Shown here: positions 1 through 64,000 of the stretch, piece after piece | How the letters are laid out: each line of letters opens with the position of its first letter | Numbering within the stretch: position 1 is the first letter of the stretch | Assembly: GCA_964532925.1 (NCBI GenBank) | Contig: CAZHIP010000001.1 | Coordinates: 126,621-190,620, forward strand | From: an uncultured Gammaproteobacteria bacterium | GTDB taxonomy: Bacteria; Patescibacteriota; Patescibacteriia; GWA2-47-26 | Length of the DNA stretch: 64,000 bases | Reading direction: 5' to 3' | Position numbers and translations under genes: made by a program | The notes under the pieces: generated by a model | Seen by the model: only the letters and a program-made list of their open reading frames with translations | Database searches by the model: none | Told to the model about the DNA's origin: nothing

Positions 1-153
1 GTGGAGTCAGCGTTGGCTTCCGCAGGGCTCAAGACCGCACGACTCGACACGCAAGGCCTTATTGAGCTCTATTACACGGTGTATAACCCCGAGACGTCCG
101 AACAACAGCCGCTCGTCAGTATCGATAAATTACAGGTAGCGACTCGCTACTAG
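1..153 (+). CDS. 3' end of an unidentified upstream CDS (partial), translationally coupled to the VirB4-like gene
   Basis: Frame 1 is open from the window edge to a TAG at 151-153, 2 nt before the next ATG. No recognisable motif in the 50 aa visible. Confidence 0.35.
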   Translation: MESALASAGLKTARLDTQGLIELYYTVYNPETSEQQPLVSIDKLQVATRY

Positions 154-155
154 GT

Positions 156-2039
156 ATGGCATTTTTCCAGAAAAAAAACTCAAACCCAACCACAACCGCT
201 CAATCAACGGAAGATCGTATTCAGATCGAAGAAGAGCGTGTCTATCGGCAAGGAGCAGTAACGGTCCGCGATATTATTGCACCTGCTTCGTTTGAGGTAA
301 CGCCCTCGTTTATCAAACTGGGTGATCAGTTTGTACGCACGATGTTTGTGGTGACCTATCCGCGATATGTTTCGGTTGGCTGGTTTGCACCGATTATCAA
401 TCTTTCGTTGCCACTCGACATGAGCATGTTTTTTTATCCGGTAAAGTCCGATGTCATTTTAAAACAGCTTAAGAAAAAAGTCGGCACGCTCGAAGCACAG
501 CTGTATTCCGACCAAGACAAAGGCGCACCACGTGATCCATTGCGCCAGACTGCGCTTCAGGATATCGAAAAACTTCGTGATGACTTAACGCAAGGGATTG
601 AGAAGTTCTTTCAGTTCGCGCTCTATGTAACCATTTACGCCAAGTCAAAAGAAGAGCTCGATAAAACTTCTGGTGATATCGAAGCAATGTTTGGTTCCAA
701 ACTCATTTATTCCAAAAAAGTGTTCTTCCAGGCGGAACAAGGATTTACCTCAACGACCCCATTGGGCATTGATGATCTTTTGGTTACCTTTAACATGAAC
801 TCTTCGCCGGTTGCTTCGTCGTTTCCGTTTGTCTCGGCTGACCTGACTTCTGATAATGGTATTTTGTACGGCATCAATCGTCACAATAACTCGCTCGTCT
901 TGTTTGATCGATTCTCGCTTCAGAATGCGAACATGGTGGTCTTTGCCACCTCAGGTGCTGGTAAAAGTTATGCCATTAAGCTCGAAGTGTTGCGTTCGCT
1001 CATGCTTGGTACGGATGTCATGGTTATTGACCCGGAAATGGAGTACAAGCACTTGTCTGACGCTGTTGGTGGAACGTATGTAAACATTTCTTTGGCATCT
1101 GATGCCAAACTGAACCCGTTTGATCTCCCGCGTCCGATTGGTGAAGAAGTTTCGACAGAAGATATTATCCGCAGCGCCGTTATTACCATTAAGGGCCTCA
1201 TGCGTATTATGCTTGGTGCATTTACGCATGCCGAAGATGCGCTTATGGATCGCGCACTGCTCGAGACCTATGCCAAGAAAGACATTACGCCACAGTCAGA
1301 TTTGCGCACCGTAGAAGCCCCGGTGTTGCAGGATTTACAAGAAGTGTTGGAGGGTATGGCTGGTGGCGCAGACCTTGCTGAGCGTTTGAAAAAATATACC
1401 ATCGGCACATTTGCGGGACTTCTCAATTCGCCGACCAACGTTGATGTCAAAAATCAACTCGTAGTGTTCTCTGTGCGTGACCTCGAAGACGAATTGCGAC
1501 CTATTGCGATCTACACCATCGTCAACTACATTTGGAATGTAGTGCGATCAGAATCAAAGCGCCGCATGTTGATCATCGATGAAGCGTGGTGGCTCATGCA
1601 GTATGAGGATTCGGCTAAGTTTATCTATGCGTTAGTAAAGCGATGTCGTAAGTATTATTTAGGTGTTACGACAATCACACAAGATGTAAACGACTTCCTT
1701 ACCAACCAATATGGCAAGGCTATTGTTACGAACTCTTCAATGCAGATGCTCTTAAAGCAATCACCAGCGGCGATCGATCTTATTCAGCAGACATTCATGC
1801 TTACCCAAGGAGAAAAGTATTTGCTTCTCGAGTGTGGTGTCGGCGAAGGCATTTTCTTTGCAGGTCAAAAACACGCCGCGATCAAGGTTGTCGCGTCGTA
1901 CACCGAAGACCAGCTTATTACCTCTGACCCTCGCCAATTGCTGGAGATTGAAAAGTCACGCAAAGACCTAGCTCGATCTCAGGAAAACCCAACAATCACT
2001 CAAGAACCATCGCCTCCAGCAGATTTGCCCATAGCTTAA
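156..2039 (+). CDS. virB4: VirB4/TrbE/TraC-family type IV secretion ATPase
   Basis: 627 aa. Walker A VVFATSGAGKSY and Walker B MLIIDEAWW are present. The N-terminal '...RTMFVVTYPRYV' region resembles Gram-positive-type VirB4 (PrgJ/TraE-like) proteins. Confidence 0.8.
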   Translation: MAFFQKKNSNPTTTAQSTEDRIQIEEERVYRQGAVTVRDIIAPASFEVTPSFIKLGDQFVRTMFVVTYPRYVSVGWFAPIINLSLPLDMSMFFYPVKSDVILKQLKKKVGTLEAQLYSDQDKGAPRDPLRQTALQDIEKLRDDLTQGIEKFFQFALYVTIYAKSKEELDKTSGDIEAMFGSKLIYSKKVFFQAEQGFTSTTPLGIDDLLVTFNMNSSPVASSFPFVSADLTSDNGILYGINRHNNSLVLFDRFSLQNANMVVFATSGAGKSYAIKLEVLRSLMLGTDVMVIDPEMEYKHLSDAVGGTYVNISLASDAKLNPFDLPRPIGEEVSTEDIIRSAVITIKGLMRIMLGAFTHAEDALMDRALLETYAKKDITPQSDLRTVEAPVLQDLQEVLEGMAGGADLAERLKKYTIGTFAGLLNSPTNVDVKNQLVVFSVRDLEDELRPIAIYTIVNYIWNVVRSESKRRMLIIDEAWWLMQYEDSAKFIYALVKRCRKYYLGVTTITQDVNDFLTNQYGKAIVTNSSMQMLLKQSPAAIDLIQQTFMLTQGEKYLLLECGVGEGIFFAGQKHAAIKVVASYTEDQLITSDPRQLLEIEKSRKDLARSQENPTITQEPSPPADLPIA

Positions 2040-2048
2040 CATTTTTGT

Positions 2049-2609
2049 ATGTCACGACGCAGTAAAGTACTTATTGGTATCACTGTCTTAGCAATAATTA
2101 TCGCCACGGTGGTTGCGTATTTATTGTGGAAAGATCGAGTAGTTCCTGTACCGAATGGTACTATTGCCCAAAATCAAACGCCAACAGCGGTAGAGGCTGT
2201 TCCGGGTGACCAGGTGCCTGCTACTACTCAAATCACCACGCCATTTGCCACTGCAGAAGCTACCGCTCGATCGTTTGTGGAGCGATGGGGGAGTTTTTCT
2301 ACGGAGTCAGATTTTCAGAACGTCCGTGATCTGTATTCTGTGATGACCTCTACGATGAAAACATGGGCAGATAGCTATGTTCGTGATCAGCGTAAAATAC
2401 AAGTTCCCGGGGACTTTTTTGGAGTGAGTACGCGAGTCATGAAAACGGAGGTGACCAAAGATACGGGAGATGCCGCGAAGGTGTTGGTGACTGCACAGCG
2501 CGTTGAAACAAAGGGCAGTATGGCACCGCGTAGTTATTATCAGACCATGGAAGTTTCACTCGTCAAAAATGGTAGCGGGTATTTAGTTGATGGCGCATGG
2601 TGGAAGTAG
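2049..2609 (+). CDS. hypothetical membrane-anchored protein (N-terminal TM helix)
   Basis: 186 aa. Hydrophobic helix LIGITVLAIIIATVVAYLLW. Starts 10 nt after the virB4 stop and its end overlaps the comFC start. Confidence 0.5.
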   Translation: MSRRSKVLIGITVLAIIIATVVAYLLWKDRVVPVPNGTIAQNQTPTAVEAVPGDQVPATTQITTPFATAEATARSFVERWGSFSTESDFQNVRDLYSVMTSTMKTWADSYVRDQRKIQVPGDFFGVSTRVMKTEVTKDTGDAAKVLVTAQRVETKGSMAPRSYYQTMEVSLVKNGSGYLVDGAWWK

Positions 2610-3304
2610 TTCAAAAAATGAAGGAGGCAATTTTTGATATTGTCTTTCCTATCGAATGTTTTCAGTGTGGTGTATATGGATCCTGGTGGTGTCAAAACTG
2701 CCAGGATTCTCTTGTGTTATTGCAAGACCGAACATGTCTGGGGTGCGGACGCAATGCAGTGCGTGGCGAGACTTGCTTTACCTGCTTGAAATCAGGATAC
2801 CCACTTGATGGTTTTTTGGCAGCGAGCGCGTACGATGAAGCTGCGGTGAAACAAGCCATTGGATATTTAAAATACAATGGTGTCCGTGATTTGGATGTGC
2901 CATTGGGCACTTTGATTGCGCGTACGTTTCTCGATTCTTCGATTGCGGAGGCATGGTGGCACATCATGTATGTACCGCTCCATGTGCGTCGCGAACGCAT
3001 GCGTGGGTTTAACCAGTCGGCGCGCCTTGCAGATGTTGTTTCACTTCAAACCGGCGTAGAAGTGTTGCCTTTATTAAACCGCATTCGAGCAACACACCCG
3101 CAACGGGAGCTCTCTGGAAAAGAACGCCGTGAGAATATGCAGAAGGATACATTTCGTCTGACAAACCCCGAGTTGGTAGCAGGGAAGAATATTCTTTTGA
3201 TCGACGATGTTGCAACAACAGGCTCAACGCTTACGGCCTGCGCACGAGTGTTAAAAACGGCCGGTGTTGCAAAGGTCGTTGGTTTAGTCGTCGCGCAAGG
3301 ATAA
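2597..3304 (+). CDS. comFC: ComF-family competence protein (ComFC-like: zinc ribbon plus phosphoribosyltransferase fold)
   Basis: 235 aa. N-terminal CxxC...CxxC pairs (CFQCG, CQNC, CLGCG, CFTC) and the PRTase signature LLIDDVATTGSTL. An alternative start is the ATG at 2618. Confidence 0.8.
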   Translation: MVEVVQKMKEAIFDIVFPIECFQCGVYGSWWCQNCQDSLVLLQDRTCLGCGRNAVRGETCFTCLKSGYPLDGFLAASAYDEAAVKQAIGYLKYNGVRDLDVPLGTLIARTFLDSSIAEAWWHIMYVPLHVRRERMRGFNQSARLADVVSLQTGVEVLPLLNRIRATHPQRELSGKERRENMQKDTFRLTNPELVAGKNILLIDDVATTGSTLTACARVLKTAGVAKVVGLVVAQG

Positions 3305-3332
3305 AGAAAAACCGCCCATGAGGCGGCATTCA
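3305..3332. terminator. bidirectional intrinsic terminator (stem CCGCC/GGCGG)
   Basis: AAAAAACCGCCcatgaGGCGGcatt. On the minus strand the same hairpin is followed by TTTTTCTTTAT, so it can end both the comFC operon and the minus-strand tRNA transcript. Confidence 0.5.
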
Positions 3333-3343
3333 CTAGCGTTCAT

Positions 3344-3440
3344 TCGGAGAGGGAGGGATTCCTCGGCCATCCGAGCCTCGCCGGGGCGCTGCGCACGCGA
3401 ACCTGCGCTTGCTCGGTTCTACTCGCGCCCTTCGAATCCC
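3344..3440 (-). other. tRNA-like remnant: an 18-nt exact copy of the tRNA-Ser(GCT) 3' end plus about 80 nt of GC-rich hairpins; not a foldable tRNA
   Basis: TCGGAGAGGGAGGGATTC at 3344-3361 is identical to 3467-3484, the 3' acceptor/T-arm region of the adjacent tRNA-Ser. There is no T-loop TTCGAAT and no matching 5' acceptor strand. Confidence 0.25.
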
Positions 3441-3465
3441 ATTATTTATTTTCACTTTGTTCAAT

Positions 3466-3555
3466 CGGAGAGGGAGGGATTCGAACCCTCGATACGGATT
3501 GAAACCCGTATAACAGGTTAGCAACCTGCCGCTTTCGGCCACTCAGCCACCTCTC
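3466..3555 (-). tRNA. tRNA-Ser (anticodon GCT), long variable arm
   Basis: Reverse complement reads GGAGAGGTGGCTGAGTGG...GGTTGCTAACC...GGGTTCGAATCCCTCCCTCTCCG. Acceptor GGAGAGG/CCTCTCC, anticodon loop TTGCTAA. Confidence 0.85.
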
Positions 3556-3572
3556 CAAGTAATACGGAAACG

Positions 3573-3601
3573 ATTATAGCCCAGCTAGTTGTTTTATTCA
3601 A
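3573..3601 (-). promoter_or_regulatory. sigma70-type promoter for the minus-strand tRNA-Ser (TTGAAT-17-TATAAT)
   Basis: Minus strand reads TTGAATaaaacaactagctgggcTATAAT, about 18 nt upstream of the tRNA 5' end. Confidence 0.6.
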
Positions 3602-3671
3602 CCGCGTGGTGTGAGGTAATGGTATTCTTAGCTTGTGCGATAACGAATACACAATGATTTTGCTATGGTGG

Positions 3672-3700
3672 TTGAACGAAACCCCAAGCTAGTATATAAT
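3672..3700 (+). promoter_or_regulatory. sigma70-type promoter for the plus-strand tRNA-Ser (TTGAAC-17-TATAAT)
   Basis: TTGAACgaaaccccaagctagtaTATAAT, divergent from the minus-strand tRNA promoter. Confidence 0.6.
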
Positions 3701-3738
3701 CTCGCCGTGGTCCTTATTGTGCTCTAATCGAGAATTGT

Positions 3739-3823
3739 GGAGGGGTGGCCGAGTGGTTTAAGGCAACGGTCTTGAAAACCGTCATGGCGCAAGTCATCGC
3801 GAGTTCGAATCTCGCCCCCTCCG
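3739..3823 (+). tRNA. tRNA-Ser (anticodon TGA), long variable arm
   Basis: GGAGGGGTGGCCGAGTGG...ACGGTCTTGAAAACCGT...GAGTTCGAATCTCGCCCCCTCCG. Acceptor GGAGGGG/CCCCTCC, anticodon loop CTTGAAA. Confidence 0.85.
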
Positions 3824-3825
3824 TA

Positions 3826-3856
3826 TAAAAAAGACACCGAATAGGTGTCTTTTTTA
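3826..3856. terminator. intrinsic terminator hairpin (AGACACC/GGTGTCT) with flanking A- and T-tracts
   Basis: AAAAAGACACCgaatAGGTGTCTTTTTTAG. It terminates the tRNA-Ser(TGA) and, read on the other strand, the convergent minus-strand gene. Confidence 0.6.
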
Positions 3857-3858
3857 GT

Positions 3859-4767
3859 TTATCGGGATCGGTCGCGGCGGTCATTCTTCTTGCGGGATTC
3901 TTCGAGCTTGCTGTCTTCTTTTTCTTCATCGTCATCGGGAACAGAGACATTAAGGTCTTTTTCTGCTTTACGGATGACCTCATGTTCACGTTTTTCGCGA
4001 CGAGCGCGTTGTTTTGAGCTAAAGGATGAGTCTTTGGGTGCGGTATTGCTCATCTTGTCTGTCACGACCGGTTCTTTTTGTGTACGAGTAGCATCTTGGT
4101 CGTCATCACGCTTGTCCACGCGTTCTTCGAGGTTTTGTCGGCGAGCATTCATGAAGCGTTCACTCTGCTCAATTGTTTCTATTATTCCTGCGGTTTCCTT
4201 TTGTGATTTTTTCATTTCTCGCAAGATTTTTTTGTGCGCATTGAGCGGTGCTTCGATGTTTGAACTTGCTTCCGCTGCGGCTTGAATGTTACCAGAGCGC
4301 TCCATGGTATCGATAGATTTTTGAATACGCTCTGTGTGCGCATTGATATCGAGATTCAGTGCAGAGAGTGTCTGTGGGTCAAATTTCTGTTGAGCGATTT
4401 TTTCTGCTTCAACGAGGCGGCGCTCAAGACGGCGTGTTTCCCAGGCGGCTTTTGCAACTGGTGTTCGTGCAATGGCGGAGCGGACTTCCTCGGTAACGTG
4501 TACCTTCACAGGGTACAGTACGTCTCCTGGCATGGTTCTTTCAGCAGCCGCAGCAACCCCACTACTTACGAGCGCTACGACGAGCGCAAGGCTAATACTC
4601 GTTGTGAATGAACGATGGAGGGTAAAGAAAGTCGACCATGCTGTTCTTGGTTTGATGTCGCCCACGCCAAGGAGCGTAGTAAAATGCGAACGCATCGCAG
4701 CGTGATCAGCGGGGGTGAGCACGATGCGATGTGCATCCTTGATCAGTTGTTTGAAAGACTTATTCAT
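3859..4767 (-). CDS. single-pass membrane protein downstream of the ECF sigma gene; putative anti-sigma factor (DUF5667-like)
   Basis: 302 aa. One TM helix (ISLALVVALVSSGVAAAA), a cytoplasmic N-terminus and a highly charged, coiled-coil-like C-terminus. Its start overlaps the sigma factor stop by 8 nt. Confidence 0.5.
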   Translation of the reverse strand: MNKSFKQLIKDAHRIVLTPADHAAMRSHFTTLLGVGDIKPRTAWSTFFTLHRSFTTSISLALVVALVSSGVAAAAERTMPGDVLYPVKVHVTEEVRSAIARTPVAKAAWETRRLERRLVEAEKIAQQKFDPQTLSALNLDINAHTERIQKSIDTMERSGNIQAAAEASSNIEAPLNAHKKILREMKKSQKETAGIIETIEQSERFMNARRQNLEERVDKRDDDQDATRTQKEPVVTDKMSNTAPKDSSFSSKQRARREKREHEVIRKAEKDLNVSVPDDDEEKEDSKLEESRKKNDRRDRSR

Positions 4768-5272
4768 ATGTTCCTAATTTGTCTCGGAGTCGTTTCAGTG
4801 CTCGATGTAAGCGTACAGAGACTATATTTTCTGATTCATCGGTAATGGTCGCAATTTCTTTTGGTCCAAGTCCGTTGATGTATCGGAGCACGATTACTGT
4901 TTTGTGTTTTTCGTCGAGCAGTGAATCGAGTTGTGCAATAATCTTCTTTCCGTCTATGGTTCCAAATATATTTCGTTCGTCATCAACACTTCCTACGTCA
5001 AAGCCAGTTTCTTCTTGCATGGCGTCGAGGGATTCCGCTGTCTTTTTCTTGTGCTCGTTGATAATGCAATTCGTTGCGGTTTTATACAGCAAGGCTCGAG
5101 GGTTATCAATGGTGTTCCCGGCGCTCGCGTATTGCCAAACGCGAGTAAACACCTCCTGGGTCAAGTCTTTGGCGCGTTCATAATCGTAGACGCGAAAGTA
5201 ACAATGGCGAAAAATCGCATCGCTCCACGAGTCATACCAGGAGATAAATTGTTCTTCTATTGGTTTGCCCAT
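4760..5272 (-). CDS. RNA polymerase sigma-70 family, ECF subfamily sigma factor
   Basis: 170 aa. Region-2-like DLTQEVFTRVWQ and region-4 helix-turn-helix ATITDESENIVSVRLHRALKRLRDKL. Confidence 0.85.
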   Translation of the reverse strand: MGKPIEEQFISWYDSWSDAIFRHCYFRVYDYERAKDLTQEVFTRVWQYASAGNTIDNPRALLYKTATNCIINEHKKKTAESLDAMQEETGFDVGSVDDERNIFGTIDGKKIIAQLDSLLDEKHKTVIVLRYINGLGPKEIATITDESENIVSVRLHRALKRLRDKLGTYE

Positions 5273-5459
5273 AGTATATGACAGCGTGGAGTCGTCTTTC
5301 TTACGGAATTGGCGACTTTTCGCTTAAAATAGCATTTTTAAACATACTCTATTTGTCTAGAATGAGCAATATGTAAGAAATAGTTGACTGGGTTGTCATA
5401 CATACCAGAAAAGGTCGAATTTCTTCTTTCCTTAATCATGTTCGTTAGAATATACATAT

Positions 5460-6191
5460 ATGAAACATTCACTAAAAACATATGTTGGTGCAGGTGCAAT
5501 GATCTTGTCTCTTGTTGCCATGATGCCATTTTCAGCTCTTGCAAGTAACGGCCAAGGCAAAAATCGCGATCACTCGGTGTCTATTCGTCCACAAATCGAT
5601 GTGCGTGAAACTGTGCAGGTTAATCCCAATGGTGAGGTTACGTTGCGCGGAGCTGTGAAGAGTGTTGGCACAGCAAGTTTGATAGTGAAAAGCTGGGGTG
5701 GGGATTGGACCATCAACATTGGTACGGGTGTGAAATTAATTTCTCGCGCAAACGCGGTGCTTGTTCTTGCTGATATGAAAGTTGGCGACGTAGTCACCGT
5801 GCATGGATCCATGAAACCGAATGCTGGTTTAACCGTGGATGCACGTCAGATTAAAGATCAGTTTATTCCTGATCGTGCAGTAGTAGTTCGCGGAACCATT
5901 GCATCGATTGATGCGAACACGCTGACAGTAAAGAGCGGTGATGCAACATGGACAGCAACCACTGCTGCAACCACGAAGTTCGTTGCTAAGTTTGGTGGTG
6001 TCACTACGCTTGCTGCAATGAAGGTTGGCGACGAAGTCATGGTCAAAGGTGTCTTGGCCGCTGGTTCAACCACCGCAATACAAGCAACAGAGATAAAAGA
6101 TATCTCACTCGTGTTGACGGTTGAAAAACCAAAAAAGATTAAGATGGACGATGACCGGTTTGATGATCGAGGTGGGCGCAAAAATCAGTAA
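5460..6191 (+). CDS. secreted protein with two tandem repeats of about 100 aa (DUF5666-like)
   Basis: 243 aa. Signal peptide MKHSLKTYVGAGAMILSLVAMMPFSALA. Internal repeat VRG.V.S...KVGD.V.V.G...IKD occurs twice. A TAGAAT -10 element lies 12 nt before the ATG. Confidence 0.5.
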   Translation: MKHSLKTYVGAGAMILSLVAMMPFSALASNGQGKNRDHSVSIRPQIDVRETVQVNPNGEVTLRGAVKSVGTASLIVKSWGGDWTINIGTGVKLISRANAVLVLADMKVGDVVTVHGSMKPNAGLTVDARQIKDQFIPDRAVVVRGTIASIDANTLTVKSGDATWTATTAATTKFVAKFGGVTTLAAMKVGDEVMVKGVLAAGSTTAIQATEIKDISLVLTVEKPKKIKMDDDRFDDRGGRKNQ

Positions 6192-6204
6192 GACGATTCT
6201 CGTA

Positions 6205-6236
6205 TAAAAACAGCCTCCATTCGGGGGCTGTTTTGT
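6205..6236. terminator. intrinsic terminator hairpin
   Basis: AAAAACAGCCTCCattcGGGGGCTGTTTTGTG. Confidence 0.55.
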
Positions 6237-6720
6237 GATATACTCAATTCTTATGCAGGATTCGTTTTCTTGGTCGGTAATTGAGCACGAGCATCATGAC
6301 CGTGGTTTTACCTGGTACTTGGCTGCTACCCTTGTCGGAGCGGCTCTGATCGTGTATGCTCTCATCACTGGGAATATCATGTTTGCGTTCATTGTCATCA
6401 TTTTTGCGATCATTTTGTTTATTTTATCGAGAATTCCGCCCAAATCACTGGTTGTCGTAGCAGCACCAAATGGTCTTTCTGTTGGTGACAGGCGGTACTC
6501 ATGGAAAGAAATTAAGAACTTCTGGATGGTGTATGATCCACCAGAGGTAAAAAGCCTCTATATTGAGTTTGTCGGCGGCCTACGTTCACACCTGCTGTTG
6601 GGGCTCAATGAGGTGGATCCAGTTGCAATTCGTGAGTTTTTGTTGCAATATATCCTCGAAGATGAAACTAAGCTAGAAGAGCCATTCATCGACTGGTTGA
6701 GTCGTCGTCTCAAGATCTAG
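6235..6720 (+). CDS. hypothetical integral membrane protein
   Basis: 161 aa with two or three hydrophobic helices (LAATLVGAALIVYALITGNIMFAFIVIIFAIILFIL). Confidence 0.45.
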   Translation: MIYSILMQDSFSWSVIEHEHHDRGFTWYLAATLVGAALIVYALITGNIMFAFIVIIFAIILFILSRIPPKSLVVVAAPNGLSVGDRRYSWKEIKNFWMVYDPPEVKSLYIEFVGGLRSHLLLGLNEVDPVAIREFLLQYILEDETKLEEPFIDWLSRRLKI

Positions 6721-6752
6721 TGCGTAGAACGAGCGGTTTTCCATCAAAGTGT

Positions 6753-6824
6753 GCCCTCGTCGTTCAATGGATAGGACACAAGCTTGCGGAGCCTGTGATA
6801 TAGGTTCGATTCCTATCGAGGGCA
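6753..6824 (+). tRNA. tRNA-Arg, anticodon read as GCG (unusual)
   Basis: GCCCTCGtcGTTCaatggataGGACaCAAGCttGCGgaGCCTGtgatATAGGttcgattCCTATCGAGGGCa. Acceptor GCCCTCG/CGAGGGC, T-arm ATAGG-TTCGATT-CCTAT, one A/C mismatch in the anticodon stem. Folded by hand. Confidence 0.6.
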
Positions 6825-6847
6825 GATTTTAGTGGAATACCAAACAA

Positions 6848-7651
6848 CTAGGGGAGCAGATAATACTGCTTCCTTTTTTGTATAAGACCTTCTGTTTCGA
6901 GTCCAGAAAGCACTTTTGCTAAGATTGCTGGGTCAGCATTAATCTCTTTTTGCATCGAGAGAAGAGTCATTTGTTCTTTGGATGTGAGCAATTTTAAGAT
7001 ATTCCCGCGTATCTGTCGGGTTGAGCCTTCAAATGCTGATTGCCGTACATAATGAGCACTCTGCCGATTGGGGTTTACAACTGTCTTTGGAAGAATCGAT
7101 CCGTAGTCCATAAGCGCGCTGTACCATTCTCTGGCTCGGTTGTGGGGTAGTGATTTTTCTACCAGTGGCAAAAGTTTTTTGTCAGACACGTTTTTTGTGC
7201 GCGGAAAAAAATGATGAATAAAAACGCGGCGAATGTTGGTTTCGATAAATACTACAGGGGTGTTAAACGCAAATGCAGGAATCGAACGCGCTGTTGCTGG
7301 CCCAATACCAGGAAGCTTCACTAGTTCTTCTGGGGTATTGGGTAAGATGCCATTATAATCACGCACAATAATCTGTGCTGCGCGATGCAGAAATAATCCG
7401 CGACGGTTATAGCCAAGTCCTTGCCACGCCTTCAAAACATCACCAGCGGTTGCGTTCGCTAACGCTTGGAAAGAAGGAAACTGCTCTGTGAATTCTTTGT
7501 ATTTTATGATGACGCGTGGCACCTGAGTCTGTTGAAGCATGACCTCGGAAATGAAAATACAATAGGGGTCAGTGGTATGACGCCACGGTAGATCACGGCC
7601 ATGTTTTTTATAGTAATCCCAAACGAGTGCTTGAAAGGCTTTGATCTCCAT
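6848..7651 (-). CDS. mutY: HhH-GPD base-excision glycosylase, MutY/endonuclease III-like, apparently lacking the [4Fe-4S] cysteine cluster
   Basis: 267 aa. The N-terminus (LPWRHTTDPYCIFISEVMLQQTQV) matches the MutY helix-hairpin-helix core. The whole protein has only one Cys. Confidence 0.7.
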   Translation of the reverse strand: MEIKAFQALVWDYYKKHGRDLPWRHTTDPYCIFISEVMLQQTQVPRVIIKYKEFTEQFPSFQALANATAGDVLKAWQGLGYNRRGLFLHRAAQIIVRDYNGILPNTPEELVKLPGIGPATARSIPAFAFNTPVVFIETNIRRVFIHHFFPRTKNVSDKKLLPLVEKSLPHNRAREWYSALMDYGSILPKTVVNPNRQSAHYVRQSAFEGSTRQIRGNILKLLTSKEQMTLLSMQKEINADPAILAKVLSGLETEGLIQKRKQYYLLP

Positions 7652-7688
7652 ATCAGACAGATTTTTAGTATGCTACCATACTTTAGAT

Positions 7689-9791
7689 ATGTTGACCCCT
7701 GAATCTCTCGTAGGCGCTTTGAGCCCTGTTGCACGGCCGGTAGCTAAGCAGCTCGCCACACTCGGGATTATGACCGTGCGCGATCTTTTGTATCACTTTC
7801 CGCGGCGATACGAGGACTGGAGTCATGTTGTCGCGCTCGATGAGCTCCAACCCGGCAACGAAGTGACGGTACATGTGTTTGTCGAACAAATTCGAAGCTG
7901 GCGGACAAAAACGCGTAAACTTACCATTACCGAAGCGGTTGTCCGCGATGCTAGTGTGGATGCAGAAGGCGTGCCGCGGGGGATTATAAAAGTGGGTTGG
8001 TTTAATCAGCCATTTTTGATAAAAAATATTCCAGCTGGCACAGAAGTGTATTTAGCTGGACGTGTTGATCCGCGGGGTGATTGGCTTATGACCGCACCTA
8101 TGGTGGAACGAGTACCCACGGGAGTGCGCGGATCAATTCATACGGCTGCGATTATCCCCATGTATCCTGCAACCGAACGGATTACACAGAAACAGATTCG
8201 TTTTCTCATGAAGATGGCACTGCGCGTTGTGCCGCAGATGGTTGAATGGTTGCCAGACGCTATCATGAAACAGTTCGGGTTTTTGCATCTATCGAACGCA
8301 CTCTCAGCGCTGCATTTTCCAAAATCACAAGACGAGCTTGACCAGGCACTTGCGCGGTTTAAATTTGAAGAACTATTGTTGCCACAACTCTATTCGGCTA
8401 TGATGCGCGAAAAGATTCGTACCGAGCGGGCTATTGTGGTGCCATTTCAAGAAAATATCACGAAGGGGTTTGTTCAAAGCTTGAGCTTTCAGCTGACGGA
8501 AGACCAGCGCCGTACCGCATGGGAGGCGCTCCAGGATATGCAAAAAAGCTACCCAATGAACCGACTTGTAGAAGGCGAGGTTGGTTCGGGTAAAACGGTG
8601 GTCGCAGCCATTGCGGCGCTCAATGCGATTAAGGCAAAAGCTCAAGTGGCGATTTTGGCGCCGACAGAAATTCTTGCTGTCCAGCATTACGCAACACTTT
8701 CAAAAATGCTCGGGAGTCATGGCGTGCGTGTTGCACTTTTAACAGCAAACCATATTCGATTTGGTGGGGATGAGGGGTTTTTGTTTAAGAATAGTTCTCA
8801 AAAAGGAACAGCATGTCGCGAGATGGTTGCAGATGGCGTCATTGATCTTATTATTGGCACCCACGCGCTCATTGAAGATGCGGTGAGTTTTGCAAAACTA
8901 GGGCTTGCGATTATCGACGAACAGCACCGATTTGGTGTTCGTCAGCGCGAAGCGTTGCGGAAAAAAACAGGAGGTAAGCACACGCCACATTTGCTCGCAC
9001 TTTCTGCTACGCCGATTCCACGAACGCTAGCGCTTGCGTTTCTTGGTGACATGGCGGTTTCGCAAATGCGTGCGATGCCGAGTGGTCGAGCAAAAATTGT
9101 TACAGAAATCGCTACCGACGCGAACCGCGCACATGTGTACAAGCGCATGCGGGAGACTGTTCTACGCGGTGAGCGTGTGTACGTGGTGTGCCCGCTGATT
9201 GATCCGAGTGAATTGGTTGGTGCTTTGCGGTCGGTGGCGCATGAAGAAAAAGAATTGGAAAAAGAGTTTAAGGATCAGGTGACGATTTTGCATGGGCGCA
9301 TGAAACCAGATGCACGCGAACAAGCCATGCAGGACTTTAAAGATGGCAAAAAACCAATACTCGTGAGCACGACGGTAATTGAGGTCGGCGTTGATGTGCC
9401 ACTCGCTACACTGATTGTGATTATTAATGCCGAACGATTTGGTCTGGCACAATTGCATCAGTTGCGTGGGCGCGTTGGCAGAGGGAATCGTCCGGGCTCA
9501 TGTGTGTTGATAAGTGGCATTATGGGCGGCCCGCCGTATCAACGATTACGTGCGTTTATAGATTGTAACGACGGGTTTGAGCTTGCAGAAAAAGATCTGG
9601 CGCTTCGAGGCCCTGGTGAAGTATGGGGGACTGATCAGTCGGGGTTTCCGACCTTCCGTATTGCGAGTGTGCAGGATCAAAAAATGATGATGGAAGCGCG
9701 AAAAGTCGCCGATGAGCTTATTGGTGATATACAAAAATATCCTTTACTTCAAAAACGATTAGAAGATTTCGCACGAGCTAGGCAGAGTTAG
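7689..9791 (+). CDS. recG: ATP-dependent DNA helicase RecG
   Basis: DEQHRFGV helicase motif, GSGKT P-loop and a wedge-domain N-terminus. The ORF is open from 7641, but Met at 7689 (MLTPESLVG...) avoids a head-on overlap with mutY. Confidence 0.85.
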   Translation: MLTPESLVGALSPVARPVAKQLATLGIMTVRDLLYHFPRRYEDWSHVVALDELQPGNEVTVHVFVEQIRSWRTKTRKLTITEAVVRDASVDAEGVPRGIIKVGWFNQPFLIKNIPAGTEVYLAGRVDPRGDWLMTAPMVERVPTGVRGSIHTAAIIPMYPATERITQKQIRFLMKMALRVVPQMVEWLPDAIMKQFGFLHLSNALSALHFPKSQDELDQALARFKFEELLLPQLYSAMMREKIRTERAIVVPFQENITKGFVQSLSFQLTEDQRRTAWEALQDMQKSYPMNRLVEGEVGSGKTVVAAIAALNAIKAKAQVAILAPTEILAVQHYATLSKMLGSHGVRVALLTANHIRFGGDEGFLFKNSSQKGTACREMVADGVIDLIIGTHALIEDAVSFAKLGLAIIDEQHRFGVRQREALRKKTGGKHTPHLLALSATPIPRTLALAFLGDMAVSQMRAMPSGRAKIVTEIATDANRAHVYKRMRETVLRGERVYVVCPLIDPSELVGALRSVAHEEKELEKEFKDQVTILHGRMKPDAREQAMQDFKDGKKPILVSTTVIEVGVDVPLATLIVIINAERFGLAQLHQLRGRVGRGNRPGSCVLISGIMGGPPYQRLRAFIDCNDGFELAEKDLALRGPGEVWGTDQSGFPTFRIASVQDQKMMMEARKVADELIGDIQKYPLLQKRLEDFARARQS

Positions 9792-10978
9792 CAGCCTCCG
9801 CCAAGAAGACTAACTTTGATCAAAGCTTCTTTGCTTTTTTGTAAGACAGTTGCGATGTCGCCGGTTGCACTTTTTTGGAATCCGCCTTCGGGTCGTCGGT
9901 TGAAATGCCATGGTTCGAAAGCTTTACTGCAAACATTTGTGTCCATGAGTACACCATATCCATTTGCAAGCATTGCGCCAATCAGCTTGATTTGGCATTC
10001 ATTTGTAGCCCAACATAAGCGCCCCGCAGAGGTTGTAATACCAGGACAAGTTCCGCAACCTGGGCCAGTAGCAAATAGGTCAAGTGAGTTTACATGTGTG
10101 CATCCGGCATAGGCTGGGTTTGGTTGATCTTTTCCCAGCCACATTTTTGGGTTTGATGCAGTCGCTACAGAACAGTTTACGTAGTTGCGCTTGAGCTCGC
10201 TCCATTCGCAGCGTTTTTTTACTAAGTTAATCTGCGTATTCATGCTTCGTGCGCCGGATCCGCGGATACCTAGTCCTAGAGAACTCATGACTTGCGCAGC
10301 CTTGAGTAGGGGTTGTTGATTGAACTGTGTTGTTAAAAGGCTACGCGATAATGCACCTTGCGCGGTAACTTGAGTGATAGGCGATCGCTGGTTTTCTGGC
10401 CAACGTGTATTTACCCAACCAACTCCACACAGTGGGTCGGGAGTGCCACCATCCCCTTCGTCATCGGGTGTAGTTGCATCTTCAACGTCATCAATCTCTT
10501 CGTATTGCACCAGTTTAATTTTCAAATTTTTGAATGTCACAAGATCGGGATTGATTATAAAGAGAACAGTATACGACCCGAGTGCAAGTATGAGACCAAC
10601 TAATGCACCACTAATGCGTTCTTTTGCATGTTTAATTTTTCCGGCATCGCCGGCAGCCAGAAGCCACTGAAAGCCTGCAATAACAATTATGACGCCTGCC
10701 ATGACGCCTGCTACTCCAATCAGATATTTATAGAGCATAGCAAAATATTCTGCCATGTAGGGGATGTAGCCGTAGGCTGTGGTTTGGCCGTCGCTCGTTG
10801 TGTCTGCGGTTAAGATTTTTGAAAATTTAAAATCTGGGGCAATGGGAATCTGAAGTTTTGGTTCAATTGAGTTTAGTGTTGTTGGTTCTGGGTCGGCAGC
10901 GTGAACAGGAGAAGAAGGACGGGTGAATGCGCCGCCAACTAGTAGAAATATTGCTAAGACAAAAAAAATCTTTCTCAT
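9788..10978 (-). CDS. secreted/membrane fusion protein: TrbC/VirB2-pilin-like two-helix hairpin plus acidic linker plus Cys-rich LAS-family (M15/VanY-like) metallopeptidase domain
   Basis: 396 aa. Signal peptide, then two TM helices separated by GDAGKIKHAKER, then a 10-Cys C-terminal domain with THVNSLD and EPWHFNR motifs resembling the H-x-D and E-W-W-H motifs of D-Ala-D-Ala carboxypeptidase (VanY) family enzymes. Confidence 0.45.
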   Translation of the reverse strand: MRKIFFVLAIFLLVGGAFTRPSSPVHAADPEPTTLNSIEPKLQIPIAPDFKFSKILTADTTSDGQTTAYGYIPYMAEYFAMLYKYLIGVAGVMAGVIIVIAGFQWLLAAGDAGKIKHAKERISGALVGLILALGSYTVLFIINPDLVTFKNLKIKLVQYEEIDDVEDATTPDDEGDGGTPDPLCGVGWVNTRWPENQRSPITQVTAQGALSRSLLTTQFNQQPLLKAAQVMSSLGLGIRGSGARSMNTQINLVKKRCEWSELKRNYVNCSVATASNPKMWLGKDQPNPAYAGCTHVNSLDLFATGPGCGTCPGITTSAGRLCWATNECQIKLIGAMLANGYGVLMDTNVCSKAFEPWHFNRRPEGGFQKSATGDIATVLQKSKEALIKVSLLGGGC

Positions 10979-11631
10979 GGTATATAGTTTTGTATCGCGT
11001 CTTCGATATCGCCTTTGTCAAAACTGCCGCGTGCCTTACCAATAAAGAAGTAGGGAGTCGCATCAACATTGAGTGCAACACCTTCTGCAATCGTAAGATC
11101 GATCATTTGCGCCGTGATTGCGGAAGCAAGGCACGTATCGAAGGATGTCTTGTTGAGTTTTAGCTCTTCTGCGATGAGCGTGAGGCTACCCATGTCGACG
11201 ATTTCATCTTGACGCTCAAAGAGTGTGTCATGAAATTCCCAATATTTTCCTTGTGCACCAGCGCAGCGGGCGGCGATGGCGGCATTGCGGGCAAGAGGGT
11301 GGATTTTCGTATTTGGCATGTCTTTCCAGATGAGTCGAATGCGTGGATTGTTTTTCATGAGTTTCTGAATCGCGGCGTGTGCATCAACGCAGGAAGGGCA
11401 AAAGTAATCGCCAAATTCGACAATGGTAATATCAGCAATTTTACTACCGCGCACTGGGTCGGTGCCGCCAATGATGGGGGAAGCTAAGATTAGTTTTTCT
11501 TGCTGGGGAGTGGTAGGTGTTTTTGGGGTTGCGGGATTCCAAATGAGGTAGCCCCAGGCACCGACAATCAAAGCCAAAAAACACAAACCACCAAGTACGA
11601 GCCCGTTGTGTTTGTGTGAAAGAGTATTCAT
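10975..11631 (-). CDS. dsbA: DsbA-family thiol:disulfide oxidoreductase (thioredoxin fold, membrane-anchored)
   Basis: 218 aa. N-terminal TM helix and active site FCPSC. Its stop overlaps the start of the Cys-rich gene downstream (ATGA). Confidence 0.75.
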   Translation of the reverse strand: MNTLSHKHNGLVLGGLCFLALIVGAWGYLIWNPATPKTPTTPQQEKLILASPIIGGTDPVRGSKIADITIVEFGDYFCPSCVDAHAAIQKLMKNNPRIRLIWKDMPNTKIHPLARNAAIAARCAGAQGKYWEFHDTLFERQDEIVDMGSLTLIAEELKLNKTSFDTCLASAITAQMIDLTIAEGVALNVDATPYFFIGKARGSFDKGDIEDAIQNYIP

Positions 11632-11632
11632 G

Positions 11633-12856
11633 CTATTTGACCGTCAACGACTCGAGTTGGCCAGTTGATTGGTTGCGAATGAACAATGTGTTGCCGGTGG
11701 CTGGTGCAATAATCTCGCTAATAGTACGCGGGATTTCTGGTGTTGCTACGAGCGTGGTTGCACCATTGGCAATATCAATACGGTAGATGTTGTCGGGTGT
11801 GTTGTTGGCGATTTCACGTAAGAGGCCGGCACCATCGGGGAGCTCTGTTGGAACGGCGCAATAGGCGATGGTCGCACTGGCAAATGTGCATTTGTCTGCC
11901 CAGGTAGCAATAGGAAGTGGGGTTTTGTTTTGACCAATGGTGTCGGGAGTACCGCGCGTGACCCATAGTCGCGGACGAAGCTGGTTGGTGCTGTCGGTAA
12001 CACTGTAGAGGAGAATATTTCCGTCGGGTGACCATTGCGGGTTGAAGTCGATACCGTTCACGCGGAGGGATTTGAAGTTTTCGTGATTTTTCCCAACCAG
12101 TAAAATTTCTTGATCATTGAAAGTGCTAGGAGTTGATGGGGTTCGCGAGAAGGCGATTACGTGATCATTTGGCGACCAAGCAACAATGACTTTGCTGGCA
12201 TTATCACCCAATGGTTCAATAGCCTGTGCACTCGAACCATTGTCGTTCGCTACTGCAAGCCAGCGGTTGCCTGCTTCGGCCCCAATAGAGAGAAAGGCGA
12301 TTTGCTTTCCACTGGGTGCAAACTCAAACGCCTGCCAATGGCTCGGCAGAGTAACCTGTTGCTTTGTATCAAAGTTGTAGAGCGTTTTTGCGCCATCGGG
12401 ATATTCTAAAATGGCTTTTGTGTCTTTGGGTGACCAGGTGACGTTGCTGACGTTGTAGAACACTTTGTCGGAAAGTAATGTGGTGGTGCCATCGTTTCCG
12501 GCATGCATGAATTGTCCGGTAGAGGAGTTGTAGAAATTGAGCCCGTTGCCGTCAGTCGATCGACTTAGTGCAAGAACCGGAGCATTGGTAATAGTAGTAA
12601 TTGGTGTGCTGGTAGGCGTGGTTGCAATAGGTGGTGGAACAATCGCCGGAGTTACCGAAACGGTTGTGCCGTCGGGGCGAGTAGTGGTGCCAGCGGGAGC
12701 CAGTGATCCTCCGCCAAGCGGTTGCGTCGATCCATCTGGTGGAGTTATGGGTGGCGGTAGTACGGTCGGACTTTTGAAAAAGACATAATATAATGCAAAC
12801 GCCAGCGCCACAGCGACAGTGAGGAGGATAAGAGCGATGAAGAGTTTGCGTCTCAT
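11633..12856 (-). CDS. membrane-anchored TolB-like beta-propeller (PD40/WD40-like repeat) protein
   Basis: Repeated W/F-SPDG motifs (WSPKDTKAI, FAPSGKQIAF, WSPNDHVIAF, WSPDGNILLY). N-terminal TM helix and a Pro/Thr-rich linker. Start chosen at the internal Met (MRRKLF...) at 12856. Confidence 0.6.
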   Translation of the reverse strand: MRRKLFIALILLTVAVALAFALYYVFFKSPTVLPPPITPPDGSTQPLGGGSLAPAGTTTRPDGTTVSVTPAIVPPPIATTPTSTPITTITNAPVLALSRSTDGNGLNFYNSSTGQFMHAGNDGTTTLLSDKVFYNVSNVTWSPKDTKAILEYPDGAKTLYNFDTKQQVTLPSHWQAFEFAPSGKQIAFLSIGAEAGNRWLAVANDNGSSAQAIEPLGDNASKVIVAWSPNDHVIAFSRTPSTPSTFNDQEILLVGKNHENFKSLRVNGIDFNPQWSPDGNILLYSVTDSTNQLRPRLWVTRGTPDTIGQNKTPLPIATWADKCTFASATIAYCAVPTELPDGAGLLREIANNTPDNIYRIDIANGATTLVATPEIPRTISEIIAPATGNTLFIRNQSTGQLESLTVK

Positions 12857-12917
12857 ACAGTAATACGTCCTAGGAATAATTGCAGTTGGTACGAAGTTGA
12901 TAATTATACCGCGAATA

Positions 12918-12950
12918 CAAAAAACCCGCACCTAGTTAGTGCGGGTTTTG
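12918..12950. terminator. bidirectional intrinsic terminator (CCCGCAC/GTGCGGG)
   Basis: AAAAAACCCGCACctagttaGTGCGGGTTTTG, immediately downstream of htpX on the minus strand. Confidence 0.6.
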
Positions 12951-12951
12951 T

Positions 12952-13845
12952 TTAGTGGCCCATTGTTCGCAGTTGTTTGATGCGATCATCGATTGGAGGG
13001 TGTGTGGAAAATAGCCCCGCGACAGCACCGCGCATTTTGCCAAACGGATTCGCAATATACATATGTGCCGTTGCGCGATTGGCGCTACGTAATGGCTGGT
13101 TTTCCTGCTTGATTTTCTCGAGTGCGTTTGCGAGACCTTCGGGATAGCGCGTGAGGAGTGCTCCAGATGCGTCTGCAAGATATTCACGACGGCGGGAGAT
13201 CGCGAGTTGAATGAGTTGTGCAAAAATAGGTGAGAGGATAATAAAGACGAGACCGACGATCATGAGCACGCCGCCACCAGAGTCGTTGTTACTATCGCGA
13301 CGGCGCCCGCCGAATAGATGCGCGCGCATCATCCAGTCAGCAAGGAGTGATACGAGTCCAACAAGAATAATCACGATCGTCATGACGCGGATATCGTAGT
13401 TTTTGACATGCGAGAGTTCGTGGGCGAGGACACCTTCGAGTTCTTCGTTGGTAAGTTTAGTGAGTGCGCCGGTTGTTACTGCGATAGATGCTTTTTCTGG
13501 GTTGCGGCCAGTGGCAAACGCGTTAATGGCATTGTCTTGCATTACATAGACCTTGGGCATGGGTTGGCCATTGGTGATGCAGAGATTTTCTACCATGTTG
13601 CAGAGGTAGGCGTTGTCGGTTTTGGTTACGGGCTTTGCGTGAGCACTTGAAAGTGCGACTTTGTCGCCGTGATAATACGACACCATGGCCATTATGCTCG
13701 AGAACAAGAGAGCTGGAATCATCATGCCTAGGGCGTCTTGGCCAGAATACCAACCATACCCATAGGCAATACCAGAGATGAGTGCAATGAAGACGACGAT
13801 TAGGAAAACCGTGCGTCGTTTATTTGAAGCAATCTGGTCGTACAT
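12952..13845 (-). CDS. htpX: zinc metalloprotease HtpX (peptidase M48)
   Basis: 297 aa. HELSHV zinc-binding motif and multiple TM helices. Confidence 0.85.
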   Translation of the reverse strand: MYDQIASNKRRTVFLIVVFIALISGIAYGYGWYSGQDALGMMIPALLFSSIMAMVSYYHGDKVALSSAHAKPVTKTDNAYLCNMVENLCITNGQPMPKVYVMQDNAINAFATGRNPEKASIAVTTGALTKLTNEELEGVLAHELSHVKNYDIRVMTIVIILVGLVSLLADWMMRAHLFGGRRRDSNNDSGGGVLMIVGLVFIILSPIFAQLIQLAISRRREYLADASGALLTRYPEGLANALEKIKQENQPLRSANRATAHMYIANPFGKMRGAVAGLFSTHPPIDDRIKQLRTMGH

Positions 13846-13848
13846 GGC

Positions 13849-14406
13849 TTATGAGAATTTAACCGACACTGGTTCGCGTTCTAGCTCGCTCGTGAGCTCA
13901 AAGAATGTTTTTGCCTTGAATGAGAACATGCCGGCAATGGTATTGGTGGGGAATGTTTGGATTGCGGTGTTCAAGTCGCGAACGTTGCCATTGTAGAAGC
14001 GGCGAGCAGCTTGAATCTTGTTTTCGGTGTCAGCGAGTTCGTCTTGGAGTTGCAAGAAGTTTTGTGAAGCTTTGAGTTCTGGGTAACTTTCGGCAACAGC
14101 GAACAACGTCTTTAATGTACCCGTCAATGCATTTTCTGCCTTGGCGTGTTCTTCGGGTGTGGTTGCTTGCATGGCCATGCTTCGAGCGGCGGTGACTTTC
14201 TCGAGAGTTTCTCGTTCGTGGGTCATGTATCCTTTGACTGCTTCGACGAGATTGGGGATGAGGTCGTAGCGACGTTTGAGCTGTACATCAATATCTGACC
14301 ACGCTTCTTCGGAGCGGGTGCGCAAGGTTACGAGTCGGTTGTAGCTTGCGATAAGCCACACCACAAGAACCGCGAGAACGATGAGTAGAATCCACAGAAT
14401 GCCCAT
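13849..14406 (-). CDS. lemA: LemA-family protein
   Basis: 185 aa. N-terminal TM helix plus the conserved LemA core (RYDLIPNLVE...FYNGNVRDLN). Conserved lemA-htpX pairing. Confidence 0.8.
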   Translation of the reverse strand: MGILWILLIVLAVLVVWLIASYNRLVTLRTRSEEAWSDIDVQLKRRYDLIPNLVEAVKGYMTHERETLEKVTAARSMAMQATTPEEHAKAENALTGTLKTLFAVAESYPELKASQNFLQLQDELADTENKIQAARRFYNGNVRDLNTAIQTFPTNTIAGMFSFKAKTFFELTSELEREPVSVKFS

Positions 14407-14500
14407 ATGAATTACGGTTAAGATTTACTCTAATATCCAAAGAAGTATATACTGTTTTCATGCGTTTCGTCAACGGGCTTTGATACCATAAACACTGGCT

Positions 14501-15283
14501 ATGATTGGAATATTTGACTCGGGTATTGGGGGGTTAATTGTCGCTGCTGCCATACAGAAATCATTTCCGAACGAGCCATTCATCTATTTGGGGGACACGG
14601 CGCGGGTGCCGTATGGGAATAAAAGCAAAGAGGCAATTATTGAATACTCAACGCAAGGCGTGGAATTCTTGATCAAGAACGGTGCTACCATAGTGGTTAT
14701 TGGGTGCAACACTTCATCTGCGGTCGCGTTACCATCTTTACGCAAGCGGTTTTCGGTACCCATTGTAGGAGTGATTGATCCAGCTGTCGCAACCGCGCTC
14801 AAAACTACACAACATCATCGCATTGGAATTATTGGCACGCGTGCAACCATTGGTTCTCATATATATGAAAAAAAGTTGAAAGCGAAGAATAGGAAGACAA
14901 AAGTCTTTGAAGTTGCGACACCACTGTTGGTCCCTTTTATTGAAGAGGGTTGGGTTGATGGTAGCGAAGTAGTGTCGGTGCTTGAGGTATATCTGGCACC
15001 ACTCAAAAAACAGCATGTCGATACATTGATTTTGGGTTGCACACATTATCCTGCGCTGGAACGCCAGATTGGTGAGGTGATGGGTACAGATGTTTTGCTT
15101 ATCTCCTCGGCAACGGCAATTATTGACCCATTGAAAAAACTTTTGAAAACAGATATACTGCCTGGGCAAGAGCGACAAAAAAATCAGTCGCGCCTTTTTG
15201 TGACAGATCGCACACCGTTTGCGGTAGCGATTGCACAACAATGGCTTGGTAAAAATGCCCGATTAGAGCTTACTCATCTGTAA
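14501..15283 (+). CDS. murI: glutamate racemase
   Basis: IGIFDSGIGGL and the GCNT(S) catalytic Cys motifs. Confidence 0.85.
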   Translation: MIGIFDSGIGGLIVAAAIQKSFPNEPFIYLGDTARVPYGNKSKEAIIEYSTQGVEFLIKNGATIVVIGCNTSSAVALPSLRKRFSVPIVGVIDPAVATALKTTQHHRIGIIGTRATIGSHIYEKKLKAKNRKTKVFEVATPLLVPFIEEGWVDGSEVVSVLEVYLAPLKKQHVDTLILGCTHYPALERQIGEVMGTDVLLISSATAIIDPLKKLLKTDILPGQERQKNQSRLFVTDRTPFAVAIAQQWLGKNARLELTHL

Positions 15284-15291
15284 ACCCCTCA

Positions 15292-16452
15292 ATGCTTACT
15301 ATTTTATTGTTCGTAGTAGTTCTCGGGTTGCTCGTATTTGTACACGAGTTTGGGCATTTTATTGTTGCCAAAAAGAGCGGCGTGCATGTGGAGGAGTTTG
15401 GGTTCGGGTTTCCGCCACGCTTGGTTGGTATTCGCCGCGGTCGCGATGGCCGCTATAGCATTGTGTGGGGAAGCAAAGACCAAGACAAAGACGCGCCAAC
15501 CATCTATTCACTCAATTGGTTACCACTTGGCGGGTTTGTAAAGATTACGGGTGAAAGCGGTGAAGATAAGGATCGTAAGGATAGTTTTGCCTCTCGTCCA
15601 ACGTGGCGAAAAGTGTTGATTATTGCTGCCGGTGTCATCATGAACTTTGTACTCGCGGTAGTTTTGATTGCCATTGGATTGAGCGTTGGTACGGTGCGTG
15701 AAGTTCCACAAAATATCTCAAAATATGCTCACGTCTCTGATCGACGGCTCGAAGTCGAAGCCGTTGTTGAGCGTTCTCCGGCAGCAGATGCCGGCGTAAA
15801 ACAAGGTGATCGATTACAGGGAGTGGATGGGAAGGCTATTACTCAAGCGGAGGATTTTCGTTCATATATTACGAGTCACGCCGACAAGCCTATTGCGGTG
15901 CTTTTGAAGCGTGGTGCAGCAGATCTTACATTGAATATCACGCCGAAAACTCTTGCACAAACAGGCAAGCCGGGAATAGGTGTTGCATTCGGTGATGTTG
16001 CTATGGTGCGCTATCCAGTTTGGTTGGCGGTGCCCAAAGCGGTGACAACATCGGTCCAGATGATGGGGATGATTTTTTCAACACTCGGTACGGTTGTCCA
16101 TGATATCGTGGCAGGAAATAAAGTATCGCTTGATGTGGCAGGGCCTGTTGGTATTGCGGTAATGACCGGTGAAGCTGCAAAGCTTGGCTGGTTATATCTC
16201 TTGCAGTTTGTGGCAATCCTGTCCTTAAACCTTGCTGTGATCAATATATTTCCGTTTCCGGCGCTTGATGGCGGACGTATCTTGTTTATTCTGATCGAAC
16301 GCGCGCGCAAAAAACCGCTCAATCAAAAAATCGAAGCGCTGATCCATAACGTTGGTTTCCTATTGCTACTAGGACTTGTAGCACTGGTAACATTTCGTGA
16401 CTTGTCGAAGTTTGGCGGATCAATCGGAAGCTTCTTTAAGCGACTGTTTTAA
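15292..16452 (+). CDS. rseP: RIP metalloprotease RseP (site-2 protease, M50) with PDZ domain
   Basis: HEFGH zinc motif in TM1, a PDZ-like segment and the C-terminal LDGG motif. Confidence 0.8.
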   Translation: MLTILLFVVVLGLLVFVHEFGHFIVAKKSGVHVEEFGFGFPPRLVGIRRGRDGRYSIVWGSKDQDKDAPTIYSLNWLPLGGFVKITGESGEDKDRKDSFASRPTWRKVLIIAAGVIMNFVLAVVLIAIGLSVGTVREVPQNISKYAHVSDRRLEVEAVVERSPAADAGVKQGDRLQGVDGKAITQAEDFRSYITSHADKPIAVLLKRGAADLTLNITPKTLAQTGKPGIGVAFGDVAMVRYPVWLAVPKAVTTSVQMMGMIFSTLGTVVHDIVAGNKVSLDVAGPVGIAVMTGEAAKLGWLYLLQFVAILSLNLAVINIFPFPALDGGRILFILIERARKKPLNQKIEALIHNVGFLLLLGLVALVTFRDLSKFGGSIGSFFKRLF

Positions 16453-16483
16453 CTAGGTATCTCTTCGACATGCTCAGGGAATA

Positions 16484-17581
16484 TTGTCTGAGTGTATCGA
16501 AGACGTACAAAAAATTGTTATGTCAGAGATGAACACAAAAATTGATCAGCTTCTTCTCCGTGCAGACGAGATTACGCAAGAGATGAATGAGCGCGTAAAA
16601 CCTGGACTCTCTTCCGAGGCGCTTGAAGAATTGCGATTGGAATATTTTGGGAGGCAACGCGGCAAGGTCAAAGAGATTACAGACGCCCTTGCTGTTATCA
16701 GCGTTGATGAGAAAAAATTACTTGGTGCACGACTCAATACACTGAAACAAGTTGCGGAGTTAGCTTTTGCTTCAGCGCTATCTTCGGGTGCGCGTGCGGA
16801 AGCAGTTGATACGACCATGCCGGGTATTCGCCCTGTGGTTGGTCATGCGCATCCGCTCATGGAGTTTTTGACACGTGTTGTTGAGGTGTTTCAGAAGATG
16901 GGTTTTGAAGTTGCTGATGGGCCAGAGGTTGAGACAGAACAGTTCAACTTTGATCTTTTGAATGTCCCCGCACATCATCCTGCGCGCGACATGCATGATA
17001 CGTTTTGGTTGAAGCAGACAGGCAGCGAAAAAACACTTCTCCGCACGCACACATCAGCAGTGCAGTTGCGATCGATGCTAGAAAAGGATGCGAAAGGGAA
17101 ACCTGTTCGGCGACCACCTGTGCGTCTGATTGTGCCGGGTCGCGTGTTTCGCAACGAAGCCACAGACGCTTCTCATGAAACCACGTTTTATCAATGCGAA
17201 GGTTTGGTTATTGATAAAGGTATCAAGGTTACTGACCTCATGGGTACGCTCGAGGTGTTTTTGAAAGAGTTGTTTGGTGCGGCAAAGATTCGCATTCGTC
17301 CGCATTATTATCCGTTCGTTGAGCCAGGCATGGACATCGACATGGCGTGCCTTATTTGTGGTGGTTCTGGTTGTAGTGTTTGTAAGCGCACCGGCTGGCT
17401 CGAAATGATGGGAGCAGGCATGGTGCATCCACAGGTGCTTCGCAATATGAAGATTGATCCCACTGAATATTCCGGATTTGCGTTTGGTATGGGCATTGAT
17501 CGATTCATGATGCTTTACAATGGCATCAATGATGTGCGCTTATCGTGGTCAGGTGATCTTGATTTCCTCGAACAATTTTAG
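16484..17581 (+). CDS. pheS: phenylalanine--tRNA ligase alpha subunit
   Basis: Class II motifs (FRNEATDASHETTFYQCEG, GMGIDR). Alternative starts are at 16520 or 16529. Confidence 0.9.
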   Translation: MSECIEDVQKIVMSEMNTKIDQLLLRADEITQEMNERVKPGLSSEALEELRLEYFGRQRGKVKEITDALAVISVDEKKLLGARLNTLKQVAELAFASALSSGARAEAVDTTMPGIRPVVGHAHPLMEFLTRVVEVFQKMGFEVADGPEVETEQFNFDLLNVPAHHPARDMHDTFWLKQTGSEKTLLRTHTSAVQLRSMLEKDAKGKPVRRPPVRLIVPGRVFRNEATDASHETTFYQCEGLVIDKGIKVTDLMGTLEVFLKELFGAAKIRIRPHYYPFVEPGMDIDMACLICGGSGCSVCKRTGWLEMMGAGMVHPQVLRNMKIDPTEYSGFAFGMGIDRFMMLYNGINDVRLSWSGDLDFLEQF

Positions 17582-17582
17582 T

Positions 17583-19901
17583 ATGAAAATTCCTTTTGGG
17601 TGGATTAAAGAATTCGTGCCAGCTGCCCGTGATGTGGTGAAATCAGCCGAAAAACTCACGATGGTGGGGCACGAAGTCGAAAAAATAATCGATCGTGATG
17701 CAGCCATGGATAAGATCGTGGTTGGTCGTATTGCAGTGATTGAAAAACATCCCAATGCTGACAAATTGCGCATTGCAAAAACCGTGATTGATCGTTCAGG
17801 ATCACCGCGCACCATTGTGTGTGGCGGGTCGAATTTGGAGGAGGGCATGCTCGTTGCCGTGGCAATTCCGGGCGCGCGCGTTCGCTGGCATGGCGAAGGT
17901 GAACTCGTTGAGATTACCGAATCAGAAATTCGCGGTGTCAAAAGCTATGGCATGATTTGTGCCTCAGAAGAAATTGGTCTGGGCGAAGTATTCCCGAGCC
18001 GAGATCGCGAAGTGTTGAATCTTACGTTTACGCACGCTGTCCCAGGCACCGCGGTATCTGCAGCACTTGGCATGAATGATCCCGTGCTGGAGATTGATGT
18101 AACACCAAATCGAGGTGATGCTATGAGTGTGCTTGGTATTGCGCGCGAGCTTGCTGCGGCAGAAGGTGTGGTGCTCAAAGAACCAAAGGCTGTCAAGCTA
18201 AAATTGAATGCGCGCGATACGAAAGTAACCGTTGCAATTCTCGATAAAAAAGCCTGTCCGAACTATATCGCTCGGGTGATCCGGAATGTAAAAGTAGGGA
18301 AGTCGCCATCCTATGTGCAGAACCGTTTGCGTTCGGTTGGTATTAAATCAATCAACTCGATTGTTGATGCAACCAATTACGTGATGATGGAAATGGGTCA
18401 GCCGCTGCACGCGTTTGATGCAAACCAGATTGCCGTGCCGGGGGGTGTCCATATTGCAGTCCGGCGTGCGAAAAAAGGAGAGTCGCTCCGCGCACTTGAT
18501 GAAAAGGAATATGAGCTTGATGAAAGCATGCTCGTGATTGCAAATGCGCATGGCCCCATTGCTATTGCGGGTGTTATGGGTGGTATTGATAGTGGCATTT
18601 CAGAAAAAACAACCGATGTGGTTTTGGAATCAGCTCTTTTTGATTCAGTCCTTGTTGGCAAAACATATCGTAAACTCGGCTTACGCTCCGAAAGCTCGAT
18701 TCGTTTTGAGCGCGGTATTGATCCCACTATGCAATCTCGCGCACTTGATCGCGTGACAGAACTCGTTTTAGCTTGGGCTGGTGGAAGCGCAGAACCACAA
18801 AGCACTGGTGCTGCCAAAACTGCGTCGCACCGCAAGCCCATTTCGGTTTCAGTTGTTTGGGTGAATGAATTTTTGGGTACCAACATCAAGCCGACTCAAA
18901 TGATTTCTATTCTTAAGCGACTTGGTTGCAAGGTGGTGGGTGCCGGTAATTTGAAAGTTGCGCCGCCGTCGTGGCGTGCAGATTTGAATCTCCGTGAAGA
19001 TATTGCCGAGGAAGTTGCACGCATCTATGGCTATACTAATTTTGCCCCGACGCGAATTGTGGGCGAACTGTATCCAGGTGTGGTGCATCCCAACTGGCAG
19101 CATGCGCAAGAATTACGTCGCGCATTTATTGCTATGGGTTGGGCAGAAGTACTAACCTATTCATTCTATGGTGAGGCGATGCGAACACCAGAGGATCATC
19201 TCGAGGTAGCCAGTGCTATGAGCGCTTCACAGCAATATCTGCGTCGCTCAATCGTGCCGCGCTTAGTAGAAGCAGCAGGGAAAAATGCTCGCACGCATGA
19301 ACATGTACAATTGTTTGAAATTGGTCATGTATTTATCCAGACAAAAGAATCACTGCCCGATGAGCCGCAAATGATTGCCGGAGTATTGCTTGCAAACGAT
19401 GATACGCTCGCATACCGTCTCGCGTGTGGAGCTGTAGAACAGCTTGCGGTGCAGCTTGGGCGTAATGCCGAGGCATTAGTTGAAGCGGCAACTATTCGCG
19501 TGCTTACCAGTGAAGAAAAATCCGCAAATAAAATTCGTCAGTCTGTTGCAGTATTTGAATGTGCGGTAGAAAAAATATTCAACGCACCAAAACACAAGCG
19601 AACATTTGCGGCGCTTTCAGAGTTTCCATCAGTCGAACGTGATATTTCTATCGTCGTTGAAATAAAAATGCCGTGGAAAAAAATAAAATCATTGCTTGAG
19701 AAAAGCGGAGGGAGTATACTACAGAGTGTTGAGTTGCAAGATGCGTATCGAGGGAAAGAAATTGTTGACGGAAAACACGCACTGACGATTCGGATGACAT
19801 TTTGCTCACCTGATCGCACGCTAACTTCCGAGGAAGTTGATGAAAAAGTTGTTGCCGCCACCAAAGCATCAACCAAAGAATTGAACGCAAGTATTAGATA
19901 G
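17583..19901 (+). CDS. pheT: phenylalanine--tRNA ligase beta subunit
   Basis: B3/B4 and B5 domain homology (MKIPFGWIKEF...). Start moved to the Met 1 nt after the pheS stop. Confidence 0.9.
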   Translation: MKIPFGWIKEFVPAARDVVKSAEKLTMVGHEVEKIIDRDAAMDKIVVGRIAVIEKHPNADKLRIAKTVIDRSGSPRTIVCGGSNLEEGMLVAVAIPGARVRWHGEGELVEITESEIRGVKSYGMICASEEIGLGEVFPSRDREVLNLTFTHAVPGTAVSAALGMNDPVLEIDVTPNRGDAMSVLGIARELAAAEGVVLKEPKAVKLKLNARDTKVTVAILDKKACPNYIARVIRNVKVGKSPSYVQNRLRSVGIKSINSIVDATNYVMMEMGQPLHAFDANQIAVPGGVHIAVRRAKKGESLRALDEKEYELDESMLVIANAHGPIAIAGVMGGIDSGISEKTTDVVLESALFDSVLVGKTYRKLGLRSESSIRFERGIDPTMQSRALDRVTELVLAWAGGSAEPQSTGAAKTASHRKPISVSVVWVNEFLGTNIKPTQMISILKRLGCKVVGAGNLKVAPPSWRADLNLREDIAEEVARIYGYTNFAPTRIVGELYPGVVHPNWQHAQELRRAFIAMGWAEVLTYSFYGEAMRTPEDHLEVASAMSASQQYLRRSIVPRLVEAAGKNARTHEHVQLFEIGHVFIQTKESLPDEPQMIAGVLLANDDTLAYRLACGAVEQLAVQLGRNAEALVEAATIRVLTSEEKSANKIRQSVAVFECAVEKIFNAPKHKRTFAALSEFPSVERDISIVVEIKMPWKKIKSLLEKSGGSILQSVELQDAYRGKEIVDGKHALTIRMTFCSPDRTLTSEEVDEKVVAATKASTKELNASIR

Positions 19902-19915
19902 TAACCATCGAAGCA

Positions 19916-20191
19916 ATGATTGTTTCAACTACAAAAGATATTTTCTACATCGTCCTGTCGATCTGCATCTTGTGGATCACGACATTTGCCTGTTGGCTTA
20001 TGTATTACGCCATTGCTATGGCGCGCGACGTAAACCGTCTGCGTAAACATGTAGAAGAAACATTCACGAACATGCACTCGATGATGCACAATGCGTTTGC
20101 AGGAGCAGGGCTTATCAAGGACGGAGTAAAACTCGCCATGCAGTTTGCAGAAAGCCGAAAGAAGAAAAAAGGAAAGAAAAAAAACGAATAA
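19916..20191 (+). CDS. hypothetical small membrane protein with a poly-Lys C-terminal tail
   Basis: 91 aa, one or two TM helices, C-terminus ESRKKKKGKKKNE. Confidence 0.4.
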   Translation: MIVSTTKDIFYIVLSICILWITTFACWLMYYAIAMARDVNRLRKHVEETFTNMHSMMHNAFAGAGLIKDGVKLAMQFAESRKKKKGKKKNE

Positions 20192-20205
20192 ATTAAGAAC
20201 AATAT

Positions 20206-20526
20206 ATGCTTAACATGGAGGATGTTAAACAAGTCGAAGAGGTTGTTGATAGTAAAATTGGTGAACTTGCGGCTATAACACAGCAGGGATTTTTGGAAAT
20301 GCAGCAAGGGTTTGATAAGTTGGCGTCCATTGTCTTGAACCATGATGAGACACTCAAGAGTTTTGATCAGCGCATGAGCCGCATGGAGGGCTCACAAGAA
20401 AAAATGTTTGATAAAATTGATGGATTTTTGACCGTACTCAATTGCCATGAATCAGAAATTGCTGGATTAAGCGATCATGGAAGACGGAGTGATGAGCGCA
20501 TTGCTCATCTTGAGGCTCGCGCATAA
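20206..20526 (+). CDS. hypothetical coiled-coil protein
   Basis: 106 aa, charged and helical, followed by a strong terminator. Confidence 0.4.
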   Translation: MLNMEDVKQVEEVVDSKIGELAAITQQGFLEMQQGFDKLASIVLNHDETLKSFDQRMSRMEGSQEKMFDKIDGFLTVLNCHESEIAGLSDHGRRSDERIAHLEARA

Positions 20527-20542
20527 TAAAAAATTCAAAATA

Positions 20543-20573
20543 CAAAGACCTGCCAATTGGCAGGTCTTTTTTA
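20543..20573. terminator. intrinsic terminator hairpin (AAGACCTGCC/GGCAGGTCTT)
   Basis: AAGACCTGCCaattGGCAGGTCTTTTTT. Confidence 0.65.
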
Positions 20574-20615
20574 TAGAGAAAAATCAGCCAAATGATAACC
20601 TCTGCATAAGTTCTT

Positions 20616-20644
20616 TTGTCATCGACTCGTTGCTCTGTTACTAT
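20616..20644 (+). promoter_or_regulatory. sigma70-type promoter of dnaE (TTGTCA-17-TACTAT); the ATG lies about 10 nt after the -10 element
   Basis: TTGTCAtcgactcgttgctctgtTACTATagggactcatATG. Confidence 0.5.
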
Positions 20645-20654
20645 AGGGACTCAT

Positions 20655-23600
20655 ATGAGTTTCGTTCACCTCCACACGCACTCGCATTATTCGCTATTGG
20701 ATGGGCTTCCAAAGCCGAATGAAATGGTAAAGCAGGCCAAGGCACACGGCTGTCCGGCATTGGCACTGACCGACCATGGTGTCATGTATGGGGCGATTGA
20801 ATTTTATCAAGCGTGTGTCAAAGCCGGCATCAAGCCGATTATTGGCATGGAGGCCTATATGGCAATGGGGAAGCTCGCCGATAAGAAGACCGGCGTTGAT
20901 GATGATTATCATCACCTTACGCTACTAGCGATGAACATGGAGGGTTACAAAAACCTGATGGTGCTCACGACTATTGCGCATATCGAAGGTTATTACTATA
21001 AACCGCGTATCGACAAAGACACGCTCAAGAAGCATTCCGCGGGGGTGATTGCGCTTTCTGGCTGTTTGCGCGGTGAGATTGCGCGTGCGCTTACGGGCTC
21101 AACGTATGAACGCGCGCAAGAAATCACGCGAGAGTATTTGGACATTTTTGGCACTGACCGGTTTTTTGGGGAAGTGCAGTATCATCCAGAACTTCCGGAA
21201 CAGGCGATTGTAAATGAAGGGATGTTTAAGCTCTGTAAGGAGTTTGGATTTGAGCCAGTTGTTACAGTCGATAGTCATTATTTACAAAAGAGTGATGCGG
21301 AAGCGCAAGATATTTTGGTGTGCGTACAGACGGGACGATTACGGACTGACAAAAATCGCCTCGACATGACCGGCACGGATTTGTCGATGAAGGATCCAAA
21401 AATTATTTACGAAGAATGGAAAGATCACCCCGAGGCCGTGACCAATACATTGAAGATTGCAGAGATGTGTAATTTGCAATTGGATTTGAATAAGTGGAAT
21501 TTTGCAAAATATCCTTTGCCAGAAGGGAAGACGAGTGCGGAACATTTATGGGATCTTACGGTTATTGGTGCACAAGAAAAACTTGGCGCAAAAACCGATG
21601 ATTTGTCCGATATCTCACCCGAACAGCTGGAGCGTATCAAATACGAATTCGATGTCATTACCAAAAAAGGGTATGACCCATACTTCTTAATCGTCTCGGA
21701 CTATATTAAGTGGGCGAGAACGCAAGGTATTGTTACCACCACTCGAGGTTCGGCTGCGGGTTCGTTTGTTTCGTATCTGATTGATATTGTTGCAGTAAAC
21801 CCACTGGATTATCGGTTGCCATTTGAGCGATTTCTTACTGTCCATCGCCCATCACCGCCCGACGTTGACGGTGACTTTGCTGATAATCGTCGAGAAGAAG
21901 TGATTGATTATATTAAATCCCGGTATGGTGCAGACAAGGTCGCGCAGATTGTGACTTTTGGAACCATGTTGCCGCGCGCGGCTGTGCGGGATGTAACGCG
22001 CGTGCTCGGGTATCCCTACAGTTTTGGTGACCGGATTTCAAAAATGATTCCGCAAGGTAGCCAAGGATTCCATATGACAGTGGACCGTGCGCTCGAAGAA
22101 AATGCAGATCTGCGGAAGTTTGCAAAAGAAGATCGTCGCGTCGAAGAAGTGCTGGATTTAGCACGACACCTTGAGGGTTGTGTTCGTCATGCATCAGTAC
22201 ATGCCGCAGGCGTGGTTATCTCACCAACAGCACTCACAGACTTTACGCCGCTTCAAAAAGAAGCCGACGGTGACAATGTGGTAACACAGTACGATATGCA
22301 TGCGGTTGAGGCCGCGGGGCTGTTGAAGATGGATATTCTTGGTATTCGCAACCTCTCCATTTTGGGTGAAGCGATTACGATTGTACAAAAGACAAAGGGG
22401 GTTTTGGTAGATATTAACAAGTTGCCCGTTGACGATAAGGCAACATTTCAACTACTTTCGCGAGGGGATACGATGGGCGTGTTTCAATTATCGGGTTCGG
22501 GCATGACGCGGTACCTCAAAGAACTAAAACCAACGACGATTCACGATATCATGGCCATGGTGGCACTCTTTCGTCCGGGTCCGATGGAATCTATTCCTGA
22601 ATATATTCGTCGAAAGTATAACCCAAAACTCGCAACCTTTCTTGATGAACGATTGCGCCCGATTCTTGAGCGTACGTTTGGCGTGCTCGTGTATCAGGAC
22701 GATGTGCTCTTAACGGCTATTGAGTTGGCTGGGTATAGCTGGGAAGAGGCAGATAAGTTCCGCAAAGCCATGGGCAAAAAGATTCCCGCAGAAATGACTG
22801 CACAGAAAGAAAAGTTTTTCAAAGGTTGTAAGGCAAACAATGTTACTGATCATGTGACTGCGGAATTATGGACGTTGATTGAGCCTTTTGCCGCGTACGG
22901 GTTTAACAAAGCGCATGCGGCGAGCTATGCCATGGTGGCGTATCAGACGGCATATATGAAAGCGCATTATCCGGCAGAGTTTATCACTGCAATTTTGACC
23001 GCTGAATCCGGCAACATGGAAAAAATGGCGGAAGTTATTGCTTCAGCGCGAGAAAGCGGCATCATTGTGTTGCCACCAGATGTCAATGAAAGCTTTAAAA
23101 GTTTTACGTATGTTGACGAGCATAATATTCGGTTCGGACTCTTGGCGGTTAAAAACGTTGGTTCAGATATTGTAGAAGCTATCATTGAGTTTCGAGGCAA
23201 GAAACCTTTTGCAAACCTCGAAGACATGTTGCAACGGGTTCAGCATAAAGGAATGAACAAAAAGTCGCTCGAAAGTCTCATCAAAGCTGGAGCCATGGAT
23301 CGTTTTGGGGATCGCGCCGTGATGCTCGAAAGCATGGAAGATATCTTGTCGTACCATAAATCATTTGCCGATGGCATGACAAAACAAGCGAACTTATTTG
23401 GAGCCACTCCAATGACCCGTACGTTAAAATTAAAAACTGTTCCGCCCGCAAGCAAAGATGAAATATTGCAATGGGAGCATGAGCTCTTGGGTCTATATGT
23501 TTCCGAACACCCGCTGCAAGAATTGCAAAAAGAGTTGGCCGGCAAAGTTACACCATTAGATCGATTGGAAGGTGTTGCACCAGAAACAGGCATGGTGGTT

Positions 23601-24218
23601 GCTGGCGTACTTATCGAGTGTACGGTCCGCGTTACTAAAAATGGCGAGAAGATGGCCGTCGGGAGATTCCAAGATCTTCTGGGATCTTGTGAATTAATTG
23701 GGTTCCCGAAAACCTATCAAGCGGATCCATCAGTATGGGAAGCAGGTGCGCTTTTGGTGGTGTGGGGTCGTGGTGGGGGTGAAGAAAAACGCGTTGTTGC
23801 TGATCGTGTCGCGAGACTTTCTCGAGATAATGTTTCCGATTTAGATTTTACTCCACCGACAGCCGCGAAACGTTGGGGTAGTAAAAATGGAAACGAGAAC
23901 GGGGGAGGTGGTGGTGGATATGGGGGTGGAAGCGGGTATCGTGCGCCTCAAACAGCTGCGACACCAACCCACACTATTCCGCAAGAAAAACGCCTGGTTG
24001 TTAGCTTAGCGACGCCGGATAAAACAATACTTTTTGCCCTCAAAGATATTTTTGAAAAGCATAATGGGTCAGGCAAGTCACCTGTATTTCTCGAGCTACC
24101 GGAGAGCGGACAAAAACGGCTTATTTCCACGGCATTTAAGATTGACCCAACAGAGCAGTGTATTGCCGCTGTCCGTGCGATTGTCGAAAGTACTCAGGGG
24201 AGCGTGCGGCTCGTCTAA
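20655..24218 (+). CDS. dnaE: DNA polymerase III alpha subunit
   Basis: PHP domain start (FVHLHTHSHYSLLDG) and palm/fingers motifs. Start moved to Met at 20655. The C-terminus carries a Gly-rich low-complexity insert (GSKNGNENGGGGGGYGGGSGY). Confidence 0.9.
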   Translation: MSFVHLHTHSHYSLLDGLPKPNEMVKQAKAHGCPALALTDHGVMYGAIEFYQACVKAGIKPIIGMEAYMAMGKLADKKTGVDDDYHHLTLLAMNMEGYKNLMVLTTIAHIEGYYYKPRIDKDTLKKHSAGVIALSGCLRGEIARALTGSTYERAQEITREYLDIFGTDRFFGEVQYHPELPEQAIVNEGMFKLCKEFGFEPVVTVDSHYLQKSDAEAQDILVCVQTGRLRTDKNRLDMTGTDLSMKDPKIIYEEWKDHPEAVTNTLKIAEMCNLQLDLNKWNFAKYPLPEGKTSAEHLWDLTVIGAQEKLGAKTDDLSDISPEQLERIKYEFDVITKKGYDPYFLIVSDYIKWARTQGIVTTTRGSAAGSFVSYLIDIVAVNPLDYRLPFERFLTVHRPSPPDVDGDFADNRREEVIDYIKSRYGADKVAQIVTFGTMLPRAAVRDVTRVLGYPYSFGDRISKMIPQGSQGFHMTVDRALEENADLRKFAKEDRRVEEVLDLARHLEGCVRHASVHAAGVVISPTALTDFTPLQKEADGDNVVTQYDMHAVEAAGLLKMDILGIRNLSILGEAITIVQKTKGVLVDINKLPVDDKATFQLLSRGDTMGVFQLSGSGMTRYLKELKPTTIHDIMAMVALFRPGPMESIPEYIRRKYNPKLATFLDERLRPILERTFGVLVYQDDVLLTAIELAGYSWEEADKFRKAMGKKIPAEMTAQKEKFFKGCKANNVTDHVTAELWTLIEPFAAYGFNKAHAASYAMVAYQTAYMKAHYPAEFITAILTAESGNMEKMAEVIASARESGIIVLPPDVNESFKSFTYVDEHNIRFGLLAVKNVGSDIVEAIIEFRGKKPFANLEDMLQRVQHKGMNKKSLESLIKAGAMDRFGDRAVMLESMEDILSYHKSFADGMTKQANLFGATPMTRTLKLKTVPPASKDEILQWEHELLGLYVSEHPLQELQKELAGKVTPLDRLEGVAPETGMVVAGVLIECTVRVTKNGEKMAVGRFQDLLGSCELIGFPKTYQADPSVWEAGALLVVWGRGGGEEKRVVADRVARLSRDNVSDLDFTPPTAAKRWGSKNGNENGGGGGGYGGGSGYRAPQTAATPTHTIPQEKRLVVSLATPDKTILFALKDIFEKHNGSGKSPVFLELPESGQKRLISTAFKIDPTEQCIAAVRAIVESTQGSVRLV

Positions 24219-24252
24219 ATTTCTGCTATACTAGACCTATCCTATTTAACGC

Positions 24253-25389
24253 TTGAACCGTATGGCAAGTTCCACTGTTCCACTCGCACCTCGATTTCGT
24301 ATTTTTGCGGTCATTTTTGTCATATTAAGCGCGCTTCTCATTGGATTAATTGTATTTTTTTCTATGAGCAAGGCGACTATTACGGTGTCGCCGAAAAAAG
24401 AACTACTGAGTGTTGATTTCCCGGTTCAAGTTGGGCCAACAGCAGAGGACTCAGCCTCTCGTCCAGTGGTCAAAGGTATCGTGATCGAAAAAGAAGTTTC
24501 ATATGACGAAAAAGTAGAAGCGAGCGGTACTAAAACGGTGGCAGTTGGTGGCAAAGTAACAGTGAAGATTATCAATGAGGGTTCCGCAACTCAACCACTT
24601 ATCGCTACAACGCGTGTGCAGGCCGCAGATGGAACATTGTTCCGTCTCAAAAAAGCAGTTACGGTGCCAGCGAAAGGTTCTGTGGAGGCAGAAGTGTACG
24701 CAGACAAAGCGGGTACTTCGCTTCCTGCTGACGAGAAGTTTACGATTCCAGGCTTGAACGAAGCAAAGCAAAAAGTTATTTATGCAGAATCGGGTTCTGC
24801 TGCAACAGAAGACGGTGATGTGGTCCGCACCATTACCGAAGACGATATTCTAAAAGGTAAAGCAGCGGGCTTGGCAAAAGCAGAAGACGATCTCAAGGCA
24901 GCGCTTAAAAAAGCGCATCCAGAAGTTTCTGAGATTGTGGTTTCTCGTGAGGTTGTAAAAACAGAGTCAAATACAAAAGCAGGTGATGCTGCACAGACAG
25001 CGACTATTACAGTAAAGGCAAAAGTCACTTTGGTTGGCTACGATGGCAAAGCAGTCCGCGCAATGGTGCAAGACAAACTGGTGTCAGGTGTCCCTGACGG
25101 CAAAGAATTTACCGGTATTCATGACAATGCACTGGTCGTGCGTCTGACGAGTGCTGATCCGGTAAAAGGCACAGCCGTGATTCGCGTGTATGCTGATGGC
25201 GATGCGGTCATAAAATCAACCAGCAACACACTGGCAAAAGAAAATGTTGCGGGTATGAGTGCGACTCAAGCAAAAGAATTTCTTGAAAACTTCGATGCCA
25301 TCGAAGAGGTCGAAGTAAAGCTTTTTCCGTCCTGGCTTAAGAAGATTCCAACTCTCAAAGACCACATCGACATTGTGGTGAAGAAATAG
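24253..25389 (+). CDS. hypothetical membrane-anchored protein with beta-rich repeated ectodomain
   Basis: 378 aa. N-terminal TM helix (IFAVIFVILSALLIGLIVFF), then repetitive V/T/K-rich segments. Confidence 0.45.
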   Translation: MNRMASSTVPLAPRFRIFAVIFVILSALLIGLIVFFSMSKATITVSPKKELLSVDFPVQVGPTAEDSASRPVVKGIVIEKEVSYDEKVEASGTKTVAVGGKVTVKIINEGSATQPLIATTRVQAADGTLFRLKKAVTVPAKGSVEAEVYADKAGTSLPADEKFTIPGLNEAKQKVIYAESGSAATEDGDVVRTITEDDILKGKAAGLAKAEDDLKAALKKAHPEVSEIVVSREVVKTESNTKAGDAAQTATITVKAKVTLVGYDGKAVRAMVQDKLVSGVPDGKEFTGIHDNALVVRLTSADPVKGTAVIRVYADGDAVIKSTSNTLAKENVAGMSATQAKEFLENFDAIEEVEVKLFPSWLKKIPTLKDHIDIVVKK

Positions 25390-25403
25390 ACAAGATTATA
25401 ATA

Positions 25404-25434
25404 AAAATCCCGCTCACAACAGCGGGATTTTTGT
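25404..25434. terminator. intrinsic terminator hairpin
   Basis: AAATCCCGCTcacaacAGCGGGATTTTTG. Confidence 0.65.
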
Positions 25435-25534
25435 ATTCAGCATGAGGTCTGGTCAAAAACAGCGAAAAATAGTAAGGTATAGGGGCAAATCGTGGCATAT
25501 AAGTCACCTCATTTTTAGCCTATTTTGAGCTGGT

Positions 25535-27358
25535 ATGAAACACCCCATTGAGACGATTCGACACTCTACTGCGCATATCATGGCTGCGGCTATTTTAGAG
25601 CTGTTTCCTGGTACGAAACTTGGCGTTGGCCCTGTGGTGGAGCATGGTTTTTATTATGATGTCGAGACGATCAAAGCATTGACCGAAGATGATTTGGTTG
25701 TAATCGAAGAACGCATGAAGCAGATCGTTAAACGTGATGATGCTTTCGCGCGAGAAGAAATGAACATCGACGATGCAATTGCATTTTTCAAAAAATTAGA
25801 CCAAGTGTATAAAGTTGAATTACTCGAGGATTTAAAAACAAAAGGCACAACCAGTGTGCGCCCCGAAGAGGCACAAGACATAGATGCAGACAAACCTTCG
25901 GTAGTGACGGTGTACAAAACTGGGGAGTTTATCGACCTGTGTCGTGGCCCGCATGTAACGACATCGAGTGAAGTCGGGGCGTTTAAGATAACAAAGCTCG
26001 CGGGTGCATACTGGCGTGGCAATGAAAAGAACAAACAACTCCAACGTATTTACGGGTTGGCTTTTTCCACAAAAGAAGAGCTTGTTGCACATCTTGCAAT
26101 GCTGGCCGAAGCAGAGAAACGTGATCATCGGAAACTTGGTGCGGAGCTCGATTTATTCTTGTTCTCTGATCTTGTTGGTGCTGGGTTGCCGTTATGGACA
26201 CCGCGGGGAACACTCTTACGCACGTTACTCGATGAATTTGTTTGGGAGATGCGCCATGCCCGTGGGTACCAGAAAGTCGAGATCCCTCACATTACCAAAA
26301 AAGATTTGTACGAAAAAAGCGGTCATTGGGAGAAATTTCAGAATGAATTATTCCGCGTGGCTTCTCGCGAAAAACACGAGTTTGCCATGAAGCCCATGAA
26401 CTGTCCGCACCACACACAGATCTATGCTCGAAAGCAGTGGAGTTACCGCGAACTACCCCAGCGATATTCCAATACGACCATGTGTTATCGTGATGAACAA
26501 ACCGGCGAACTTGCTGGCCTGACCCGCGCCCGCAGCTTTACGCAAGATGACGCACACGTATTCTGCCGCCTATCTCAAGTGAAGGAAGAATTTTTGAAAG
26601 TCTATGAGATTATTCAGAAATTTTATAGCACGTTTGGCTTTGAGCTAAGTGTTCGCCTGTCGCTCCATGACCCGAAGCACCCAGAAAAATATCTTGGTGG
26701 CCCGGAAAACTGGAAGGTTGCGGAAGATACTCTCCGTGAAATTATTGCTGATAAAAAACTCGAGGCTATCGATGGTGTTGGGGAAGCTGCGTTCTATGGG
26801 CCAAAACTCGACTTCATGGCAAAGGATTCGCTCGGACGTCAGTGGCAGGTTGCAACTATCCAACTCGACATGAACATGCCTGAACGCTTTGATCTTTCGT
26901 GTATCAATGAAGAAGGAAAACATGAGCGTATTGTCATGATTCATGCTGCTATCATGGGCTCCATCGAGCGGTTTATGGCTGTGCTCATTGAACACTTAGG
27001 TGGCGTCTTCCCGTTATGGCTTGCACCAGAGCAGGTGTCAATTGCATCGGTTGCTGAACGCCACAACGATATTGCCAAAGCATTGCAAGAAGTCTTGCAA
27101 AAGCATGGTATTCGCGTTGGGCTTGATATAAGTAACGAATCAGTCGGTAAGAAAGTTCGTATTGCAGAGAAAATGAAAGTACCATTTTCGCTTGTTGTTG
27201 GTGATAAAGAAGCGCCGGTCGATGGTGTGTGGCATGATGAGGTAGCTATTGCTGTGCGTGCTCATGGCAGCAAAGAGGCTCAAACAATGACCCTTGGACA
27301 ATTCATTGCGATGCTCACCACGAACACTGCTGATCGCACGTTATCGGTTAAACAGTAA
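25535..27358 (+). CDS. thrS: threonine--tRNA ligase (short form without N-terminal TGS domain)
   Basis: Begins directly with the second additional domain (HSTAHIM), followed by the class II catalytic core and anticodon-binding domain. Confidence 0.9.
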   Translation: MKHPIETIRHSTAHIMAAAILELFPGTKLGVGPVVEHGFYYDVETIKALTEDDLVVIEERMKQIVKRDDAFAREEMNIDDAIAFFKKLDQVYKVELLEDLKTKGTTSVRPEEAQDIDADKPSVVTVYKTGEFIDLCRGPHVTTSSEVGAFKITKLAGAYWRGNEKNKQLQRIYGLAFSTKEELVAHLAMLAEAEKRDHRKLGAELDLFLFSDLVGAGLPLWTPRGTLLRTLLDEFVWEMRHARGYQKVEIPHITKKDLYEKSGHWEKFQNELFRVASREKHEFAMKPMNCPHHTQIYARKQWSYRELPQRYSNTTMCYRDEQTGELAGLTRARSFTQDDAHVFCRLSQVKEEFLKVYEIIQKFYSTFGFELSVRLSLHDPKHPEKYLGGPENWKVAEDTLREIIADKKLEAIDGVGEAAFYGPKLDFMAKDSLGRQWQVATIQLDMNMPERFDLSCINEEGKHERIVMIHAAIMGSIERFMAVLIEHLGGVFPLWLAPEQVSIASVAERHNDIAKALQEVLQKHGIRVGLDISNESVGKKVRIAEKMKVPFSLVVGDKEAPVDGVWHDEVAIAVRAHGSKEAQTMTLGQFIAMLTTNTADRTLSVKQ

Positions 27359-27376
27359 CAGGAAGAATTTTTTGCT

Positions 27377-30079
27377 ATGAGTTTTCTTACAAAAATTTTT
27401 GGAGACCCCAACGCGCGCTACGTAGGCAAATTGTGGCCGATCGTCCGTCAGGTTAATGCACTGGAGGAGGCGGTGACCAAGCTGTCCGATGACGAGCTCA
27501 AGGCAAAAACAATGAGTTTCAAGGAGCGTCTGGCAGGTGGCGAGGCAACATTAGATGAACTGTTGCCCGAGGCCTTTGCTATGGTTCGCGAGACTGCCAA
27601 GCGCGTACTTGGTCAGCGTCATTATGATGTCCAGCTATTAGGAGGAGTTGTGCTTCATCGCGGTGCTATTGCAGAGATGCGCACCGGTGAAGGTAAAACG
27701 CTTGTGGCGACAGCGCCAGCCTATCTGAATGCGCTTATGGGCAAAGGTGTCCATGTTGTTACGGTGAACGATTACTTGGCACGCCGTGATGCTACTTGGA
27801 TGGGCCGCGTCTATCATGCACTTGGGTTGACGACCGCATGTCTCACGCATGACGGTGCACATATTTTTGACCCAGAATACAAGAGTAAAGAGGCTGATGA
27901 GAAAAACGAGATTGCTGCATACAAAGTAGACCAAGAGTTTTTGCGTCCAGTGTCGCGTCAAGAAGCCTATGCGGCCGATATCACCTATGGCACCAACAAC
28001 GAATTCGGTTTTGATTATCTTCGAGATAACATGGCAGCAACACTGGCGACCATGGTGCAGCGCGAACCACATTACGCGATTATTGATGAAGTAGACTCGA
28101 TTTTGATCGATGAAGCGCGTACTCCACTTATTATTTCTGCTCAAGCTGAGGAGTCAGCTGATTTGTATTATAAGTTCGCAAAGATCGCAGCTACGCTTGT
28201 TGAAAATACAGACTACAATGTTGACGAAAAAATGCGTGCCGCAACATTTACCGAGGCGGGTGTTACCAAAGTTGAACAAGCGCTGGGTATAGCAAACCTC
28301 TATGCAGAAGCGGGATCAACACTGGTTCGCCACGCAGAAGCAGCTCTGAAAGCACGAACATTGTTCCGCCTGGATCGGGAATATGTTGTGCGTGAAGGGG
28401 AAGTTATTATTGTCGATGAATTTACTGGCCGTCTCATGCCGGGTCGTCGTTGGTCAGAAGGTCTGCATCAGGCTGTTGAAGCAAAAGAAGGTTTGAAGAT
28501 CGAGAATGAATCGCAAACGTTGGCGACGGTTACATTGCAAAACTTCTTCCGTATGTTTCCGAAGATGGCAGGCATGACCGGTACCGCCATTACTGAGGCC
28601 GAGGAATTTCATAAGATCTATAAACTCGAAGTGGTCTCGGTTCCAACGCATCGCAACAACGTTCGTAAAGACTTAGTTGATCGTGTCTATAAAAACGAGA
28701 TTGCAAAATTTACTGCCGCGGTAGGTGAAATTAAGGCTCGCCACGAAAAGGGCCAACCAGTGTTGGTTGGTACTATTTCAATCGAGAAAAACGAAGTTAT
28801 TTCCGAACTTCTCACGCGCGCAGGTGTGCCGCACGAAGTATTGAATGCAAAAAACCACGAACGTGAAGCCGCGATTATTGCACAAGCCGGTAAACTGGGT
28901 GGCGTTACCGTGGCCACGAATATGGCTGGTCGTGGTGTCGACATTATTTTGGGCGGTAATCCTGCAGATCCAGCGGAAGCAGAAAAAGTTCGTGCACTCG
29001 GTGGTCTATTTGTTTTGGGTACTGAACGCCATGAATCCCGTCGTATCGACAACCAGTTGCGCGGTCGTTCTGGTCGACAAGGGGATCCGGGCTCTTCACA
29101 ATTCTTTGTTTCGCTCGAAGACGACCTGATGCGTATTTTTGCAGGGGATCGCATCAAGAACCTCATGGAGCGGTTCAATTTGCCCGACGACATGCCGATT
29201 GAAAATGCGCTCGTTTCGCGCTCGATTGAGTCTGCGCAGCGCAAAGTGGAACAGCACAACTTCGATATCCGCAAACATCTTCTTGAATACGATGATGTTT
29301 TAAATAAACATCGCGATACCATCTACCGCAAACGTCGCAATATCTTGCAGCTTGGTACCGAGAAGTCGGTCGCGCTCAAAGAAATGGCGCTTGATATGAT
29401 TGAGCACGAGTTGGAGCGTGTGGTGATGTTTCACACCAACGATGATACCGATTGGAACATTAAAGAAATTTACGAAGTTGCGAACACTATCTTTCCCATT
29501 GATGAATCTGAACGCTCATTTTTGATTGAGCAACCAGACACCAACCTGAAGCTTGATGTTGCAACAACTCGCTCAAAGATTCTTGCGCATCTTATGGAGC
29601 TCGCCGACAAAAAGTACGTCATGCTCGAAGACGCAATGATAAAAACAGCAGGCGACGAACATGCCATGCGTCGCGTTGAGCTTGCAGTAATGCTTCGAGC
29701 CATTGATGCGTTGTGGGTGGAACATTTGGACGCCATTGAACATTTGCGTCAAGGTATTGGTTTGCGTGGATATGGTCAGCGCGATCCGCTGATTGAATAC
29801 AAAAAAGAGGCGTACCGTATGTTCTCGGAACTTACCGCATTGGTTGACCGAGAGATCGTCTATAGTATTTTCAAAGTTGGCGTACATGCCGCAGGGGTCA
29901 CGTCACTCTTAGATCGCAAAGGCATTGTCGAGTCTGCGCCAGCAAAAGAAGGTGATTTGGGTGGTGTTACCACAACACAAACACCTACCGTCGTAGACCC
30001 TAAATATGCCCACGTGGGCCGTAATGACGAGTGTCCGTGTGGTTCTGGTAAGAAGTTTAAGAAGTGTCATGGGGCGTAA
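27377..30079 (+). CDS. secA: preprotein translocase ATPase SecA
   Basis: DEAD-like motor motifs and a C-terminal zinc finger CPCGSGKKFKKCHG. Confidence 0.9.
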   Translation: MSFLTKIFGDPNARYVGKLWPIVRQVNALEEAVTKLSDDELKAKTMSFKERLAGGEATLDELLPEAFAMVRETAKRVLGQRHYDVQLLGGVVLHRGAIAEMRTGEGKTLVATAPAYLNALMGKGVHVVTVNDYLARRDATWMGRVYHALGLTTACLTHDGAHIFDPEYKSKEADEKNEIAAYKVDQEFLRPVSRQEAYAADITYGTNNEFGFDYLRDNMAATLATMVQREPHYAIIDEVDSILIDEARTPLIISAQAEESADLYYKFAKIAATLVENTDYNVDEKMRAATFTEAGVTKVEQALGIANLYAEAGSTLVRHAEAALKARTLFRLDREYVVREGEVIIVDEFTGRLMPGRRWSEGLHQAVEAKEGLKIENESQTLATVTLQNFFRMFPKMAGMTGTAITEAEEFHKIYKLEVVSVPTHRNNVRKDLVDRVYKNEIAKFTAAVGEIKARHEKGQPVLVGTISIEKNEVISELLTRAGVPHEVLNAKNHEREAAIIAQAGKLGGVTVATNMAGRGVDIILGGNPADPAEAEKVRALGGLFVLGTERHESRRIDNQLRGRSGRQGDPGSSQFFVSLEDDLMRIFAGDRIKNLMERFNLPDDMPIENALVSRSIESAQRKVEQHNFDIRKHLLEYDDVLNKHRDTIYRKRRNILQLGTEKSVALKEMALDMIEHELERVVMFHTNDDTDWNIKEIYEVANTIFPIDESERSFLIEQPDTNLKLDVATTRSKILAHLMELADKKYVMLEDAMIKTAGDEHAMRRVELAVMLRAIDALWVEHLDAIEHLRQGIGLRGYGQRDPLIEYKKEAYRMFSELTALVDREIVYSIFKVGVHAAGVTSLLDRKGIVESAPAKEGDLGGVTTTQTPTVVDPKYAHVGRNDECPCGSGKKFKKCHGA

Positions 30080-32042
30080 TATTGTGCCAGATCTCAGCTG
30101 GACTCATTGGGCACCAGAGGATTGTAGTCGAGTTCCAGCTCGAGTCTTAGAAACCCGCAAAGCTGCACTTGGGGTTATTATTGCAGTTCCAAAAGAAGCG
30201 CGGACGTTTGTTAATACCATCGAAGCTATCGAGAAGTCTGGATACGGAACGGCAGATGAAATTAACTATCTCGAAGTGTTGCGTAATGTTAGTGTTTCAA
30301 AAGAAGTTCGTGAGGCAGCCCAGCATGCAGTAGATGAGATTCGCAAAGGCTTGATTGATATCTATTACACTGACGAGTTGTGGCAGGCTATTTCAGAGTA
30401 CGCCGAAAAGGGTGAGCAGCTGGAAGGCCAGGAGGCTAAACTCTTTTTTGAAATGCGCCGTGAGTTTGAGCGCATGGGTTTTGGTTTAGAAAAAGACGCG
30501 AGAGAAGAATTGAAATTGAATATCAAAAAGCGTATTGAGCTTGAGACTACATTCTCGCGCAATATCAATGAATATCGCGATGCTATTGCTGTAACCCTTG
30601 AAGAGCTCGACGGGATGGACGAACGGTTTATCGAGGGGCTTAAGAAAAATGATGAAGGGAGATACTTAGTCGGTCTTGATTACCCAGAGTTAGTTCCTTT
30701 TCTTGGAGGTGCAAAAAACGCTGTTAAGCGGAAAGAATTGCTCGACAAAAATCTTCATAAGGGCGGGGCGGTAAACATGGAGATTTTGGAAAAGGTTTTA
30801 GTTTTGCGCGCCAAAAATGCCGCACGTTTGGGGTACAAAAATCATGCGGACTATGCCACCGCGGTACTCATGTCCAAGAATGGCGACACTGCGCGAGATT
30901 TTTTAACTGGCATTAGTGATAAACTAAAAGATGCCACCAAGCGTGATTACGCTGAGCTGTTGGAAATAAAAAAGCAACAGACAAATGATGTGACAGCCAC
31001 GCTCCAGTATTTTGATACCGCGTACTATACCGAAGAGTTGCAGAAACAGAAGTTTAGTATCGACTCAGAAAAGTTACGTGAGTACTTTCCGCTCGAGCAC
31101 GTCACCGCGCAGATTTTTGCAATATACTCAAAGCTCTTTGGTGCTCGGATTACAGAGGTTCTTGGTGCAAAACTCTGGCACCGGGATGTTCGTATGTATC
31201 AGATTATTGATACGGATGGCTCAATCCGTGCGCATTTTATGCTCGATATATTTCCGCGCGATGGCAAATACACGCATGCTTGTGCCATGGAGATCATCAG
31301 TGCACGAGATGAGCAAGGGGAGCACATCGCCCCTCTGGGTACATTACTCATGAACTTTGCAGCGTCAACGGAAAACACGCCATCCTTGTTGTCGCATGGT
31401 GATGTTGAGACATTTTTCCATGAGTTTGGGCACCTGATGCATTTTTGTTTGGGTCGAACAAAGTATATGTCCCAAAACCCATTTGGCGTGGCGTGGGATT
31501 TTGTAGAAGCGCCATCGCAGATGCTTGAGAACTGGGTATGGAATAAAGAAGCATTATCATTGCTTTCAAAGCACTACCAGACAGGCGAACCTATGCCAGA
31601 GGCCACACTCGATGCGTTAGTAAAAAGTCGCGGTTTTATGATGGCAACGTTTACCATGAAGCAAATGGTGTACGCGCTATTTGATTATTATTTGCACGCC
31701 GAGCCACCACGCTCAAAAGAAGAGATTTGCAAGTTGTTTAATCGGGTTTGGAACGAGCTTTCTGGGGTACTCTTACCAGAGGATAGTATTTTTCCTGCGG
31801 GGTTTGGGCATTTGATGGGGTATGATGCAAAATATTATGGTTATAGTTGGTCGCGCGTTTTTGCGGCTGATATGTTTACACGGTTCGAAAAAGAAGGAGT
31901 ATTACATGAAAAAACTGGTATGGATTACCGCCGGTTCGTTCTTGAGCCAGGTGCCAGCACCGACGAACTCACCTTGGTAAAAAACTTTCTGGGTCGTGAG
32001 CCAAATAATAAAGCATTTTTGAAAGAGATCGGGATTGAGTAA
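30069..32042 (+). CDS. M3-family zinc metallopeptidase (oligopeptidase A/thimet-like)
   Basis: HEFGHLMHF zinc motif. The ORF opens at 30006 inside secA; the first plausible Met is at 30069, overlapping the secA stop by 11 nt. Confidence 0.8.
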   Translation: MGRNIVPDLSWTHWAPEDCSRVPARVLETRKAALGVIIAVPKEARTFVNTIEAIEKSGYGTADEINYLEVLRNVSVSKEVREAAQHAVDEIRKGLIDIYYTDELWQAISEYAEKGEQLEGQEAKLFFEMRREFERMGFGLEKDAREELKLNIKKRIELETTFSRNINEYRDAIAVTLEELDGMDERFIEGLKKNDEGRYLVGLDYPELVPFLGGAKNAVKRKELLDKNLHKGGAVNMEILEKVLVLRAKNAARLGYKNHADYATAVLMSKNGDTARDFLTGISDKLKDATKRDYAELLEIKKQQTNDVTATLQYFDTAYYTEELQKQKFSIDSEKLREYFPLEHVTAQIFAIYSKLFGARITEVLGAKLWHRDVRMYQIIDTDGSIRAHFMLDIFPRDGKYTHACAMEIISARDEQGEHIAPLGTLLMNFAASTENTPSLLSHGDVETFFHEFGHLMHFCLGRTKYMSQNPFGVAWDFVEAPSQMLENWVWNKEALSLLSKHYQTGEPMPEATLDALVKSRGFMMATFTMKQMVYALFDYYLHAEPPRSKEEICKLFNRVWNELSGVLLPEDSIFPAGFGHLMGYDAKYYGYSWSRVFAADMFTRFEKEGVLHEKTGMDYRRFVLEPGASTDELTLVKNFLGREPNNKAFLKEIGIE

Positions 32043-32687
32043 CTAGATTTTTTTCTTTCCGTTGTGCCATTCGCGTAGCGCCGTGGCTTGGATTTCGATT
32101 GCCGTAGCCGGGCGGAGTTTTTGAATCTGTGGCCGTGAGAGTATATCGGTATGGGGACTATCGTCGAGGGCAGCACCAATGTGCCACAAGTCTTCGGGGT
32201 CGGTGATCCAATTTTTTTTATCAAATCGCTTGAGGTTAAATGGTTTAGAAAAACTCCGCATGGTTTTTGTCCCATCGTCGAGAAAGTATTCGTGAAAATA
32301 TGACATGGCGAGTTCTCGTACTGAAGCATAGATTGGTTCTCGGTAGCGCAGGATAGGGTAATTCGTTTTGCTAATCGCGCCCCATTGTTTGCCGTCTGTG
32401 AATAGTGTAACGACATGGTCGAAGTCTCGCGCGGTTGCTTTGAGATCAAGGAGAAGTGGTTCGTGGCCATGATAGTAGAGGATTGCCGCCGCGAGCATAG
32501 CACCTTCGATGCAGTGGCAGTTTCTTGCTTGTAATACAAAGCGTGGCGATTTGCAGGTATCGCCATGTGGCTCATGGTTTATCGGCAACGTGTCCAAGAA
32601 ATCCTGGATTTTTCGTGGAGTGTCTAGCTTTTTGAATAAGGTCAGCTCCTCGGAGGTTAGTTGTGCGAAGGCTTGATTCATAGACAT
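32043..32687 (-). CDS. hypothetical protein, possible transglutaminase-like Cys-His-Asp fold
   Basis: NCHCIEGAMLAAAILYY resembles the G-x-C-x-E-F-A transglutaminase-like motif, with later His and Asp residues. Start chosen at the internal Met (MSMNQ...). Confidence 0.4.
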   Translation of the reverse strand: MSMNQAFAQLTSEELTLFKKLDTPRKIQDFLDTLPINHEPHGDTCKSPRFVLQARNCHCIEGAMLAAAILYYHGHEPLLLDLKATARDFDHVVTLFTDGKQWGAISKTNYPILRYREPIYASVRELAMSYFHEYFLDDGTKTMRSFSKPFNLKRFDKKNWITDPEDLWHIGAALDDSPHTDILSRPQIQKLRPATAIEIQATALREWHNGKKKI

Positions 32688-32709
32688 ATCATAGCGTAAG
32701 CTAGAAACT

Positions 32710-33165
32710 ATGAATACCCAACCAAAGATGGTTACTGTTGCGGTGAGCGGAGGATTTGACCCGCTCCATATTGGCCATGTCCGCATGTTTGAAGAGGCAA
32801 AAAAGCTCGGTGATCGACTGGTCGTTATCTTAAACAATGATAACTGGCTTCAGAAGAAAAAAGGATATGTGTTTATGAAAGAGGAAGAACGCGCCGAGAT
32901 TATTCGGGCATTGCGATGTGTGGATGAGGTCATGCTTACGTTGCATCCAGAAAACCCAGAAGATATGAGTGTCTGTGCTGAATTACGCGTACTGAAGCCA
33001 GATATTTTTGCGAATGGTGGTGACCGAAAGTCAGATAACATTCCGGAAGTTATTGTGTGTAAGGAAATCGGGTGTGAGCTGGTTTTTGAAATAGGTCGTG
33101 GTGGCAAAGTGCAATCAAGCTCGTGGCTCGTTGCGAATTACGAAAAAAACAAACCAACAATATAA
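32710..33165 (+). CDS. cytidylyltransferase-like nucleotidyltransferase (TagD / RfaE domain II-like)
   Basis: 151 aa. HxGH motif VAVSGGFDPLHIGH. Confidence 0.6.
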   Translation: MNTQPKMVTVAVSGGFDPLHIGHVRMFEEAKKLGDRLVVILNNDNWLQKKKGYVFMKEEERAEIIRALRCVDEVMLTLHPENPEDMSVCAELRVLKPDIFANGGDRKSDNIPEVIVCKEIGCELVFEIGRGGKVQSSSWLVANYEKNKPTI

Positions 33166-33247
33166 TAAAGAAAGCCTAAGAATGAAAATACCCCCGGCAG
33201 CATGCTGTATGCTGGCGGGGGTATACGTTGGGAGCAAGGAGCGGAAG

Positions 33248-33550
33248 TTAGTCGCCGCCCTCAAGGAGCGTTTCTTTGGCGACTCGATGAGCTCGGCAAA
33301 GAGGTTCCCCGAGGTCCACTAGGGTGGCTACGAGGGTTTTGAGTTCCTGTTGCTCCTTGGGGGGCAAAGAGCGAATGCGTTCTCGGAACTCTGCCCAGAG
33401 TTCATCACGAACTGCGCGCTCGAACGGGAGCTGTTTTGCTCGTTCGGGCAGCTCATTCAAAACTTCTGTGAGTTTTGGGGTCTCGAGAGCGCGGAGACGT
33501 TTTGCGTCCGCGAGGAAAGACTGATCTTCTGGAATGTATTCTTCTGTCAT
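33248..33550 (-). CDS. hypothetical protein
   Basis: 100 aa, helical and charged, no recognisable motif. Confidence 0.4.
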   Translation of the reverse strand: MTEEYIPEDQSFLADAKRLRALETPKLTEVLNELPERAKQLPFERAVRDELWAEFRERIRSLPPKEQQELKTLVATLVDLGEPLCRAHRVAKETLLEGGD

Positions 33551-33597
33551 TCTTTCTCCTTGTTGGTTGCAGGGTGAACATCGTGAAAAGAGCAGCT

Positions 33598-33786
33598 TGG
33601 CGCGCGGCGTAGGAGTCGAACCTACTAGAAGAGCAACTACCTAGGGAGAATTGACCAAAATTGCTGGCGGGGGATCTTGCCAATAGTTTGGGTCTTTCTC
33701 TGTTTGTGTTGATACCTCAGGATTTCATCAACACAACCCTCTCCAGATAGCGGCCAAGTCCCTACCCAGAACTTTACTTACCGCGC
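33598..33786 (-). ncRNA. candidate structured RNA (about 190 nt) with a tRNA-like 3' end; identity unresolved
   Basis: On the minus strand a consensus T-arm GTAGG-TTCGACT-CCTAC is followed by GCCGCGC-G. That strand can pair with GCGCGGT at 33780-33786 to close a 7-bp acceptor-like stem. Internal perfect hairpins include GTGTTGAT...ATCAACAC. There is no ORF longer than 85 aa in the 512-bp gap. Confidence 0.25.
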
Positions 33787-34062
33787 ATACCTTGTACAAA
33801 CGAAATGACCGCCTTCCTTGTGTGGTGGCGGTCAGGTTTTTGACTTGGAAATGGTTCCTATGTCATCAGACCCTGTCCACACCCATAAAATTAAAGCAAA
33901 GGCCTTTGAAGGACTTTGTAATAATGTAGGATGTGACAATCTGGTACGACATACCTACACATCAATATACCTGGATTCTGGTATTTTGTCAACCAAGCAC
34001 TTTATTCACAGGTCTATTTTTACCCCTCGACGTAGCTTGTTTTTGTGTTAAAATAAGAACTT

Positions 34063-35346
34063 ATGCAAAATATTGCCAATCTCACCAAAACCGATCCCGA
34101 GCTTGCAGAGCTTGTCCAAGCAGAGGTTGTACGTCAGCAAACCGAGCTCGAGATGATCGCATCGGAGAATATTGTTTCTTCTGCGGTCCTTGAGGCATTA
34201 GGCACTCCGCTGACCAATAAATACAGCGAAGGCTATCCAGGTAAGCGCTACTATGGCGGTAATCAGGTTATTGATCAAATTGAACAGCTTGCGATTGACC
34301 GTGCAAAACAGTTGTTTGGCGCAGAACATGTAAATGTCCAGCCTCACGCGGGTGCACAGGCAAATTTTGCCGTGTATTTGGCACTGTGTCAGCCAGGAGA
34401 TACGGTGCTCGCGATGGATTTAAGTGCTGGCGGACATCTTACGCACGGTTCGCCGTATAACTTTAGTGGTAAGTGGTTCAAGGTGATTCCATATGGTGTT
34501 CGCAAAGACACTGAACGAGTAGACATGGAAGAGGTGCGACGTTTGGCGCATGAGCACAAGCCACGTATGATTATTGCTGGTTTTAGTGCATATCCGCAAG
34601 CACTGGATTTCCAAGAATTTGCAAATATTGCGCATGAAGTAGGTGCATACTTATTTGTTGATATGGCACATATTGCGGGTCTTGTTGCTGCAAAGCTAAC
34701 CGAGAGTCCTGTACCATATGCTGATGTGATAACAACCACCACGCACAAAACATTGCGTGGGCCACGTGGCGCAATGATTTTGTGTAAGCGAGAAGATCGA
34801 CTTGACCCTTGTGGTGTAAAGAATCTTGCACAGAAAATTGATAGTGCCGTATTCCCAGGTTCGCAAGGCGGACCGCTCGAACATTGTATTGCCGCAAAAG
34901 CTGTGGCGTTTGGTGAAGCACTCGAACCATCGTTTATTGAGTACCAGAAACAGGTTTTGAAGAATGCGCAGGTGCTTGGTGAGACACTGGTAGCCGAAGG
35001 CGCTCGTTTGGTTTCTGGTGGCACAGACAATCACTTATTGCTTGTGGATGTAACGCCGTGGAATATTGGTGGCAAAGAATCCGAAAGCACGCTTGAGAAG
35101 ATTGGTATTTCTATCAACAAAAATATGATTCCGTTTGATGCACGTAAACCCATGGATCCATCAGGTATTCGTCTTGGTACCCCCGCGCTCACATCTCGCG
35201 GCATGAAGGAGGGAGAGATGAAACAGATTGGCGAATGGATAGCCATGGCATTAAAGAACGTTGGTAGCGAGGAAATTTTGGCTGACCTGAAGGTAAAAGT
35301 CTCTGCCTTAGCTCGTAGGTTTCCTATTTACGCAGATTGGTCATAA
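34063..35346 (+). CDS. glyA: serine hydroxymethyltransferase
   Basis: PLP-lysine region [13 protein letters not shown] and other conserved SHMT blocks. Confidence 0.9.
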
Positions 35347-35350
35347 ACAT

Positions 35351-36220
35351 ATGCAGCTTCTTGATGGGCGCTATATCGCCCGCGAAATGCGTGAAAAAAT
35401 CAAGATTGCTGTTGGCGTACTAAAACAGCCACCGGCACTTGCTGCTATTTTAGTTGGTGATGATCCTGCGTCCCATTTGTATGTGCGGTTAAAAGAACAG
35501 GCTGCCACGGAGGTTGGTATTCGGTTCGAAAAATTTTCATTTCCGCGCACGGCAAGCCAGGAAGAAGTCATTGCAAAAGTACAAGAACTGAATGATCGTA
35601 CAGATATCCATGCGGTGTTAGTACAACTCCCGTTGCCGCATGGTTTTAGTGCCGATCTTGTGGTTGCTGCTATTGCGCCATGGAAAGATGCAGATGGGTT
35701 TCATCCCGAATCATTGCGTCTTATGGGAAATGGGCTGTTGCCAAAAATAGTCCCGCCGGTTGCCCTGAGTATTATGCGACTTATTGATCAAGCAACGAGT
35801 CATGTGCGTGATGCAAGCGCTGTAATTATTTCGAAAAGTGATATTTTTGCGTTGCCGTTATCGCTCTTGTTGCGAGCAAAAGGTGCACAGGTGGCGGTAA
35901 TCCAGCCTCAGCGGGGTGATTGGTGTGCGCATGAAGCACGCATTAAGAGTGCGGATATTGTTATTAGTGCGGTCGGGCAGCCAGGCACCATTACTGGCGC
36001 TATGGTGAAGCCAGGTACCATATTGATTGATGTTGGAACAACACGTACGAGTGAAGTAGTGGATGGAGCCGAGCGTACGCGTACGGTTGGTGATATTGAT
36101 GCGGCGAGTTGCGAAGAAATGCAAGGATATATTTCTCCTGTGCCGGGGGGTGTTGGTCCGCTTACGGTTGCTTATTTACTTTCAAATACTGTTGAGTTGG
36201 CACGACCGCAGATCAGGTAG
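35351..36220 (+). CDS. folD: bifunctional methylenetetrahydrofolate dehydrogenase/cyclohydrolase
   Basis: LDGRYIARE... N-terminus and the DVGTTR / PVPGGVGP motifs. Confidence 0.9.
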   Translation: MQLLDGRYIAREMREKIKIAVGVLKQPPALAAILVGDDPASHLYVRLKEQAATEVGIRFEKFSFPRTASQEEVIAKVQELNDRTDIHAVLVQLPLPHGFSADLVVAAIAPWKDADGFHPESLRLMGNGLLPKIVPPVALSIMRLIDQATSHVRDASAVIISKSDIFALPLSLLLRAKGAQVAVIQPQRGDWCAHEARIKSADIVISAVGQPGTITGAMVKPGTILIDVGTTRTSEVVDGAERTRTVGDIDAASCEEMQGYISPVPGGVGPLTVAYLLSNTVELARPQIR

Positions 36221-36232
36221 CACAACGTAGTG

Positions 36233-37033
36233 TTACTTTGTCTTATAAAATACTTTCTCTTTGAAGCGGAGGTCAATATAATCAAGCGTGTGTAATTTGC
36301 CTGGGGTTACTACCTGGGCAATGATGCGGTTCATGCGCGTCAATTGTTCGGTGAGGTCAGCAGTTGGATCTATCATGATGCGGAAGCCTTTATCGAGTGC
36401 TAGGGTGACAGATGATGCGTCAGAAGAAGAGGGTAAAAGGGCATATTTTATTCGGTAGCCACGAAACGCTTCGTGGCCAGAAACATTGCCAAGGAATTGC
36501 ATAAACTCAGGATGTACCACTTCTGCTCCAACAGCAGGAAGAGTGGCACCAGAATCATATATACGCAGGGCATTAGGCGCTTCGGTTCCTAAGGGGCCAA
36601 TAATTTTACCGAGTTGGTCAATAGCATAGGATGTACCGCGTGTGACAAAAATTGCATTGGCACCGGTGTCGCTCATGGTAATGAGGAGTGTATGGGGGAG
36701 GTTGCGTGAGATTGATATTTTGTCGGTGCTGTATGTTTTTTTTAATGTGCTCGTAAGATCAGATTTGTTGAGCATGATGATATTTTGCTCGCTCGTAAGT
36801 AGTCCTGTGTGTTCAGAAAAATAAGTACCAAGAACGGTGTGCAAGGAGATCCCCGGAGCCATTGTGCCAGATACTTCTATGGCTTGTATGTGCCATATTG
36901 GAAGGAGTAGCGCAATAACAATGATGAGTACTCCGCCGCCAATAGCAAAAGCCCATTTGCTGATACGTGCAAAAGAAATCGAGGTAGTAGCACGATTGCG
37001 ATTGTATGGGTTTAATCGTTTTTGGTAGCTCAT
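36233..37033 (-). CDS. ftsQ: FtsQ/DivIB-like cell-division protein (POTRA domain)
   Basis: N-terminal TM helix, POTRA-like segment, and a C-terminus ...LHTLDYIDLRFKEKVFYK typical of FtsQ family ends. Confidence 0.55.
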   Translation of the reverse strand: MSYQKRLNPYNRNRATTSISFARISKWAFAIGGGVLIIVIALLLPIWHIQAIEVSGTMAPGISLHTVLGTYFSEHTGLLTSEQNIIMLNKSDLTSTLKKTYSTDKISISRNLPHTLLITMSDTGANAIFVTRGTSYAIDQLGKIIGPLGTEAPNALRIYDSGATLPAVGAEVVHPEFMQFLGNVSGHEAFRGYRIKYALLPSSSDASSVTLALDKGFRIMIDPTADLTEQLTRMNRIIAQVVTPGKLHTLDYIDLRFKEKVFYKTK

Positions 37034-37060
37034 GCAACTGCGTCCGTTTTTTGCAATTCG

Positions 37061-38323
37061 TTATGCGGAAGCTTTGATGGTGTCGGTGCCACAGTAGGCG
37101 GCGAGTGGTGCAGGAATTTTGATTGAACCGTCGGACTGTTGCCCGTTTTCTATGATTGCTACCATGATGCGACCAATGGCGAACGCGGTGCCATTGAGTG
37201 TGTGCACGAGCTCATTTTTGCCGGTTGTTTCGTTCTTGTAGCGGATATTGAGCCGACGTGATTGGAAGTCTGTGCAGTTCGATGTGGAGTGAGTTTCGCG
37301 GTAGCGGTTTTGGGATGGTATCCAGCACTCGATGTCGTATTTTTTTGCGGCGGGGTCACCAAGATCACCTGAGCAAATGTCGAGTACTTGATAGGGTAAA
37401 CCAAGGCCTTGCACGAGCTCTTCTTCGCAGGCAAGAAGGAACGCATGCTCTGCAGCCGAATCTTCTGGGCGAACAAACGAAAACATTTCGAGCTTGTCGA
37501 ACTGGTGAACGCGAATCATGCCTTTCGTGTCTTTGCCGTATGATCCAGCTTCCCGACGGAAACAAGGTGAAACAGCAATATAGCGGAGCGGCTTTGTAAC
37601 GTCGATGATTTCATCGGTGTGCATGACACCGGTGGGTTGTTCTGATGTGCCAATTAAGTATAGATCATCTTGGGTTTTGTAGATCTCATCAGCGCCGCGA
37701 TCCATATACCCCATGGCAGCCATGCCTTCTTCTTTGATCATGGCAGGCGGGACGATGGGCAGAAAGCCATATTTCAGTAATGTGTCGTAGGTGTAGCGGA
37801 TGATCGCAAACTCCAGAAGCGCAGCAGCGCCTTTGAGGATTACAAACCGACTGCCGGCGATTTTTGCGGCTCGGCCAAAGTCGAGAATTCCCAGGCTTTC
37901 GCCGAGTGCAATGTGGTCTTGGATAGGAAAATCAAAGGCAGGTTTTTTTCCGACTTCACGAATGGGTTTGTTTGCGGAATCATCTTTTCCAATCGTGACA
38001 TCGGCAAGTGGGAGGTTGGGGATTTGTCGCAGTAAACGTTTCCACTGACTTTCAAGCGCACCATGGGTTTCGTTTGCCGTCGCGATGGCGTCTTTGAGTC
38101 CTTTGAGTTCGTTCAATAGTACGGCACGCTCTTCGCTCGTTGCTTTGGTTACGGTGGCACCTAGTTCATTTTGTTTCGCGCGAAGCTCTTCGATTTTTTG
38201 TAACGAAGCGAGATACTCTGCGTCGAGTTTGAGAAACGCATCAAGGTCAAGCGGGACATTTTTTGCAGCGAGTCCGGCACGAACAGTGTCACTTTCTTCG
38301 CGAATGAGTTTGATGTCAATCAT
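37061..38323 (-). CDS. serS: serine--tRNA ligase
   Basis: N-terminal coiled-coil arm and class II motifs (FRRE, GSG...R). Confidence 0.9.
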   Translation of the reverse strand: MIDIKLIREESDTVRAGLAAKNVPLDLDAFLKLDAEYLASLQKIEELRAKQNELGATVTKATSEERAVLLNELKGLKDAIATANETHGALESQWKRLLRQIPNLPLADVTIGKDDSANKPIREVGKKPAFDFPIQDHIALGESLGILDFGRAAKIAGSRFVILKGAAALLEFAIIRYTYDTLLKYGFLPIVPPAMIKEEGMAAMGYMDRGADEIYKTQDDLYLIGTSEQPTGVMHTDEIIDVTKPLRYIAVSPCFRREAGSYGKDTKGMIRVHQFDKLEMFSFVRPEDSAAEHAFLLACEEELVQGLGLPYQVLDICSGDLGDPAAKKYDIECWIPSQNRYRETHSTSNCTDFQSRRLNIRYKNETTGKNELVHTLNGTAFAIGRIMVAIIENGQQSDGSIKIPAPLAAYCGTDTIKASA

Positions 38324-38334
38324 ACAAATCTAAG

Positions 38335-39855
38335 TTATATTGCGTCGGGATTTTCTTCTGCAGTCGGGCGCAAGAGGGGAAAGAGAATAACTTCTTTAAT
38401 GCTGTGTGTGTCAGTAAGCAATGCGGTGAGGCGATCAATACCCATGCCAAAACCAGCGGTAGGTGGGAGGCCGTGCATGAGTGCTTCAACAAACTCAGCA
38501 TCGGCAGGCATAGCTGCTTCTGATCCTTGGCCACGCTTTGCTTCTTCTTCAGCAAAACGCGCGGCTTGTTCCAGTGGGTCGTTGAGCTCATTATACGCTT
38601 TTGTGACTTCAATACCTTTGACAATGAGCTGTGTTGAGGCAATGCGGTCCGGTTGATCCTCTTTGCGCTTGGCTAGCGGAATCATCGCGGCAGGGTAGTC
38701 GATGACAAATGTGGGTTGAATAATTTTTGGGCGAACGTGTTCTTTGTAGAGTGCGTCCACGAGTTCGCCAAACCCAACAGCAGAGTCATCTTTGAGGTAG
38801 ATCTTCTGTTCTTTTAGTGCGGCTTTTAGTTGTTTTTCGGTATTGATTGTTTCGAGGTCAATACCGGTTTCGTCTTTGATGAGTTCGTAGAATTTACGGC
38901 GTGGATAGGGCGGCGTGAAATCAAGCGTTGATCCTTCGCGCTCAATAGTCATCTTATGGTTGGTTGCTTGTGCGAGTCCTGAAACCAAGCGTTCAGTTAA
39001 GTCCATAAGGTCGTCGTAGGTCGCGTAGGCCCAGTAGAATTCAACTTGGGTGAACTCAGGATTGTGTTGGAAGCTAATGCCTTCATTCCTAAAACAGCGG
39101 GCAATTTCGAAGACCTTTTCGAGTCCACCAACAACTAATCGCTTGAGGTATAGTTCTGGTGCAATGCGAAGATATAAATCGATATCAAGCGTGTTGTGGT
39201 GTGTTTTAAACGGCCGTGCTGCGGCGCCACCTGCCATTGACTGTAAAATAGGTGTTTCGACCTCCATAAACCCTTCGGCGTGGAGAAATTCGCGGATTTT
39301 CTGCACGATCATGCTGCGCTTTATAAAGATATCGCGGACGTCGGCATTTGAAAGAAGATCAAGCTCACGCTTGCGGTAGCGAAGCTCGACATCGGTCAGA
39401 CCGTGCCATTTTTCTGGAAGTGGCGCAAGTGTTTTTGAAATAATGCGAGCAGTTTGTGCGAGGAGGGATCGCTCACCTTTTTTTGTGGTGAACGGAGTTC
39501 CGGAAACTTCAAGGAAATCTCCAACATCGAGGACCTCCAGCAGTTCTTCATATCCAGAAAGTACATCTTTTTTGAAAAACAATTGCACAGAACCAGTCAT
39601 GTCTTCGAGTGTCAGAAAGCATGAGCCACCATGACCGCGCAATGATCGAACGCGGCCAGCAAGTGTTGCGGATGTATCGGCAAGCGTTTCAAATTGATGC
39701 AAAAAATCACCGACTGTATGCGTGCGATGTATGTTTGCTGGATACGGATTGTTCCCCGCAGCAATAATTTTTTTGAGCCGTTCAAGTCGTGCGGCACGCT
39801 CATCAAGTTTTGGTGGGTTGGTCGAATCCGTCATAATAATTTTAAAATTATGCAA
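38335..39855 (-). CDS. lysS: lysine--tRNA ligase (class II)
   Basis: OB-fold N-domain and class II core (FRNEG, GMGIDRL). Confidence 0.9.
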   Translation of the reverse strand: MHNFKIIMTDSTNPPKLDERAARLERLKKIIAAGNNPYPANIHRTHTVGDFLHQFETLADTSATLAGRVRSLRGHGGSCFLTLEDMTGSVQLFFKKDVLSGYEELLEVLDVGDFLEVSGTPFTTKKGERSLLAQTARIISKTLAPLPEKWHGLTDVELRYRKRELDLLSNADVRDIFIKRSMIVQKIREFLHAEGFMEVETPILQSMAGGAAARPFKTHHNTLDIDLYLRIAPELYLKRLVVGGLEKVFEIARCFRNEGISFQHNPEFTQVEFYWAYATYDDLMDLTERLVSGLAQATNHKMTIEREGSTLDFTPPYPRRKFYELIKDETGIDLETINTEKQLKAALKEQKIYLKDDSAVGFGELVDALYKEHVRPKIIQPTFVIDYPAAMIPLAKRKEDQPDRIASTQLIVKGIEVTKAYNELNDPLEQAARFAEEEAKRGQGSEAAMPADAEFVEALMHGLPPTAGFGMGIDRLTALLTDTHSIKEVILFPLLRPTAEENPDAI

Positions 39856-40306
39856 CAGTTACAATAGTATATATGCGTTCACCGGCAGGTGTTGGGACCG
39901 TTGCTGTATCGCCTGCAGTTTTACCCCAGAGAGCACTGCCAAGAGGAGATTGCGAGGAGATGAGTCCAGCACTCGGGTTTGCCTCATTTGCACCTACGAT
40001 AGTGTACGTCTTTTCAGCGTCTCCAGAAACAATGGTTACTACGGATCCCATGACCACATGTGATCCGTGTTCTGGCTCTACTATGATCGCATGTAAGAGC
40101 ATGTGTTCGAGTTCACGAATCCGGCCTTCGGTCCAGCCGCTCGCATCCTTGGCTTCATGATACTCAGCGTTTTCAGAAAGATCACCCATTTTGAGTGCCG
40201 CTTCAATGCGTGCGACGATTTCTGGTCGACGCACAGTTTTGAGTTCGTGGAGTTCTGTTTTAATTTTTTCAACTCCAGCTGGAGTGAGAATAGGAGATTG
40301 TTGCAT
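39848..40306 (-). CDS. greA: transcription elongation factor GreA
   Basis: LTPAGVEKIKTELHEL...GDLSENAEYHEAK. Start chosen at the internal Met, giving a 10-nt gap after the PBP gene instead of a 32-nt overlap. Confidence 0.85.
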   Translation of the reverse strand: MQQSPILTPAGVEKIKTELHELKTVRRPEIVARIEAALKMGDLSENAEYHEAKDASGWTEGRIRELEHMLLHAIIVEPEHGSHVVMGSVVTIVSGDAEKTYTIVGANEANPSAGLISSQSPLGSALWGKTAGDTATVPTPAGERIYTIVTVA

Positions 40307-40316
40307 AGATTTATTT

Positions 40317-42317
40317 TTACGGTGCTGGTGCGCCGGGAACAACTTCATCAGGAGGGATATCCAGCGGGATAAGTGGTTCGTCAGTGTCTTGCTCGATGGG
40401 TGTAGGTTCTAGTGGTTTCTGGATTTCTTGCACGCCAAAATATTTTTGAAGCATTGTTTTTGCAATAGGTGCGGCAGTTGCATGCCCTTCGCCACCTTCT
40501 TCGACCATTACCGTCACAATAAGTTCTGGGTGTTCGTAGGGTGCATATCCAACATACCAAGCTAATGTACGTTTGTCATCGCCCGTCTGGGCCGTACCGG
40601 TTTTGCCAGCACTGGTGATTGGTAGTGTAAGAAGTGATCTGCCAGATCCGGTCAGCACGGTTTCGCGCATGCCTTTTTGTACGGCGGAAAGTGCGCTTGC
40701 GGGAATAATGTTCGAACCACGAACACGATTTTCTGTGGGGCGTTCAAGTACTGTTGGTGTGTAGAGTGTGCCACCGTTTGCGATAGTTGCGGTGATAAGA
40801 GCCATTTGTAGCGGTGTGGTAAGAAGGAAGCCTTGACCGATAGCAATATGGTAGGTATCTCCGATGTACCAAGGCTCTCCAGTGGTCTTTTTCTTCCACT
40901 CTTCAGTAGGAACAAACCCTGCAATTTCACCAGGGAGATCAATGCCTGTTTTCTCCCCAAGCCCGAATATTTTAGCATATTTAGCGATACCGTTCAAACC
41001 AAGGCCGTTAAAGCCATTGTAGCCTCCGCCAATGATATAAAAGAAGGTGTTTACCGATTGAGCAATGGCCTTTTTAACATTGGTGGCTCCATGGCCACCG
41101 CTGCGCCAGTCTGGAAAGAACCAGCCGCCAATACGGATGCCACCACTCGAGAGAAAGGAGGTATTTTCATTGATGAGGCCTGATGCTAAGGCTGCAGAGG
41201 CGATCATGGGTTTAATGGTGGAGCCTGGTGGATAGGCACCAGCGATAACCCGATTGAATAATGGTTTTTTTTCATCAGTAAGGAGTTTTGTAATTTCCGC
41301 ATTGTTTTGTTCTGGGAAGACATTTGCGTTGAAGTCGGGAAGTGAGACTAGGGCACGAATACGCCCATCGGGAGTCATCGCCATTGCTACACCTGCTTTT
41401 GAGCCGCGCATCTTGAGCATGTCAGCGAGCGCTCTGCGAGTCGTTTCTTGTAGTGGTGCATCTAGAGAGAGTGTGAGTGGGGCACCTTCGGTTGGCTGCT
41501 CTGTCGAAAGAATGCCGACAATCTTTCCACGAGCATCAACTTCGGCTTTTTGTGCTCCGTCGGTACCGCGTAATATCTGTTCGTAGGTTGCTTCAACGCC
41601 CGACTTGCCAATCGAATCATTCATTTGATAGTTTTGGTCTTTTCGAGCCTCGTACTCAGCGCCCGAGAGTTTGCCAACATACCCAAGAATATGTGAGTAC
41701 GTATTTTTTTGTGGGTATTCTCGTCGGGGGGAAGTTTCTAGTTGTACTCCTGGTATACCAGTAACCTGTGTGCCAAGCGACAACATCTCATCATGTGTGA
41801 TGTTGTCTTTGATTACCACTACAGGGCTACGGCGTTCGTATGTGGCAATTTGTTCTGCAATGGTCTCTAGGGGTACACCGCTGATCGTGCTGAGTGTTTG
41901 TAGTGTTTGTGTTCGTTCGGTTGGGTTTTTAGGTACATCTGCTGGGGTAACTACGAGAGCAAAGCGGGCAGTATTTTTTGCAATGATGTCGCCGTTTCTG
42001 TCGGTGACAATACCACGGAGAGCGGGGATACGAATAAGCCGAATGCGGTTTCTGTCTGCGCGAGTGGCAAATGCAGCGCCCTTGTAGATTTGTAAATAGG
42101 CTGTGCGAAATACTAACCCAATGAAGGCTAGAGAAATAATTCCAAATAGTAGGCTGAATTGACGAAGACTAATAATTCGTCGCAAAAATTCTCGCTGTCC
42201 TTCGGGAGAGTCGGTCTCATGGGGAGCAATAGATTCAATCCAGCGTTCGCCGAGTGGTACTGAGCGATCTTTGAGCTGGCTGGGTGGGAGAAAAAAAGGG
42301 TCGGACGTTGAATACAT
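40317..42317 (-). CDS. penicillin-binding protein 2 / FtsI-family peptidoglycan D,D-transpeptidase
   Basis: N-terminal TM helix and the transpeptidase motifs STIKP, SSG and KTGTA. Confidence 0.85.
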   Translation of the reverse strand: MYSTSDPFFLPPSQLKDRSVPLGERWIESIAPHETDSPEGQREFLRRIISLRQFSLLFGIISLAFIGLVFRTAYLQIYKGAAFATRADRNRIRLIRIPALRGIVTDRNGDIIAKNTARFALVVTPADVPKNPTERTQTLQTLSTISGVPLETIAEQIATYERRSPVVVIKDNITHDEMLSLGTQVTGIPGVQLETSPRREYPQKNTYSHILGYVGKLSGAEYEARKDQNYQMNDSIGKSGVEATYEQILRGTDGAQKAEVDARGKIVGILSTEQPTEGAPLTLSLDAPLQETTRRALADMLKMRGSKAGVAMAMTPDGRIRALVSLPDFNANVFPEQNNAEITKLLTDEKKPLFNRVIAGAYPPGSTIKPMIASAALASGLINENTSFLSSGGIRIGGWFFPDWRSGGHGATNVKKAIAQSVNTFFYIIGGGYNGFNGLGLNGIAKYAKIFGLGEKTGIDLPGEIAGFVPTEEWKKKTTGEPWYIGDTYHIAIGQGFLLTTPLQMALITATIANGGTLYTPTVLERPTENRVRGSNIIPASALSAVQKGMRETVLTGSGRSLLTLPITSAGKTGTAQTGDDKRTLAWYVGYAPYEHPELIVTVMVEEGGEGHATAAPIAKTMLQKYFGVQEIQKPLEPTPIEQDTDEPLIPLDIPPDEVVPGAPAP

Positions 42318-42357
42318 AATTGTATCCTATCGCGACCCTAGAGGTTGAGCAAGATGA

Positions 42358-45300
42358 TTATGCGAGCGCCTTGATTGCAAGGCCGAGAATAGCGCGAACA
42401 AGGAGGAGATTTACGCCAACGAGGAGGAGAACTTGCGCTGCAAAGTGCCAGCGAGCAAAGCGAGTATAAGAGTGGTCAATGATGCCAGTTTCGTTCGGCG
42501 AGGCCATGCGTGAGAATCCTTGGGCGCTGTGGCGGGTAAGTACAGAAGGGAGCGCCAGGAAGCTCTTTAAGTAACCTTTGAGACCCTTGCGGCGGCCTGC
42601 AGCGCGTACCATGACACCACTTGATACCACGAACCCTGCAAATGACGCAGCAGCGATTGGTGGGATTAAGTCATTCGTAGTTTGAACTGGTGCAGATTCA
42701 AGTACATCAGAAAGAGGGCCACTTGGTGAAGTAAGTGCACCTGGGGTAGTTGGGATATTTTCAAAACCTGCCGCGTCAGGAGTCACATCTTGTGTTGTAG
42801 TGGTGGCAACAGTGGTACCAGCAAGAGCCATCCAGTTGAAGGGACCAAAGCTAACGCCATCCATCGAGCGGACAGTAAACGCTGTTGCGGTTTGTGATGC
42901 AATGAATAGGGCAGCAGGAGTATTTGTTGAAGTGATAAACGCCTGGTAATTGCCGCCGACTGCATCTGAAAAATTTGTTGGCAGAGTAATGATGACTTCT
43001 TTGAGGGCATCAGTGAGTTCTGCACGACCAGAGATGAAGGAGGGGGTGCCGAGGGTAACCATTGGTGATGGAGTTGTTGCAGGTGTGGGTGTGGTGGAGT
43101 TGGTGGTTGTCGTTGCCACTGGGGTTGTTGCGGCAGTAGCGGCAGCGCTCTGGTTTAGGTTCACGAGCATAAGCACCTTACCTGTGCCTTGTCCGTTGAA
43201 GCTTTCAAGGGCCATACCAACAGTTGTTCCAGCTTGAGTTGCTTTCATGGCAGTACCTGGGGTTGATGATGAGGTGAGATAGTCGCCAGGAGCAATAGCA
43301 CCATTTTCTGCTGTGACTTTTACGGGAACACGGCCAGCGAGCGCCAGAGGGAGTGGGTGAGCTGACTTCTTCTTTAAATCTTCACCAAGAATTTGGTATG
43401 GAGCTGATGAAATTACACCCGTTATGTTTGATTGATATGGCGTAGAGCTCTTTACCATAATAGGCACGGTTTCATCTTCACCGGCAATAATTTTTTGGAA
43501 GTTGTTGGGATCGCGCTCGATACCCTGGTAGCTTACTGTTTTTGTTCCGAGCGCAACAAGATCGCCTTCAGAAACAGTACCGTCAGTTTCGTACCACTCG
43601 GCCAAGTCAGAAGGAGCACCGTTACAGTCTTCGAGTTGTGCGGATCCTTCGGTGCCTGACCAACACAGGCCTGCAGTGGAAGAAGCAACTGTTGCGTTTA
43701 CTGTGGTGCGACCAGTCGAGGAAACGCCGAATAAGGTTGCATCAGCAGAACTCGTTATGGTGAGAAGGTTTGCGGATTGAGATCCAGCACCCTTAATAAA
43801 GAGCCCAACGCGCGACGCTGATTGGTTGTAGACCGCAAGCTGCCCGCCCGGTGGGTTTGCGTATTGGCCAACTGCGACACCGGTCGACATGACTTGGAGT
43901 GCTAGCGTGTCATCAAATGTCGATGATTGTGTATAAAAAGCATGATAGCCAATGCCTGAATAGTTAATGTTTCCTGCATAATCAAAACGCCACGCAGATT
44001 TGAGCACACCATTAAAGGATGTCGAGAGCATTGTTTGGCCGCTACCGCTTGTATTTGCGAGTTCAAGAGCTGAGTTGGCAATAGAAACGGTTGCGTTGGT
44101 GTTGCCGTACGAGAGAGTAGTGAGCCCGGAGTTAATGGTGGAGGTGCCCACACCAAGTTTCGTGGCGACATTGAGCGTGCCATCAGTCTTGATGGTGTTC
44201 GCTGCAGAGCGATAGAGGTTGGAGGATGCCTCTCCAAAATTTAGACCCGCAGCAGCCGTAGTGCCTGATCCGCCACCAATGGTGAGTGCAACGGATGGGG
44301 TGGTATTGTTGATGCCGACGTTTCCGACGTCGAAGATACCTGCATATTTTGTTCCACCACCTGTTGCGGTTGCATACATGCCAACACTGGTGCTTGCGGC
44401 ATCAGCTTTAAAGTAGCCGCCGTAACCCGTAGTCATGGTGCCGCCGTTTAAGTTATCTGCAACGCCGTATACGCCGTAGGCTGTTGTGACGTTGGCGACT
44501 TCACTACCGGTTTGTGCTGCGCTATACGTACCAAACAATGAGGGTAGTGTGAGAGTACCATCAGCACTGGTAGCAAGTGTCTTTGTGCCAAAGGCACCCT
44601 GGGTTACGGTGTTTGCGTTGGAGTTTACAATAAGGGTTGAGTTTGTACCTATGAGAGCAAAAGCGTTACCGTTGCCATTTACGTCACTGGTGAAGAAATT
44701 ATTGATTCCGTAGAGAGTGCCACCTTGCACCAAATTTCCATTGTACGTTTGGCTAATTTGTAAGGGTACTGGTGGGTAAGTGATACCTGTAACCGAAGCC
44801 GTCTTGCCTACCTCAAGAAGAGCGGAGGGGTTGGCGGTGCCGATACCGACGCCGACACCATTGATAGCCATCTTCGTTTGGGGTGTGCGATCCGTGGTGC
44901 CGGTCGTGGTTGCATCAGGGGTTTTGAAAAGTATATTTGATGTCCCTGACCCAGTGGAGATACCAGAAGTCAGCACAAGATCTCCGCCAGATTGGTCTGT
45001 GCCCCCAGATTGCCCGCCACCAGCATTGATAGTAAGGCCTTTTCCTGGCCATGCGCCAGATACGCGGCCCATACCAATAGTTTGGTCTTCATCTGCAAAT
45101 AAATCGATATTGCGAGCTGGGTCACCTCCAGTTTGGGATAGCCCCATAAAAATACCTTGGGAGGCAGTACCAAGAAGAGTAAGACTGCGCATCGAAGTAT
45201 CAGATGTGCCAGAATTGCCTGGTTGCGGGACTTGAAGGTAGATTTTTGATGTTCCAGAGCCTGTAGCGATACCAGAGGTGAGAGTGAGGTTGCCACCATT

Positions 45301-47424
45301 TGTATTCGATTCAGAAGTTTTGGCTCGACCAGCCTTTACGGTGAGACCCCCTCCTGGGCCACTACCGGTCTTTTCGCCAATACCAAATGCGATATCTAAA
45401 TCGCCCTGATAAATTGTATTACCTGTTCCATCGATGGTTAGTCTGGTTGAAGGATCTTTGTCACCTGTGCCAGAATTACCACCGCCTGCAGTCATGAATT
45501 CGATATTTGATCCGCCGTTACCTGTTGCGATACCGGTTGAGAGGGTTAGGTTTCCCCCTGTTTGGTTTGCAATGCCCGCCTTAGCACCACCACCTCGAAT
45601 CATTAGAGCTTGTCCATTATCAGAGGGGGAAGCTTGTCGCTCAAGGCCGATAATTTTTTCACCATTACCGCTAAAAGAAAGATCATAACTCGGAGCAGTG
45701 GTACCGATACCAATTCTTCCATTTTCAAAAATTGCCGCGTAGTTATTTTGTGCACCAGAGGCAGAGGCGTAGAGGCCGACATTCGTTAAGTCGTTGCCAC
45801 CGGTGGAGCGAGATGATGTATTGTTGAAATAGCCAGCATAGTTGGTTAGGGAGCCGCCGGTTGTGTTAAAAGTCGCAAAAGAAGCAGCATCGACAACTCG
45901 CTTGTTGTTTCCGTTAAGGCCGGTTCCACGATTGTCAAAGTAGGCGGCGTTACCTAAGCCGGTGTTCATAACATACAGAGGGGAGCCTTCGAATGCGCTT
46001 TGGCCGGATAGCTCAAGAATGGCGGAGCCAGCTCCATTGGCTTCCATTTTAATACCCCAACCAGATCCTGTGCCATCAAAATTCCAACCCCATGTTTGGC
46101 TATAGTTGCCATTTCCAATGTTGTTGGTGCTTGTTGCGGCAGTTAGAGCAGAAAGCGTGGAGCCACCTCCTATAGGAGAACCGTTTACAGTGAGAGTACC
46201 CGTAACGTCCACCGTATCATTGGTGACCGTAAGAACCGATCCATTGTTAAAACCGACCTTAAATGTGCTGGCGGTGTTGTTGGTAAAGCCAGATCCGATA
46301 GCAATCGCGTTGTTTGCAGATGCGGTGAGGGAGCTCCCAATTGCAATCGTATTGTTGGCTGATGCTGTTACAGAGCTACCCAAAGCAATCGCACTGCCGC
46401 CACTTGCTGTAGACTCGCCCCCCAAGGCAATAGACGAATCACCACTTGCTGTGTTTAGGAATCCCGCGGCAAACGACTGGCCACCGCTCGCTGTAGACTT
46501 CATGCCCATAACAGTACTTGCAAGACCAGAAGCATTTGTTTCTAGACCGAATGCAGAGGCACTTGCTCCGCCTGCACGGGAGTTGATCCCTGCTGCAAAC
46601 GAGCCTGGCCCTACATTTGCGGCATCCCAATAGGCACTACCATTCGTAAATCCTTCAAGAACCGTCATGTCGCCAATGGATCCAGCGCGGAAGGCGCCTT
46701 TTGATGGATTCCAGAGAATTTTACTGCCGAGCGATGAAACACCTGCGGTTGCAATGTCTGTGCCAGCAAAGCTTGCTGTGCCGGTGCCTTCAATTCCATA
46801 ATCTTCGCCAAGTAGTAGACCGCCAGAAATAGAATTGAAAGGTACAGGGTTTCCAGCGGTTAGGTCTTGGACACCAACAGATAAGTTGTTTGATACATAA
46901 AAGTCATTCTGGGAACGTTCTGCGAATTTTGCGCGGTTTGCTAAAGGTGCAGTGCCAATGTCTTTCCGCGGAGTCATTTCACTTTCTGTGCATGTGGTTG
47001 TTATGGGTGTATCACCTACACCACAGACAGTGACGCCCAGAGTAAATGCATCTGAGTCATATTCATATAGTGCATCCGGAAGAGCTGTTTGTCCCGAATC
47101 GCCTAGATAGACCGAAAAAAAACCGTTTTGGACCGAAATGGAGACAGATTTTCTGCTTTGTTCTGTATTGCCGCAACCAGTAGTATCACCTACAAGTACG
47201 CCTGCACCCCACAAACAACCGCCGTCACGGTAGAGGGCAAACTTCATTTGATAGGTGCCATTAGCAACCGCGACACCATTTGGATCAGTCAATTTTCCAA
47301 TATATTGGATTTTTGGTAGAGGGTTTTCTGCTGCTGCAAAATGGGGATTTGTGAGTGAAAATAAAAACGCAACCGCTGCAATTGCGAGAAAAGTGGTGCC
47401 AATATTGCGACGATGTTTTTGCAT
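42358..47424 (-). CDS. giant (1688 aa) repeat-rich surface protein with YadA-head-like (Hep/Hag-type) Gly/Ser/Ala repeats, Thr-rich linker and C-terminal TM anchor; candidate adhesin
   Basis: Signal peptide. Degenerate repeats of the type SIALGGESTASGGSAIALGSSVTASANNTIAIGSSLTASANNAIAIGSG, also visible as 39-42-nt tandem periodicity near 46290-46440. Thr-rich TTPVATTTTNSTTPTPATTP linker. Terminal hydrophobic helix AAQVLLLVGVNLLLVRAILGLAIKALA. Confidence 0.7.
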   Translation of the reverse strand: MQKHRRNIGTTFLAIAAVAFLFSLTNPHFAAAENPLPKIQYIGKLTDPNGVAVANGTYQMKFALYRDGGCLWGAGVLVGDTTGCGNTEQSRKSVSISVQNGFFSVYLGDSGQTALPDALYEYDSDAFTLGVTVCGVGDTPITTTCTESEMTPRKDIGTAPLANRAKFAERSQNDFYVSNNLSVGVQDLTAGNPVPFNSISGGLLLGEDYGIEGTGTASFAGTDIATAGVSSLGSKILWNPSKGAFRAGSIGDMTVLEGFTNGSAYWDAANVGPGSFAAGINSRAGGASASAFGLETNASGLASTVMGMKSTASGGQSFAAGFLNTASGDSSIALGGESTASGGSAIALGSSVTASANNTIAIGSSLTASANNAIAIGSGFTNNTASTFKVGFNNGSVLTVTNDTVDVTGTLTVNGSPIGGGSTLSALTAATSTNNIGNGNYSQTWGWNFDGTGSGWGIKMEANGAGSAILELSGQSAFEGSPLYVMNTGLGNAAYFDNRGTGLNGNNKRVVDAASFATFNTTGGSLTNYAGYFNNTSSRSTGGNDLTNVGLYASASGAQNNYAAIFENGRIGIGTTAPSYDLSFSGNGEKIIGLERQASPSDNGQALMIRGGGAKAGIANQTGGNLTLSTGIATGNGGSNIEFMTAGGGNSGTGDKDPSTRLTIDGTGNTIYQGDLDIAFGIGEKTGSGPGGGLTVKAGRAKTSESNTNGGNLTLTSGIATGSGTSKIYLQVPQPGNSGTSDTSMRSLTLLGTASQGIFMGLSQTGGDPARNIDLFADEDQTIGMGRVSGAWPGKGLTINAGGGQSGGTDQSGGDLVLTSGISTGSGTSNILFKTPDATTTGTTDRTPQTKMAINGVGVGIGTANPSALLEVGKTASVTGITYPPVPLQISQTYNGNLVQGGTLYGINNFFTSDVNGNGNAFALIGTNSTLIVNSNANTVTQGAFGTKTLATSADGTLTLPSLFGTYSAAQTGSEVANVTTAYGVYGVADNLNGGTMTTGYGGYFKADAASTSVGMYATATGGGTKYAGIFDVGNVGINNTTPSVALTIGGGSGTTAAAGLNFGEASSNLYRSAANTIKTDGTLNVATKLGVGTSTINSGLTTLSYGNTNATVSIANSALELANTSGSGQTMLSTSFNGVLKSAWRFDYAGNINYSGIGYHAFYTQSSTFDDTLALQVMSTGVAVGQYANPPGGQLAVYNQSASRVGLFIKGAGSQSANLLTITSSADATLFGVSSTGRTTVNATVASSTAGLCWSGTEGSAQLEDCNGAPSDLAEWYETDGTVSEGDLVALGTKTVSYQGIERDPNNFQKIIAGEDETVPIMVKSSTPYQSNITGVISSAPYQILGEDLKKKSAHPLPLALAGRVPVKVTAENGAIAPGDYLTSSSTPGTAMKATQAGTTVGMALESFNGQGTGKVLMLVNLNQSAAATAATTPVATTTTNSTTPTPATTPSPMVTLGTPSFISGRAELTDALKEVIITLPTNFSDAVGGNYQAFITSTNTPAALFIASQTATAFTVRSMDGVSFGPFNWMALAGTTVATTTTQDVTPDAAGFENIPTTPGALTSPSGPLSDVLESAPVQTTNDLIPPIAAASFAGFVVSSGVMVRAAGRRKGLKGYLKSFLALPSVLTRHSAQGFSRMASPNETGIIDHSYTRFARWHFAAQVLLLVGVNLLLVRAILGLAIKALA

Positions 47425-47484
47425 ACGTTGAATGCCCTAATTGTATCACGCTGAAAAAATGTCTACTACGAGCTTATGCACAGG

Positions 47485-48507
47485 CTACGTTCCAATGTGG
47501 GCTGCCATGTCGATGAGGCGTACAGAATAACCCCATTCGTTGTCGTACCAAGCTAAAACTTTTACTAGGTCGCCATCTACCACACGCGTCATGGACAGAT
47601 CAACCGTGGAAGAAAAGCTTGAGCCAATGAAGTCGGATGATACGAGTGGAAGATCGGTGACCCCAAGAATTCCTTCCCAGCGTTCTGATGCAGCAGCTTT
47701 GATAAAGACTTTATTGATTTCTTCTACCGTGGTTTTCTTTTTTAAGACAAACGTGAAATCCGAAAGTGAAACATCGATTGAGGGTACGCGAATAGCAATA
47801 CCATCAAACTTACCTTTGAGATTAGGTAGTGCTTCGTAGGTTGCTTTGGCAGCGCCGGTTGAGGTTGGGACAATATTAATGAGCGCCGCGCGTGCGCGGC
47901 GGAGATCGGGGTGAAGTGCGGGAGGAAGACCATCGACGATGTTTTGCTCGGCCGTGACAGAATGGACTGTTGTCATCATAGCTTTGGCAATGCCAAAGAC
48001 TTCGTCCATGATTGCGGCTACTGGTGCGATGGAGTTGGTGGTGCAAGAAGCGTTGTTGATAACGGTTGCATCGGATGGGCATGATTCGTGGTTGACGCCC
48101 ATGAGGTATGTGGGGACGTCTTTTGCGGGGGCAGAAATCACCACGTGTTTTGCGCCAGCCGTAATATGCGCTTTGGCGAGTTCCATTTCGGTAAACCTAC
48201 CGGAGCATTCCAAAACAACATCGACATCATATGTACCCCATGGCAACTTGGTTGGTTCTTTTTCTGTAGTGACCGGGATTTTTTGTTTATCAATAATGAT
48301 AAATCCATCGGTCGAACTTACAGCGTGGTCCCACGTACGAAATACTGAATCGTATTTTAAAAGATGAGCGAGCGTGGATGGCGCGGTGAGATCGTTGATG
48401 GCGACAAATTCGATATCATCGCGATTCCAACCAGCCTTAAGAGCAGTTCGGCCAATGCGGCCAAATCCGTTTATTGCAATACGAATTTTTTTCTGATTCA
48501 CCGACAT
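47485..48507 (-). CDS. gap: type I glyceraldehyde-3-phosphate dehydrogenase
   Basis: INGFGRIGR NAD-binding motif and SCTTN catalytic Cys motif. Start moved to the internal Met MSVNQKKIRIAINGFG. Confidence 0.9.
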   Translation of the reverse strand: MSVNQKKIRIAINGFGRIGRTALKAGWNRDDIEFVAINDLTAPSTLAHLLKYDSVFRTWDHAVSSTDGFIIIDKQKIPVTTEKEPTKLPWGTYDVDVVLECSGRFTEMELAKAHITAGAKHVVISAPAKDVPTYLMGVNHESCPSDATVINNASCTTNSIAPVAAIMDEVFGIAKAMMTTVHSVTAEQNIVDGLPPALHPDLRRARAALINIVPTSTGAAKATYEALPNLKGKFDGIAIRVPSIDVSLSDFTFVLKKKTTVEEINKVFIKAAASERWEGILGVTDLPLVSSDFIGSSFSSTVDLSMTRVVDGDLVKVLAWYDNEWGYSVRLIDMAAHIGT

Positions 48508-48552
48508 GAAAGCATGAGAAATGATTACTCTTATTGTATCACGCACGGCAAA

Positions 48553-48588
48553 CAAAAAAGAGTGGGGATAACCCCACTCTTTTTTTAA
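48553..48588. terminator. bidirectional intrinsic terminator
   Basis: AAAAAAGAGTGGGGataaCCCCACTCTTTTTTT, between the tsf 3' end and the gap 5' end. Confidence 0.65.
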
Positions 48589-48599
48589 AGTTTTTTTGT

Positions 48600-49187
48600 C
48601 TACACTTTTTCTTCCAAGTTGAAGCGGACGAAACGGCGGATCTGAATGTTCTCACCGAGTTTTGTAATCGTAGATTTGATGAGCTCTTCGATCGTCATGT
48701 CTTCGTCTTTTACAAATGCTTGCTTGGAAAGACAGACATCGGAGAACCATTTGTCGAGTTTGCCACCGATAATTTTCTCAACAATCTCCGCAGGTTTCCC
48801 AACAACTTCACCGCGATAGATTTCTTTTTCTTTTTCGATAAGTTCTGCAGGAACCTGGTCTGGGGTTGTATAGAGTGGAGATGTTGCGGCAACCTGCATC
48901 GCGATGTCGTGTGCAAGTGCTTGGAATGCGGGGTTCCGTGCGACGAAGTCTGTTTCGCACAGGAGCTCTACCATGACGCCAATCTTGGTGCCGTGGGTGT
49001 AGGCATGGACAATTCCTTCGGATGTAACACGATCAGATTTTTTTGCTGCTTTGATGACACCAGATTTTCGCAATAGTTCTGCCGCTGTTTCGAGGTTATC
49101 CTTTGATTCCTCAAGGGCCTTTTTTGCTTCGAGTACGCCCGCGCCAGTCATTTCGCGGAGTTTCATGACGAGTTTTGCATCTGCCAT
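48600..49187 (-). CDS. tsf: translation elongation factor Ts (short form)
   Basis: MADAKLVMKLREMTGAGVLEAKKAL... UBA-like N-terminus. Start moved to the internal Met. Confidence 0.9.
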   Translation of the reverse strand: MADAKLVMKLREMTGAGVLEAKKALEESKDNLETAAELLRKSGVIKAAKKSDRVTSEGIVHAYTHGTKIGVMVELLCETDFVARNPAFQALAHDIAMQVAATSPLYTTPDQVPAELIEKEKEIYRGEVVGKPAEIVEKIIGGKLDKWFSDVCLSKQAFVKDEDMTIEELIKSTITKLGENIQIRRFVRFNLEEKV

Positions 49188-49270
49188 AGAAAATATAAAT
49201 AATGATCGCCCTTCGACCCACGCTCCGCCAAGGCTACGGCGGGGCAAGTGAGCTTAGGGAGTATCAGTTG

Positions 49271-50005
49271 TTACTTTTGTTCGGTCGGAGCTGCGGCAGC
49301 AATGCGCTCTTTTTCGTATTCAGCGCAACCTTCTCTGTAGCAGTCAGCAATATAGTTTACCATGAGTGCGATGGATTTGACGCCATCGTCGTTGCATGGA
49401 ATAGGGAAGGTAATTTCTTTTGGATTGGTGTCGGTGTCACACAAAGCCACGATCGGAACGTTCATTTGTTGGGCTTCGCGGAGTGCAGTGGTTTCGCGGC
49501 GTGGGTCGATCATAAAGATCGCATCAGGAGCCTTTTTGATGTTGGCAATACCGCCAGCTTTCTTTTCAGTTTTAATAAGCTGTTGAGAAAAACCAAGCTG
49601 TTCCTTTTTTGTGTATTTGCCGAGTTCACCGCGTTCCTGTTGACCCTTGAGGTCGAGATACTTTTTTAAGAGGTTTGAGTAGATTTGATCGAAGTTGGTG
49701 AGGGTTCCACCAAGCCAGCGTTCGGTAACGTATGGGGAACCGGCGCGGAGTGCAGCCTCTTTCATGAGACCTGCAGCCTGCTTTTTGGTACCAACCCACA
49801 TAAGGACCTTGCCACGGCGACCGAGATCGCGGACATAGTCACCGGCACGTTCCATGAGGCGAACTGTTTCCTCGAGGTTAATAATATAGATGTTGTTGCG
49901 CAAACCGAACACGAACGGTTTCATGTTTGGGTGCCAGCGTGATCGTTTGTGACCAAAGTGGACGCCCGCTTGCAACATGTCGACGAGGCTAGGAATAGTA
50001 GCCAT
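49271..50005 (-). CDS. rpsB: 30S ribosomal protein S2
   Basis: LQAGVHFGHKRSRWHPNM... S2 signature. Conserved rpsB-tsf pair. Confidence 0.9.
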   Translation of the reverse strand: MATIPSLVDMLQAGVHFGHKRSRWHPNMKPFVFGLRNNIYIINLEETVRLMERAGDYVRDLGRRGKVLMWVGTKKQAAGLMKEAALRAGSPYVTERWLGGTLTNFDQIYSNLLKKYLDLKGQQERGELGKYTKKEQLGFSQQLIKTEKKAGGIANIKKAPDAIFMIDPRRETTALREAQQMNVPIVALCDTDTNPKEITFPIPCNDDGVKSIALMVNYIADCYREGCAEYEKERIAAAAPTEQK

Positions 50006-50028
50006 AAAAACATTGTTTCTCCTGCGAG

Positions 50029-50125
50029 TTAATCCCTTGTTATAGGGAGGATAGTAATAATTGAGACTACTGGCATAGCCCTCCGCATGACTCGCAGGTA
50101 CACGAGGATGAGGCTATGAATAGAC
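50029..50125 (-). promoter_or_regulatory. structured 5' leader of rpsB-tsf; candidate S2 autoregulatory element
   Basis: About 120-nt untranslated leader with long-range perfect pairing CCTGCGAGT...ACTCGCAGG and GGAGGG...CCTCCC. Confidence 0.35.
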
Positions 50126-50129
50126 CGAG

Positions 50130-50158
50130 ATATTAGCATCCGTAGGCCCTCTTGTCAA
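50130..50158 (-). promoter_or_regulatory. sigma70-type promoter of rpsB (TTGACA-17-TAATAT); its -35 shares a palindromic TTGTCAA core with the rpmE promoter
   Basis: Minus strand reads TTGACAagagggcctacggatgcTAATAT. Confidence 0.5.
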
Positions 50159-50180
50159 ATCTAAACGGGGGTGCTATAGT
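50152..50180 (+). promoter_or_regulatory. sigma70-type promoter of rpmE (TTGTCA-17-TATAGT)
   Basis: TTGTCAaatctaaacgggggtgcTATAGT. The ATG at 50200 is about 12 nt past the predicted transcription start. Confidence 0.5.
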
Positions 50181-50199
50181 GTGCCCACTGACAATATAT

Positions 50200-50499
50200 A
50201 TGAAGGCTGCAATTCACCCAACATACAATAAAGAAGCAAAAATCTCCTGTGCCTGCGGAGCCGAGTTTGTTATCGGTTCGACAGAGCCAGTAATCGGTAT
50301 TGAAATCTGCTCAAAATGCCATCCGTTTTATACGGGTAAGCAAAAGCTTGTCGATACGGCTCGCCGTGTTGAAAAGTTCGAAGAGCGCACAGCCAAAGTC
50401 GCTGCTGCTTCGACTGGTCGCAAAGGTAAGACCGTCAAGATTGCTGCAAAAACCGCAAAGCGCGTTGCAAAAGCAAAAGCCGAAGAATCAGAAAAGTAG
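50200..50499 (+). CDS. rpmE: 50S ribosomal protein L31 (zinc-ribbon type)
   Basis: MKAAIHPTYN...CACG...CSKCHPFYTG. Start moved to the internal Met. Confidence 0.85.
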   Translation: MKAAIHPTYNKEAKISCACGAEFVIGSTEPVIGIEICSKCHPFYTGKQKLVDTARRVEKFEERTAKVAAASTGRKGKTVKIAAKTAKRVAKAKAEESEK

Positions 50500-50577
50500 A
50501 TTGGTTTTTAAGGAAGATCCGTTCTCTGCGGGTCTTCTTTTTTATTGGGACGCAAGGTACAATCGTGAATCAAATAT

Positions 50578-51633
50578 ATGAGCACAGAATTACAGAAAAT
50601 CTACGACCGAGCGCAGGAACTCGAATCGCTTATGTCCAAGCCAGAAACATTGGCGGATTCTTCGCTGATGCAAAAATATGGCAAAGAATATAGTGAGGCA
50701 AAGGAAACCCTTGATCTTGCTGAGCAACTAGAGAAAACAGAAAAAGAAATAGCAGAGGCAAAGCGTGTGTTGGCAGATGAGCAAGATTTAGAAATGCGCA
50801 CCATGGTTGAAGAAGAATTAGTTGAATTGCAAAAGAAAAATAGTGCATTTGCCAACGAGCTTGATGAAATTTTGCATCCTGCTGACCCACTCGACAAGCG
50901 TAATATTGTGGTTGAAATCCGCGCGGGAGCGGGCGGAGATGAAGCTGCTATGTTTGCGGGGCAATTATTTCGTATGTACTCGCGGTTTGCTGAACGTCAA
51001 GGTTGGAAGACAAACCTTATGTCTGCAAGCCGGACCGACCTCGATGGGTTTAAAGAAGTTATTTTTACGATGGAAGGAAAAAACGTATATCGCGCGCTCA
51101 AGTGGGAATCCGGTGTACATCGAGTGCAGCGTGTTCCAGAAACAGAAAAAGCAGGTCGCGTACATACATCAACGGCAACGGTCGCCGTGCTTCCGGAAGC
51201 CGAAGAATTTGATATTGAGCTTGATCCAAAAGATTTAAAGATCGAAGCCTCAACCTCTGGTGGTGCTGGCGGACAGTCAGTGAATACAACTTATTCCGCT
51301 ATTCGTATGTTGCATATTCCAACCGGCATTACGGTGTCGTGCCAGGATGAGCGTTCTCAACAACAAAATCGAATTCGCGCTATGCAGGTCATGCGCGCCC
51401 GTGTGTTTGCGTATGAGCAAGAAAAGCTTGATCGGGAGCGCCGAGAAGCGCGTCGTGGGCAAATTGGCACAGGAGATCGCAGTGAGAAAATCCGCACTTA
51501 CAATGTGCCACAAGATCGCGTGACCGACCATCGTATCAAAGAGTCATGGCACAATGTGGATACTATTTTGGATGGCGAACTCGGGCCTATTTCTGAGGCG
51601 CTGCACCAAGCAGAAAAACAAGCGCGAACATGA
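50578..51633 (+). CDS. prfA: peptide chain release factor 1
   Basis: GGQ motif ([15 protein letters not shown]) and RF1-type [14 protein letters not shown]. Confidence 0.9.
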
Positions 51634-52466
51634 GTATCAAAGAAGTTTTACATGATGCAGTTCAAATACTCGGCAAAGAGATGATTCTTGATGCCGAGGT
51701 ATTGCTCGCGCACGCCGTGAATAAAGATCGTGGGTGGATGATGGCTCATGGAGATGTGGAAGTTGATGAAACAACCGCAGAGGTTTTTCGTAACATGATC
51801 GCGCGAAGAAAAGCAGGCGAGCCGGTAGCGTATATTATTGGAACGAAAGAGTTTTTTGGTTTAGATTTTAAAGTGGATACGCGCGTGTTAGTTCCGCGAC
51901 CAGAAACTGAAATGCTGGTGGAGTTGGGGCTTGAAGAGTTTGATAAAAATCCTCAATCAACAGGTATTGATGTTGGTACTGGCAGTGGGGCAATAGCGGT
52001 TTCGGTTGCAAAACATGCACCAGAAACTCGTCTGATCGCGACAGATATTTCAACTGATGCATTAGCGGTTGCTCGCGAAAATGCATATACACATGAGGTG
52101 GTTGATCGTATCAGTTTTTTAAAAGGTGACTTACTCGAGCCAATTGATTTCAGTGCTGGGAGCTATGTTATTTTGGCTAATTTGCCGTATGTAAGTGAAG
52201 AGGAGTATAAAGCAGAAGCTTCCATTCAAAAAGAACCAAAGATCGCCTTGGTTGCACGCGAAGATGGAAATGCGTTGTATCGTGAGCTATTTGAGCAACT
52301 AAAAAAACTCCCGGAAGGAGTAGTGTGGGTTTTATTTGCAGAATTTGATCCACGGCACACTGAGTGGATGCGTGCGACTGCGAAAGAATATTTTTCAAAC
52401 AAAGAGATTCGTATTCAAAAAGATCTAGCGGGCCACGAGAGGATCCTTAGTATTCGCCCGGTTTAA
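51630..52466 (+). CDS. prmC: release factor glutamine N5-methyltransferase PrmC (HemK)
   Basis: SAM-binding DVGTGSG and an NPPY-type motif (ANLPYV). ATGA overlap with prfA. Confidence 0.8.
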
Positions 52467-52893
52467 GTTTTTTGTTACGCGCGCGAATGGATAGTGCTAC
52501 GCAAAATAGGAGTGCCCCCAAGAGATCGTTTGCAAGGTCTTTCATAGTGTCCGTGAGAGAGGGTTGCATAATGCTCTGGGCAAGATAATCGTGAAGGAAT
52601 TCATAGTGCTCCCAGAGAATACCAATGAGTGCGGTAATGCCGATAAGGTAGAGATAAAAGAGTGGCCGCGGAGTGATATTGATCGTGCTTTTTTCTCTGC
52701 GAAACAGTGAGTAGAGGAGGAATCCTGCCCACGCTGCTGCAGCACCGCCGGCGATATGAAATGGGATATCTAGTCCGTTGATACGCTTACAGATATCGCC
52801 ATACACTATATTGAGGCTTGCCATGGTTCCGTAGACTACGGCCATGGGGGCCACAATGAGAGTAAGTTTTTTGAGAAAGGAGATAAGACGCAT
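52447..52893 (-). CDS. hypothetical integral membrane protein
   Basis: 148 aa, 3-4 TM helices. Confidence 0.4.
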   Translation of the reverse strand: MRLISFLKKLTLIVAPMAVVYGTMASLNIVYGDICKRINGLDIPFHIAGGAAAAWAGFLLYSLFRREKSTINITPRPLFYLYLIGITALIGILWEHYEFLHDYLAQSIMQPSLTDTMKDLANDLLGALLFCVALSIRARNKKLKPGEY

Positions 52894-52895
52894 AA

Positions 52896-54002
52896 TTAGT
52901 ATTGTACTCTGGTGTTAACAGGAACAATTTCTATCCAGGTCGGACCGGCATTAAAATTCATCTCATTGCCCGATTGATCAAATAAGCGCATACGTGCACT
53001 GGGGCTGTCTTTTTGCCAGGTGCCAACTATTGCGGCTCCATCGCGGAACAGATACGCGGGGCCAGTTCCTTCGGTGGTAAATTGCTTGCGGCCGACCTCA
53101 TCTAAGACGGCCATTTTTTGTACAACGACGGCAATATTTTTTGCGGTCAACACAGTGCCGGTACTTGTTGTGTGCGAGCCTCCCCATTGCACGCGAGTAT
53201 AGCTGTTCGCATCTTTATTATACTCCCAGGTGACCGTATAGGGCTCAGAGTATCCGATAGTGATAGCGGTAGTTGTGCCGCGCTCTTTCGCATCAGTTTC
53301 TTCTTTGTACTGCCAGGCAGGCAAACTCTGTGACCATTTTTCGAGTGAGGTGCCAGTAAGTTTTTCGGTAATTGCTTGGGCTAATTTTATCGTGGAAGTA
53401 AATGTGTTGTGTGGGGCATAGCGATCTTTTGCTCGCACAAAAAATTTGCCGTTGTAAAATTCGTTTAAGGTGAGGATTCCTTGTCCGCGAATACGTTCGA
53501 GCGCAGCAGGTGAACCACCAACATGTGTAAGCATGGCGCCCAGTTCTGTTGCCCACGTGAGGTAATAGGGTCGTACTGATCGTACGGGGCCAATAAGATC
53601 GTCGCTTGGAACCATGTCAGTAGGGAATGGGATCACCGCCATGAATCGGGTGATGGTGGCTTCCACTAACGACTCGTACACGAGCGAGGCTTTGTCGAGT
53701 CCCGAGACCGGCTGTGCATCGCGATAGTTTTCTATCATGACAGCAACCAGTGGCGGGTTACCCAAACCTTTCGGTACCCAAACGCCATCGATAGCACGAC
53801 GTTCTTTTGGTGGTTCGGGATTCGTAATACTTACAATGGCTGTGGTGATTGGTCTATGAAAAGCAAGCCCAATACACAACACTATCCCTCCAAGAATAAG
53901 AAGAGATAGTGAGATTGCGATGATAGGATGCTTGTGAACGCTCGTCGAACACGAGTGTGTTGTGTGTCGAATTTTTTTGAGTACGTGCGCGAATATGCGC
54001 AT
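52896..54002 (-). CDS. membrane-anchored DUF3048-like (YerB-like) protein
   Basis: N-terminal TM helix. Blocks AQPVSGLDKASLVYESLVEATITRF and IGPVRSVRPYYL resemble the YerB/DUF3048 family. Confidence 0.5.
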   Translation of the reverse strand: MRIFAHVLKKIRHTTHSCSTSVHKHPIIAISLSLLILGGIVLCIGLAFHRPITTAIVSITNPEPPKERRAIDGVWVPKGLGNPPLVAVMIENYRDAQPVSGLDKASLVYESLVEATITRFMAVIPFPTDMVPSDDLIGPVRSVRPYYLTWATELGAMLTHVGGSPAALERIRGQGILTLNEFYNGKFFVRAKDRYAPHNTFTSTIKLAQAITEKLTGTSLEKWSQSLPAWQYKEETDAKERGTTTAITIGYSEPYTVTWEYNKDANSYTRVQWGGSHTTSTGTVLTAKNIAVVVQKMAVLDEVGRKQFTTEGTGPAYLFRDGAAIVGTWQKDSPSARMRLFDQSGNEMNFNAGPTWIEIVPVNTRVQY

Positions 54003-54022
54003 GGCGGTAGGAGAAGTACGAA

Positions 54023-54697
54023 TTACTTCTTTTCCGGAGTTGCGTCTTCGCCGTCTTTTGCTTTTTCTGGTTTGGCTACTTTTTCAACAGTATCAAGATT
54101 TTCAACAACTGCATCACCAAGTGACTTCAGTTCTTCGTCTGAGCGAGGTGGCATAACCTTCGCAATAACATCGTCGGTTTTTGTGGTGAGCGTAATGCCC
54201 TTTGGAAGCACGATATCGTGGATGAACAATGCATCAGCAAATGTTTTGAGAGGGGAAAGGCTGACTTCGATATCTGACACGAGGTCGGTCGGCAACGCTG
54301 AAACCTCAACTTCGTCGATAGTTTTGACCAAAATACCTGCCAATTCTTTGACTGCTGCAGAATCGCCCACAAATTTGAGTGGAACAGTTACCGTAATCTT
54401 TTCGTTCATGTTCAATGCGTAGAAGTCTACGTGTGAGATACGGTGTGTGATCGGGTGACGCGAAAGATCGTGAATAAGCACCTTGAGAGGAGCTTTTTCA
54501 TCGATAGTGAGGTCGATAATATTGGTAGCACCTGCTGCCAAGAAGACTTTGGCAAAGATGTTGTATTCCATCTGAACATTTTCTGGCTTCATGGCGTTTC
54601 CATAGACAACACCAGGAATCAGCTGCTTCAAGCGGAGCGTTTTGGTAGGCTTACCGGTGATAGTTCTGGATTTTGCGTTGAGTGCAATTGCCTGCAT
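54023..54697 (-). CDS. rplY: 50S ribosomal protein L25 / general stress protein Ctc
   Basis: N-terminal 5S rRNA-binding domain (RLKQLIPGVVYG) and an acidic C-terminal tail. Confidence 0.8.
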   Translation of the reverse strand: MQAIALNAKSRTITGKPTKTLRLKQLIPGVVYGNAMKPENVQMEYNIFAKVFLAAGATNIIDLTIDEKAPLKVLIHDLSRHPITHRISHVDFYALNMNEKITVTVPLKFVGDSAAVKELAGILVKTIDEVEVSALPTDLVSDIEVSLSPLKTFADALFIHDIVLPKGITLTTKTDDVIAKVMPPRSDEELKSLGDAVVENLDTVEKVAKPEKAKDGEDATPEKK

Positions 54698-54755
54698 ATT
54701 GATAGGGAAAAATGTGCCAGTATTAAACCATAGCGCTCTTGATGTGTCAATCAGG

Positions 54756-55841
54756 CTATGCAGATCGTACTTTTATGCTCTGGATTATACCTAAAAGTAT
54801 GCATATAGAGAGCAGAGATGAGCCGCCATAGGAGACGAGAGGAAGGGGGAGCCCTGTCACTGGCAACACACCAATATTCATACCTATATTGATAATTGCC
54901 TGTGTGCCGATGAGGATTTGGGTGCCAGCAATGAAGAAAAGACTGAAGTTATCACGAAGGCCATGCGCAATACGGGTGAGCCTGTATATGAGGAAGATGT
55001 AGCAACCAATGATAATGGTGCCGGCAATAAAGCCAAGCTCTTCCGAAACAACAGCAAAGATAAAGTCTGTGTGCGCTTCGGGCAGAAAGTGTAATTGGCT
55101 TTGTGAGCCACCACCCAATCCGCGACCAAAAGCTCCGCCAGCACCAACGGCCACGATCGACTGAGTAATGTTGTAGCCGCGACCGCGAGGGTCGTTCGTG
55201 GGATCAAGAAATGTGAGGAGGCGATCTTTTTGATAGTCTTTTAAGACAAAAGACCAACCAATGGCTGCCAGCATGAGCGCGCTTGCTGCAAGTGTGAGGA
55301 TGATTCGTTTCGGGAGTTTCATCAGAAGAAGTGTGCCAAGCCAAATAGCACCCAAGATCGCAGCGCCTCCCATATCCGGTTGGAGGATTACAGGAATCAT
55401 GTAAACACACAACAGCACAAAACCTTTGACGGTGATACTCCAGCTAGGAATGTATCCTTGGTTAGAAAAATATTTTGCCAGTGCAATAATGAGTGCAATT
55501 TTTGCGAGTTCGACCGGCTGAAACGAAATGCCACCAAGATTAAACCAGCCACGAGCACCATTAATAGTAGACCCAAAAAAAAGGACGCCGATGAGGAGCA
55601 CTAAACTTATTAAGTAGATCCAGCGGCTTTGATATTGGATAAGGCGCCAATTAAAAAGCGGTGCGGCCAACATCACGATTACGCCGAGGCACGCAAAGAT
55701 AGTTTGTTTTTGGAAGTTCCAGAATCCACCCATTGATCGCGAAAGGTCAACGGAATAAATGGCTAAGATTCCAAACGTCATGAGCACGAGAACTGAGGCT
55801 AAGATTCCCCAGTCGTAGCGCTTGTACAGAGAAAGTCTCAT
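54756..55841 (-). CDS. SEDS-family peptidoglycan glycosyltransferase (FtsW/RodA/SpoVE)
   Basis: 361 aa, about 10 TM helices. Conserved segments GISFQPVELAKIALIIALA and P-x-DFIFA. Confidence 0.8.
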   Translation of the reverse strand: MRLSLYKRYDWGILASVLVLMTFGILAIYSVDLSRSMGGFWNFQKQTIFACLGVIVMLAAPLFNWRLIQYQSRWIYLISLVLLIGVLFFGSTINGARGWFNLGGISFQPVELAKIALIIALAKYFSNQGYIPSWSITVKGFVLLCVYMIPVILQPDMGGAAILGAIWLGTLLLMKLPKRIILTLAASALMLAAIGWSFVLKDYQKDRLLTFLDPTNDPRGRGYNITQSIVAVGAGGAFGRGLGGGSQSQLHFLPEAHTDFIFAVVSEELGFIAGTIIIGCYIFLIYRLTRIAHGLRDNFSLFFIAGTQILIGTQAIINIGMNIGVLPVTGLPLPLVSYGGSSLLSICILLGIIQSIKVRSA

Positions 55842-56695
55842 GAACCAATGTCAGTTTTTACTGCTTGAGGCAGGGGCATGGCTACCGAGGGGTCAAAAAT
55901 ATCGATTTGGGGAATTGCCTCAACAGAAGATACGCCACCAAGTGGTGCGGGAAGAACAATATCAGCATTGCGGGTTTCACCACTCGTGAAGGTATCAAAT
56001 ACTGTTTGTAGTGCTGCGGCAACACGGTCGCCTTGATACACAAGGACAAGCATGGGTACTTGCCAGTAGCTCCATGATGTTGCGTTGGTTGCGGTAAAAC
56101 TTACGTGATAGACAACGGTTTTTTTGTCTTGTGCAATATCTGCTGCGTATTTTGGATCTTTGATGACAAAATTGCGGCGGGCTTTTTTGTATGCCTCGAT
56201 ATCAGGGACATCGCTTTTACTTATGTGTTGCCATAGAATGGCAGATTTGTCGACTGCAATGCTGGCATCATCGGCTGAAGAAAAAATATACGCTGTGTCA
56301 GCGGGGGCGATGCTGGTAGTTGTTTGTTTTTTTGTGCCAGGGATTGAGTAGTGTATACGTGCGACCCAATCGGTGTTGGGGTTTTGGATAGTGGTGAGTA
56401 CACCACTTTGTGAGGTGGTACGTGGATCGCTAATAATGAGATCAGCTGGTGATGCTGATGTGTGAAAAGCTGCGAGCGGTACCGAGGGGGCGGTCAAAAA
56501 ACTTGTGGCACGATTGCGGATAGTCTGACTAAGAAGTGTAGTGTCGAGTAGGGTATAGAAAAAATATCCCCACGTGATGGCAAGCAGACCAAAAAGGATG
56601 CTGAGACTTAGCTTGCGTACACCATTTTTGTGATAGAGGAGCCACGCCGCAACCGAAAGTTCGCGTTCTGATAAATTGTTATTGGTGCTTTCCAT
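55838..56695 (-). CDS. hypothetical membrane-anchored protein
   Basis: 285 aa, one TM helix. ATGA overlap with the SEDS gene. Confidence 0.4.
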   Translation of the reverse strand: MESTNNNLSERELSVAAWLLYHKNGVRKLSLSILFGLLAITWGYFFYTLLDTTLLSQTIRNRATSFLTAPSVPLAAFHTSASPADLIISDPRTTSQSGVLTTIQNPNTDWVARIHYSIPGTKKQTTTSIAPADTAYIFSSADDASIAVDKSAILWQHISKSDVPDIEAYKKARRNFVIKDPKYAADIAQDKKTVVYHVSFTATNATSWSYWQVPMLVLVYQGDRVAAALQTVFDTFTSGETRNADIVLPAPLGGVSSVEAIPQIDIFDPSVAMPLPQAVKTDIGS

Positions 56696-56708
56696 AGAAT
56701 GGTACTTA

Positions 56709-56737
56709 TTGTATCAGAGCTCTTGGTCTGCTACAAT
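56709..56737 (+). promoter_or_regulatory. sigma70-type promoter of gyrB (TTGTAT-17-TACAAT)
   Basis: TTGTATcagagctcttggtctgcTACAAT. Confidence 0.5.
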
Positions 56738-56775
56738 AATTTCTTGTTTTTAGGCAGTTGCAAATTACGGAACTT

Positions 56776-58845
56776 ATGGCAGATGAGAAAAAAGGCTATA
56801 GCGCTGATAATATCCAAGTTTTGGAAGGTCTTGATCCTGTTCGCAAGCGACCGGGCATGTATATTGGGGGCACCGGCGTAGATGGTCTTCATCACTTGAT
56901 TTGGGAAGTTGTCGACAATTCGATCGACGAAGCAATGGCCGGACACTGCACTGAGATTACGGTAACACTGGCGCCAGGTAATATCGTGTCTGTTTCTGAT
57001 AATGGTCGTGGTATTCCGGTTGATATTCATAAGCAATTTAAAGTCTCTGCACTCGAACTCGTGCTTACCAAGCTTCATGCTGGCGGCAAGTTTGGCGGCG
57101 GTGGTTATAAGGTGTCTGGTGGTTTGCATGGCGTGGGTGTGTCGGTAGTGAACGCCTTGTCAGAGTATCTGTTGGCCGAAGTGAAACGTGACGGCAAGTT
57201 GTGGCAACAAGAATATAAACGCGGTATTCCTCAAGGTAAGGTGAAGGCGGTGGGGAATGCTCGTGGCACTGGAACAACTATTACGTTTCAGGCAGATGGC
57301 ACCATATTCCAGGAAACAGCGTATAACTGGAATGTCATCGCCGACCGTTTGCGTCAACAGAGCTATCTGACGCGCGGGATCAAGTTGACCTTAAAAGATG
57401 AACGCAAAGAAAAAGACGAAGGTAAAAAAGGCCCCGAAGAGTATTCTTTCTACTTTGAAGGCGGTGTGGCTTCATATGTACGCTACCTCAACCACTCCAA
57501 GGAGAAAAAACAGGAGACGCCGTTTTACGTGAACAAAGTACAAGACGATATTATTGTTGAGGTTGCCATTCAATATACCGAGGACGTCAAAGAAAACTCC
57601 ATTGCATTTGCAAACCACATCTACAATCCTGATGGTGGTACTCACGTAGTTGGGTTCCGCACTGCATTAACGCGTGTGTTGAATGCATATGCTCGCGGCA
57701 AGGGGTTTCTCAAAGAGAAAGATGAAAATCTTTCTGGTGAAGATGTGCGTGAAGGCCTCACCTCCATAGTTTCTGTTAAAATCGGCGAGCCGCAATTTGA
57801 AGGTCAAACAAAAGCAAAGCTTGGTAACCCAGAAGTTCGCGCCGCTGTGGATACAGTACTCGCAGAAGGGTTGGCCATGTTTTTGGAAGAGCATCCAAGA
57901 GAAGGTGAATCGATTATTACAAAATGTTTGTTGTCTGCTCGTGCGCGTGCTGCTGCAAAAGCTGCGCGCGAAACAGTGCTTCGCAAGGGCGCCATGGAGG
58001 GCATGACGCTTCCCGGTAAACTCGCTGATTGTTCAAGTCGCGACCCCAAGCGTTGTGAAATCTATATTGTAGAGGGAGACTCGGCTGGTGGATCTGCGAA
58101 GCAGGGGAGAAACCGCGACTTCCAGGCCATCTTGCCGCTGCGTGGAAAAGTGCTTAACGTGGAGCGCGCACGCCTCGACAAGATTTTGCAAAATAACGAA
58201 TTGCGTAACTTGGTCATTGCACTCGGTACGAACATTGGTGAAATGTTTAACATTGCAGATCTTCGTTACGACCGCATTATTCTCATGACCGATGCTGACG
58301 TGGACGGTGCACACATTCGCACACTACTTCTCACGTTCCTCTTCCGTCACTTCCCGCAACTCATTCACGAAGGTCACATCTACATTGCGCAGCCGCCGCT
58401 TTACCGTATTGCAGTCGGCAAAGAAGTCGCGTATGCCTACTCAGACGAAGACAAGGCACGCATCTTAAAAGAATGGGAAGAAAAGAAAGGCAAAAAGATT
58501 ATTGATGCAAAAACAATAAAAGCAGCAAAGGCTTCGAAAGCGGAAGAAGTTCCTGAAGAAGCAGATGCTGTCGTTGCAGAAGGCGATGAAGGCATGGAAA
58601 CCGAAACCGTACAGATGGGAACACTCCGCGTTGCTATTCAGCGGTACAAAGGTTTGGGTGAAATGAATCCGCAGCAGTTGTGGGAGACGACCATGGATCC
58701 TGAAACGCGCACGCTTCGCCAAGTTACCGTGACAGACGCCGAAGCAGCAGATCAAATATTTGATGTGCTCATGGGTACCGAAGTTGACCAACGTAAGCGT
58801 TTTATTCAGACGCACGCAAAGACAGTAAAAAACTTGGACATTTAA
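56776..58845 (+). CDS. gyrB: DNA gyrase subunit B
   Basis: GHKL ATPase N-box (EVVDNSIDEA), Toprim EGDSAGG and PLRGKVLNVE. Start moved to the Met at 56776. No gyrA in the window. Confidence 0.9.
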   Translation: MADEKKGYSADNIQVLEGLDPVRKRPGMYIGGTGVDGLHHLIWEVVDNSIDEAMAGHCTEITVTLAPGNIVSVSDNGRGIPVDIHKQFKVSALELVLTKLHAGGKFGGGGYKVSGGLHGVGVSVVNALSEYLLAEVKRDGKLWQQEYKRGIPQGKVKAVGNARGTGTTITFQADGTIFQETAYNWNVIADRLRQQSYLTRGIKLTLKDERKEKDEGKKGPEEYSFYFEGGVASYVRYLNHSKEKKQETPFYVNKVQDDIIVEVAIQYTEDVKENSIAFANHIYNPDGGTHVVGFRTALTRVLNAYARGKGFLKEKDENLSGEDVREGLTSIVSVKIGEPQFEGQTKAKLGNPEVRAAVDTVLAEGLAMFLEEHPREGESIITKCLLSARARAAAKAARETVLRKGAMEGMTLPGKLADCSSRDPKRCEIYIVEGDSAGGSAKQGRNRDFQAILPLRGKVLNVERARLDKILQNNELRNLVIALGTNIGEMFNIADLRYDRIILMTDADVDGAHIRTLLLTFLFRHFPQLIHEGHIYIAQPPLYRIAVGKEVAYAYSDEDKARILKEWEEKKGKKIIDAKTIKAAKASKAEEVPEEADAVVAEGDEGMETETVQMGTLRVAIQRYKGLGEMNPQQLWETTMDPETRTLRQVTVTDAEAADQIFDVLMGTEVDQRKRFIQTHAKTVKNLDI

Positions 58846-58851
58846 TAGCAA

Positions 58852-58885
58852 GAACCGCCGGCAAACAGCCGGCGGTTTTGTTTTG
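58852..58885. terminator. intrinsic terminator hairpin
   Basis: ACCGCCGGCaaacaGCCGGCGGTTTTGTTTT. Confidence 0.65.
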
Positions 58886-58923
58886 CGTGATATAATAGAA
58901 ATACTTAAGGCTAATCTTTTTTT

Positions 58924-59247
58924 ATGAAAAAAGGGAGATGGAAATTGGATTTTGAAATCGGCATGGGCCTTGCAGTTGTAATTCTAATTGTGAGCGTGGG
59001 CTTTGCTGCTGCCGCAACAGTGAAAACAAGTAAGACAAAATATCGCGGATCTCTTCCAAAGTCGGCTCCCCGTAAAGTTATTGTTCCAGCCAAAAAAGCA
59101 ACGACAAAAGTTATCCCAAAGGTGGCACCAAAAGATATTCCAAAAGCAGCGACTACGGTCAAAAAAGAACCGGCAACGTCATCGGGGCTGCCAGTGCTCA
59201 CGGCCCCAGCTCCAACTCCCACGTCAGGTAACTCTTCGGATTATTAG
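58924..59247 (+). CDS. hypothetical small membrane protein with Lys/Pro-rich tail
   Basis: 107 aa, one TM helix. Confidence 0.4.
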   Translation: MKKGRWKLDFEIGMGLAVVILIVSVGFAAAATVKTSKTKYRGSLPKSAPRKVIVPAKKATTKVIPKVAPKDIPKAATTVKKEPATSSGLPVLTAPAPTPTSGNSSDY

Positions 59248-59255
59248 TTAAAAAG

Positions 59256-59290
59256 GAAAAGCCACACCGCTCTGTGTGTGGCTTTTTGTG
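59256..59290. terminator. bidirectional intrinsic terminator
   Basis: AAAAGCCACACcgctctGTGTGGCTTTTTG, between convergent genes. Confidence 0.6.
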
Positions 59291-59302
59291 TGCAACGGAT
59301 GA

Positions 59303-59530
59303 TTAATCTGTTGCATCATCTGACTCATGAGCAATAGGTGCGAGTTCGGGAATGATTTGTCCACATAAAGGGCAATAGTTGCCGGCTACTATCGGGACTT
59401 CATCGGTCCCATAGCAGCTGCTGGGGTGGACAGGGGTGGTTACGCTGTGAGGGTTTCGCATGCCGCAATCCGGGCAATAATGAAACAACAGCATGTGTGT
59501 GTGGGTACAAAGGTGCACTTGACCTGCCAT
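59303..59530 (-). CDS. small zinc-ribbon protein
   Basis: 75 aa with two CPxCG knuckles (YCPDCG, YCPLCG). Confidence 0.5.
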   Translation of the reverse strand: MAGQVHLCTHTHMLLFHYCPDCGMRNPHSVTTPVHPSSCYGTDEVPIVAGNYCPLCGQIIPELAPIAHESDDATD

Positions 59531-59613
59531 CGTGTCCCTCCTGAGACATTAAGGTTGGTTTCAGGATACGCTTTGGGTGTTTTTGGGTCAAACAAATGTG
59601 ACGCTCTATATCC

Positions 59614-59643
59614 TTGACTATTGCCGAAGAGTTGTGGTATATT
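59614..59643 (+). promoter_or_regulatory. sigma70-type promoter upstream of secE (TTGACT-18-TATATT)
   Basis: TTGACTattgccgaagagttgtggTATATT. Confidence 0.5.
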
Positions 59644-59652
59644 ATCTTCAGT

Positions 59653-59677
59653 TAAGACCCGACCGGGGTCTTTTTTA
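59653..59677 (+). terminator. promoter-proximal terminator/attenuator hairpin between the secE promoter and the secE start codon
   Basis: AAGACCCgaccgGGGTCTTTTTT, about 10 nt downstream of the -10 element and 22 nt upstream of the secE ATG. Confidence 0.4.
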
Positions 59678-59698
59678 AGAAGGAAACACCTTCAATAT

Positions 59699-59887
59699 AT
59701 GGCAAACAAAATTGTCGAATTCGTGAAAGAATCTAAGTCCGAGCTTAAAAAGGTCGTCTGGCCGTCACGCCGTGAGGCCCTTGTCAACACCTTGTGGGTG
59801 ATCGGGGTGTCTCTTGGTTTTGCTGTCTTTTTTTCGCTGATCGACTTTGGATTGAATAAGGGCATTGAGGGGATCATTGCTCGCTAA
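59699..59887 (+). CDS. secE: preprotein translocase subunit SecE
   Basis: 62 aa, single C-terminal TM helix. Conserved secE-nusG-rplK-rplA order. Start moved to the internal Met MANKIVEF. Confidence 0.85.
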   Translation: MANKIVEFVKESKSELKKVVWPSRREALVNTLWVIGVSLGFAVFFSLIDFGLNKGIEGIIAR

Positions 59888-59891
59888 ATCT

Positions 59892-60437
59892 ATGGCAAAA
59901 CAAATTTTAGACCTTGGTCGCCGTTGGTACGCACTTCATACGTATTCTGGGTATGAAGAAAACGTGCAGCGCAACCTCAAGCAGCGCGTTGCTTCCATGG
60001 ACATGGAGGACAAGATTTTTAATGTACTTATTCCTACCGAAAAGCGCATTAAGATCAAAAATGGTAAGCGTAAAACAGTAGAAGAAAAGATCTTTCCGGG
60101 CTATGTGCTGGTCGAAATGATTGTGACAGATGACTCTTGGTATGTTGTTCGCAACACGCCAAACGTGACTGGGTTCGTTGGTTCTGGTACTACTCCAACT
60201 CCGGTCTCTGAAGACGAAATCAAGACGCTCATGAAGCGCATGGGTGTTGATGATCCAAAGTACACGATCGATGTTACGATTGGCGCACCGGTACAGATTA
60301 CCGATGGTCCGTTCAAGAGCTTTGAGGGCAAAGTGGCCGATGTGGACGATGCCCGCGGCAAAGTGAAGGTCTTGGTCAATATTTTTGGCCGTGAGACCCC
60401 AATTGAACTCGATTTCTTGCAGATTAAGAAGATTTAA
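59892..60437 (+). CDS. nusG: transcription termination/antitermination factor NusG
   Basis: NGN domain (WYALHTYSGYE) and KOW motif. Start moved to MAKQIL. Confidence 0.9.
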   Translation: MAKQILDLGRRWYALHTYSGYEENVQRNLKQRVASMDMEDKIFNVLIPTEKRIKIKNGKRKTVEEKIFPGYVLVEMIVTDDSWYVVRNTPNVTGFVGSGTTPTPVSEDEIKTLMKRMGVDDPKYTIDVTIGAPVQITDGPFKSFEGKVADVDDARGKVKVLVNIFGRETPIELDFLQIKKI

Positions 60438-60527
60438 GGTATGGTGTGGGGTCTGAGTCGGGTGTCTTTTTTAAGACTGCTTCTCCCGAATCTGAACCAA
60501 TCGTTAGTTCATATTCAATAAAACTAT

Positions 60528-60956
60528 ATGGCAGTTAAAAAAATCAAAACAGTCATCAAACTCCAAATTCCGGCTGGGAAAGCAAACCCAGCGCCACCGG
60601 TCGGTCCAGCTCTTGGTCAGCACGGTTTGAACATTGCCGAATTCTGTGCAAAGTTCAACGAAGCTACTCGTCCACTCGGTGATGATATTATTCCCGTAGA
60701 AATTACCGTATACGAAGATCGCACCTACACCTTCAAACTCAAAACTCCGCCAGCGGCAGAGCTTTTGAAAAAGGCTGCGGGTATTGCAAAAGGTTCCAGT
60801 AAACCGTTGCAAGAAAAAGTTGGCAAAGTTTCGAAGGCTCAGGTTCGAGCAATCGCCGAACGAAAAATGCCAGACTTGAATACACAGGATATCAATGCCG
60901 CCATGCGCATTATCGAAGGCACGGCTCGTCAGATGGGTCTTGAGGTTACGGCATAA
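60528..60956 (+). CDS. rplK: 50S ribosomal protein L11
   Basis: [22 protein letters not shown] signature. Confidence 0.9.
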
Positions 60957-60967
60957 CGCATACATAT

Positions 60968-61651
60968 ATGGCAGATACAAAAAAAGTAAAAGTAGAAATG
61001 CCTGCAGTAGACCCAAAAAAGGTCTATGAAATCGATGAAGCGTTGGATTTGGTTAAGAAGACCTCCAAAGCAAAGTTCGATGCATCTGTTGAGCTTCACA
61101 TAAAGCTTGGCATTGACCCAAAAAAGGGTGAACAGCAAGTTCGCGCTACGGTTTCTTTGCCACATGGTACCGGTAAGGACAAGCGCATTGCCGTATTTGT
61201 AGAGAGCGGTCGTGAAGAAGAAGCTAAGGCCGCAGGCGCGACACTCTATGGTAACGACGAACTCATCAAGCAAATCGCCACAACCGGCGCATGCGATTTC
61301 GATATTGCCGTTGCAACACCAGTCATGATGCCTCAGCTTGCGAAAATCGCGAAAATTCTTGGTCCTCGCGGCTTGATGCCGAACCCGAAGACAGAAACCG
61401 TCACAAACGACATTGCGAAAGCGGTGAAGGAACTGAAGGGTGGTAAAGTCACATTCAAAAACGACGACACCGCCAACATCCACCAAGTGATCGGGAGGGT
61501 CAGCTTCTCCGCCGATCAGCTCAAAGGTAACTTTGAAGCGATTTTGGTAGTACTCAAGAAGTCAAAACCATCCGGTTCTAAGGGGGTCTTTTTGAAGAGC
61601 GCATCGCTGGCCTCGACCATGGGTCCGGGTATCCGCGTGAAGCTTTCCTAA
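60968..61651 (+). CDS. rplA: 50S ribosomal protein L1
   Basis: Conserved L1 blocks (KFDASVELHIKLGIDP, GPRGLMPNPK). Confidence 0.9.
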   Translation: MADTKKVKVEMPAVDPKKVYEIDEALDLVKKTSKAKFDASVELHIKLGIDPKKGEQQVRATVSLPHGTGKDKRIAVFVESGREEEAKAAGATLYGNDELIKQIATTGACDFDIAVATPVMMPQLAKIAKILGPRGLMPNPKTETVTNDIAKAVKELKGGKVTFKNDDTANIHQVIGRVSFSADQLKGNFEAILVVLKKSKPSGSKGVFLKSASLASTMGPGIRVKLS

Positions 61652-61665
61652 GATTTTTTTGAACG

Positions 61666-61696
61666 CAAAACCCTCCGAGCAATCGGAGGGTTTTTG
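61666..61696. terminator. intrinsic terminator hairpin after rplA
   Basis: AACCCTCCGAgcaaTCGGAGGGTTTTTGTT. Confidence 0.65.
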
Positions 61697-61762
61697 TTAT
61701 TGGTGCTTTTGCATAATATTTGATATAAGAAGAGCGAGGAATTTCACCTCAAGGAGGCAACC

Positions 61763-62260
61763 ATGAAGCCACTGGCGTATGTTTCTGGGGCTCTGACTGA
61801 CATGCCCGAGGAGGATCGGGCGAAGTACAAGAGCTTCTATGAAGAAGTTGGTGCCGTATGTGCGGAGCATGGCTACGAGCCGTATTGTCCGCACGTCTAC
61901 AGTGATCCCAAGACGGCCGCGCACTTGTCGCCACAGGAGGTTGATCAGATCGATCGCCAGGCAGTGATGCAGTCGCGTATCGTCGTCGCCTACGTCGGCA
62001 CACCCTCGCTCGGTGTTGGGATCGAACTCGAGATGTGTCATCACGGCAATAAGCCGCTGGTGTTGCTTTTCGAGAAAGATCGCCTCGACGCACGTCGCAT
62101 CTCTCGGCTTGCTCGGGGTAACCCTGCGGTTGTGCACGAGATCGCATTCATCGATTTCGCGGATGCCAAGTATCAGCTTGGTGAGTTTCTCGCCGGGTTT
62201 GCTAAACACCCTAGCTTGGAGTCTCTTCCGAAGCTACTGCGTACGCCGCTTCCGTTCTAG
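61763..62260 (+). CDS. nucleoside 2-deoxyribosyltransferase-like fold protein (DUF4406 / NDT-like)
   Basis: 165 aa. YVSGALTD and GVGIELEM resemble the YxAGP...GTxxExG architecture of the NDT superfamily. Only gene in the window with a perfect AAGGAGG SD 6 nt upstream. Its GC content is noticeably higher than its neighbours. The overlapping minus-strand ORFs are judged shadow frames. Confidence 0.55.
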   Translation: MKPLAYVSGALTDMPEEDRAKYKSFYEEVGAVCAEHGYEPYCPHVYSDPKTAAHLSPQEVDQIDRQAVMQSRIVVAYVGTPSLGVGIELEMCHHGNKPLVLLFEKDRLDARRISRLARGNPAVVHEIAFIDFADAKYQLGEFLAGFAKHPSLESLPKLLRTPLPF

Positions 62261-62283
62261 TGTTCCTGCTCATTCCCGTTTAC

Positions 62284-62325
62284 CCGCTCGATTTTTCCTC
62301 TGGAAAGGTCGGGCGGCTTTTTTTA
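62284..62325. terminator. intrinsic terminator (8-bp stem, T8 tract) after the NDT-like gene
   Basis: CCGCTCGA-17 nt loop-TCGGGCGGCTTTTTTTTA. Confidence 0.45.
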
Positions 62326-62395
62326 TCCACTTGGATGAGTAGAGGGTAGGTGATAGGCTATCTAAAACGTATACTCACTCCACTTATTTTTCTTT

Positions 62396-62932
62396 ATGGC
62401 AGATACTTACGAGCGGCCGGCGTGGGATGATTACTTTATGGCAATCGTGCGGATTGTTGCCACGCGCGGTACCTGTGATCGCCTGCGAGCGGGCGCAGTG
62501 CTCGTGAAAAAGAATCGTATTATTTCAACAGGGTTTAATGGTTCGCCTCCGGGGTTGCCTCACTGCGACGGCGAAGAAGGGCATTTATTAGAAGAAGGGC
62601 ATTGCGTGCGCACGATCCACGGGGAACACAACGCCATTTTGCAGGCAGCAGCTGTTGGTGGTATTAGTACCGATGGCGCAACGATGTACTCAAAGTTCAA
62701 CCCATGTATTCATTGTGCAAAATATGTTATTGCTGCCGGCATCAAGCGTGTTGTGGTAGGAAAGATGTATCGCGGAGAGCAGGCGCTTGAGTATTTGAAG
62801 TCAGCAGGGGTACAGGTGGATATGTATAAAGAAAACCCGCAATGGAATACAATGGTCCAAGGGTTGTTTATGAATGAAATTGAAGAGGTGCAAGCGCGAG
62901 AAGGTGATGTTCGTTTTGGTTCATCTCAATAA
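62396..62932 (+). CDS. dCMP deaminase (cytidine/deoxycytidylate deaminase family, ComEB-like)
   Basis: Zinc motifs HGEHNAI and PCIHCAKYV. Confidence 0.8.
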   Translation: MADTYERPAWDDYFMAIVRIVATRGTCDRLRAGAVLVKKNRIISTGFNGSPPGLPHCDGEEGHLLEEGHCVRTIHGEHNAILQAAAVGGISTDGATMYSKFNPCIHCAKYVIAAGIKRVVVGKMYRGEQALEYLKSAGVQVDMYKENPQWNTMVQGLFMNEIEEVQAREGDVRFGSSQ

Positions 62933-62936
62933 TACT

Positions 62937-63491
62937 ATGCATACCGTTATTTTTGGATTTGTGGGGCCCATGGTAAGCGGCAAAGGAACTGCTGCTCTAT
63001 ATTTAAAAGAGAAGCATGGTGCGGTTGTGTTTCGTTTCTCTACCATCTTACGCGATCTTTTGGATCGTATTTCTGTAGTGCAAAGCCGGGATAATTTAAT
63101 GACGATGTCGGAAGTCGTGCGTAGCAATTTTGGTGAAGATATTTTGGCAAAAGCTATTGCGCGCGATGCCGCCCATGCTAGTGCGCCACTGGTGGTTATT
63201 GATGGCATACGGCGTCCAACAGACATTGGTCACTTAATGCAGTTGCCTGAGTTTGTGTTGATAGAAATTACTGCCGATATGCAGATACGCCATGAGCGTC
63301 TCCTGTTGCGCAAAGAAAACAGCGACGATGCTACAAAAACATTTGAACAATTTGCCGCAGATCATGATCGCGATGCTGAACGTTTGGTTCCAGAAGTCGC
63401 CAAACAGGCACGGGAGCGTATTGATAACAACGGCACACTGGAGGAGTTGTATCGTCAACTAGATACGCTTGTCACAAAGTATGGAGGTTGA
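62937..63491 (+). CDS. P-loop NTPase, putative nucleotide (dNMP/CMP-family) kinase
   Basis: Walker A FVGPMVSGKGT near the N-terminus (GKGT is typical of cytidylate-kinase-like enzymes). The ORF opens at 62874; the plausible Met is at 62937. Genomic context is dNMP metabolism. Confidence 0.5.
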   Translation: MHTVIFGFVGPMVSGKGTAALYLKEKHGAVVFRFSTILRDLLDRISVVQSRDNLMTMSEVVRSNFGEDILAKAIARDAAHASAPLVVIDGIRRPTDIGHLMQLPEFVLIEITADMQIRHERLLLRKENSDDATKTFEQFAADHDRDAERLVPEVAKQARERIDNNGTLEELYRQLDTLVTKYGG

Positions 63492-63912
63492 GATCAAGCG
63501 ATTACGCGAGGACATTGTGTTGCCAGAGTTTAAGACCGCTGGCTCAGTTGGGTTTGATATAGCAGCCGCGGAAACCACAAAGGTTCCGTCCTTGGGAGGC
63601 GCTCGTATTCCTACAGGATTGATTGTTGCAGTGCCAGCGGGCTATATGCTTATGATTGCGGCGCGGTCATCAACGGCGCAAAAACACGGATTACTTCTCG
63701 GAAACGGTATTGGTGTGATTGACCAGGATTATCGTGGTCCCGAGGATGAGATTAAGATTTCCGTGTATAATTTTACTGATCGTGAGGTGATAGTTGAAAA
63801 AGGAGTTGCGGTAGCGCAGGGGATTTTTGTCCGTGTTGATCGGGCAGAGTGGAGTGAGGTTTCTGAAATGAATGCACCAACTCGCGGGGGTTTTGGCTCT
63901 ACGGATAAATAA
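63469..63912 (+). CDS. dut: dUTP diphosphatase (trimeric dUTPase)
   Basis: Motifs AARSS, GVIDQDYRG and RGGFGSTD. An alternative start is at 63481. Confidence 0.85.
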   Translation: MSQSMEVEIKRLREDIVLPEFKTAGSVGFDIAAAETTKVPSLGGARIPTGLIVAVPAGYMLMIAARSSTAQKHGLLLGNGIGVIDQDYRGPEDEIKISVYNFTDREVIVEKGVAVAQGIFVRVDRAEWSEVSEMNAPTRGGFGSTDK

Positions 63913-63918
63913 ACACAC

Positions 63919-64000
63919 ATGAAAGCCTATCATAATATTGTTCAACACATTCTAGAAAATGGCGTGCAGAAAAATAATCGCACCGGCGTTGATGCGCTGA
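63919..64000 (+). CDS. thyA: thymidylate synthase ThyA-like, N-terminal fragment (runs off window)
   Basis: MKAYHNIVQHILENGVQKNNRTGVDAL matches the ThyA N-terminus (M.QYL.L...L..G..K.DRTGTGT). Only 27 aa are visible. Confidence 0.55.
   Translation, partial: MKAYHNIVQHILENGVQKNNRTGVDAL

Follow-up and report, generated by a model that had tools for sequence, protein, structure and literature searches.

The first genes of this 64,000-nucleotide stretch of DNA (the window) raise the question of why a competence gene of the comF type stands at the end of a set of T4SS genes, and what this association may mean for the function of the secretion machine. In our analysis, window positions 1-3304 are almost certainly the distal end of a chromosomal Patescibacteria-clade T4SS operon that is related to the monoderm MPF-FATA type, a gene cluster typical of these ultra-small bacteria, and the organism is an Uhrbacteria- or Magasanikbacteria-like CPR bacterium of the class ABY1. 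The ORFs called in the initial annotation are genuine and lie where it placed them, while several of their labels are amended here (Table 1). The ATPase ORF begins 2 nt past the stop codon (TAG, 151-153) of a partial upstream gene, as had been noted, and comF overlaps the end of the 186-aa ORF, by 13 nt; the gap between the ATPase and the 186-aa ORF is 9 nt and not the 10 nt given. An alternative in-frame ATG at position 2618 would turn the comF overlap into an 8-nt gap. As to the VirB6- and VirB3-like genes that the initial annotation proposed to look for upstream, contig L001, which is 100% identical to the window over the genes in common, adds a putative VirB6-like gene, two unknown genes and VirB3/PrgI. 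The full order runs from the putative, polytopic VirB6-like protein through the two unknowns to VirB3/PrgI, TrsD, VirB4, the VirB8-like protein and ComF. This arrangement suggests that comF is the last gene of the operon and that it is co-transcribed and translationally coupled. No promoter-like site was found from position 1210 to the comF start, with a consensus that may not fit CPR bacteria, and within the first 4 kb the strongest matches are those of the two tRNA-Ser genes.

Table 1. Features of the T4SS operon end and of its downstream neighbourhood (window coordinates)
Feature	Position	Strand	Remarks
TrsD-like gene, 3' end (50 codons)	1..153	+	Weak match to Pfam TraC_F_IV; full ORF on contig L001
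VirB4-family T4SS ATPase, 627 aa, C-terminal part of split VirB4	156..2039	+	
VirB8-like bitopic membrane protein, 186 aa	2049..2609	+	
ComF/ComFC-family protein, 235 aa	2597..3304	+	
G+C-rich hairpin followed by T-run on minus strand	3311..3327	-	Terminator scan: 7 pairs then TTTTTCTTTAT
tRNA-Ser(GCT), convergent with comF	3465..3557	-	ARAGORN and Rfam
RecG helicase	7641..9791	+	Pfam RecG_wedge, DEAD, Helicase_C, RecG_dom3_C
VirB2-like T4SS pilin domain protein (aa 82-133)	9788..10978	-	Pfam T4SS_pilin PF18895
DsbA-like thioredoxin-fold protein, co-occurs with the pilin gene	10975..11631	-	Pfam Thioredoxin_4 2e-18, DSBA 8e-13

The 627-aa ATPase is a monoderm VirB4 of the CD1110/MPF-FATA type. 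It exceeds the cutoff of the NCBIfam model NF045971, 'VirB4-like conjugal transfer ATPase, CD1110 family' (339.3 bits against 325), and matches Pfam P-loop_TraG (9e-29) and the VirB4 structure PDB 4ag5 (E 5.5e-45). Its Walker motifs are intact, as originally described, with ATSGAGKS at residues 264-271 (nt 945-968) and LIIDE at residues 472-476 (nt 1569-1583), and both are invariant in 20 homologues. The label VirB4 is right as to family, but the ORF spans only positions 170-730 of the 752 in the CD1110 model, that is, the C-terminal three quarters or so, and the N-terminal domain is encoded separately. The partial gene at the start of the window, which the initial annotation had left unnamed, is the tail of the gene for this domain, a 228-aa TrsD-like ORF (L001 5369-6055) that ends 2 nt before virB4, matches NCBIfam TrsD (4.8e-7) and the Mbov_0397 VirB4 N-terminus model (2e-11), and covers CD1110 positions 1-97. 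Our synteny sample comprised 83 loci, 80 from distinct GTDB species, and a separate TrsD-like ORF lies upstream of VirB4 in 80 of the 83. Just outside the window on L001 are a 144-aa VirB3/PrgI-like ORF (Pfam PrgI, 35.8 bits against a cutoff of 27) and a candidate VirB6-like ORF exceeding 815 aa (945 aa in locus L083), whose position is conserved, whose N-terminal part contains several hydrophobic segments and which matches nothing in Pfam or NCBIfam.

The 186-aa protein has the single transmembrane helix first reported, near the N terminus (residues 8-27 approximately, nt 2070-2129), then a disordered linker and an NTF2-like domain with the VirB8 fold (residues 65-185, nt 2241-2603). Its gene is the next after VirB4 in 56 of 56 loci, although orthologues are only about 16-33% identical. 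The product of the last gene has the ComF architecture, with a Cys4 zinc finger (C21/C24/C32/C35, nt 2657-2701), a second zinc ribbon, KY and ERGFNQ-type motifs and the PRPP loop LLIDDVATTGST (nt 3194-3229). ComF orthologues are only about 27-39% identical, and 30 syntenic ones show little or no variation in the four Cys and the DDVxTTGxT loop. Pfam DZR_2 (28.5 against a cutoff of 27) and Pribosyltran (36.2 against 26.3) are matched above threshold, while the scores against the curated NCBIfam models fall below it, for TIGR00201 comF (E 2e-24, 86.5 bits, cutoff 233.55) as for GntX (PRK11595; E 4e-26, 92 bits, cutoff 304). Since both alignments are full-length with E values of about 1e-24 to 1e-26, this indicates a divergent member of the ComF/GntX family rather than a non-member. 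The partnership with ComFA that had been taken as normal for ComFC is a feature of Firmicutes and does not define ComF; the window showed no homologue of ComFA.

ComF comes immediately after the VirB8-like gene in 52 loci; of the 56 loci with sufficient sequence downstream, 38 show this. The median gap at this junction is 5 nt and the two genes overlap in 22 of the 52. Upstream flanks are scrambled, with no family present in more than 6 of 37 loci, which together with the divergence of the ComF and VirB8-like orthologues indicates that the junction has outlasted rearrangement. The comF linkage is conserved well above chance, and on the VirB4 tree comF adjacency is a widespread and apparently ancestral state. 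It is absent in about 30% of sampled species, and in the ComF-less loci radA, recG, pilin or dsbA genes are found in its slot. RadA is also active in transformation. The coupling of comF to T4SS genes that had been proposed is thus borne out by the same orientation, the tight junction and the recurrence of the adjacency, but it is not unusual, being the majority arrangement in ABY1-class Patescibacteria and reported in 2025 (PMC12102498). Quiñonero-Coronel et al. 2025 (Microb Genom) described the T4SS and noted comF, recG and radA in ABY1-class T4SS loci, the comF-T4SS association being restricted to this one class (PMC12102498). The locus and the gene association are already published, and the present locus is a typical instance that mainly confirms them. 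Our results refine the survey in that comF is itself the terminal gene, directly adjacent to the T4SS genes and often overlapping, rather than merely lying within ±20 CDS. The VirB8-like gene, of which few homologues were detected by HMM in the survey (PMC12102498), is universal and directly 3' of virB4 across the ABY1 loci that we sampled.

The hairpin that had been read as closing the unit does mark the end of the comF transcription unit, but its orientation is that of a terminator for the convergent tRNA-Ser, and it has no U-tract on the plus strand. A close relative whose VirB4 is 96% identical has the hairpin about 20 nt beyond the 3' end of the convergent tRNA-Ser(GCT), and in L082 it is kept with the comF stop on one side and the 3' end of the tRNA on the other. 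From the minus-strand T-run and the place past the tRNA in the relative we conclude that it is primarily the terminator of tRNA-Ser(GCT); as a plus-strand stop for comF it is weak or bidirectional at best. This tRNA opens a tRNA-Ser/tRNA-Ser/tRNA-Arg series, which comes after comF in divergent relatives (L082, L002, L032, L072 and L074), with only the two tRNA-Ser genes in L003. A 17-nt copy of the tRNA-Ser 3' end lies just downstream, and the repeat brackets only 121 nt. In 25 loci RecG is encoded within 10 kb on the downstream side of the T4SS, and in this lineage its place near the T4SS/comF block is conserved. The pilin gene, about 6.5 kb downstream, gives a marginal match to PF18895 (27.0 bits against a cutoff of 26.6); L082 has a precomputed PF18895 match in the same position, pilin homologues adjoin the T4SS operon or RecG in 16 loci, and DsbA-like genes follow VirB8-like or pilin genes in 16 loci. 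This VirB2-like pilin is probably part of the same T4SS, and is compatible with the pilus-like apparatus suggested in the initial annotation.

Taken as a whole, the explanation we consider best joins the distal end of a T4SS operon with a T4SS-to-ComF DNA conduit, and we put it close to, though short of, an even chance. VirB4 with TrsD and VirB3 would provide energy for assembly or translocation at the membrane, and the VirB6- and VirB8-like proteins would form the channel. ComF, stoichiometric with the machine, would take incoming ssDNA at the cytoplasmic face and pass it to recombination functions, RadA and RecG encoded next door and DprA/RecA encoded elsewhere. The analogue of such a route is H. 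pylori ComB with ComEC/ComFC. As the likeliest mechanism we tentatively suggest that the ABY1 T4SS and its VirB2-like pilus may be a host-contact conduit with DNA as one cargo and ComF as the receiver of incoming ssDNA. That in ABY1-class bacteria the essential T4SS/pilus doubles as a Com-linked DNA importer, in which ComF docks on a VirB4/TrsD/VirB8-like complex of the inner membrane and host ssDNA is processed by the RadA and RecG of the same supercluster, seems unlikely. Judged from sequence, a DNA-uptake role for the ATPase and its T4SS is plausible. Genetic work on Southlakia epibionticum (class Saccharimonadia) found that epibiotic growth requires the T4SS but none of ComEC, ComF and DprA, and that transformation is lost when comEC is deleted (PMC10633639); competence in Southlakia is ascribed to type IV pili in a review (PMC12857230). 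An essential T4SS alongside non-essential Com genes indicates that the core T4SS function is not Com-dependent DNA uptake, and these genetics, the only ones at hand, weaken the earlier inference that the ATPase serves DNA uptake.

The same separable phenotypes (PMC10633639) lend weight to a reading that we regard as a serious possibility, in which comF, like radA and recG, is an ordinary single-copy competence or recombination gene that became fixed, in this streamlined lineage, as the 3'-most member of an essential and highly expressed operon, and the T4SS moves proteins or other host-derived molecules, or attaches, with no mechanistic tie to ComF. The class restriction of the adjacency (PMC12102498) and its loss in several clades agree with this, as does the finding that no comEC, dprA or comEA lies in the cluster or anywhere in the window. 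The block of comF, tRNA-Ser, tRNA-Ser, tRNA-Arg and RecG is itself syntenic, so that phylogenetic inertia may explain part of the conservation. However, mere co-expression does not predict so tight and so frequently overlapping a junction, nor its persistence despite scrambled flanks, and the substitutes in the comF slot again serve DNA recombination, an improbable outcome if hitch-hiking were random.

It is improbable that the ComF-like protein is instead an active phosphoribosyltransferase that works in nucleotide salvage alongside a co-expressed T4SS importing host nucleobases or nucleotides. Patescibacteria lack de novo nucleotide synthesis (PMC10633639), and the PRPP-binding loop is intact and conserved. 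The matches of a PDB profile search with ComF were confined to enzymes that use PRPP and to the PRPP loop of H. pylori ComF, and the sub-cutoff comF and GntX scores point the same way, but the alignments span nearly the whole of both models and the protein has the full-length ComF architecture, including the invariant N-terminal Cys4 finger and the KY and ERGFNQ motifs. To our knowledge transferase activity is known for no ComF-family member, and the neighbours are recombination genes rather than salvage genes.

Conjugation had been set aside in the initial annotation, which saw no relaxase, VirD4 or integrase. We likewise found no relaxase, VirD4-type coupling protein or integrase in a scan of about 48 window ORFs, and no T4SS-DNA_transf, TraG or FtsK-type coupling-protein match in the window ORFs or upstream in L083. 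The search upstream for a conjugative element detected none in 6 kb of the identical contig L001 or in 10 kb of L083 (VirB4 96% identical). The upstream flanks of 37 loci matched 53 Pfam families, and the 25 commonest of these included no relaxase, coupling protein or integrase. In the published survey a relaxase was near virB4 in only 15 cases among 2,474 virB4 genes (PMC12102498). The window genes are housekeeping throughout, the flanks are housekeeping on both sides, and GC content varies little along the window (45-50%). A housekeeping window without relaxase, coupling protein or integrase argues that this is not a conjugative element. That the cluster is part or remnant of an ICE or plasmid with these genes beyond the window is very improbable and effectively refuted, despite the homology of VirB4, PrgI and TrsD to Gram-positive conjugation proteins and a tRNA-Ser 3'-end duplicate of a kind that can mark integration sites, given the rarity of relaxases by virB4, the housekeeping flanks, the shortness of the tRNA repeat, the lack of relaxase, coupling-protein and integrase genes over 62 kb on the downstream side and 10 kb upstream in L083, and a VirB4 that is always chromosomal and shows 70-80% identity over hundreds of species. 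Among homologues from Uhrbacteria, Buchananbacteria and Parcubacteria its identity is 74-80%.

Comparison with known systems places the locus among the Patescibacteria-clade T4SSs, which are likewise chromosomal, with an MPF-FATA-related VirB4 beside a separate TrsD-like protein, PrgI/VirB3, a VirB6-like protein (putative in our locus) and a VirB2-like pilin, and without relaxase or adjacent coupling protein; in ABY1 they also have comF, recG and radA in the locus, and there is no categorical difference (PMC12102498; PMC10633639). The Southlakia epibionticum locus SEML1_0006-0019 (Wang et al. 2023, PMC10633639) differs in having peptidase and lysozyme genes downstream of virB4, not comF. With the Gram-positive MPF-FATA T4SSs (pGO1/pSK41 Trs, pCF10 Prg, CTn2 CD1110, pIP501) it shares a VirB4 that reaches the CD1110 equivalog cutoff, the TrsD plus TrsE-like split of pGO1, a PrgI-like VirB3 and a VirB8-like NTF2 protein that resembles PrgL, TraH, TraM and TcpC. 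Unlike them it has no relaxase, coupling protein or oriT context, and is chromosomal, vertically conserved and housekeeping-flanked, with a VirB2-like pilin and comF. The H. pylori ComB system is also a T4SS without VirD4/VirB11, and serves import and not export, the role that is proposed here; ComB is diderm, with a VirB7/9/10 outer-membrane core that is absent from our locus, and its uptake is experimentally shown whereas ours is suggested by gene linkage. We know of no comFC in comB operons, while here comF is in the operon and neither ComEC nor DprA is encoded in the window. ComB passes DNA to ComEC (PMC12857230), and ComF-family ssDNA handling is downstream of uptake (PMC10633639). As in the comF operon of Bacillus and Streptococcus, a ComFC-type gene (zinc finger plus PRT-like) directly follows, and is probably translationally coupled to, a gene cluster for a membrane-translocation ATPase, but the upstream partner is a VirB4-type ATPase with a VirB8-like protein and not the DEAD-box ComFA.

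The CPR T4SS is ubiquitous in the phylum and essential in the one species studied. If the linkage of comF, radA and recG in ABY1 is mechanistic, it would provide a testable hypothesis, the contact-dependent acquisition of DNA from hosts by organisms unable to make nucleotides. If import through a docked ComF were also true, this would be a monoderm analogue of ComB with ComF physically built into the T4SS operon, and would give the CPR T4SS a concrete function.

The 627-aa ORF at the 5' end of the window belongs to the VirB4 family, as the initial annotation had proposed. It scores 339 bits against the NCBIfam model 'VirB4-like conjugal transfer ATPase, CD1110 family' (cutoff 325), matches P-loop_TraG in Pfam (9e-29) and VirB4 4ag5 in the PDB (E 5.5e-45), and its Walker A (aa 264-271) and Walker B (aa 472-476) motifs, already described as intact, do not vary among homologues. 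It covers only positions 170-730 of the 752 in the CD1110 model. L001, a 9.4-kb Logan contig identical to the window over the genes they have in common, gives 5.9 kb of sequence upstream, and there the gene 5' of virB4 encodes a 228-aa protein with matches to TrsD and to VirB4 models at their N-terminal ends. The gene in front of the ATPase, which is partial and as closely spaced as had been noted, can thus be identified as a TrsD-like VirB4 N-domain. Judged from sequence, the ATPase is a split VirB4 lacking its N-terminal part, with the TrsD-like protein encoded separately upstream. A frameshifted or pseudogenised VirB4 was rejected, since 80 of 83 related loci likewise encode TrsD and VirB4 in separate ORFs, which indicates that the split is ancestral; such a split is also documented in the literature. 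The 83 loci comprise 80 from different GTDB species, together with L001 and two close relatives, L082 and L083, each with a VirB4 96% identical. VirB4 identity is 74-80% across Uhrbacteria, Buchananbacteria and 'Parcubacteria', and at least 599 stretches of GTDB species-representative genomes encode relatives.

In L001, L082 and L083 the cluster has the order VirB6-like, ~380-aa, ~429-aa, PrgI/VirB3, TrsD, VirB4, 186-aa, ComF. The ~380-aa and ~429-aa proteins have no Pfam or NCBIfam match; homologues of both occur in most loci, and the ~429-aa family, which has a proline-rich linker, is found in nearly all 83. Both may be T4SS components specific to this lineage. Quiñonero-Coronel et al. 2025 (PMC12102498) described a VirB4 clade specific to Patescibacteria and related to MPF-FATA. 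Of the components associated with it TrsD is the most abundant; the system includes PrgI/VirB3, VirB6 and VirB2-like pilins, and relaxases are almost never near virB4. The locus is typical of this published T4SS, and the association with comF, along with recG and radA, has already been reported for ABY1. Contrary to the initial annotation, the coupling of the ATPase to comFC is not unusual in this lineage.

Features of the T4SS/comF cluster and of its surroundings (window coordinates unless stated)
Feature	Position	Strand	Remarks
Polytopic protein, putatively VirB6-like	upstream of window		first gene of cluster; >815 aa in L001, 945 aa in L083
~380-aa and ~429-aa proteins	L001 2467-4900, upstream of window		between VirB6-like and VirB3 genes
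PrgI/VirB3	upstream of TrsD		Pfam 35.8 bits, cutoff 27
Partial ORF (TrsD-like, 3' end)	stop at 153	+	weak TraC match
VirB4-family ATPase, 627 aa	156-2039	+	start 2 nt past end of partial ORF
VirB8-like protein, 186 aa	2049-2609	+	begins 9 nt past virB4; fold search
ComF-architecture protein, 235 aa	2597-3304	+	13-nt overlap with 186-aa ORF
tRNA-Ser(GCT), tRNA-Ser(TGA), tRNA-Arg(GCG)	3465-3824 and 6752-6825		
DUF5667 protein	3859-4767	-	
ECF-type sigma factor	4760-5272	-	overlaps DUF5667 gene
DUF5666 protein	5460-6191		divergent from sigma factor
RecG	7641-9791		downstream of comF
VirB2-like T4SS_pilin-domain protein	9788-10978	-	27.0 bits, cutoff 26.6; marginal
DsbA-like protein	further downstream		with RecG and pilin-domain gene
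1688-aa ORF	42358-47424	-	between PBP2 and GAPDH

The 186-aa ORF directly follows the ATPase as annotated, although the gap is 9 nt and not 10. The protein has no match in Pfam and only a weak T7SS match in NCBIfam, and word-indexed homology searches found only 12-18 relatives; its identity was settled by fold search, where sequence-level searches did not suffice. Wherever 2.2 kb or more of downstream sequence is available (56 loci), a VirB8-like gene follows virB4; its orthologues are ~16-33% identical. By HMM, few VirB8 homologues were reported in Patescibacteria, nearly all from ABY1 (PMC12102498), and the structural assignment of this universal gene is new here. In three loci from a clade without adjacent comF (L039, L064 and L079), the genes downstream of VirB4 are VirB8-like, pilin, VirB8-like and DsbA, with the second p186-family paralogue after the pilin gene, which suggests a duplicated pilin/VirB8 module.

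The gene that overlaps the 186-aa ORF, called comFC in the initial annotation, encodes a protein of ComF architecture. Profile searches detect a PRT domain as well as a double zinc ribbon, and full-length alignments to the comF (TIGR00201) and GntX models (E ~1e-24 to 1e-26) score below the curated cutoffs. ComF orthologues are ~27-39% identical, and 30 syntenic ones keep the four N-terminal cysteines, a PVPLH..R..ERGFNQ-type motif and a DDVxTTGxT loop. ComF is the next gene after the VirB8-like one, in the same orientation, in 38 of the 56 loci counted above and in 52 loci in all. In these 52 the ComF ORF begins a median of 5 nt after the VirB8-like stop codon; the two ORFs abut or overlap in 22, and in 43 they are no more than 100 nt apart. 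ComF-adjacent loci occur all over the VirB4 neighbour-joining tree; in about three clades ComF is replaced, and there the slot holds RadA then convergent RecG, or pilin/DsbA genes then RadA and RecG; in the window itself RadA gave no tblastn match. Upstream flanks vary from locus to locus, and this, together with the low ComF and VirB8-like identities, indicates that the junction has outlasted substantial divergence and rearrangement. The conserved linkage may in part be block synteny, as tRNA genes too come after comF in divergent loci. The stretch from 1210 to 2597 has no promoter-like site; within the first 4 kb, the highest-scoring promoter matches are those beside the two tRNA-Ser genes. 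We infer that comF is probably co-transcribed and translationally coupled; its place as the directly coupled terminal gene of the operon, the coupling being presumed, is new here.

The hairpin that had been taken to terminate the unit is present (3311-3327), but its T-run is on the minus strand. In a close relative, whose VirB4 is 96% identical, the convergent tRNA-Ser(GCT) gene ends ~20 nt short of it. The hairpin is mainly the terminator of this tRNA gene and for comF at best a U-less stop. The same three tRNA genes come after comF in five of six relatives checked (L002, L032, L072, L074 and L082, but in L003 two tRNA-Ser genes only), in varying order and strand. In L082 a 190-aa protein and a cupin gene lie between the two tRNA-Ser genes, which suggests that this region is a variable spot. 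Exactly at the 3' end of tRNA-Ser(GCT) the window has a partly G+C-rich 121-nt insertion (3344-3464), missing from L082. A perfect direct repeat, 17 nt of the tRNA 3' end (AATCCCTCCCTCTCCGA; 3344-3360 and 3465-3481; chance expectation 0), brackets it. The core of 3333-3464 occurs once in the window; a structured RNA or pseudo-tRNA was rejected there (no Rfam match, fold z-score -0.24). The insertion may have been left behind by an integrative element, or be a small insert with the tRNA end as its target.

Also downstream of comF are genes for an ECF-type sigma factor, a DUF5667 protein (possibly an anti-sigma factor) and a DUF5666 protein. L082, too, has the sigma factor and DUF5666 genes downstream of comF; its counterpart of the DUF5667 gene has no Pfam match on record. 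The 1688-aa ORF has no Pfam match; large unannotated proteins are common in CPR genomes, and this may be a further example. Of 32 two-kb windows, 31 have a positive GC skew, and over 1-64000 the cumulative skew climbs almost without reversal, so the 64 kb lie on one replichore with no origin or terminus crossed.

Beyond the observed gene identities, gene order, overlaps and absence of conjugation genes, we tentatively favour a reading in which the T4SS/pilus conduit of ABY1 imports DNA among its cargoes. At the membrane, ComF would then accept ssDNA, which would be processed with the help of RadA and RecG. This would parallel ComB with ComEC/ComFC; a FEMS review (PMC12857230) summarises the ComB precedent. 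Nearly as likely is that comF is co-expressed with the T4SS without mechanistic coupling. This is favoured by the class-restricted, imperfect linkage of comF and by the genetics of Southlakia epibionticum, in which epibiotic growth requires the T4SS and its pilins, ComEC, ComF and DprA make no fitness contribution, and comEC deletion abolishes transformation (Wang et al. 2023, PMC10633639); the review agrees and names type IV pili as the basis of natural competence in these bacteria. It is improbable that the ComF-like protein is a salvage phosphoribosyltransferase. Against solved structures the 235-aa sequence had no match, and the ComF profile matched PRPP loops only, including that of H. 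pylori ComF (7p0h, E 7e-4).

That the cluster is a mobile-element remnant is very improbable, and it is not a mobile element. Conjugation had been doubted from the start, and among the ~48 window ORFs scanned there is no relaxase, coupling protein or integrase; those matched to families are all housekeeping (PheRS, DnaE, ThrRS, SecA, SHMT, FolD, SerRS, LysRS, GreA, PBP2, GAPDH, EF-Ts, S2, RF1, FtsW, GyrB, NusG and L1), and GC content is flat. Nor does a conjugative element lie upstream, where none of the three is on record in 10 kb of L083 and the ORFs 5' of the VirB6-like gene in 37 related loci match EngA, Pth, LytR, aminoacyl-tRNA synthetase and similar families. The initial observation of a VirB4 operon ending in comF is real, and conjugation was rightly doubted. 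DNA import through the T4SS/pilus would be the tentative explanation, narrowly ahead of co-expression; the locus mainly confirms what is published on this T4SS.

What the first reader, a model, noticed from the sequence alone, without database searches (positions are those of the whole stretch)
9788..11631. Fusion of a VirB2/TrbC-pilin-like hairpin to a Cys-rich LAS-type peptidoglycan peptidase, coupled to DsbA
The 396-aa protein has a signal peptide, then two hydrophobic helices separated by a short basic loop (...GVMAGVIIVIAGFQWLLAAGDAGKIKHAKERISGALVGLILALGSYTVLFII...). This is the topology of TrbC/VirB2 pilins. An acidic linker follows, then a 10-Cys globular domain with THVNSLD and EPWHFNR motifs reminiscent of VanY / M15 / LAS metallopeptidases. 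The upstream dsbA (active site CPSC) overlaps its start by ATGA, which fits a disulfide-rich secreted enzyme that needs an oxidase. A cell-wall hydrolase fused to a pilin-like membrane hairpin is not a described architecture. It could be a pilus- or secretion-associated wall-remodelling factor, or an attack enzyme against host peptidoglycan in an episymbiont.
Basis: inference. Interest (0 to 1): 0.6.

Follow-up and report, generated by a model that had tools for sequence, protein, structure and literature searches.

The report
Secretion-pilin hairpin fused to wall peptidase
An ultrasmall (Patescibacteria/CPR) bacterium encodes a protein that joins the two-helix membrane module of a type IV secretion pilin to a disulfide-rich, zinc-type cell-wall peptidase. 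The gene is coupled to a DsbA gene, and in related genomes the same slot holds the same pilin module with other wall-cutting domains.

Summary

- **Genes.** ORF 9788..10978(-) encodes 396 aa. Its start overlaps the stop of a CPSC DsbA gene (10975..11631) by ATGA.
- **Pilin module.** Residues 82-133 pass the Pfam T4SS_pilin (PF18895) threshold narrowly: 27.0 bits against a cut-off of 26.6.
- **Catalytic residues.** R244, H295, D300, E355 and H358 are kept across the family. Distant members score just under Pfam VanY's cut-off (24.8 bits; cut-off 25).
- **Family.** Every relative of the peptidase domain found among 1.84 billion proteins also carries the pilin module.
- **Locus.** The slot propeller–DsbA–fusion–(RadA)–RecG lies about 8 kb from a VirB4/PrgI type IV secretion cluster and recurs in eight divergent Patescibacteria loci. 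One relative carries pilin+M23 next to pilin+VanY. Another, with 79% identical RecG, has a replaced C-terminal domain.

The most likely role is a secretion-system-linked cell-wall peptidase, a functional analogue of VirB1. Whether it cuts the cell's own wall or the host's is open. I found no description of this fusion in the literature I searched, so I rate it a new variant of known kinds.

The parts
9788..10978 (-). Whole gene for the 396-aa fusion protein (T4SS_pilin-like hairpin + LAS/M15-like peptidase). The stop codon at 9788-9790 overlaps the stop of the convergent recG.
10898..10978 (-). Signal peptide, aa 1-27 (MRK, hydrophobic core, VHA|AD). The (H/S/K)A|AD site is conserved in homologues.
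   Evidence: sequence inspection; no signal-peptide predictor was run
10733..10897 (-). Mature N-terminal segment, aa 28-82. It holds the conserved P-K-L-Q-I-P-I-(A/P) motif and the amphipathic YIPYMAEYF lead-in. Stand-alone Patescibacteria pilins share a similar motif.
10553..10732 (-). Two-helix hairpin, aa 83-142: TM1, the basic loop GDAGKIKHAKERIS, then TM2. This is the core of the PF18895 match (aa 82-133).
10406..10552 (-). Conserved NPDLVTFK motif followed by an acidic, Pro-containing linker, aa 143-191 (12 D/E). This is the point where C-terminal domains are exchanged between relatives.
9791..10405 (-). Cys-rich LAS/M15 (VanY/VanX-like) zinc-peptidase domain, aa 192-396. Predicted roles: R244 and Q249 in substrate binding, H295/D300/H358 as Zn ligands, E355 as the base. 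Nine of the protein's 10 Cys lie here (the tenth, C184, is in the linker). C311, C328 and C396 are invariant; C257 and C269 are nearly so.
10975..11631 (-). Membrane-anchored DsbA-like thiol:disulfide oxidoreductase (218 aa, CPSC at residue 78). Its stop overlaps the fusion start (ATGA).
11633..12856 (-). Membrane-anchored TolB/PD40-like beta-propeller protein (407 aa from the ATG; the ORF is open up to 12931). It is the conserved first gene of the propeller-dsbA-fusion unit, 36-86% identical across the seven other loci compared (L009's copy runs off the contig end and was not compared).
12921..12949 (-). Terminator-like hairpin (12-bp stem plus T-run) just after the M48 peptidase gene. It probably separates lemA-htpX from the propeller-dsbA-fusion unit.
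   Evidence: consensus scan only
156..2039 (+). VirB4-like type IV secretion ATPase (P-loop_TraG 9e-29, AAA_10). On a metagenome contig that carries the identical VirB4 protein and continues upstream of the window's start, TraC-like, PrgI/VirB3-like and three larger ORFs precede it.
2597..3304 (+). ComF-like protein (double zinc ribbon + phosphoribosyltransferase). It is part of the virB4-comF-recG synteny reported for class ABY1.
   Evidence: PMC12102498
7641..9791 (+). RecG helicase, convergent with the fusion gene and abutting it. It is the conserved downstream neighbour in relatives.

Best explanation
The gene encodes a Sec-exported protein of a Patescibacteria (CPR) bacterium, probably class ABY1. 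A VirB2-like pilin module of the CPR type IV secretion system (T4SS; signal peptide, N-terminal segment, two-helix hairpin with a basic cytoplasmic loop) is fused through a ~45-residue acidic linker to an extracytoplasmic, disulfide-stabilised zinc peptidase of the LAS/M15 (VanY/VanX/LdcB/Ply500) fold.

Proposed mechanism:
1. Signal peptidase cuts after A27.
2. The hairpin inserts with both ends outside the membrane. The C-terminal enzyme therefore sits outside the membrane, or on the outer face of a pilus if the module polymerises.
3. The translationally coupled, membrane-anchored DsbA oxidises the enzyme's Cys residues as the chain emerges.
4. The enzyme binds Zn through H295, D300 and H358. 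With E355 as the base and R244/Q249 holding the substrate carboxylate, it cleaves a peptide bond in peptidoglycan stem peptides.
5. This happens at the site of the T4SS apparatus.

In function it would be the membrane-anchored wall hydrolase of a monoderm T4SS, a VirB1 analogue, with a pilin module as its anchor.

Shown here: the architecture, the fold, conservation of the catalytic residues, the conserved operon and its proximity to the T4SS cluster, and domain exchange at the locus.

Inferred: topology, disulfide formation by DsbA, peptidase activity and its bond specificity, physical association with the T4SS or a pilus, and whether the wall being cut is the cell's own or the host's.
For: **Pilin module**
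- PF18895 scores 27.0 bits (GA 26.6) at aa 82-133; homologues score 31-39 bits.
- A profile of the module retrieves stand-alone 91-217 aa PF18895 pilins of Patescibacteria. Two of these also carry PF04956 TrbC hits.
- Sub-threshold hits recur to the Mycoplasma ICE pilin-like family NF045849.

**LAS fold**
- The AF2 model has pLDDT 71.6 and pTM 0.73.
- The Foldseek PDB top 22 are all LAS/Hedgehog fold. The viral library's top named hits are VanY/M15B.
- A profile against PDB aligns SGAR..Q to LdcB SGFRSYDYQ and FEPWHF to YEPWHI.
- hhalign to the verified VanX sequence gives P=0.0097 over 138 columns, with R244~R71, D300~D123, E355~E181 and H358~H184.
- R244, Q249, D300, E355, W357 and H358 are invariant in 11 family members. 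H295 and H358 are the only His in the domain.
- Members P0018 and P0017 score on Pfam VanY (24.8 bits, GA 25, E 2e-5) and Peptidase_M15 (E 4e-5).

**The fusion is a conserved architecture**
- An exhaustive profile search of 1.84 billion representatives found only 10 proteins with this domain. All 10 carry the pilin module.

**Locus**
- The order propeller-DsbA-fusion-(RadA)-RecG recurs in the window and loci L001, L005, L006, L009 and L010. L007 and L008 lack DsbA.
- VirB4 is 7.7 kb away in the window, with PrgI and TraC-like genes just upstream. The same holds in L005.
- The synteny matches the published ABY1 T4SS context of comF, recG and radA (PMC12102498).

**Exchangeable wall-hydrolase domains**
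- L005 has pilin+Peptidase_M23, both above GA, next to pilin+VanY.
- L009 has RecG 79% and DsbA 63% identical and a pilin module 66% identical, but an unrelated C-terminal domain.

**Published background**
- Most CPR genomes with VirB2-like pilins lack a VirB1 (PMC12102498).
- Monoderm VirB1 homologues are membrane-anchored (PMC4027160).
Against: - No Pfam or NCBIfam model detects the peptidase domain in the window protein itself. The Foldseek E-values are weak (best 1.8e-3, TM 0.35-0.45), and the model is only moderately confident.
- The zinc motif is H-x4-D, whereas the M15 and Hedgehog enzymes I recall (VanX, Ply500, MepA, Sonic hedgehog) and family members P0017/P0018 have H-x6-D. Metal binding could therefore be altered.
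- The PF18895 score is marginal. Homology to structurally characterised VirB2 is not demonstrable.
- The gene is not inside the T4SS cluster. It lies 7.7 kb away, with tRNAs, a sigma factor and repair genes between, in a block of housekeeping envelope genes (LemA, M48, RseP-like, MurI).
- VanY/LdcB-type enzymes trim stem peptides rather than opening holes in the wall.
- In L010 the adjacent DsbA-like protein lacks CxxC, and two loci have no DsbA at all.
- There is no expression, activity or localisation data.
Confidence: 0.62

Rival explanations
1. A host-directed weapon. The pilin module polymerises, as a minor or tip subunit or as a decorated filament. Alternatively, the C-terminal domain is released by cleavage in the linker. 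Either way, the peptidase reaches and cuts the peptidoglycan of the bacterial host to which the epibiont attaches. The exchangeable C-terminal domains would be adaptations to different host wall chemotypes, by analogy with polymorphic toxins.
For: - The fusion evolves much faster than its neighbours. Against L001, RecG is 86%, the propeller 86% and DsbA 78% identical, but the fusion only 39% (pilin module 61%, LAS domain 39-41%).
- In L009 the C-terminal domain is replaced outright while RecG stays 79% identical.
- L005 carries tandem pilin+M23 and pilin+VanY paralogues.
- The many disulfides suit an exposed extracellular enzyme.
- The T4SS and its pilin array are essential for epibiotic growth in Southlakia (PMC10633639).
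- No stand-alone pilin gene was found in the 64-kb window or in the flanks of the related loci.
- From my own knowledge, not checked here: pilin termini face the outside of solved conjugative pili.
Against: - There is no evidence that any CPR T4SS builds a pilus.
- A 200-aa domain on every subunit is hard to reconcile with the tight helical packing of VirB2-type pili.
- No immunity-like gene follows the fusion in the window, where recG abuts it.
- VirB1-type hydrolases of monoderm conjugation systems also vary widely in domain content, so domain exchange alone does not discriminate.
Confidence: 0.22
2. A housekeeping peptidoglycan-trimming carboxypeptidase (LdcB/VanY-like) that uses a two-helix membrane anchor and has nothing to do with type IV secretion. 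On this view the nearby VirB4 cluster is coincidental synteny in a small, gene-dense genome.
For: - The gene lies among envelope housekeeping genes: LemA, M48/HtpX-like, an M50 (RseP-like) site-2 protease, glutamate racemase, and PBP2 and FtsW/RodA further along.
- The best sequence-level PDB matches are LdcB-type L,D-carboxypeptidases.
- NCBI names relative P0018 a D-alanyl-D-alanine carboxypeptidase family protein.
Against: - The anchor is specifically a PF18895 pilin module. Its N-terminal motif is also shared with stand-alone CPR pilins, so it is more than a generic hydrophobic anchor.
- The same slot carries M23 or unrelated domains in relatives. That is unexpected for an enzyme with one fixed housekeeping reaction.
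- It diverges far faster than the flanking housekeeping genes.
- The virB4-comF-recG-radA linkage recurs across class ABY1 (PMC12102498).
Confidence: 0.12
3. The C-terminal domain is a non-catalytic LAS/Hedgehog-like binding module, for example a peptidoglycan or ligand adhesin displayed on a pilin-like anchor.
For: - Hedgehog N-terminal signalling domains share the fold and appear among the structural hits.
- The H-x4-D spacing is atypical.
Against: - The full catalytic set, including the general-base Glu and the substrate-binding Arg, is invariant across an otherwise fast-evolving family.
- The relatives closest to canonical M15 keep the SxHxxGxAxD-type motif.
Confidence: 0.04

Closest known systems
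VirB2-like pilins of the Patescibacteria type IV secretion system (Pfam PF18895 T4SS_pilin; Quinonero-Coronel et al. 2025, PMC12102498; Wang et al. 2023, PMC10633639)
   Same: - Signal peptide, an N-terminal P-x-L-x-(I)P(I)P-type segment, and two hydrophobic helices with a short basic loop.
- A Pfam match at the gathering score.
- Patescibacterial origin.
- Location near virB4/comF/recG, as reported for class ABY1.
   Different: [quoted passage not shown]
- This protein is 396 aa and carries a ~200-aa enzyme after TM2.
- It is not in a pilin array.
- The papers I read do not mention pilin-enzyme fusions.
LAS / MEROPS M15 zinc peptidases: VanX (1r44), VanY (5zhf), VanXYc, LdcB (4mph/4jid), Ply500 (2vo9), LysB4
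   Same: - The order of motifs: SG-x-R...Q, H...D, E-x-x-H.
- The secondary-structure order around those motifs.
- An extracytoplasmic location.
   Different: - Below every family-model threshold.
- H-x4-D instead of H-x6-D.
- Nine Cys lie in the domain, with conserved positions that suggest several disulfides.
- Extra loops.
- Fusion to a pilin module. Bond specificity is unknown.
Membrane-anchored VirB1-type wall hydrolases of monoderm conjugation systems (PrgK of pCF10, TraG of pIP501, TcpG of pCW3; cited in PMC4027160 and PMC12102498)
   Same: A peptidoglycan-cleaving domain tethered to the membrane at its N-terminus, encoded with a VirB4-type system of the MPF_FATA lineage. The enzyme domains are variable and exchangeable (SLT, CHAP, M23, NlpC/P60).
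   Different: - Those proteins use a simple N-terminal TM helix and carry SLT/CHAP-type domains.
- Here the anchor is a VirB2-like hairpin and the enzyme is M15-like.
- There is no sequence homology. The similarity is one of function only, and it is inferred.
Thiol-disulfide oxidoreductases attached to conjugation or competence machines (F-plasmid TrbB/TraF thioredoxin-like proteins; B. subtilis BdbDC acting on ComGC). Cited from my own knowledge, not checked here.
   Same: A dedicated DsbA/thioredoxin-fold protein is encoded next to Cys-rich exported components of a DNA- or protein-transfer apparatus.
   Different: Here the DsbA is translationally coupled to one specific substrate gene, and in one relative it has lost its CxxC.
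Polymorphic toxin architecture (constant N-terminal trafficking module, variable C-terminal enzymatic domain)
   Same: The N-terminal module is constant (61-66% identity), while the C-terminal domains are replaced at the linker within an orthologous locus.
   Different: There is no adjacent immunity gene in the window. The N-terminal module is a membrane hairpin rather than a soluble secretion-targeting domain. This is an analogy only.

Membership tests
Pfam PF18895 T4SS_pilin (Patescibacteria VirB2-like pilins) | Score at or above the curated gathering threshold of the family model | tested here: met
   27.0 bits against GA 26.6 at aa 82-133, which is marginal. Homologues score 31.1-38.9 bits.
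Pfam PF18895 T4SS_pilin (Patescibacteria VirB2-like pilins) | Signal peptide followed by two hydrophobic helices separated by a short positively charged loop | tested here: met
   Hydropathy and charge counts. Fourteen positions are invariant across nine modules.
Pfam PF18895 T4SS_pilin (Patescibacteria VirB2-like pilins) | Small protein consisting essentially of the pilin module | tested here: not met
   The protein is 396 aa with a ~200-aa enzyme domain after TM2. Stand-alone relatives are 91-217 aa.
Pfam PF18895 T4SS_pilin (Patescibacteria VirB2-like pilins) | Encoded with a VirB4-type T4SS | tested here: inconclusive
   VirB4 lies 7.7 kb away with unrelated genes between. The linkage recurs in L001 and L005 and matches the published ABY1 context. 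The gene is nonetheless not inside the cluster.
Pfam PF18895 T4SS_pilin (Patescibacteria VirB2-like pilins) | Polymerises into a pilus or is required for T4SS function | not testable with these tools
   Needs cryo-ET, genetics or biochemistry.
TrbC/VirB2 pilins (Pfam PF04956; A. tumefaciens VirB2) | Detectable sequence homology to TrbC/VirB2 | tested here: not met
   PF04956 scores 12.9 bits against GA 27.9. hhalign to verified VirB2 gives P=0.07. A profile finds no solved pilin. The only link is indirect: stand-alone relatives P0043 and P0049 carry both PF18895 and PF04956 hits.
LAS / M15 zinc peptidases (VanY, VanX, LdcB, Ply500) | LAS fold | tested here: met
   [not shown]
LAS / M15 zinc peptidases (VanY, VanX, LdcB, Ply500) | Zinc ligands H-x(3-6)-D plus a distal H, in the order H, D, H | tested here: met
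   H295-x4-D300 and H358. D300 and H358 are invariant, and H295 is conserved with shifted spacing in P0017/P0018. They align to VanX D123 and H184. Their 3D proximity in the model could not be checked because no coordinates were available.
LAS / M15 zinc peptidases (VanY, VanX, LdcB, Ply500) | Catalytic Glu in E-x-x-H and substrate-binding Arg in the SG-x-R motif | tested here: met
   E355 and R244 are invariant. They align to VanX E181 and R71 and to LdcB SGFRS and YEPWH.
LAS / M15 zinc peptidases (VanY, VanX, LdcB, Ply500) | Score above the curated threshold of a family model (PF02557 VanY, PF01427 Peptidase_M15, and others) | tested here: not met
   No hit at E<=1 for the window protein. 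Relative P0018 reaches 24.8 bits against GA 25, and P0017 20.2 bits.
LAS / M15 zinc peptidases (VanY, VanX, LdcB, Ply500) | Zinc-dependent cleavage of a peptidoglycan peptide bond | not testable with these tools
   Needs purified protein and muropeptide analysis.
DsbA-type thiol:disulfide oxidoreductase (the upstream gene) | Thioredoxin/DSBA fold with a CxxC active site and a cis-Pro loop | tested here: met
   Thioredoxin_4 2e-18 and DSBA 8e-13. CPSC at residue 78 and ATPYF. CxxC is kept in the window, L001, L005, L006 and L009, and lost in L010.
DsbA-type thiol:disulfide oxidoreductase (the upstream gene) | A re-oxidising partner (DsbB or VKOR) in the genome | not tested
   None was noticed among the window ORFs that were scanned, but the whole genome is not available.
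VirB1-type T4SS wall hydrolases of monoderms (PrgK/TraG/TcpG) | Homology to SLT/CHAP VirB1 profiles | tested here: not met
   No SLT, CHAP or NlpC/P60 family hit. The resemblance is functional only.

The most novel reading that the evidence does not exclude
In ABY1-type Patescibacteria, the VirB2-like subunit of the type IV secretion apparatus is itself the carrier of the system's enzymes. A pilin scaffold displays exchangeable, disulfide-hardened peptidoglycan hydrolases (M15, M23 and others) on the outside of a T4SS filament or channel. The epibiont uses this to open the wall of its bacterial host, and the C-terminal domain is swapped at a fixed locus to match the host's wall chemistry.
Probability: 0.15. 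Interest if true: 0.85.

Novelty: new variant of a known kind. Interest (0 to 1): 0.6.

Why it matters
Type IV secretion genes and their VirB2-like pilins are nearly universal in Patescibacteria. In the one species tested, they are essential for growth on a host. What the machine does is unknown, and so is how it crosses a wall.

A published survey noted that most pilin-bearing CPR genomes lack a VirB1 wall hydrolase. A conserved family in which the pilin module is covalently joined to a wall peptidase offers a concrete answer to that gap. Three features of the family are relevant:
- M23 and other domains replace the peptidase at the same locus.
- The gene is coupled to DsbA.
- It diverges far faster than its neighbours.

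The finding also means that some genes counted as 'pilins' in surveys may in fact be enzyme fusions. Finally, it supplies a soluble domain that can be expressed and assayed, which gives an experimental handle on an uncultivated lineage.

Tried and rejected
**No result or chance-level results**
- Pfam, NCBIfam and PHROGs searches on the window protein gave no hit on the C-terminal domain.
- A direct PDB sequence search gave only a pollen-allergen/expansin match around GCGTC/GCGSC at E=5.7, which I judged to be chance.
- A four-sequence profile gave an isochorismatase hit at E=0.38, also chance.
- A P0018 domain search against PDB found nothing.
- The pilin-module profile against PDB matched no pilin, and hhalign to VirB2 was not significant.
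- hhalign of the LAS profile against the M23 fusion showed no relation, as expected.

**Collection scans**
- Two scans of the 185,579-species genome collection found no relative.
- The afdb50 fold library was unavailable.

**C-terminal domains of relatives that remain unassigned**
- AlphaFold on the alternative domain of P0005-P0007 failed (pLDDT 37). It has a Cys...His pattern suggesting a papain-like amidase, but this is untested.
A PDB search gave only a chance hit. NlpC/P60 is therefore suggested but not shown.

**Explanations considered and rejected**
- A chance ORF: rejected because of the conserved homologues and synteny.
- A generic two-TM anchor: rejected because of the PF18895 match and the N-terminal motif shared with stand-alone pilins.
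- A phage or mobile-element origin: the context is chromosomal housekeeping genes.

Full report
**1. The observation**

Both ORFs exist as stated: 9788..10978(-) of 396 aa and 10975..11631(-) of 218 aa. The junction reads ...ATACCATGAGAAAG, so the DsbA stop TGA and the downstream ATG share ATGA.

A script on the translated sequence gave these features for the 396-aa protein:
- An N-terminal signal-like segment, MRK-IFFVLAIFLLVGGAF-...VHA|AD.
- Two strongly hydrophobic segments, with window centres at 88-103 and 130-138.
- A loop between them, GDAGKIKHAKERIS (4 K/R + 1 H against 2 D/E).
- An acidic stretch at aa 143-191 (12 D/E).
- Ten Cys, all between 184 and 396.
- THVNSLD at 294-300 and EPWHFNR at 355-361.
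- H295 and H358 are the only histidines in residues 192-396.

The 218-aa protein has a membrane anchor, CPSC at residue 78 and an ATPYF loop. It matches Thioredoxin_4 (2e-18) and DSBA (8e-13). The identical 396-aa protein is encoded on two independent metagenome contigs, and homologues of 98%, 65% and 39% identity exist. This is a real, conserved gene.

**2. The N-terminal module**

Pfam places aa 82-133 in PF18895 T4SS_pilin at 27.0 bits, against a gathering score of 26.6. TrbC/VirB2 (PF04956) reaches only 12.9 bits against 27.9. NCBIfam gives a sub-threshold match to the Mycoplasma ICE 'pilin-like conjugal transfer protein' NF045849, and this recurs in relatives.

A profile of nine such modules retrieves small stand-alone proteins of 91-217 aa. 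Most are pre-annotated PF18895, two also carry PF04956, and where named they come from Patescibacteria. These share an N-terminal Y-x-P-L-x-P-(I)P-G-type motif that resembles the PKLQIPI(A/P) motif of the fusion.

Direct tests against solved pilins failed. The profile finds none in the PDB. hhalign to A. tumefaciens VirB2 aligns TM1-loop-TM2 in register, but at P=0.07 (I checked the sequence I supplied against 8cue).

So the module is a member of the PF18895 family, marginally by score and clearly by its relatives. Its link to classical VirB2 rests on that family's own annotation.

**3. The C-terminal domain**

No family library detects this domain. Sequence searches found very few relatives: 4 proteins in the word-indexed search, and 10 in an exhaustive HMMER scan of 1.84 billion representatives.

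Structure:
- An AlphaFold2 model built on four sequences reached pLDDT 71.6 and pTM 0.73.
- The Foldseek top 22 PDB hits are all LAS/Hedgehog, though weak (best E 1.8e-3, TM 0.35-0.45). In the viral library most of the top named hits are VanY/M15B.

Sequence:
- An 11-member profile's best PDB matches are LdcB enzymes (E 0.28-1.3). SGAR..Q aligns to SGFRSYDYQ and FEPWHF to YEPWHI.
- hhalign against VanX gives P=0.0097 over 138 columns, with R244~R71, D300~D123, E355~E181 and H358~H184. I verified that the VanX sequence I used is identical to 1r44.
- R244, Q249, D300, E355, W357 and H358 are invariant in the 11 family members, as are C311, C328 and C396.
- The two most canonical members have SSGFRS..KQ, CPHTTARAVD and SEPWHF. 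They score on Pfam VanY (24.8 bits, GA 25, E 2e-5) and on Peptidase_M15 (E 4e-5). NCBI names one of them a D-alanyl-D-alanine carboxypeptidase family protein.

The window subfamily has H-x4-D where those two members have H-x6-D, which is also the spacing I recall for M15 and Hedgehog enzymes.

I conclude that the domain is a divergent, Cys-rich LAS/M15-type zinc peptidase. Its activity and bond specificity are untested.

**4. The fusion is the rule for this domain, and the enzyme part is exchangeable**

All ten proteins that carry the domain also carry the pilin module upstream. Conversely, the closest pilin modules (58-66% identical to the window's) in P0005-P0007 are followed by an unrelated Cys/His-containing domain, and P0008-P0011 carry still other domains.

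In locus L005, two fusions sit in tandem. One has T4SS_pilin (31.7 bits) plus Peptidase_M23 (29.3 bits, GA 28.7). The next has T4SS_pilin plus the VanY-like domain.

P0019, a truncated protein, ends in an SLT-like motif. The P0008/P0009 domain gives a partial NlpC/P60-like His-motif alignment (P=9e-4). The P0005-type domain could not be modelled (pLDDT 37). I treat these last three as leads, not results.

**5. Genomic context**

The window is chromosomal and full of housekeeping genes: PheST, DnaE, ThrRS, SecA, SHMT, FolD, SerRS, LysRS-type, GreA, PBP2, GAPDH, EF-Ts, S2, RF1, RodA/FtsW, GyrB, NusG and L1. The organism therefore makes its own peptidoglycan.

At the left edge lies a VirB4-like ATPase (156..2039; P-loop_TraG 9e-29). 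A metagenome contig that carries the identical VirB4 protein extends upstream of the window's start. On it, VirB4 is preceded by TraC-like, PrgI/VirB3-like and three large ORFs.

From VirB4 to the fusion gene, the window's order is:
- a 186-aa ORF, ComF, two tRNA-Ser genes and a sigma/anti-sigma pair;
- DUF5666, tRNA-Arg, an HhH-GPD glycosylase and RecG;
- then, convergent with RecG, the fusion, DsbA, a TolB/PD40-like propeller, M48 and LemA.

A terminator-like hairpin after the M48 gene suggests that propeller-dsbA-fusion is its own transcription unit (this is a consensus scan only).

The same slot recurs in seven other loci from divergent Patescibacteria:

| Locus | Order |
|---|---|
| L001 | propeller–DsbA–fusion, then convergent RecG |
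| L005 | propeller–DsbA–pilin/M23–pilin/VanY–RadA–RecG...ComF–VirB4–TraC-like–PrgI |
| L006 | propeller–DsbA–fusion–RadA–RecG |
| L010 | propeller–DsbA-like–fusion–RadA...RecG |
| L009 | DsbA–pilin/other domain, then convergent RecG |
| L007, L008 | same slot, without DsbA |

This is the virB4-comF-recG-radA context that Quinonero-Coronel et al. report for class ABY1 (PMC12102498). With a broadened pilin profile, the hydrolase fusions are the only pilin-like ORFs in the 64-kb window and in loci L001-L007.

**6. Rates of change**

| Compared with the window | RecG | Propeller | DsbA | Fusion |
|---|---|---|---|---|
| L001 | 86% | 86% | 78% | 39% overall (pilin module 61%, LAS domain 39-41%) |
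| L009 | 79% | not compared | 63% | pilin module 66%, C-terminal domain replaced |

The fusion, and above all its enzyme part, changes much faster than its neighbours. The exchange point is the acidic linker after the conserved NPDLVTFK motif.

The DsbA partner keeps CxxC in five of the six loci that have one. In L010 it has lost the motif (FNSAQS), which is a caveat for a purely oxidative role.

**7. Mechanism**

- *Shown:* the architecture, the fold, the catalytic-residue conservation, the operon coupling, the conserved locus near a T4SS, and domain exchange.
- *Inferred from the positive-inside rule and the hairpin:* both termini are outside, so the enzyme is extracytoplasmic, where disulfides can form and peptidoglycan lies.
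- *Inferred from family knowledge of LAS enzymes:* H295, D300 and H358 bind zinc, E355 acts as the base, and R244/Q249 bind the substrate.
- *Inferred from context and the literature:* monoderm VirB1 homologues are membrane-anchored hydrolases (PMC4027160), and most CPR genomes with VirB2-like pilins lack VirB1 (PMC12102498). On that basis the protein would be the wall-cutting component of the CPR T4SS, with a pilin module as anchor.

I give about 0.6 to this general statement. Within it, I lean slightly towards local remodelling of the producer's own wall, because the tether is short unless the module polymerises. The fast divergence and domain replacement keep a host-directed role very much alive (about 0.2-0.25). 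A T4SS-independent housekeeping carboxypeptidase gets about 0.1, and a non-catalytic binding domain is unlikely.

**8. Comparison with what is known, and novelty**

The parts are known: PF18895 pilins of the CPR T4SS (PMC12102498; PMC10633639; the review PMC12857230), M15/LAS peptidases, and DsbA. The combination is not discussed in any paper that my searches returned. The CPR T4SS survey treats VirB2 homologues as small proteins and concludes that pilus biogenesis seems not to need VirB1.

The architecture is already in the databases without comment: there are precomputed PF18895+M23 and PF18895+VanY hits, and NCBI has named one member. I therefore class it as a new variant of known kinds rather than a categorically new system.

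**9. Limits**

- The structural model is of moderate confidence, and I could not inspect its coordinates.
- The taxonomic assignment rests on the names of relatives ('Patescibacteria group bacterium') and on published synteny, not on a phylogeny.
- The species-representative genome collection contained no relative, so the family's distribution is poorly sampled.
- No expression or activity data exist.

Noticed in passing
window 156..2039 (+), and L004 1..6055: The window starts inside a Patescibacteria-type T4SS cluster. A VirB4-like ATPase is preceded, on a metagenome contig that carries the identical VirB4 protein and extends upstream of the window's start, by TraC-like, PrgI/VirB3-like and three large unannotated ORFs (815+, 380 and 429 aa). 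No stand-alone pilin gene was detected there.
   Followed up: partly
window 11633..12856 (-): A membrane-anchored TolB/PD40-like beta-propeller protein is the conserved first gene of the propeller-dsbA-fusion unit. It is 36-86% identical in the seven other loci where it could be compared. Its role next to a wall peptidase is unexplained.
   Followed up: partly
L005 8233..10939: There are tandem paralogues. One has T4SS_pilin + Peptidase_M23 (458 aa, 19 Cys, both domains above Pfam thresholds). Then comes a 114-aa ORF holding a signal peptide and a Cys-rich N-domain. Then comes the pilin + VanY-like protein P0018, which lacks a signal peptide. The 114-aa ORF and P0018 look like one gene split by a frameshift or an assembly error.
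   Followed up: partly
L010 3791..4450: The DsbA-like protein upstream of a pilin-LAS fusion has lost its CxxC motif (FNSAQS) but keeps its position. This is a redox-dead thioredoxin fold retained next to its presumed substrate.
   Followed up: no
L009 1711..3168 (P0007); also P0005, P0006: The locus is orthologous (RecG 79%, DsbA 63%, pilin module 66% identical to the window's), but the C-terminal domain is an unrelated Cys/His-containing domain (HC-x-W-x-V ... AHH ... C-x-ES). It could not be modelled (pLDDT 37), and its fold is unknown.
   Followed up: partly
P0019 (210 aa, truncated record): A pilin module is followed by ...YGYDWRLLKAFAAAE, which looks like the start of an SLT lytic-transglycosylase domain. 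This may be a further class of pilin-hydrolase fusion.
   Followed up: no
window 42358..47424 (-) and 24253..25389 (+): A 1688-aa ORF and a 378-aa ORF have no Pfam match at E<=0.001. The large one lies between a PBP2 gene and GAPDH.
   Followed up: no
window 1..64000: GC skew is positive in all but the first of the thirty-two 2-kb bins (that one is near zero, -0.005), and the cumulative skew rises steadily from 2 kb on. The window therefore lies within one replichore, with no origin or terminus signal.
   Followed up: no
window 9788..9791: The stop codons of the convergent recG and fusion genes overlap by 4 nt, so no intergenic terminator can sit between them.
   Followed up: no
N-termini of P0003-P0008, P0012, P0014, P0015, P0017 and L005a: Many relatives carry an extra Cys-rich domain between the signal peptide and the PKLQIPIP motif (for example AAD-x-CC...C...C). 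The window protein and P0002 lack it. Its function is unknown, and it is another likely DsbA substrate.
   Followed up: no

Follow-up and report, generated by a model that had tools for sequence, protein, structure and literature searches.

The 512-bp gap between glyA (plus strand, starting at 34063) and orf100 (minus strand, 33550->33248) in the 64-kb stretch of DNA analysed here, which belongs to a genome of the Patescibacteria (candidate phyla radiation) and which we call the window, raises the question of whether it contains an RNA gene and, if so, of what kind. According to the original prediction the gap is non-coding and its minus strand holds a candidate structured RNA of ~190 nt whose 3' end resembles that of a tRNA. 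The RNA is supported by the results described below, whereas the non-coding nature of the gap is contradicted by a conserved small ORF of 28 codons at 33952->33866. The RNA gene, designated T, is a minus-strand, tRNA-shaped gene of 189 nt upstream of glyA (33786->33598). The reading that we favour, with a probability of roughly 0.55, is that T is a functional, lineage-restricted, non-decoding RNA that exists as a free molecule. On the minus strand, the gap and the ORF behind it are organised in the following order:

33964..33992, minus strand: sigma-70-like promoter TTGACA-17-TATATT, with 11/12 matches, conserved in all relatives
33866..33952, minus strand: small ORF of 28 codons (33-34 in relatives), within an imperfect hairpin of ~95 nt (33859-33953)
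33797..33834, minus strand: intrinsic terminator UGACCGCC-loop-GGCGGUCA followed by UUUCGUUUG, 10 nt 5' of T
33598..33786, minus strand: T RNA gene, 5' G at 33786 and 3' ...GCCA at 33598, delimited by sequence, fold and the diverged copy L096
33551..33597, minus strand: 47-nt tail that bears the AAGGAG ribosome-binding site of the downstream ORF, recognised by sequence
33248..33550, minus strand: orphan ORF of 100 amino acids (orf100), starting 47 nt after T

The part of the gap upstream of T is shared with relatives, in which it is strongly conserved (nhmmer E 1e-41 to 1e-59). The long hairpin that encloses the small ORF has a folding z-score of -3.9 to -5.2, and the ORF itself shows a dN/dS of ~0.2-0.4 in the two cleanest pairs. 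It would encode MSYQIVTSYIITKSFKGLCFNFMGVDRV in the window and M(T)QVWSNNRFTSTKAIKSLCLIVGV..QTKHAS in relatives, a small protein for which no family match was found. Two perfect internal hairpins had been proposed for the structured RNA. One of them, GTGTTGAT/ATCAACAC, indeed lies within T on the minus strand, but the other, GACCGCC/GGCGGTC, is located outside and 5' of it, at 33834->33806. The latter had also been proposed as a plus-strand terminator, which does not agree with the relatives, where the U-rich tail is kept on the minus-strand side only: a hairpin with such a tail (UUUCGUUUG or GUUUUCGUU) occurs, on the minus strand only, in the window and in L003, L004, L005 and L102. The hairpin carries one C-G to U-G change, and the terminator is therefore strand-specific. 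A simple terminator scanner made no call because of the 13-nt loop and the interrupted U-tract. Judged from these sequence patterns, the GACCGCC/GGCGGTC hairpin is the predicted terminator of the minus-strand small-ORF transcript.

Directly behind this terminator lies T itself. Its parts, all on the minus strand, are as follows:

33780..33786, minus strand: 5' strand of the acceptor stem, GCGCGGU, pairing with 33602-33608
33756..33774, minus strand: D-like hairpin AAGUUCU-GGGUA-GGGACUU, preceded by a 5-nt linker, present in the minimum-energy fold
33736..33755, minus strand: 5' strand of a long arm, GGCCGCUAUCUGGAGAGGGU, pairing with 33632-33651 in the minimum-energy fold
33652..33735, minus strand: 84-nt 'cargo', consisting of the hairpin GUGUUGAU/AUCAACAC, the single-stranded AAACAGAGAAA and the hairpin GACC...GGUC
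33632..33651, minus strand: 3' strand of the long arm, AUUCUCCCUAGGUAGUUGCU, from the minimum-energy fold and the comparison with L096
33609..33625, minus strand: T-arm GUAGG-UUCGACU-CCUAC, with G53-C61 and U54 U55 C56 G57 A58
33598..33608, minus strand: 3' strand of the acceptor stem, GCCGCGC (33608->33602), discriminator G (33601) and encoded CCA (33600->33598)

The consensus T-arm followed by GCCGCGC and G was correctly recognised by the original prediction (33625->33601), as was its pairing with GCGCGGT (33786->33780), which closes an acceptor-like stem of 7 bp with a single U.G pair (GCGCGGU/GCCGCGC). The encoded CCA, the D-like hairpin with its GGG loop and the long helix before the T-arm had been overlooked in that first reading. 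In the position of an anticodon arm T carries a branched arm of about 120-125 nt with two hairpins at its tip. The arm is built on a helix of ~20 bp, of which ~18 bp are continuous, that closes 6 nt before the T-arm. This four-way, tRNA-like junction is the minimum-energy fold of the 189-nt sequence, with a z-score of -2.7, whereas the plus strand of the same region folds no better than shuffled sequences (z -0.97). The fold contains nine G.U pairs, and at the same positions the plus strand would have A.C oppositions; together with the z-scores, this singles out the minus strand as the one that encodes T.

With respect to tRNA features, T has a 7-bp acceptor stem, a 5-bp T-stem with G53-C61, a T-loop of the form UUCRANN and a discriminator G73. 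The 17-mer of the T-arm, allowing up to 3 mismatches, occurs twice in 64 kb as compared to 0.06 expected occurrences, and the second occurrence belongs to a real tRNA-Arg. T lacks A14 as well as U8, having A or G at position 8, and in the window copy the linker measures 5 nt and the D-like stem 7 bp; for these reasons an L-shape of the molecule can only be proposed, with the GG-containing D-like loop possibly docking on the T-loop.

The most informative comparison is with contig L096, which was located through its 97%-identical copy of orf100 and on which positions 472-662 form a second, strongly diverged copy of T of 191 nt. The flanks on both sides are 98.5-99.7% identical to the window, and the diverged tract starts immediately behind GCGCGG and ends near codon 18 of orf100. 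It includes the 47-nt tail, since this is only ~80% identical in L096. A structural model (R1) for which only the window copy and, within it, only the frame pairs were used retrieves the L096 copy with 48 bits (E 9e-11), and its remaining matches are ordinary tRNAs. Over the T-arm and the 3' acceptor/GCCA segment only 2 positions differ between the two copies. The T-arm is identical except for one loop base (C to A),.CCGCGC-G-CCA is retained, and the sequence directly after GCCA diverges. Also kept are the acceptor strand GCGCGG and, in the long arm, CCGCUAU, GAGA.GG and CAAUUCUCCCUA (12/12). Both copies are preceded by a U at position -1.

Where the frame differs, its pairing is preserved. 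Acceptor pair 7:66 is U.G in the window and G.U in L096. The D-like hairpin of L096 has another sequence, with a 5-bp stem, a loop GUUGGGA and a canonical 2-nt linker, and three of the D-like stem pairs are changed on both sides. In the long arm one G-C to A-U double change is found, as well as several changes from G.U to G-C or A-U. For the 37 frame pairs, 95.9% of the cells are paired and 5 compensatory double changes are counted, in an alignment of window and L096 that was fitted to the model and comprises two independent sequences in total; control alignments in which the partners were slid by 1-3 columns gave 0 compensatory changes versus these 5. RNAalifold, without a supplied structure, independently yields the same four helices from the two copies. 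The covariation check suggested with the original prediction thus speaks for the RNA, the stems being conserved with compensatory changes in this second sequence.

The cargo behaves differently from the frame. L096 carries a 94-nt domain with two hairpins in place of the 84 nt of the window, and the alignment score of the two cargos (-7.5) equals that of shuffled sequence (-7.6 +/- 4.2). When the acceptor stem and T-arm are enforced, L096 folds into the same architecture with two cargo hairpins at -64.0 kcal/mol; its unconstrained minimum-energy fold (-67.4 kcal/mol) differs from the tRNA-like fold. Over codons 1-20 of orf100, which lie in the diverged tract, pS is 0.61 and pN 0.064 between window and L096, values that show orf100 to be truly coding. 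For the L098 lineage, defined by a 94%-identical cytidylyltransferase gene, pS is 0.47 and pN is again 0.064. Because the divergence at the protein level is the same, L096 must derive from recombination, or from a join made in the assembly, with a lineage near synonymous saturation. A tract with pS values of 0.5-0.6 is diverged enough for neutral drift by itself to randomise the cargo. We also considered that the cargo is a hypervariable cassette under diversifying selection, but this explanation is not needed, since drift suffices. The 8-mer ACAGAGAA that both cargos have in common was rejected as a motif, as ~0.1 such matches are expected by chance in two sequences of ~90 nt. From the comparison of the two copies we conclude that the frame of T is under purifying selection for structure, while the cargo sequence is free to drift.

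The distribution of T is narrow. T and orf100 are both present in the window and in L096, and both absent in L003, L004, L005, L092 and L102. These are syntenic relatives with a GlyA that is 81-86% identical, which keep the promoter and the terminator and, except for L092, also the small ORF. Directly after the terminator they carry a ribosome-binding site and non-homologous ORFs. Since syntenic relatives lack both, T and orf100 can be regarded as a lineage-specific module in a slot of gene turnover. For orf100 only one homologue was found among 5.8 billion protein clusters, no family was recognised in Pfam, NCBIfam or PADLOC, and AlphaFold gives a low-confidence four-helix model (pLDDT 67). 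In a further lineage (L098-L100), which has the 94%-identical cytidylyltransferase, a diverged orf100 was observed, and the contigs end inside this gene.

Wider searches gave no further copies. A GlyA search of genome contigs returned mostly distant bacteria (best 71%, Candidatus Uhrbacteria), and these have neither T nor the small-ORF region. When R1 was applied to fetched loci totalling about 2.2 Mb, it found ordinary tRNAs only, besides the two T copies. Viral contigs scanned with 6 patterns contained no homologue of T, and blastn of T against phages gave only similarity to the 3' ends of tRNA-Asn and tRNA-Trp (E>=0.6). In metagenome contigs the pattern GGTTCGANTCCNNNGCCGCGCGCCA detected only unrelated high-GC tRNA fragments and a phage tRNA-Arg; this pattern required GCCGCGCGCCA, was too strict before CCGCGCG and would miss copies of the L096 type. 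Three metagenome sequences (L008-L010) are 3' tRNA fragments that end in ...GCCGCGCGCCA and have no 5' half, their last 11 nt being the same as in T. The cargo is no more complementary to the window than expected by chance, so that no target emerged there, and RNAduplex against the flanks gave nothing distinctive.

Comparison with described RNA classes was equally negative. With Rfam 15, both at gathering thresholds and at E<=10, only chance matches were obtained for the two T copies and for the gap of one relative, and no tRNA, tmRNA, Y RNA, intron or ribozyme family was assigned to T. This is the outcome that the original prediction, which had proposed such a scan as a check, would lead one to expect. 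ARAGORN was run in its default, intron, tmRNA and relaxed modes. At default settings it reports nothing at T, and the sole tRNA proposed under relaxed settings is an implausible tRNA-Leu whose 106-nt 'intron' would lie within a stem.

How would a free T be made? It could be transcribed from the strong promoter at 33992-33964 by read-through of the terminator, which would be a weak one, or possibly from a start of its own at a poor -10-like element (TACAAG/TATAAG) just upstream. That T has no convincing promoter of its own and lies directly behind a terminator speaks against a free RNA. Both copies have the sequence features of an RNase P substrate, namely a 7-bp acceptor stem stacked on the T-arm, U(-1) and 3' RCCA. 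Given the length of the acceptor stem (7 bp) together with U(-1) and G(+1), RNase P would be expected to cut at 33787/33786 and thereby separate T from the small-ORF RNA. For RNase Z, an encoded CCA is an anti-determinant. Both T copies encode CCA, which is absent from all three genuine tRNAs of the window (3/3), and this triplet would provide T with a tRNA-like 3' end that resists RNase Z. The tRNA-like frame may then serve as a handle for processing and stability, comparable to tRNA scaffolds and to the tRNA-like domain of tmRNA, whereas the long arm with its hairpins would be the part that acts as effector or binds a partner. T and orf100 may well constitute one module that was gained together.

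The most serious alternative, which we consider clearly less probable than a free RNA, is that T is a cis-acting 5'-UTR of the orf100 mRNA. It could be a CCA-ended stabiliser that is generated by RNase P cleavage, in which case the encoded CCA would deter RNase Z, or it could be a switch with two competing partners for the UUCUCC of the long arm, namely its regular partner GGAGAG and, 85 nt downstream, the ribosome-binding site GGAGAA. Such a role is suggested by the joint gain and loss of T and orf100, by the distance of only 47 nt between them, by the absence of a terminator behind T and of a clear promoter in front, and by the retention of both UUCUCC and the GGAGAA site in L096. Yet the full frame of acceptor stem, T-arm and D-like hairpin plus CCA exceeds what an anti-SD switch needs, and complementarity over 6 nt is usual for SD/anti-SD pairs and statistically undistinctive.

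It is improbable that T is a decaying relic, either a tRNA pseudogene or the 3' tRNA fragment of an integrating element, with a fortuitous pairing of the heptamer. That such remnants exist is illustrated by the metagenome fragments L008-L010, which have no 5' half. T occupies a slot of gene-content turnover among relatives, and a 7-mer that pairs with GCCGCGC is expected by chance ~0.06-0.12 times per 250 nt. A relic, however, would hardly show only 2 differences over the T-arm and the 3' acceptor/GCCA segment against a pS of 0.61 at adjacent synonymous sites, nor 5 compensatory pairs that include the 5' acceptor strand and the D-like stem. Moreover, since the tRNAs of the host have no CCA, a host att remnant would carry none.

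About as improbable, or slightly more so, is an unusual tRNA gene with an intervening sequence of ~100-115 nt in the anticodon arm. Group I introns are frequent in tRNA genes of Patescibacteria, where such genes are overlooked by ARAGORN (PMC13011429), and T shares with these genes the phylum, its invisibility to ARAGORN at default settings and an exon/intron-like pattern of conserved ends and a diverged middle. Deletion of the cargo even makes the L096 frame acceptable as a tRNA to ARAGORN at its default threshold (63/1515 deletions), but the same is not true for the window copy, for which 0/1313 single internal deletions gave a tRNA. The ~113 nt that T has in excess of a tRNA fall below the range of bacterial tRNA group I introns, which is 184-894 bp (PMC13011429), and neither copy matches a group I or group II intron model at E<=10 (including RF00028), and a group I core is not recognised. 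Introns of this type in Patescibacteria are inserted at 33/34, 35/36 and 36/37 (PMC13011429), whereas the 'insert' of T tops a helix of ~18 bp instead of a 7-nt loop and the D region is non-canonical. A canonical anticodon arm (5-bp stem, 7-nt loop, U33 and a purine at 37, in register) is not present: both copies have A where the canonical register puts position 33, in addition to the missing U8 and A14. No anticodon loop is conserved, and the loops that can be drawn give anticodons that differ or depend on the chosen boundaries; a GUC loop, for instance, can be drawn in the window copy and is absent from L096. A 5' splice-site U combined with a G at the intron end is not found either.

Of the known systems, the tRNA-like domain of tmRNA (SsrA) with its helix H2 comes closest in topology. 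Like tmRNA, T has paired ends that form a 7-bp acceptor stem, a 3' CCA, a canonical T-arm, a degenerate D region as D-analogue and, instead of an anticodon arm, a long helix that leads to a structured, fast-evolving domain. A stop codon is found at the same conserved spot in both copies (UAG/UAA after AAU UCU CCC). T differs from tmRNA in its length (189 nt vs ~350), in having a closed hairpin as D region and in pair 3:70, which is G-C in both copies and not G.U, so that the identity pair for alanine and tmRNA (G3.U70) is absent. A resume codon or tag frame is not conserved: the putative frames of the two copies are offset by 1 nt relative to the shared ACAGAGAA, and the putative tags are unrelated except for the ending ...NSP*, which is encoded by the paired, conserved strand of the helix. 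Pseudoknots are not evident in either copy, ARAGORN in tmRNA mode (-m) made no call at T with the threshold lowered to 80%, and the tmRNA models of Rfam were negative at E<=10. YrlA-type Y RNAs also imitate the D and T arms and the acceptor stem of tRNA (PMC4201824) and are, like T, non-coding. Only one YrlA has an acceptor stem of 7 bp, and that RNA is cleaved by RNase P and acquires CCA; YrlA genes have a Ro60 (TROVE) gene as a same-strand neighbour at no more than ~4 kb (PMC4201824). The ends of YrlA form the Ro-binding helix, at the position of the anticodon arm, with the tRNA-like module internal, whereas the ends of T form the acceptor stem. Within 10 kb of T no gene encodes Ro60/TROVE; the genes found there specify a PBP, GreA, LysRS, SerRS, FolD, GlyA, a cytidylyltransferase-like protein, a peptidase M3 and unknowns. 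The original prediction had mentioned Y-RNA-like and tmRNA-like molecules, but for T the role of a small ribosome-rescue RNA resembling tmRNA, or of a Ro-binding Y RNA of the YrlA type, is very improbable.

Returning to the non-decoding, tRNA-shaped RNA that we favour, its closest parallel in design is artificial. In the engineered 'tRNA scaffold' of Ponchon and Dardel, a structured RNA is reportedly grafted in place of the anticodon arm, after which the cell processes and stabilises the product. Such constructs share with T the frame of acceptor stem, T-arm and D-arm and the structured cargo on an extended helix at the anticodon side, the difference being that T is natural. A natural bacterial counterpart of the scaffold was not found in the literature searched. 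The tRNA-like structures at the 3' ends of plant viral RNAs, and the small stable RNAs that phages encode among their tRNA genes, likewise recruit tRNA enzymes by means of an acceptor/T-arm mimic with CCA, but these are pseudoknotted ends of viral genomes or are phage-borne, whereas T is chromosomal and located in a core-gene neighbourhood.

It is tempting to go one step further and to view T as the first member of an undescribed natural class of 'tRNA-scaffolded' RNAs in bacteria of the candidate phyla radiation. The tRNA-shaped handle would attract the machinery of tRNA maturation and, perhaps, the ribosome or an aminoacyl-tRNA synthetase, while a freely evolving structured domain would act together with an orphan protein. 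We consider this extension speculative and distinctly less probable than the free RNA as such. Because only two sequences are known, T is a good candidate for a new class rather than a proven one. On present sequence comparisons it is best described as a variant of tRNA-mimicking RNA, known from two sequences, with a structure that appears to be maintained by selection.

The analysis also changes the annotation of the locus, in which what was a gap now holds a promoter, a conserved small ORF, a terminator, a tRNA-shaped RNA and, next to it, an orphan ORF, and it identifies a gene-turnover slot beside glyA. The translation apparatus of Patescibacteria is known to be unusual, and mimicry of tRNA is a recurrent theme among RNAs that borrow tRNA enzymes, including tmRNA, Y RNAs and viral 3' ends. 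Since T escapes both ARAGORN and Rfam, similar genes may be systematically missed. If our reading is true, a chromosomal RNA with tRNA ends and a long cargo arm would represent a new layout of tRNA mimicry, and the engineered tRNA scaffold would have a natural forerunner in T.

The CCA end is encoded in the tRNA-shaped element T, which carries a long arm instead of an anticodon arm, and in none of the window's three genuine tRNA genes, all of which have U at -1. Other tRNA-like sequences were found on a viral contig (L007) and on three high-GC metagenome contigs (L008-L010):

Window 3465-3557, 3738-3824 and 6752-6825: tRNA genes Ser-GCU, Ser-UGA and Arg-GCG
L007 (IMGVR_UViG_3300037400_003676) 7309-7373 and 7466-7580: two non-canonical tRNA-like genes adjoining tRNA-Met
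L008 6517-6541, L009 2104-2128 and L010 646-670: isolated tRNA 3' ends, ...GGTTCGA.TCC...GCCGCGCGCCA

One of the viral genes, of approximately 65 nt, combines an 8-bp acceptor, a single hairpin, a T-arm and GCCA; the other, of 115 nt, has an acceptor (GCGCGGU/GCCGCGC-G-CCA) identical to that of T. Neither was called by ARAGORN or matched by R1, the model built from the window copy of T alone. The 3' ends on L008-L010 lack the 5' half of the tRNA, which is the pattern left by elements integrating into tRNA genes.

The region around the small ORF was compared with syntenic relatives that lack T (L003, L004, L005, L092 and L102):

Window 33166-33800: variable slot between the small-ORF terminator and a cytidylyltransferase-like gene; same slot in all five relatives
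Window 33866-33952, minus strand: small ORF, inside hairpin 33859-33953
L003 approximately 4211-4315, L004, L005 and L102, minus strands: small-ORF orthologues
Window 33995-34062, both strands: near-invariant block CGTCGAGGGGTAAAAATAG..CTGTGAATAAAGT (minus strand) between divergent promoters
L092 1-199: region with a short hairpin resembling a terminator, AAUCGCU...GGCGAUC + GUUUUCAUUU, ahead of the ribosome-binding site

The core genes flanking the slot keep their synteny, and the content of the slot differs in every relative, with unrelated ORFs of 132 aa, 170+201 aa, 66+440 aa or 129+174 aa. In the closest lineage, the metagenome contigs (L098-L100) end exactly at the slot. The block between the promoters is almost unchanged in all relatives; the glyA promoter-like sequence TCGACG-16-TAAAAT lies within it, and a shared regulatory site may do so as well; RAGATH-30 matched weakly at 34047-34140 (17 bits, E 1.4, far under threshold).

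The small ORF is conserved at 28-34 codons in the window and its four orthologues, with a dN/dS of approximately 0.2-0.4. No family was matched in Pfam, NCBIfam or Rfam, and no obvious Shine-Dalgarno sequence was found. In L092 (GlyA 82%) the same promoter is kept, but the small ORF and the long hairpin are absent, the stretch ahead of the ribosome-binding site holding only the short hairpin. The predicted transcription start lies a few nt 5' of the start of the small ORF, which is enclosed by a long, stable hairpin and followed by an intrinsic terminator. The small ORF may represent a leader peptide/attenuator, a small protein or a type-I-toxin-like mRNA.
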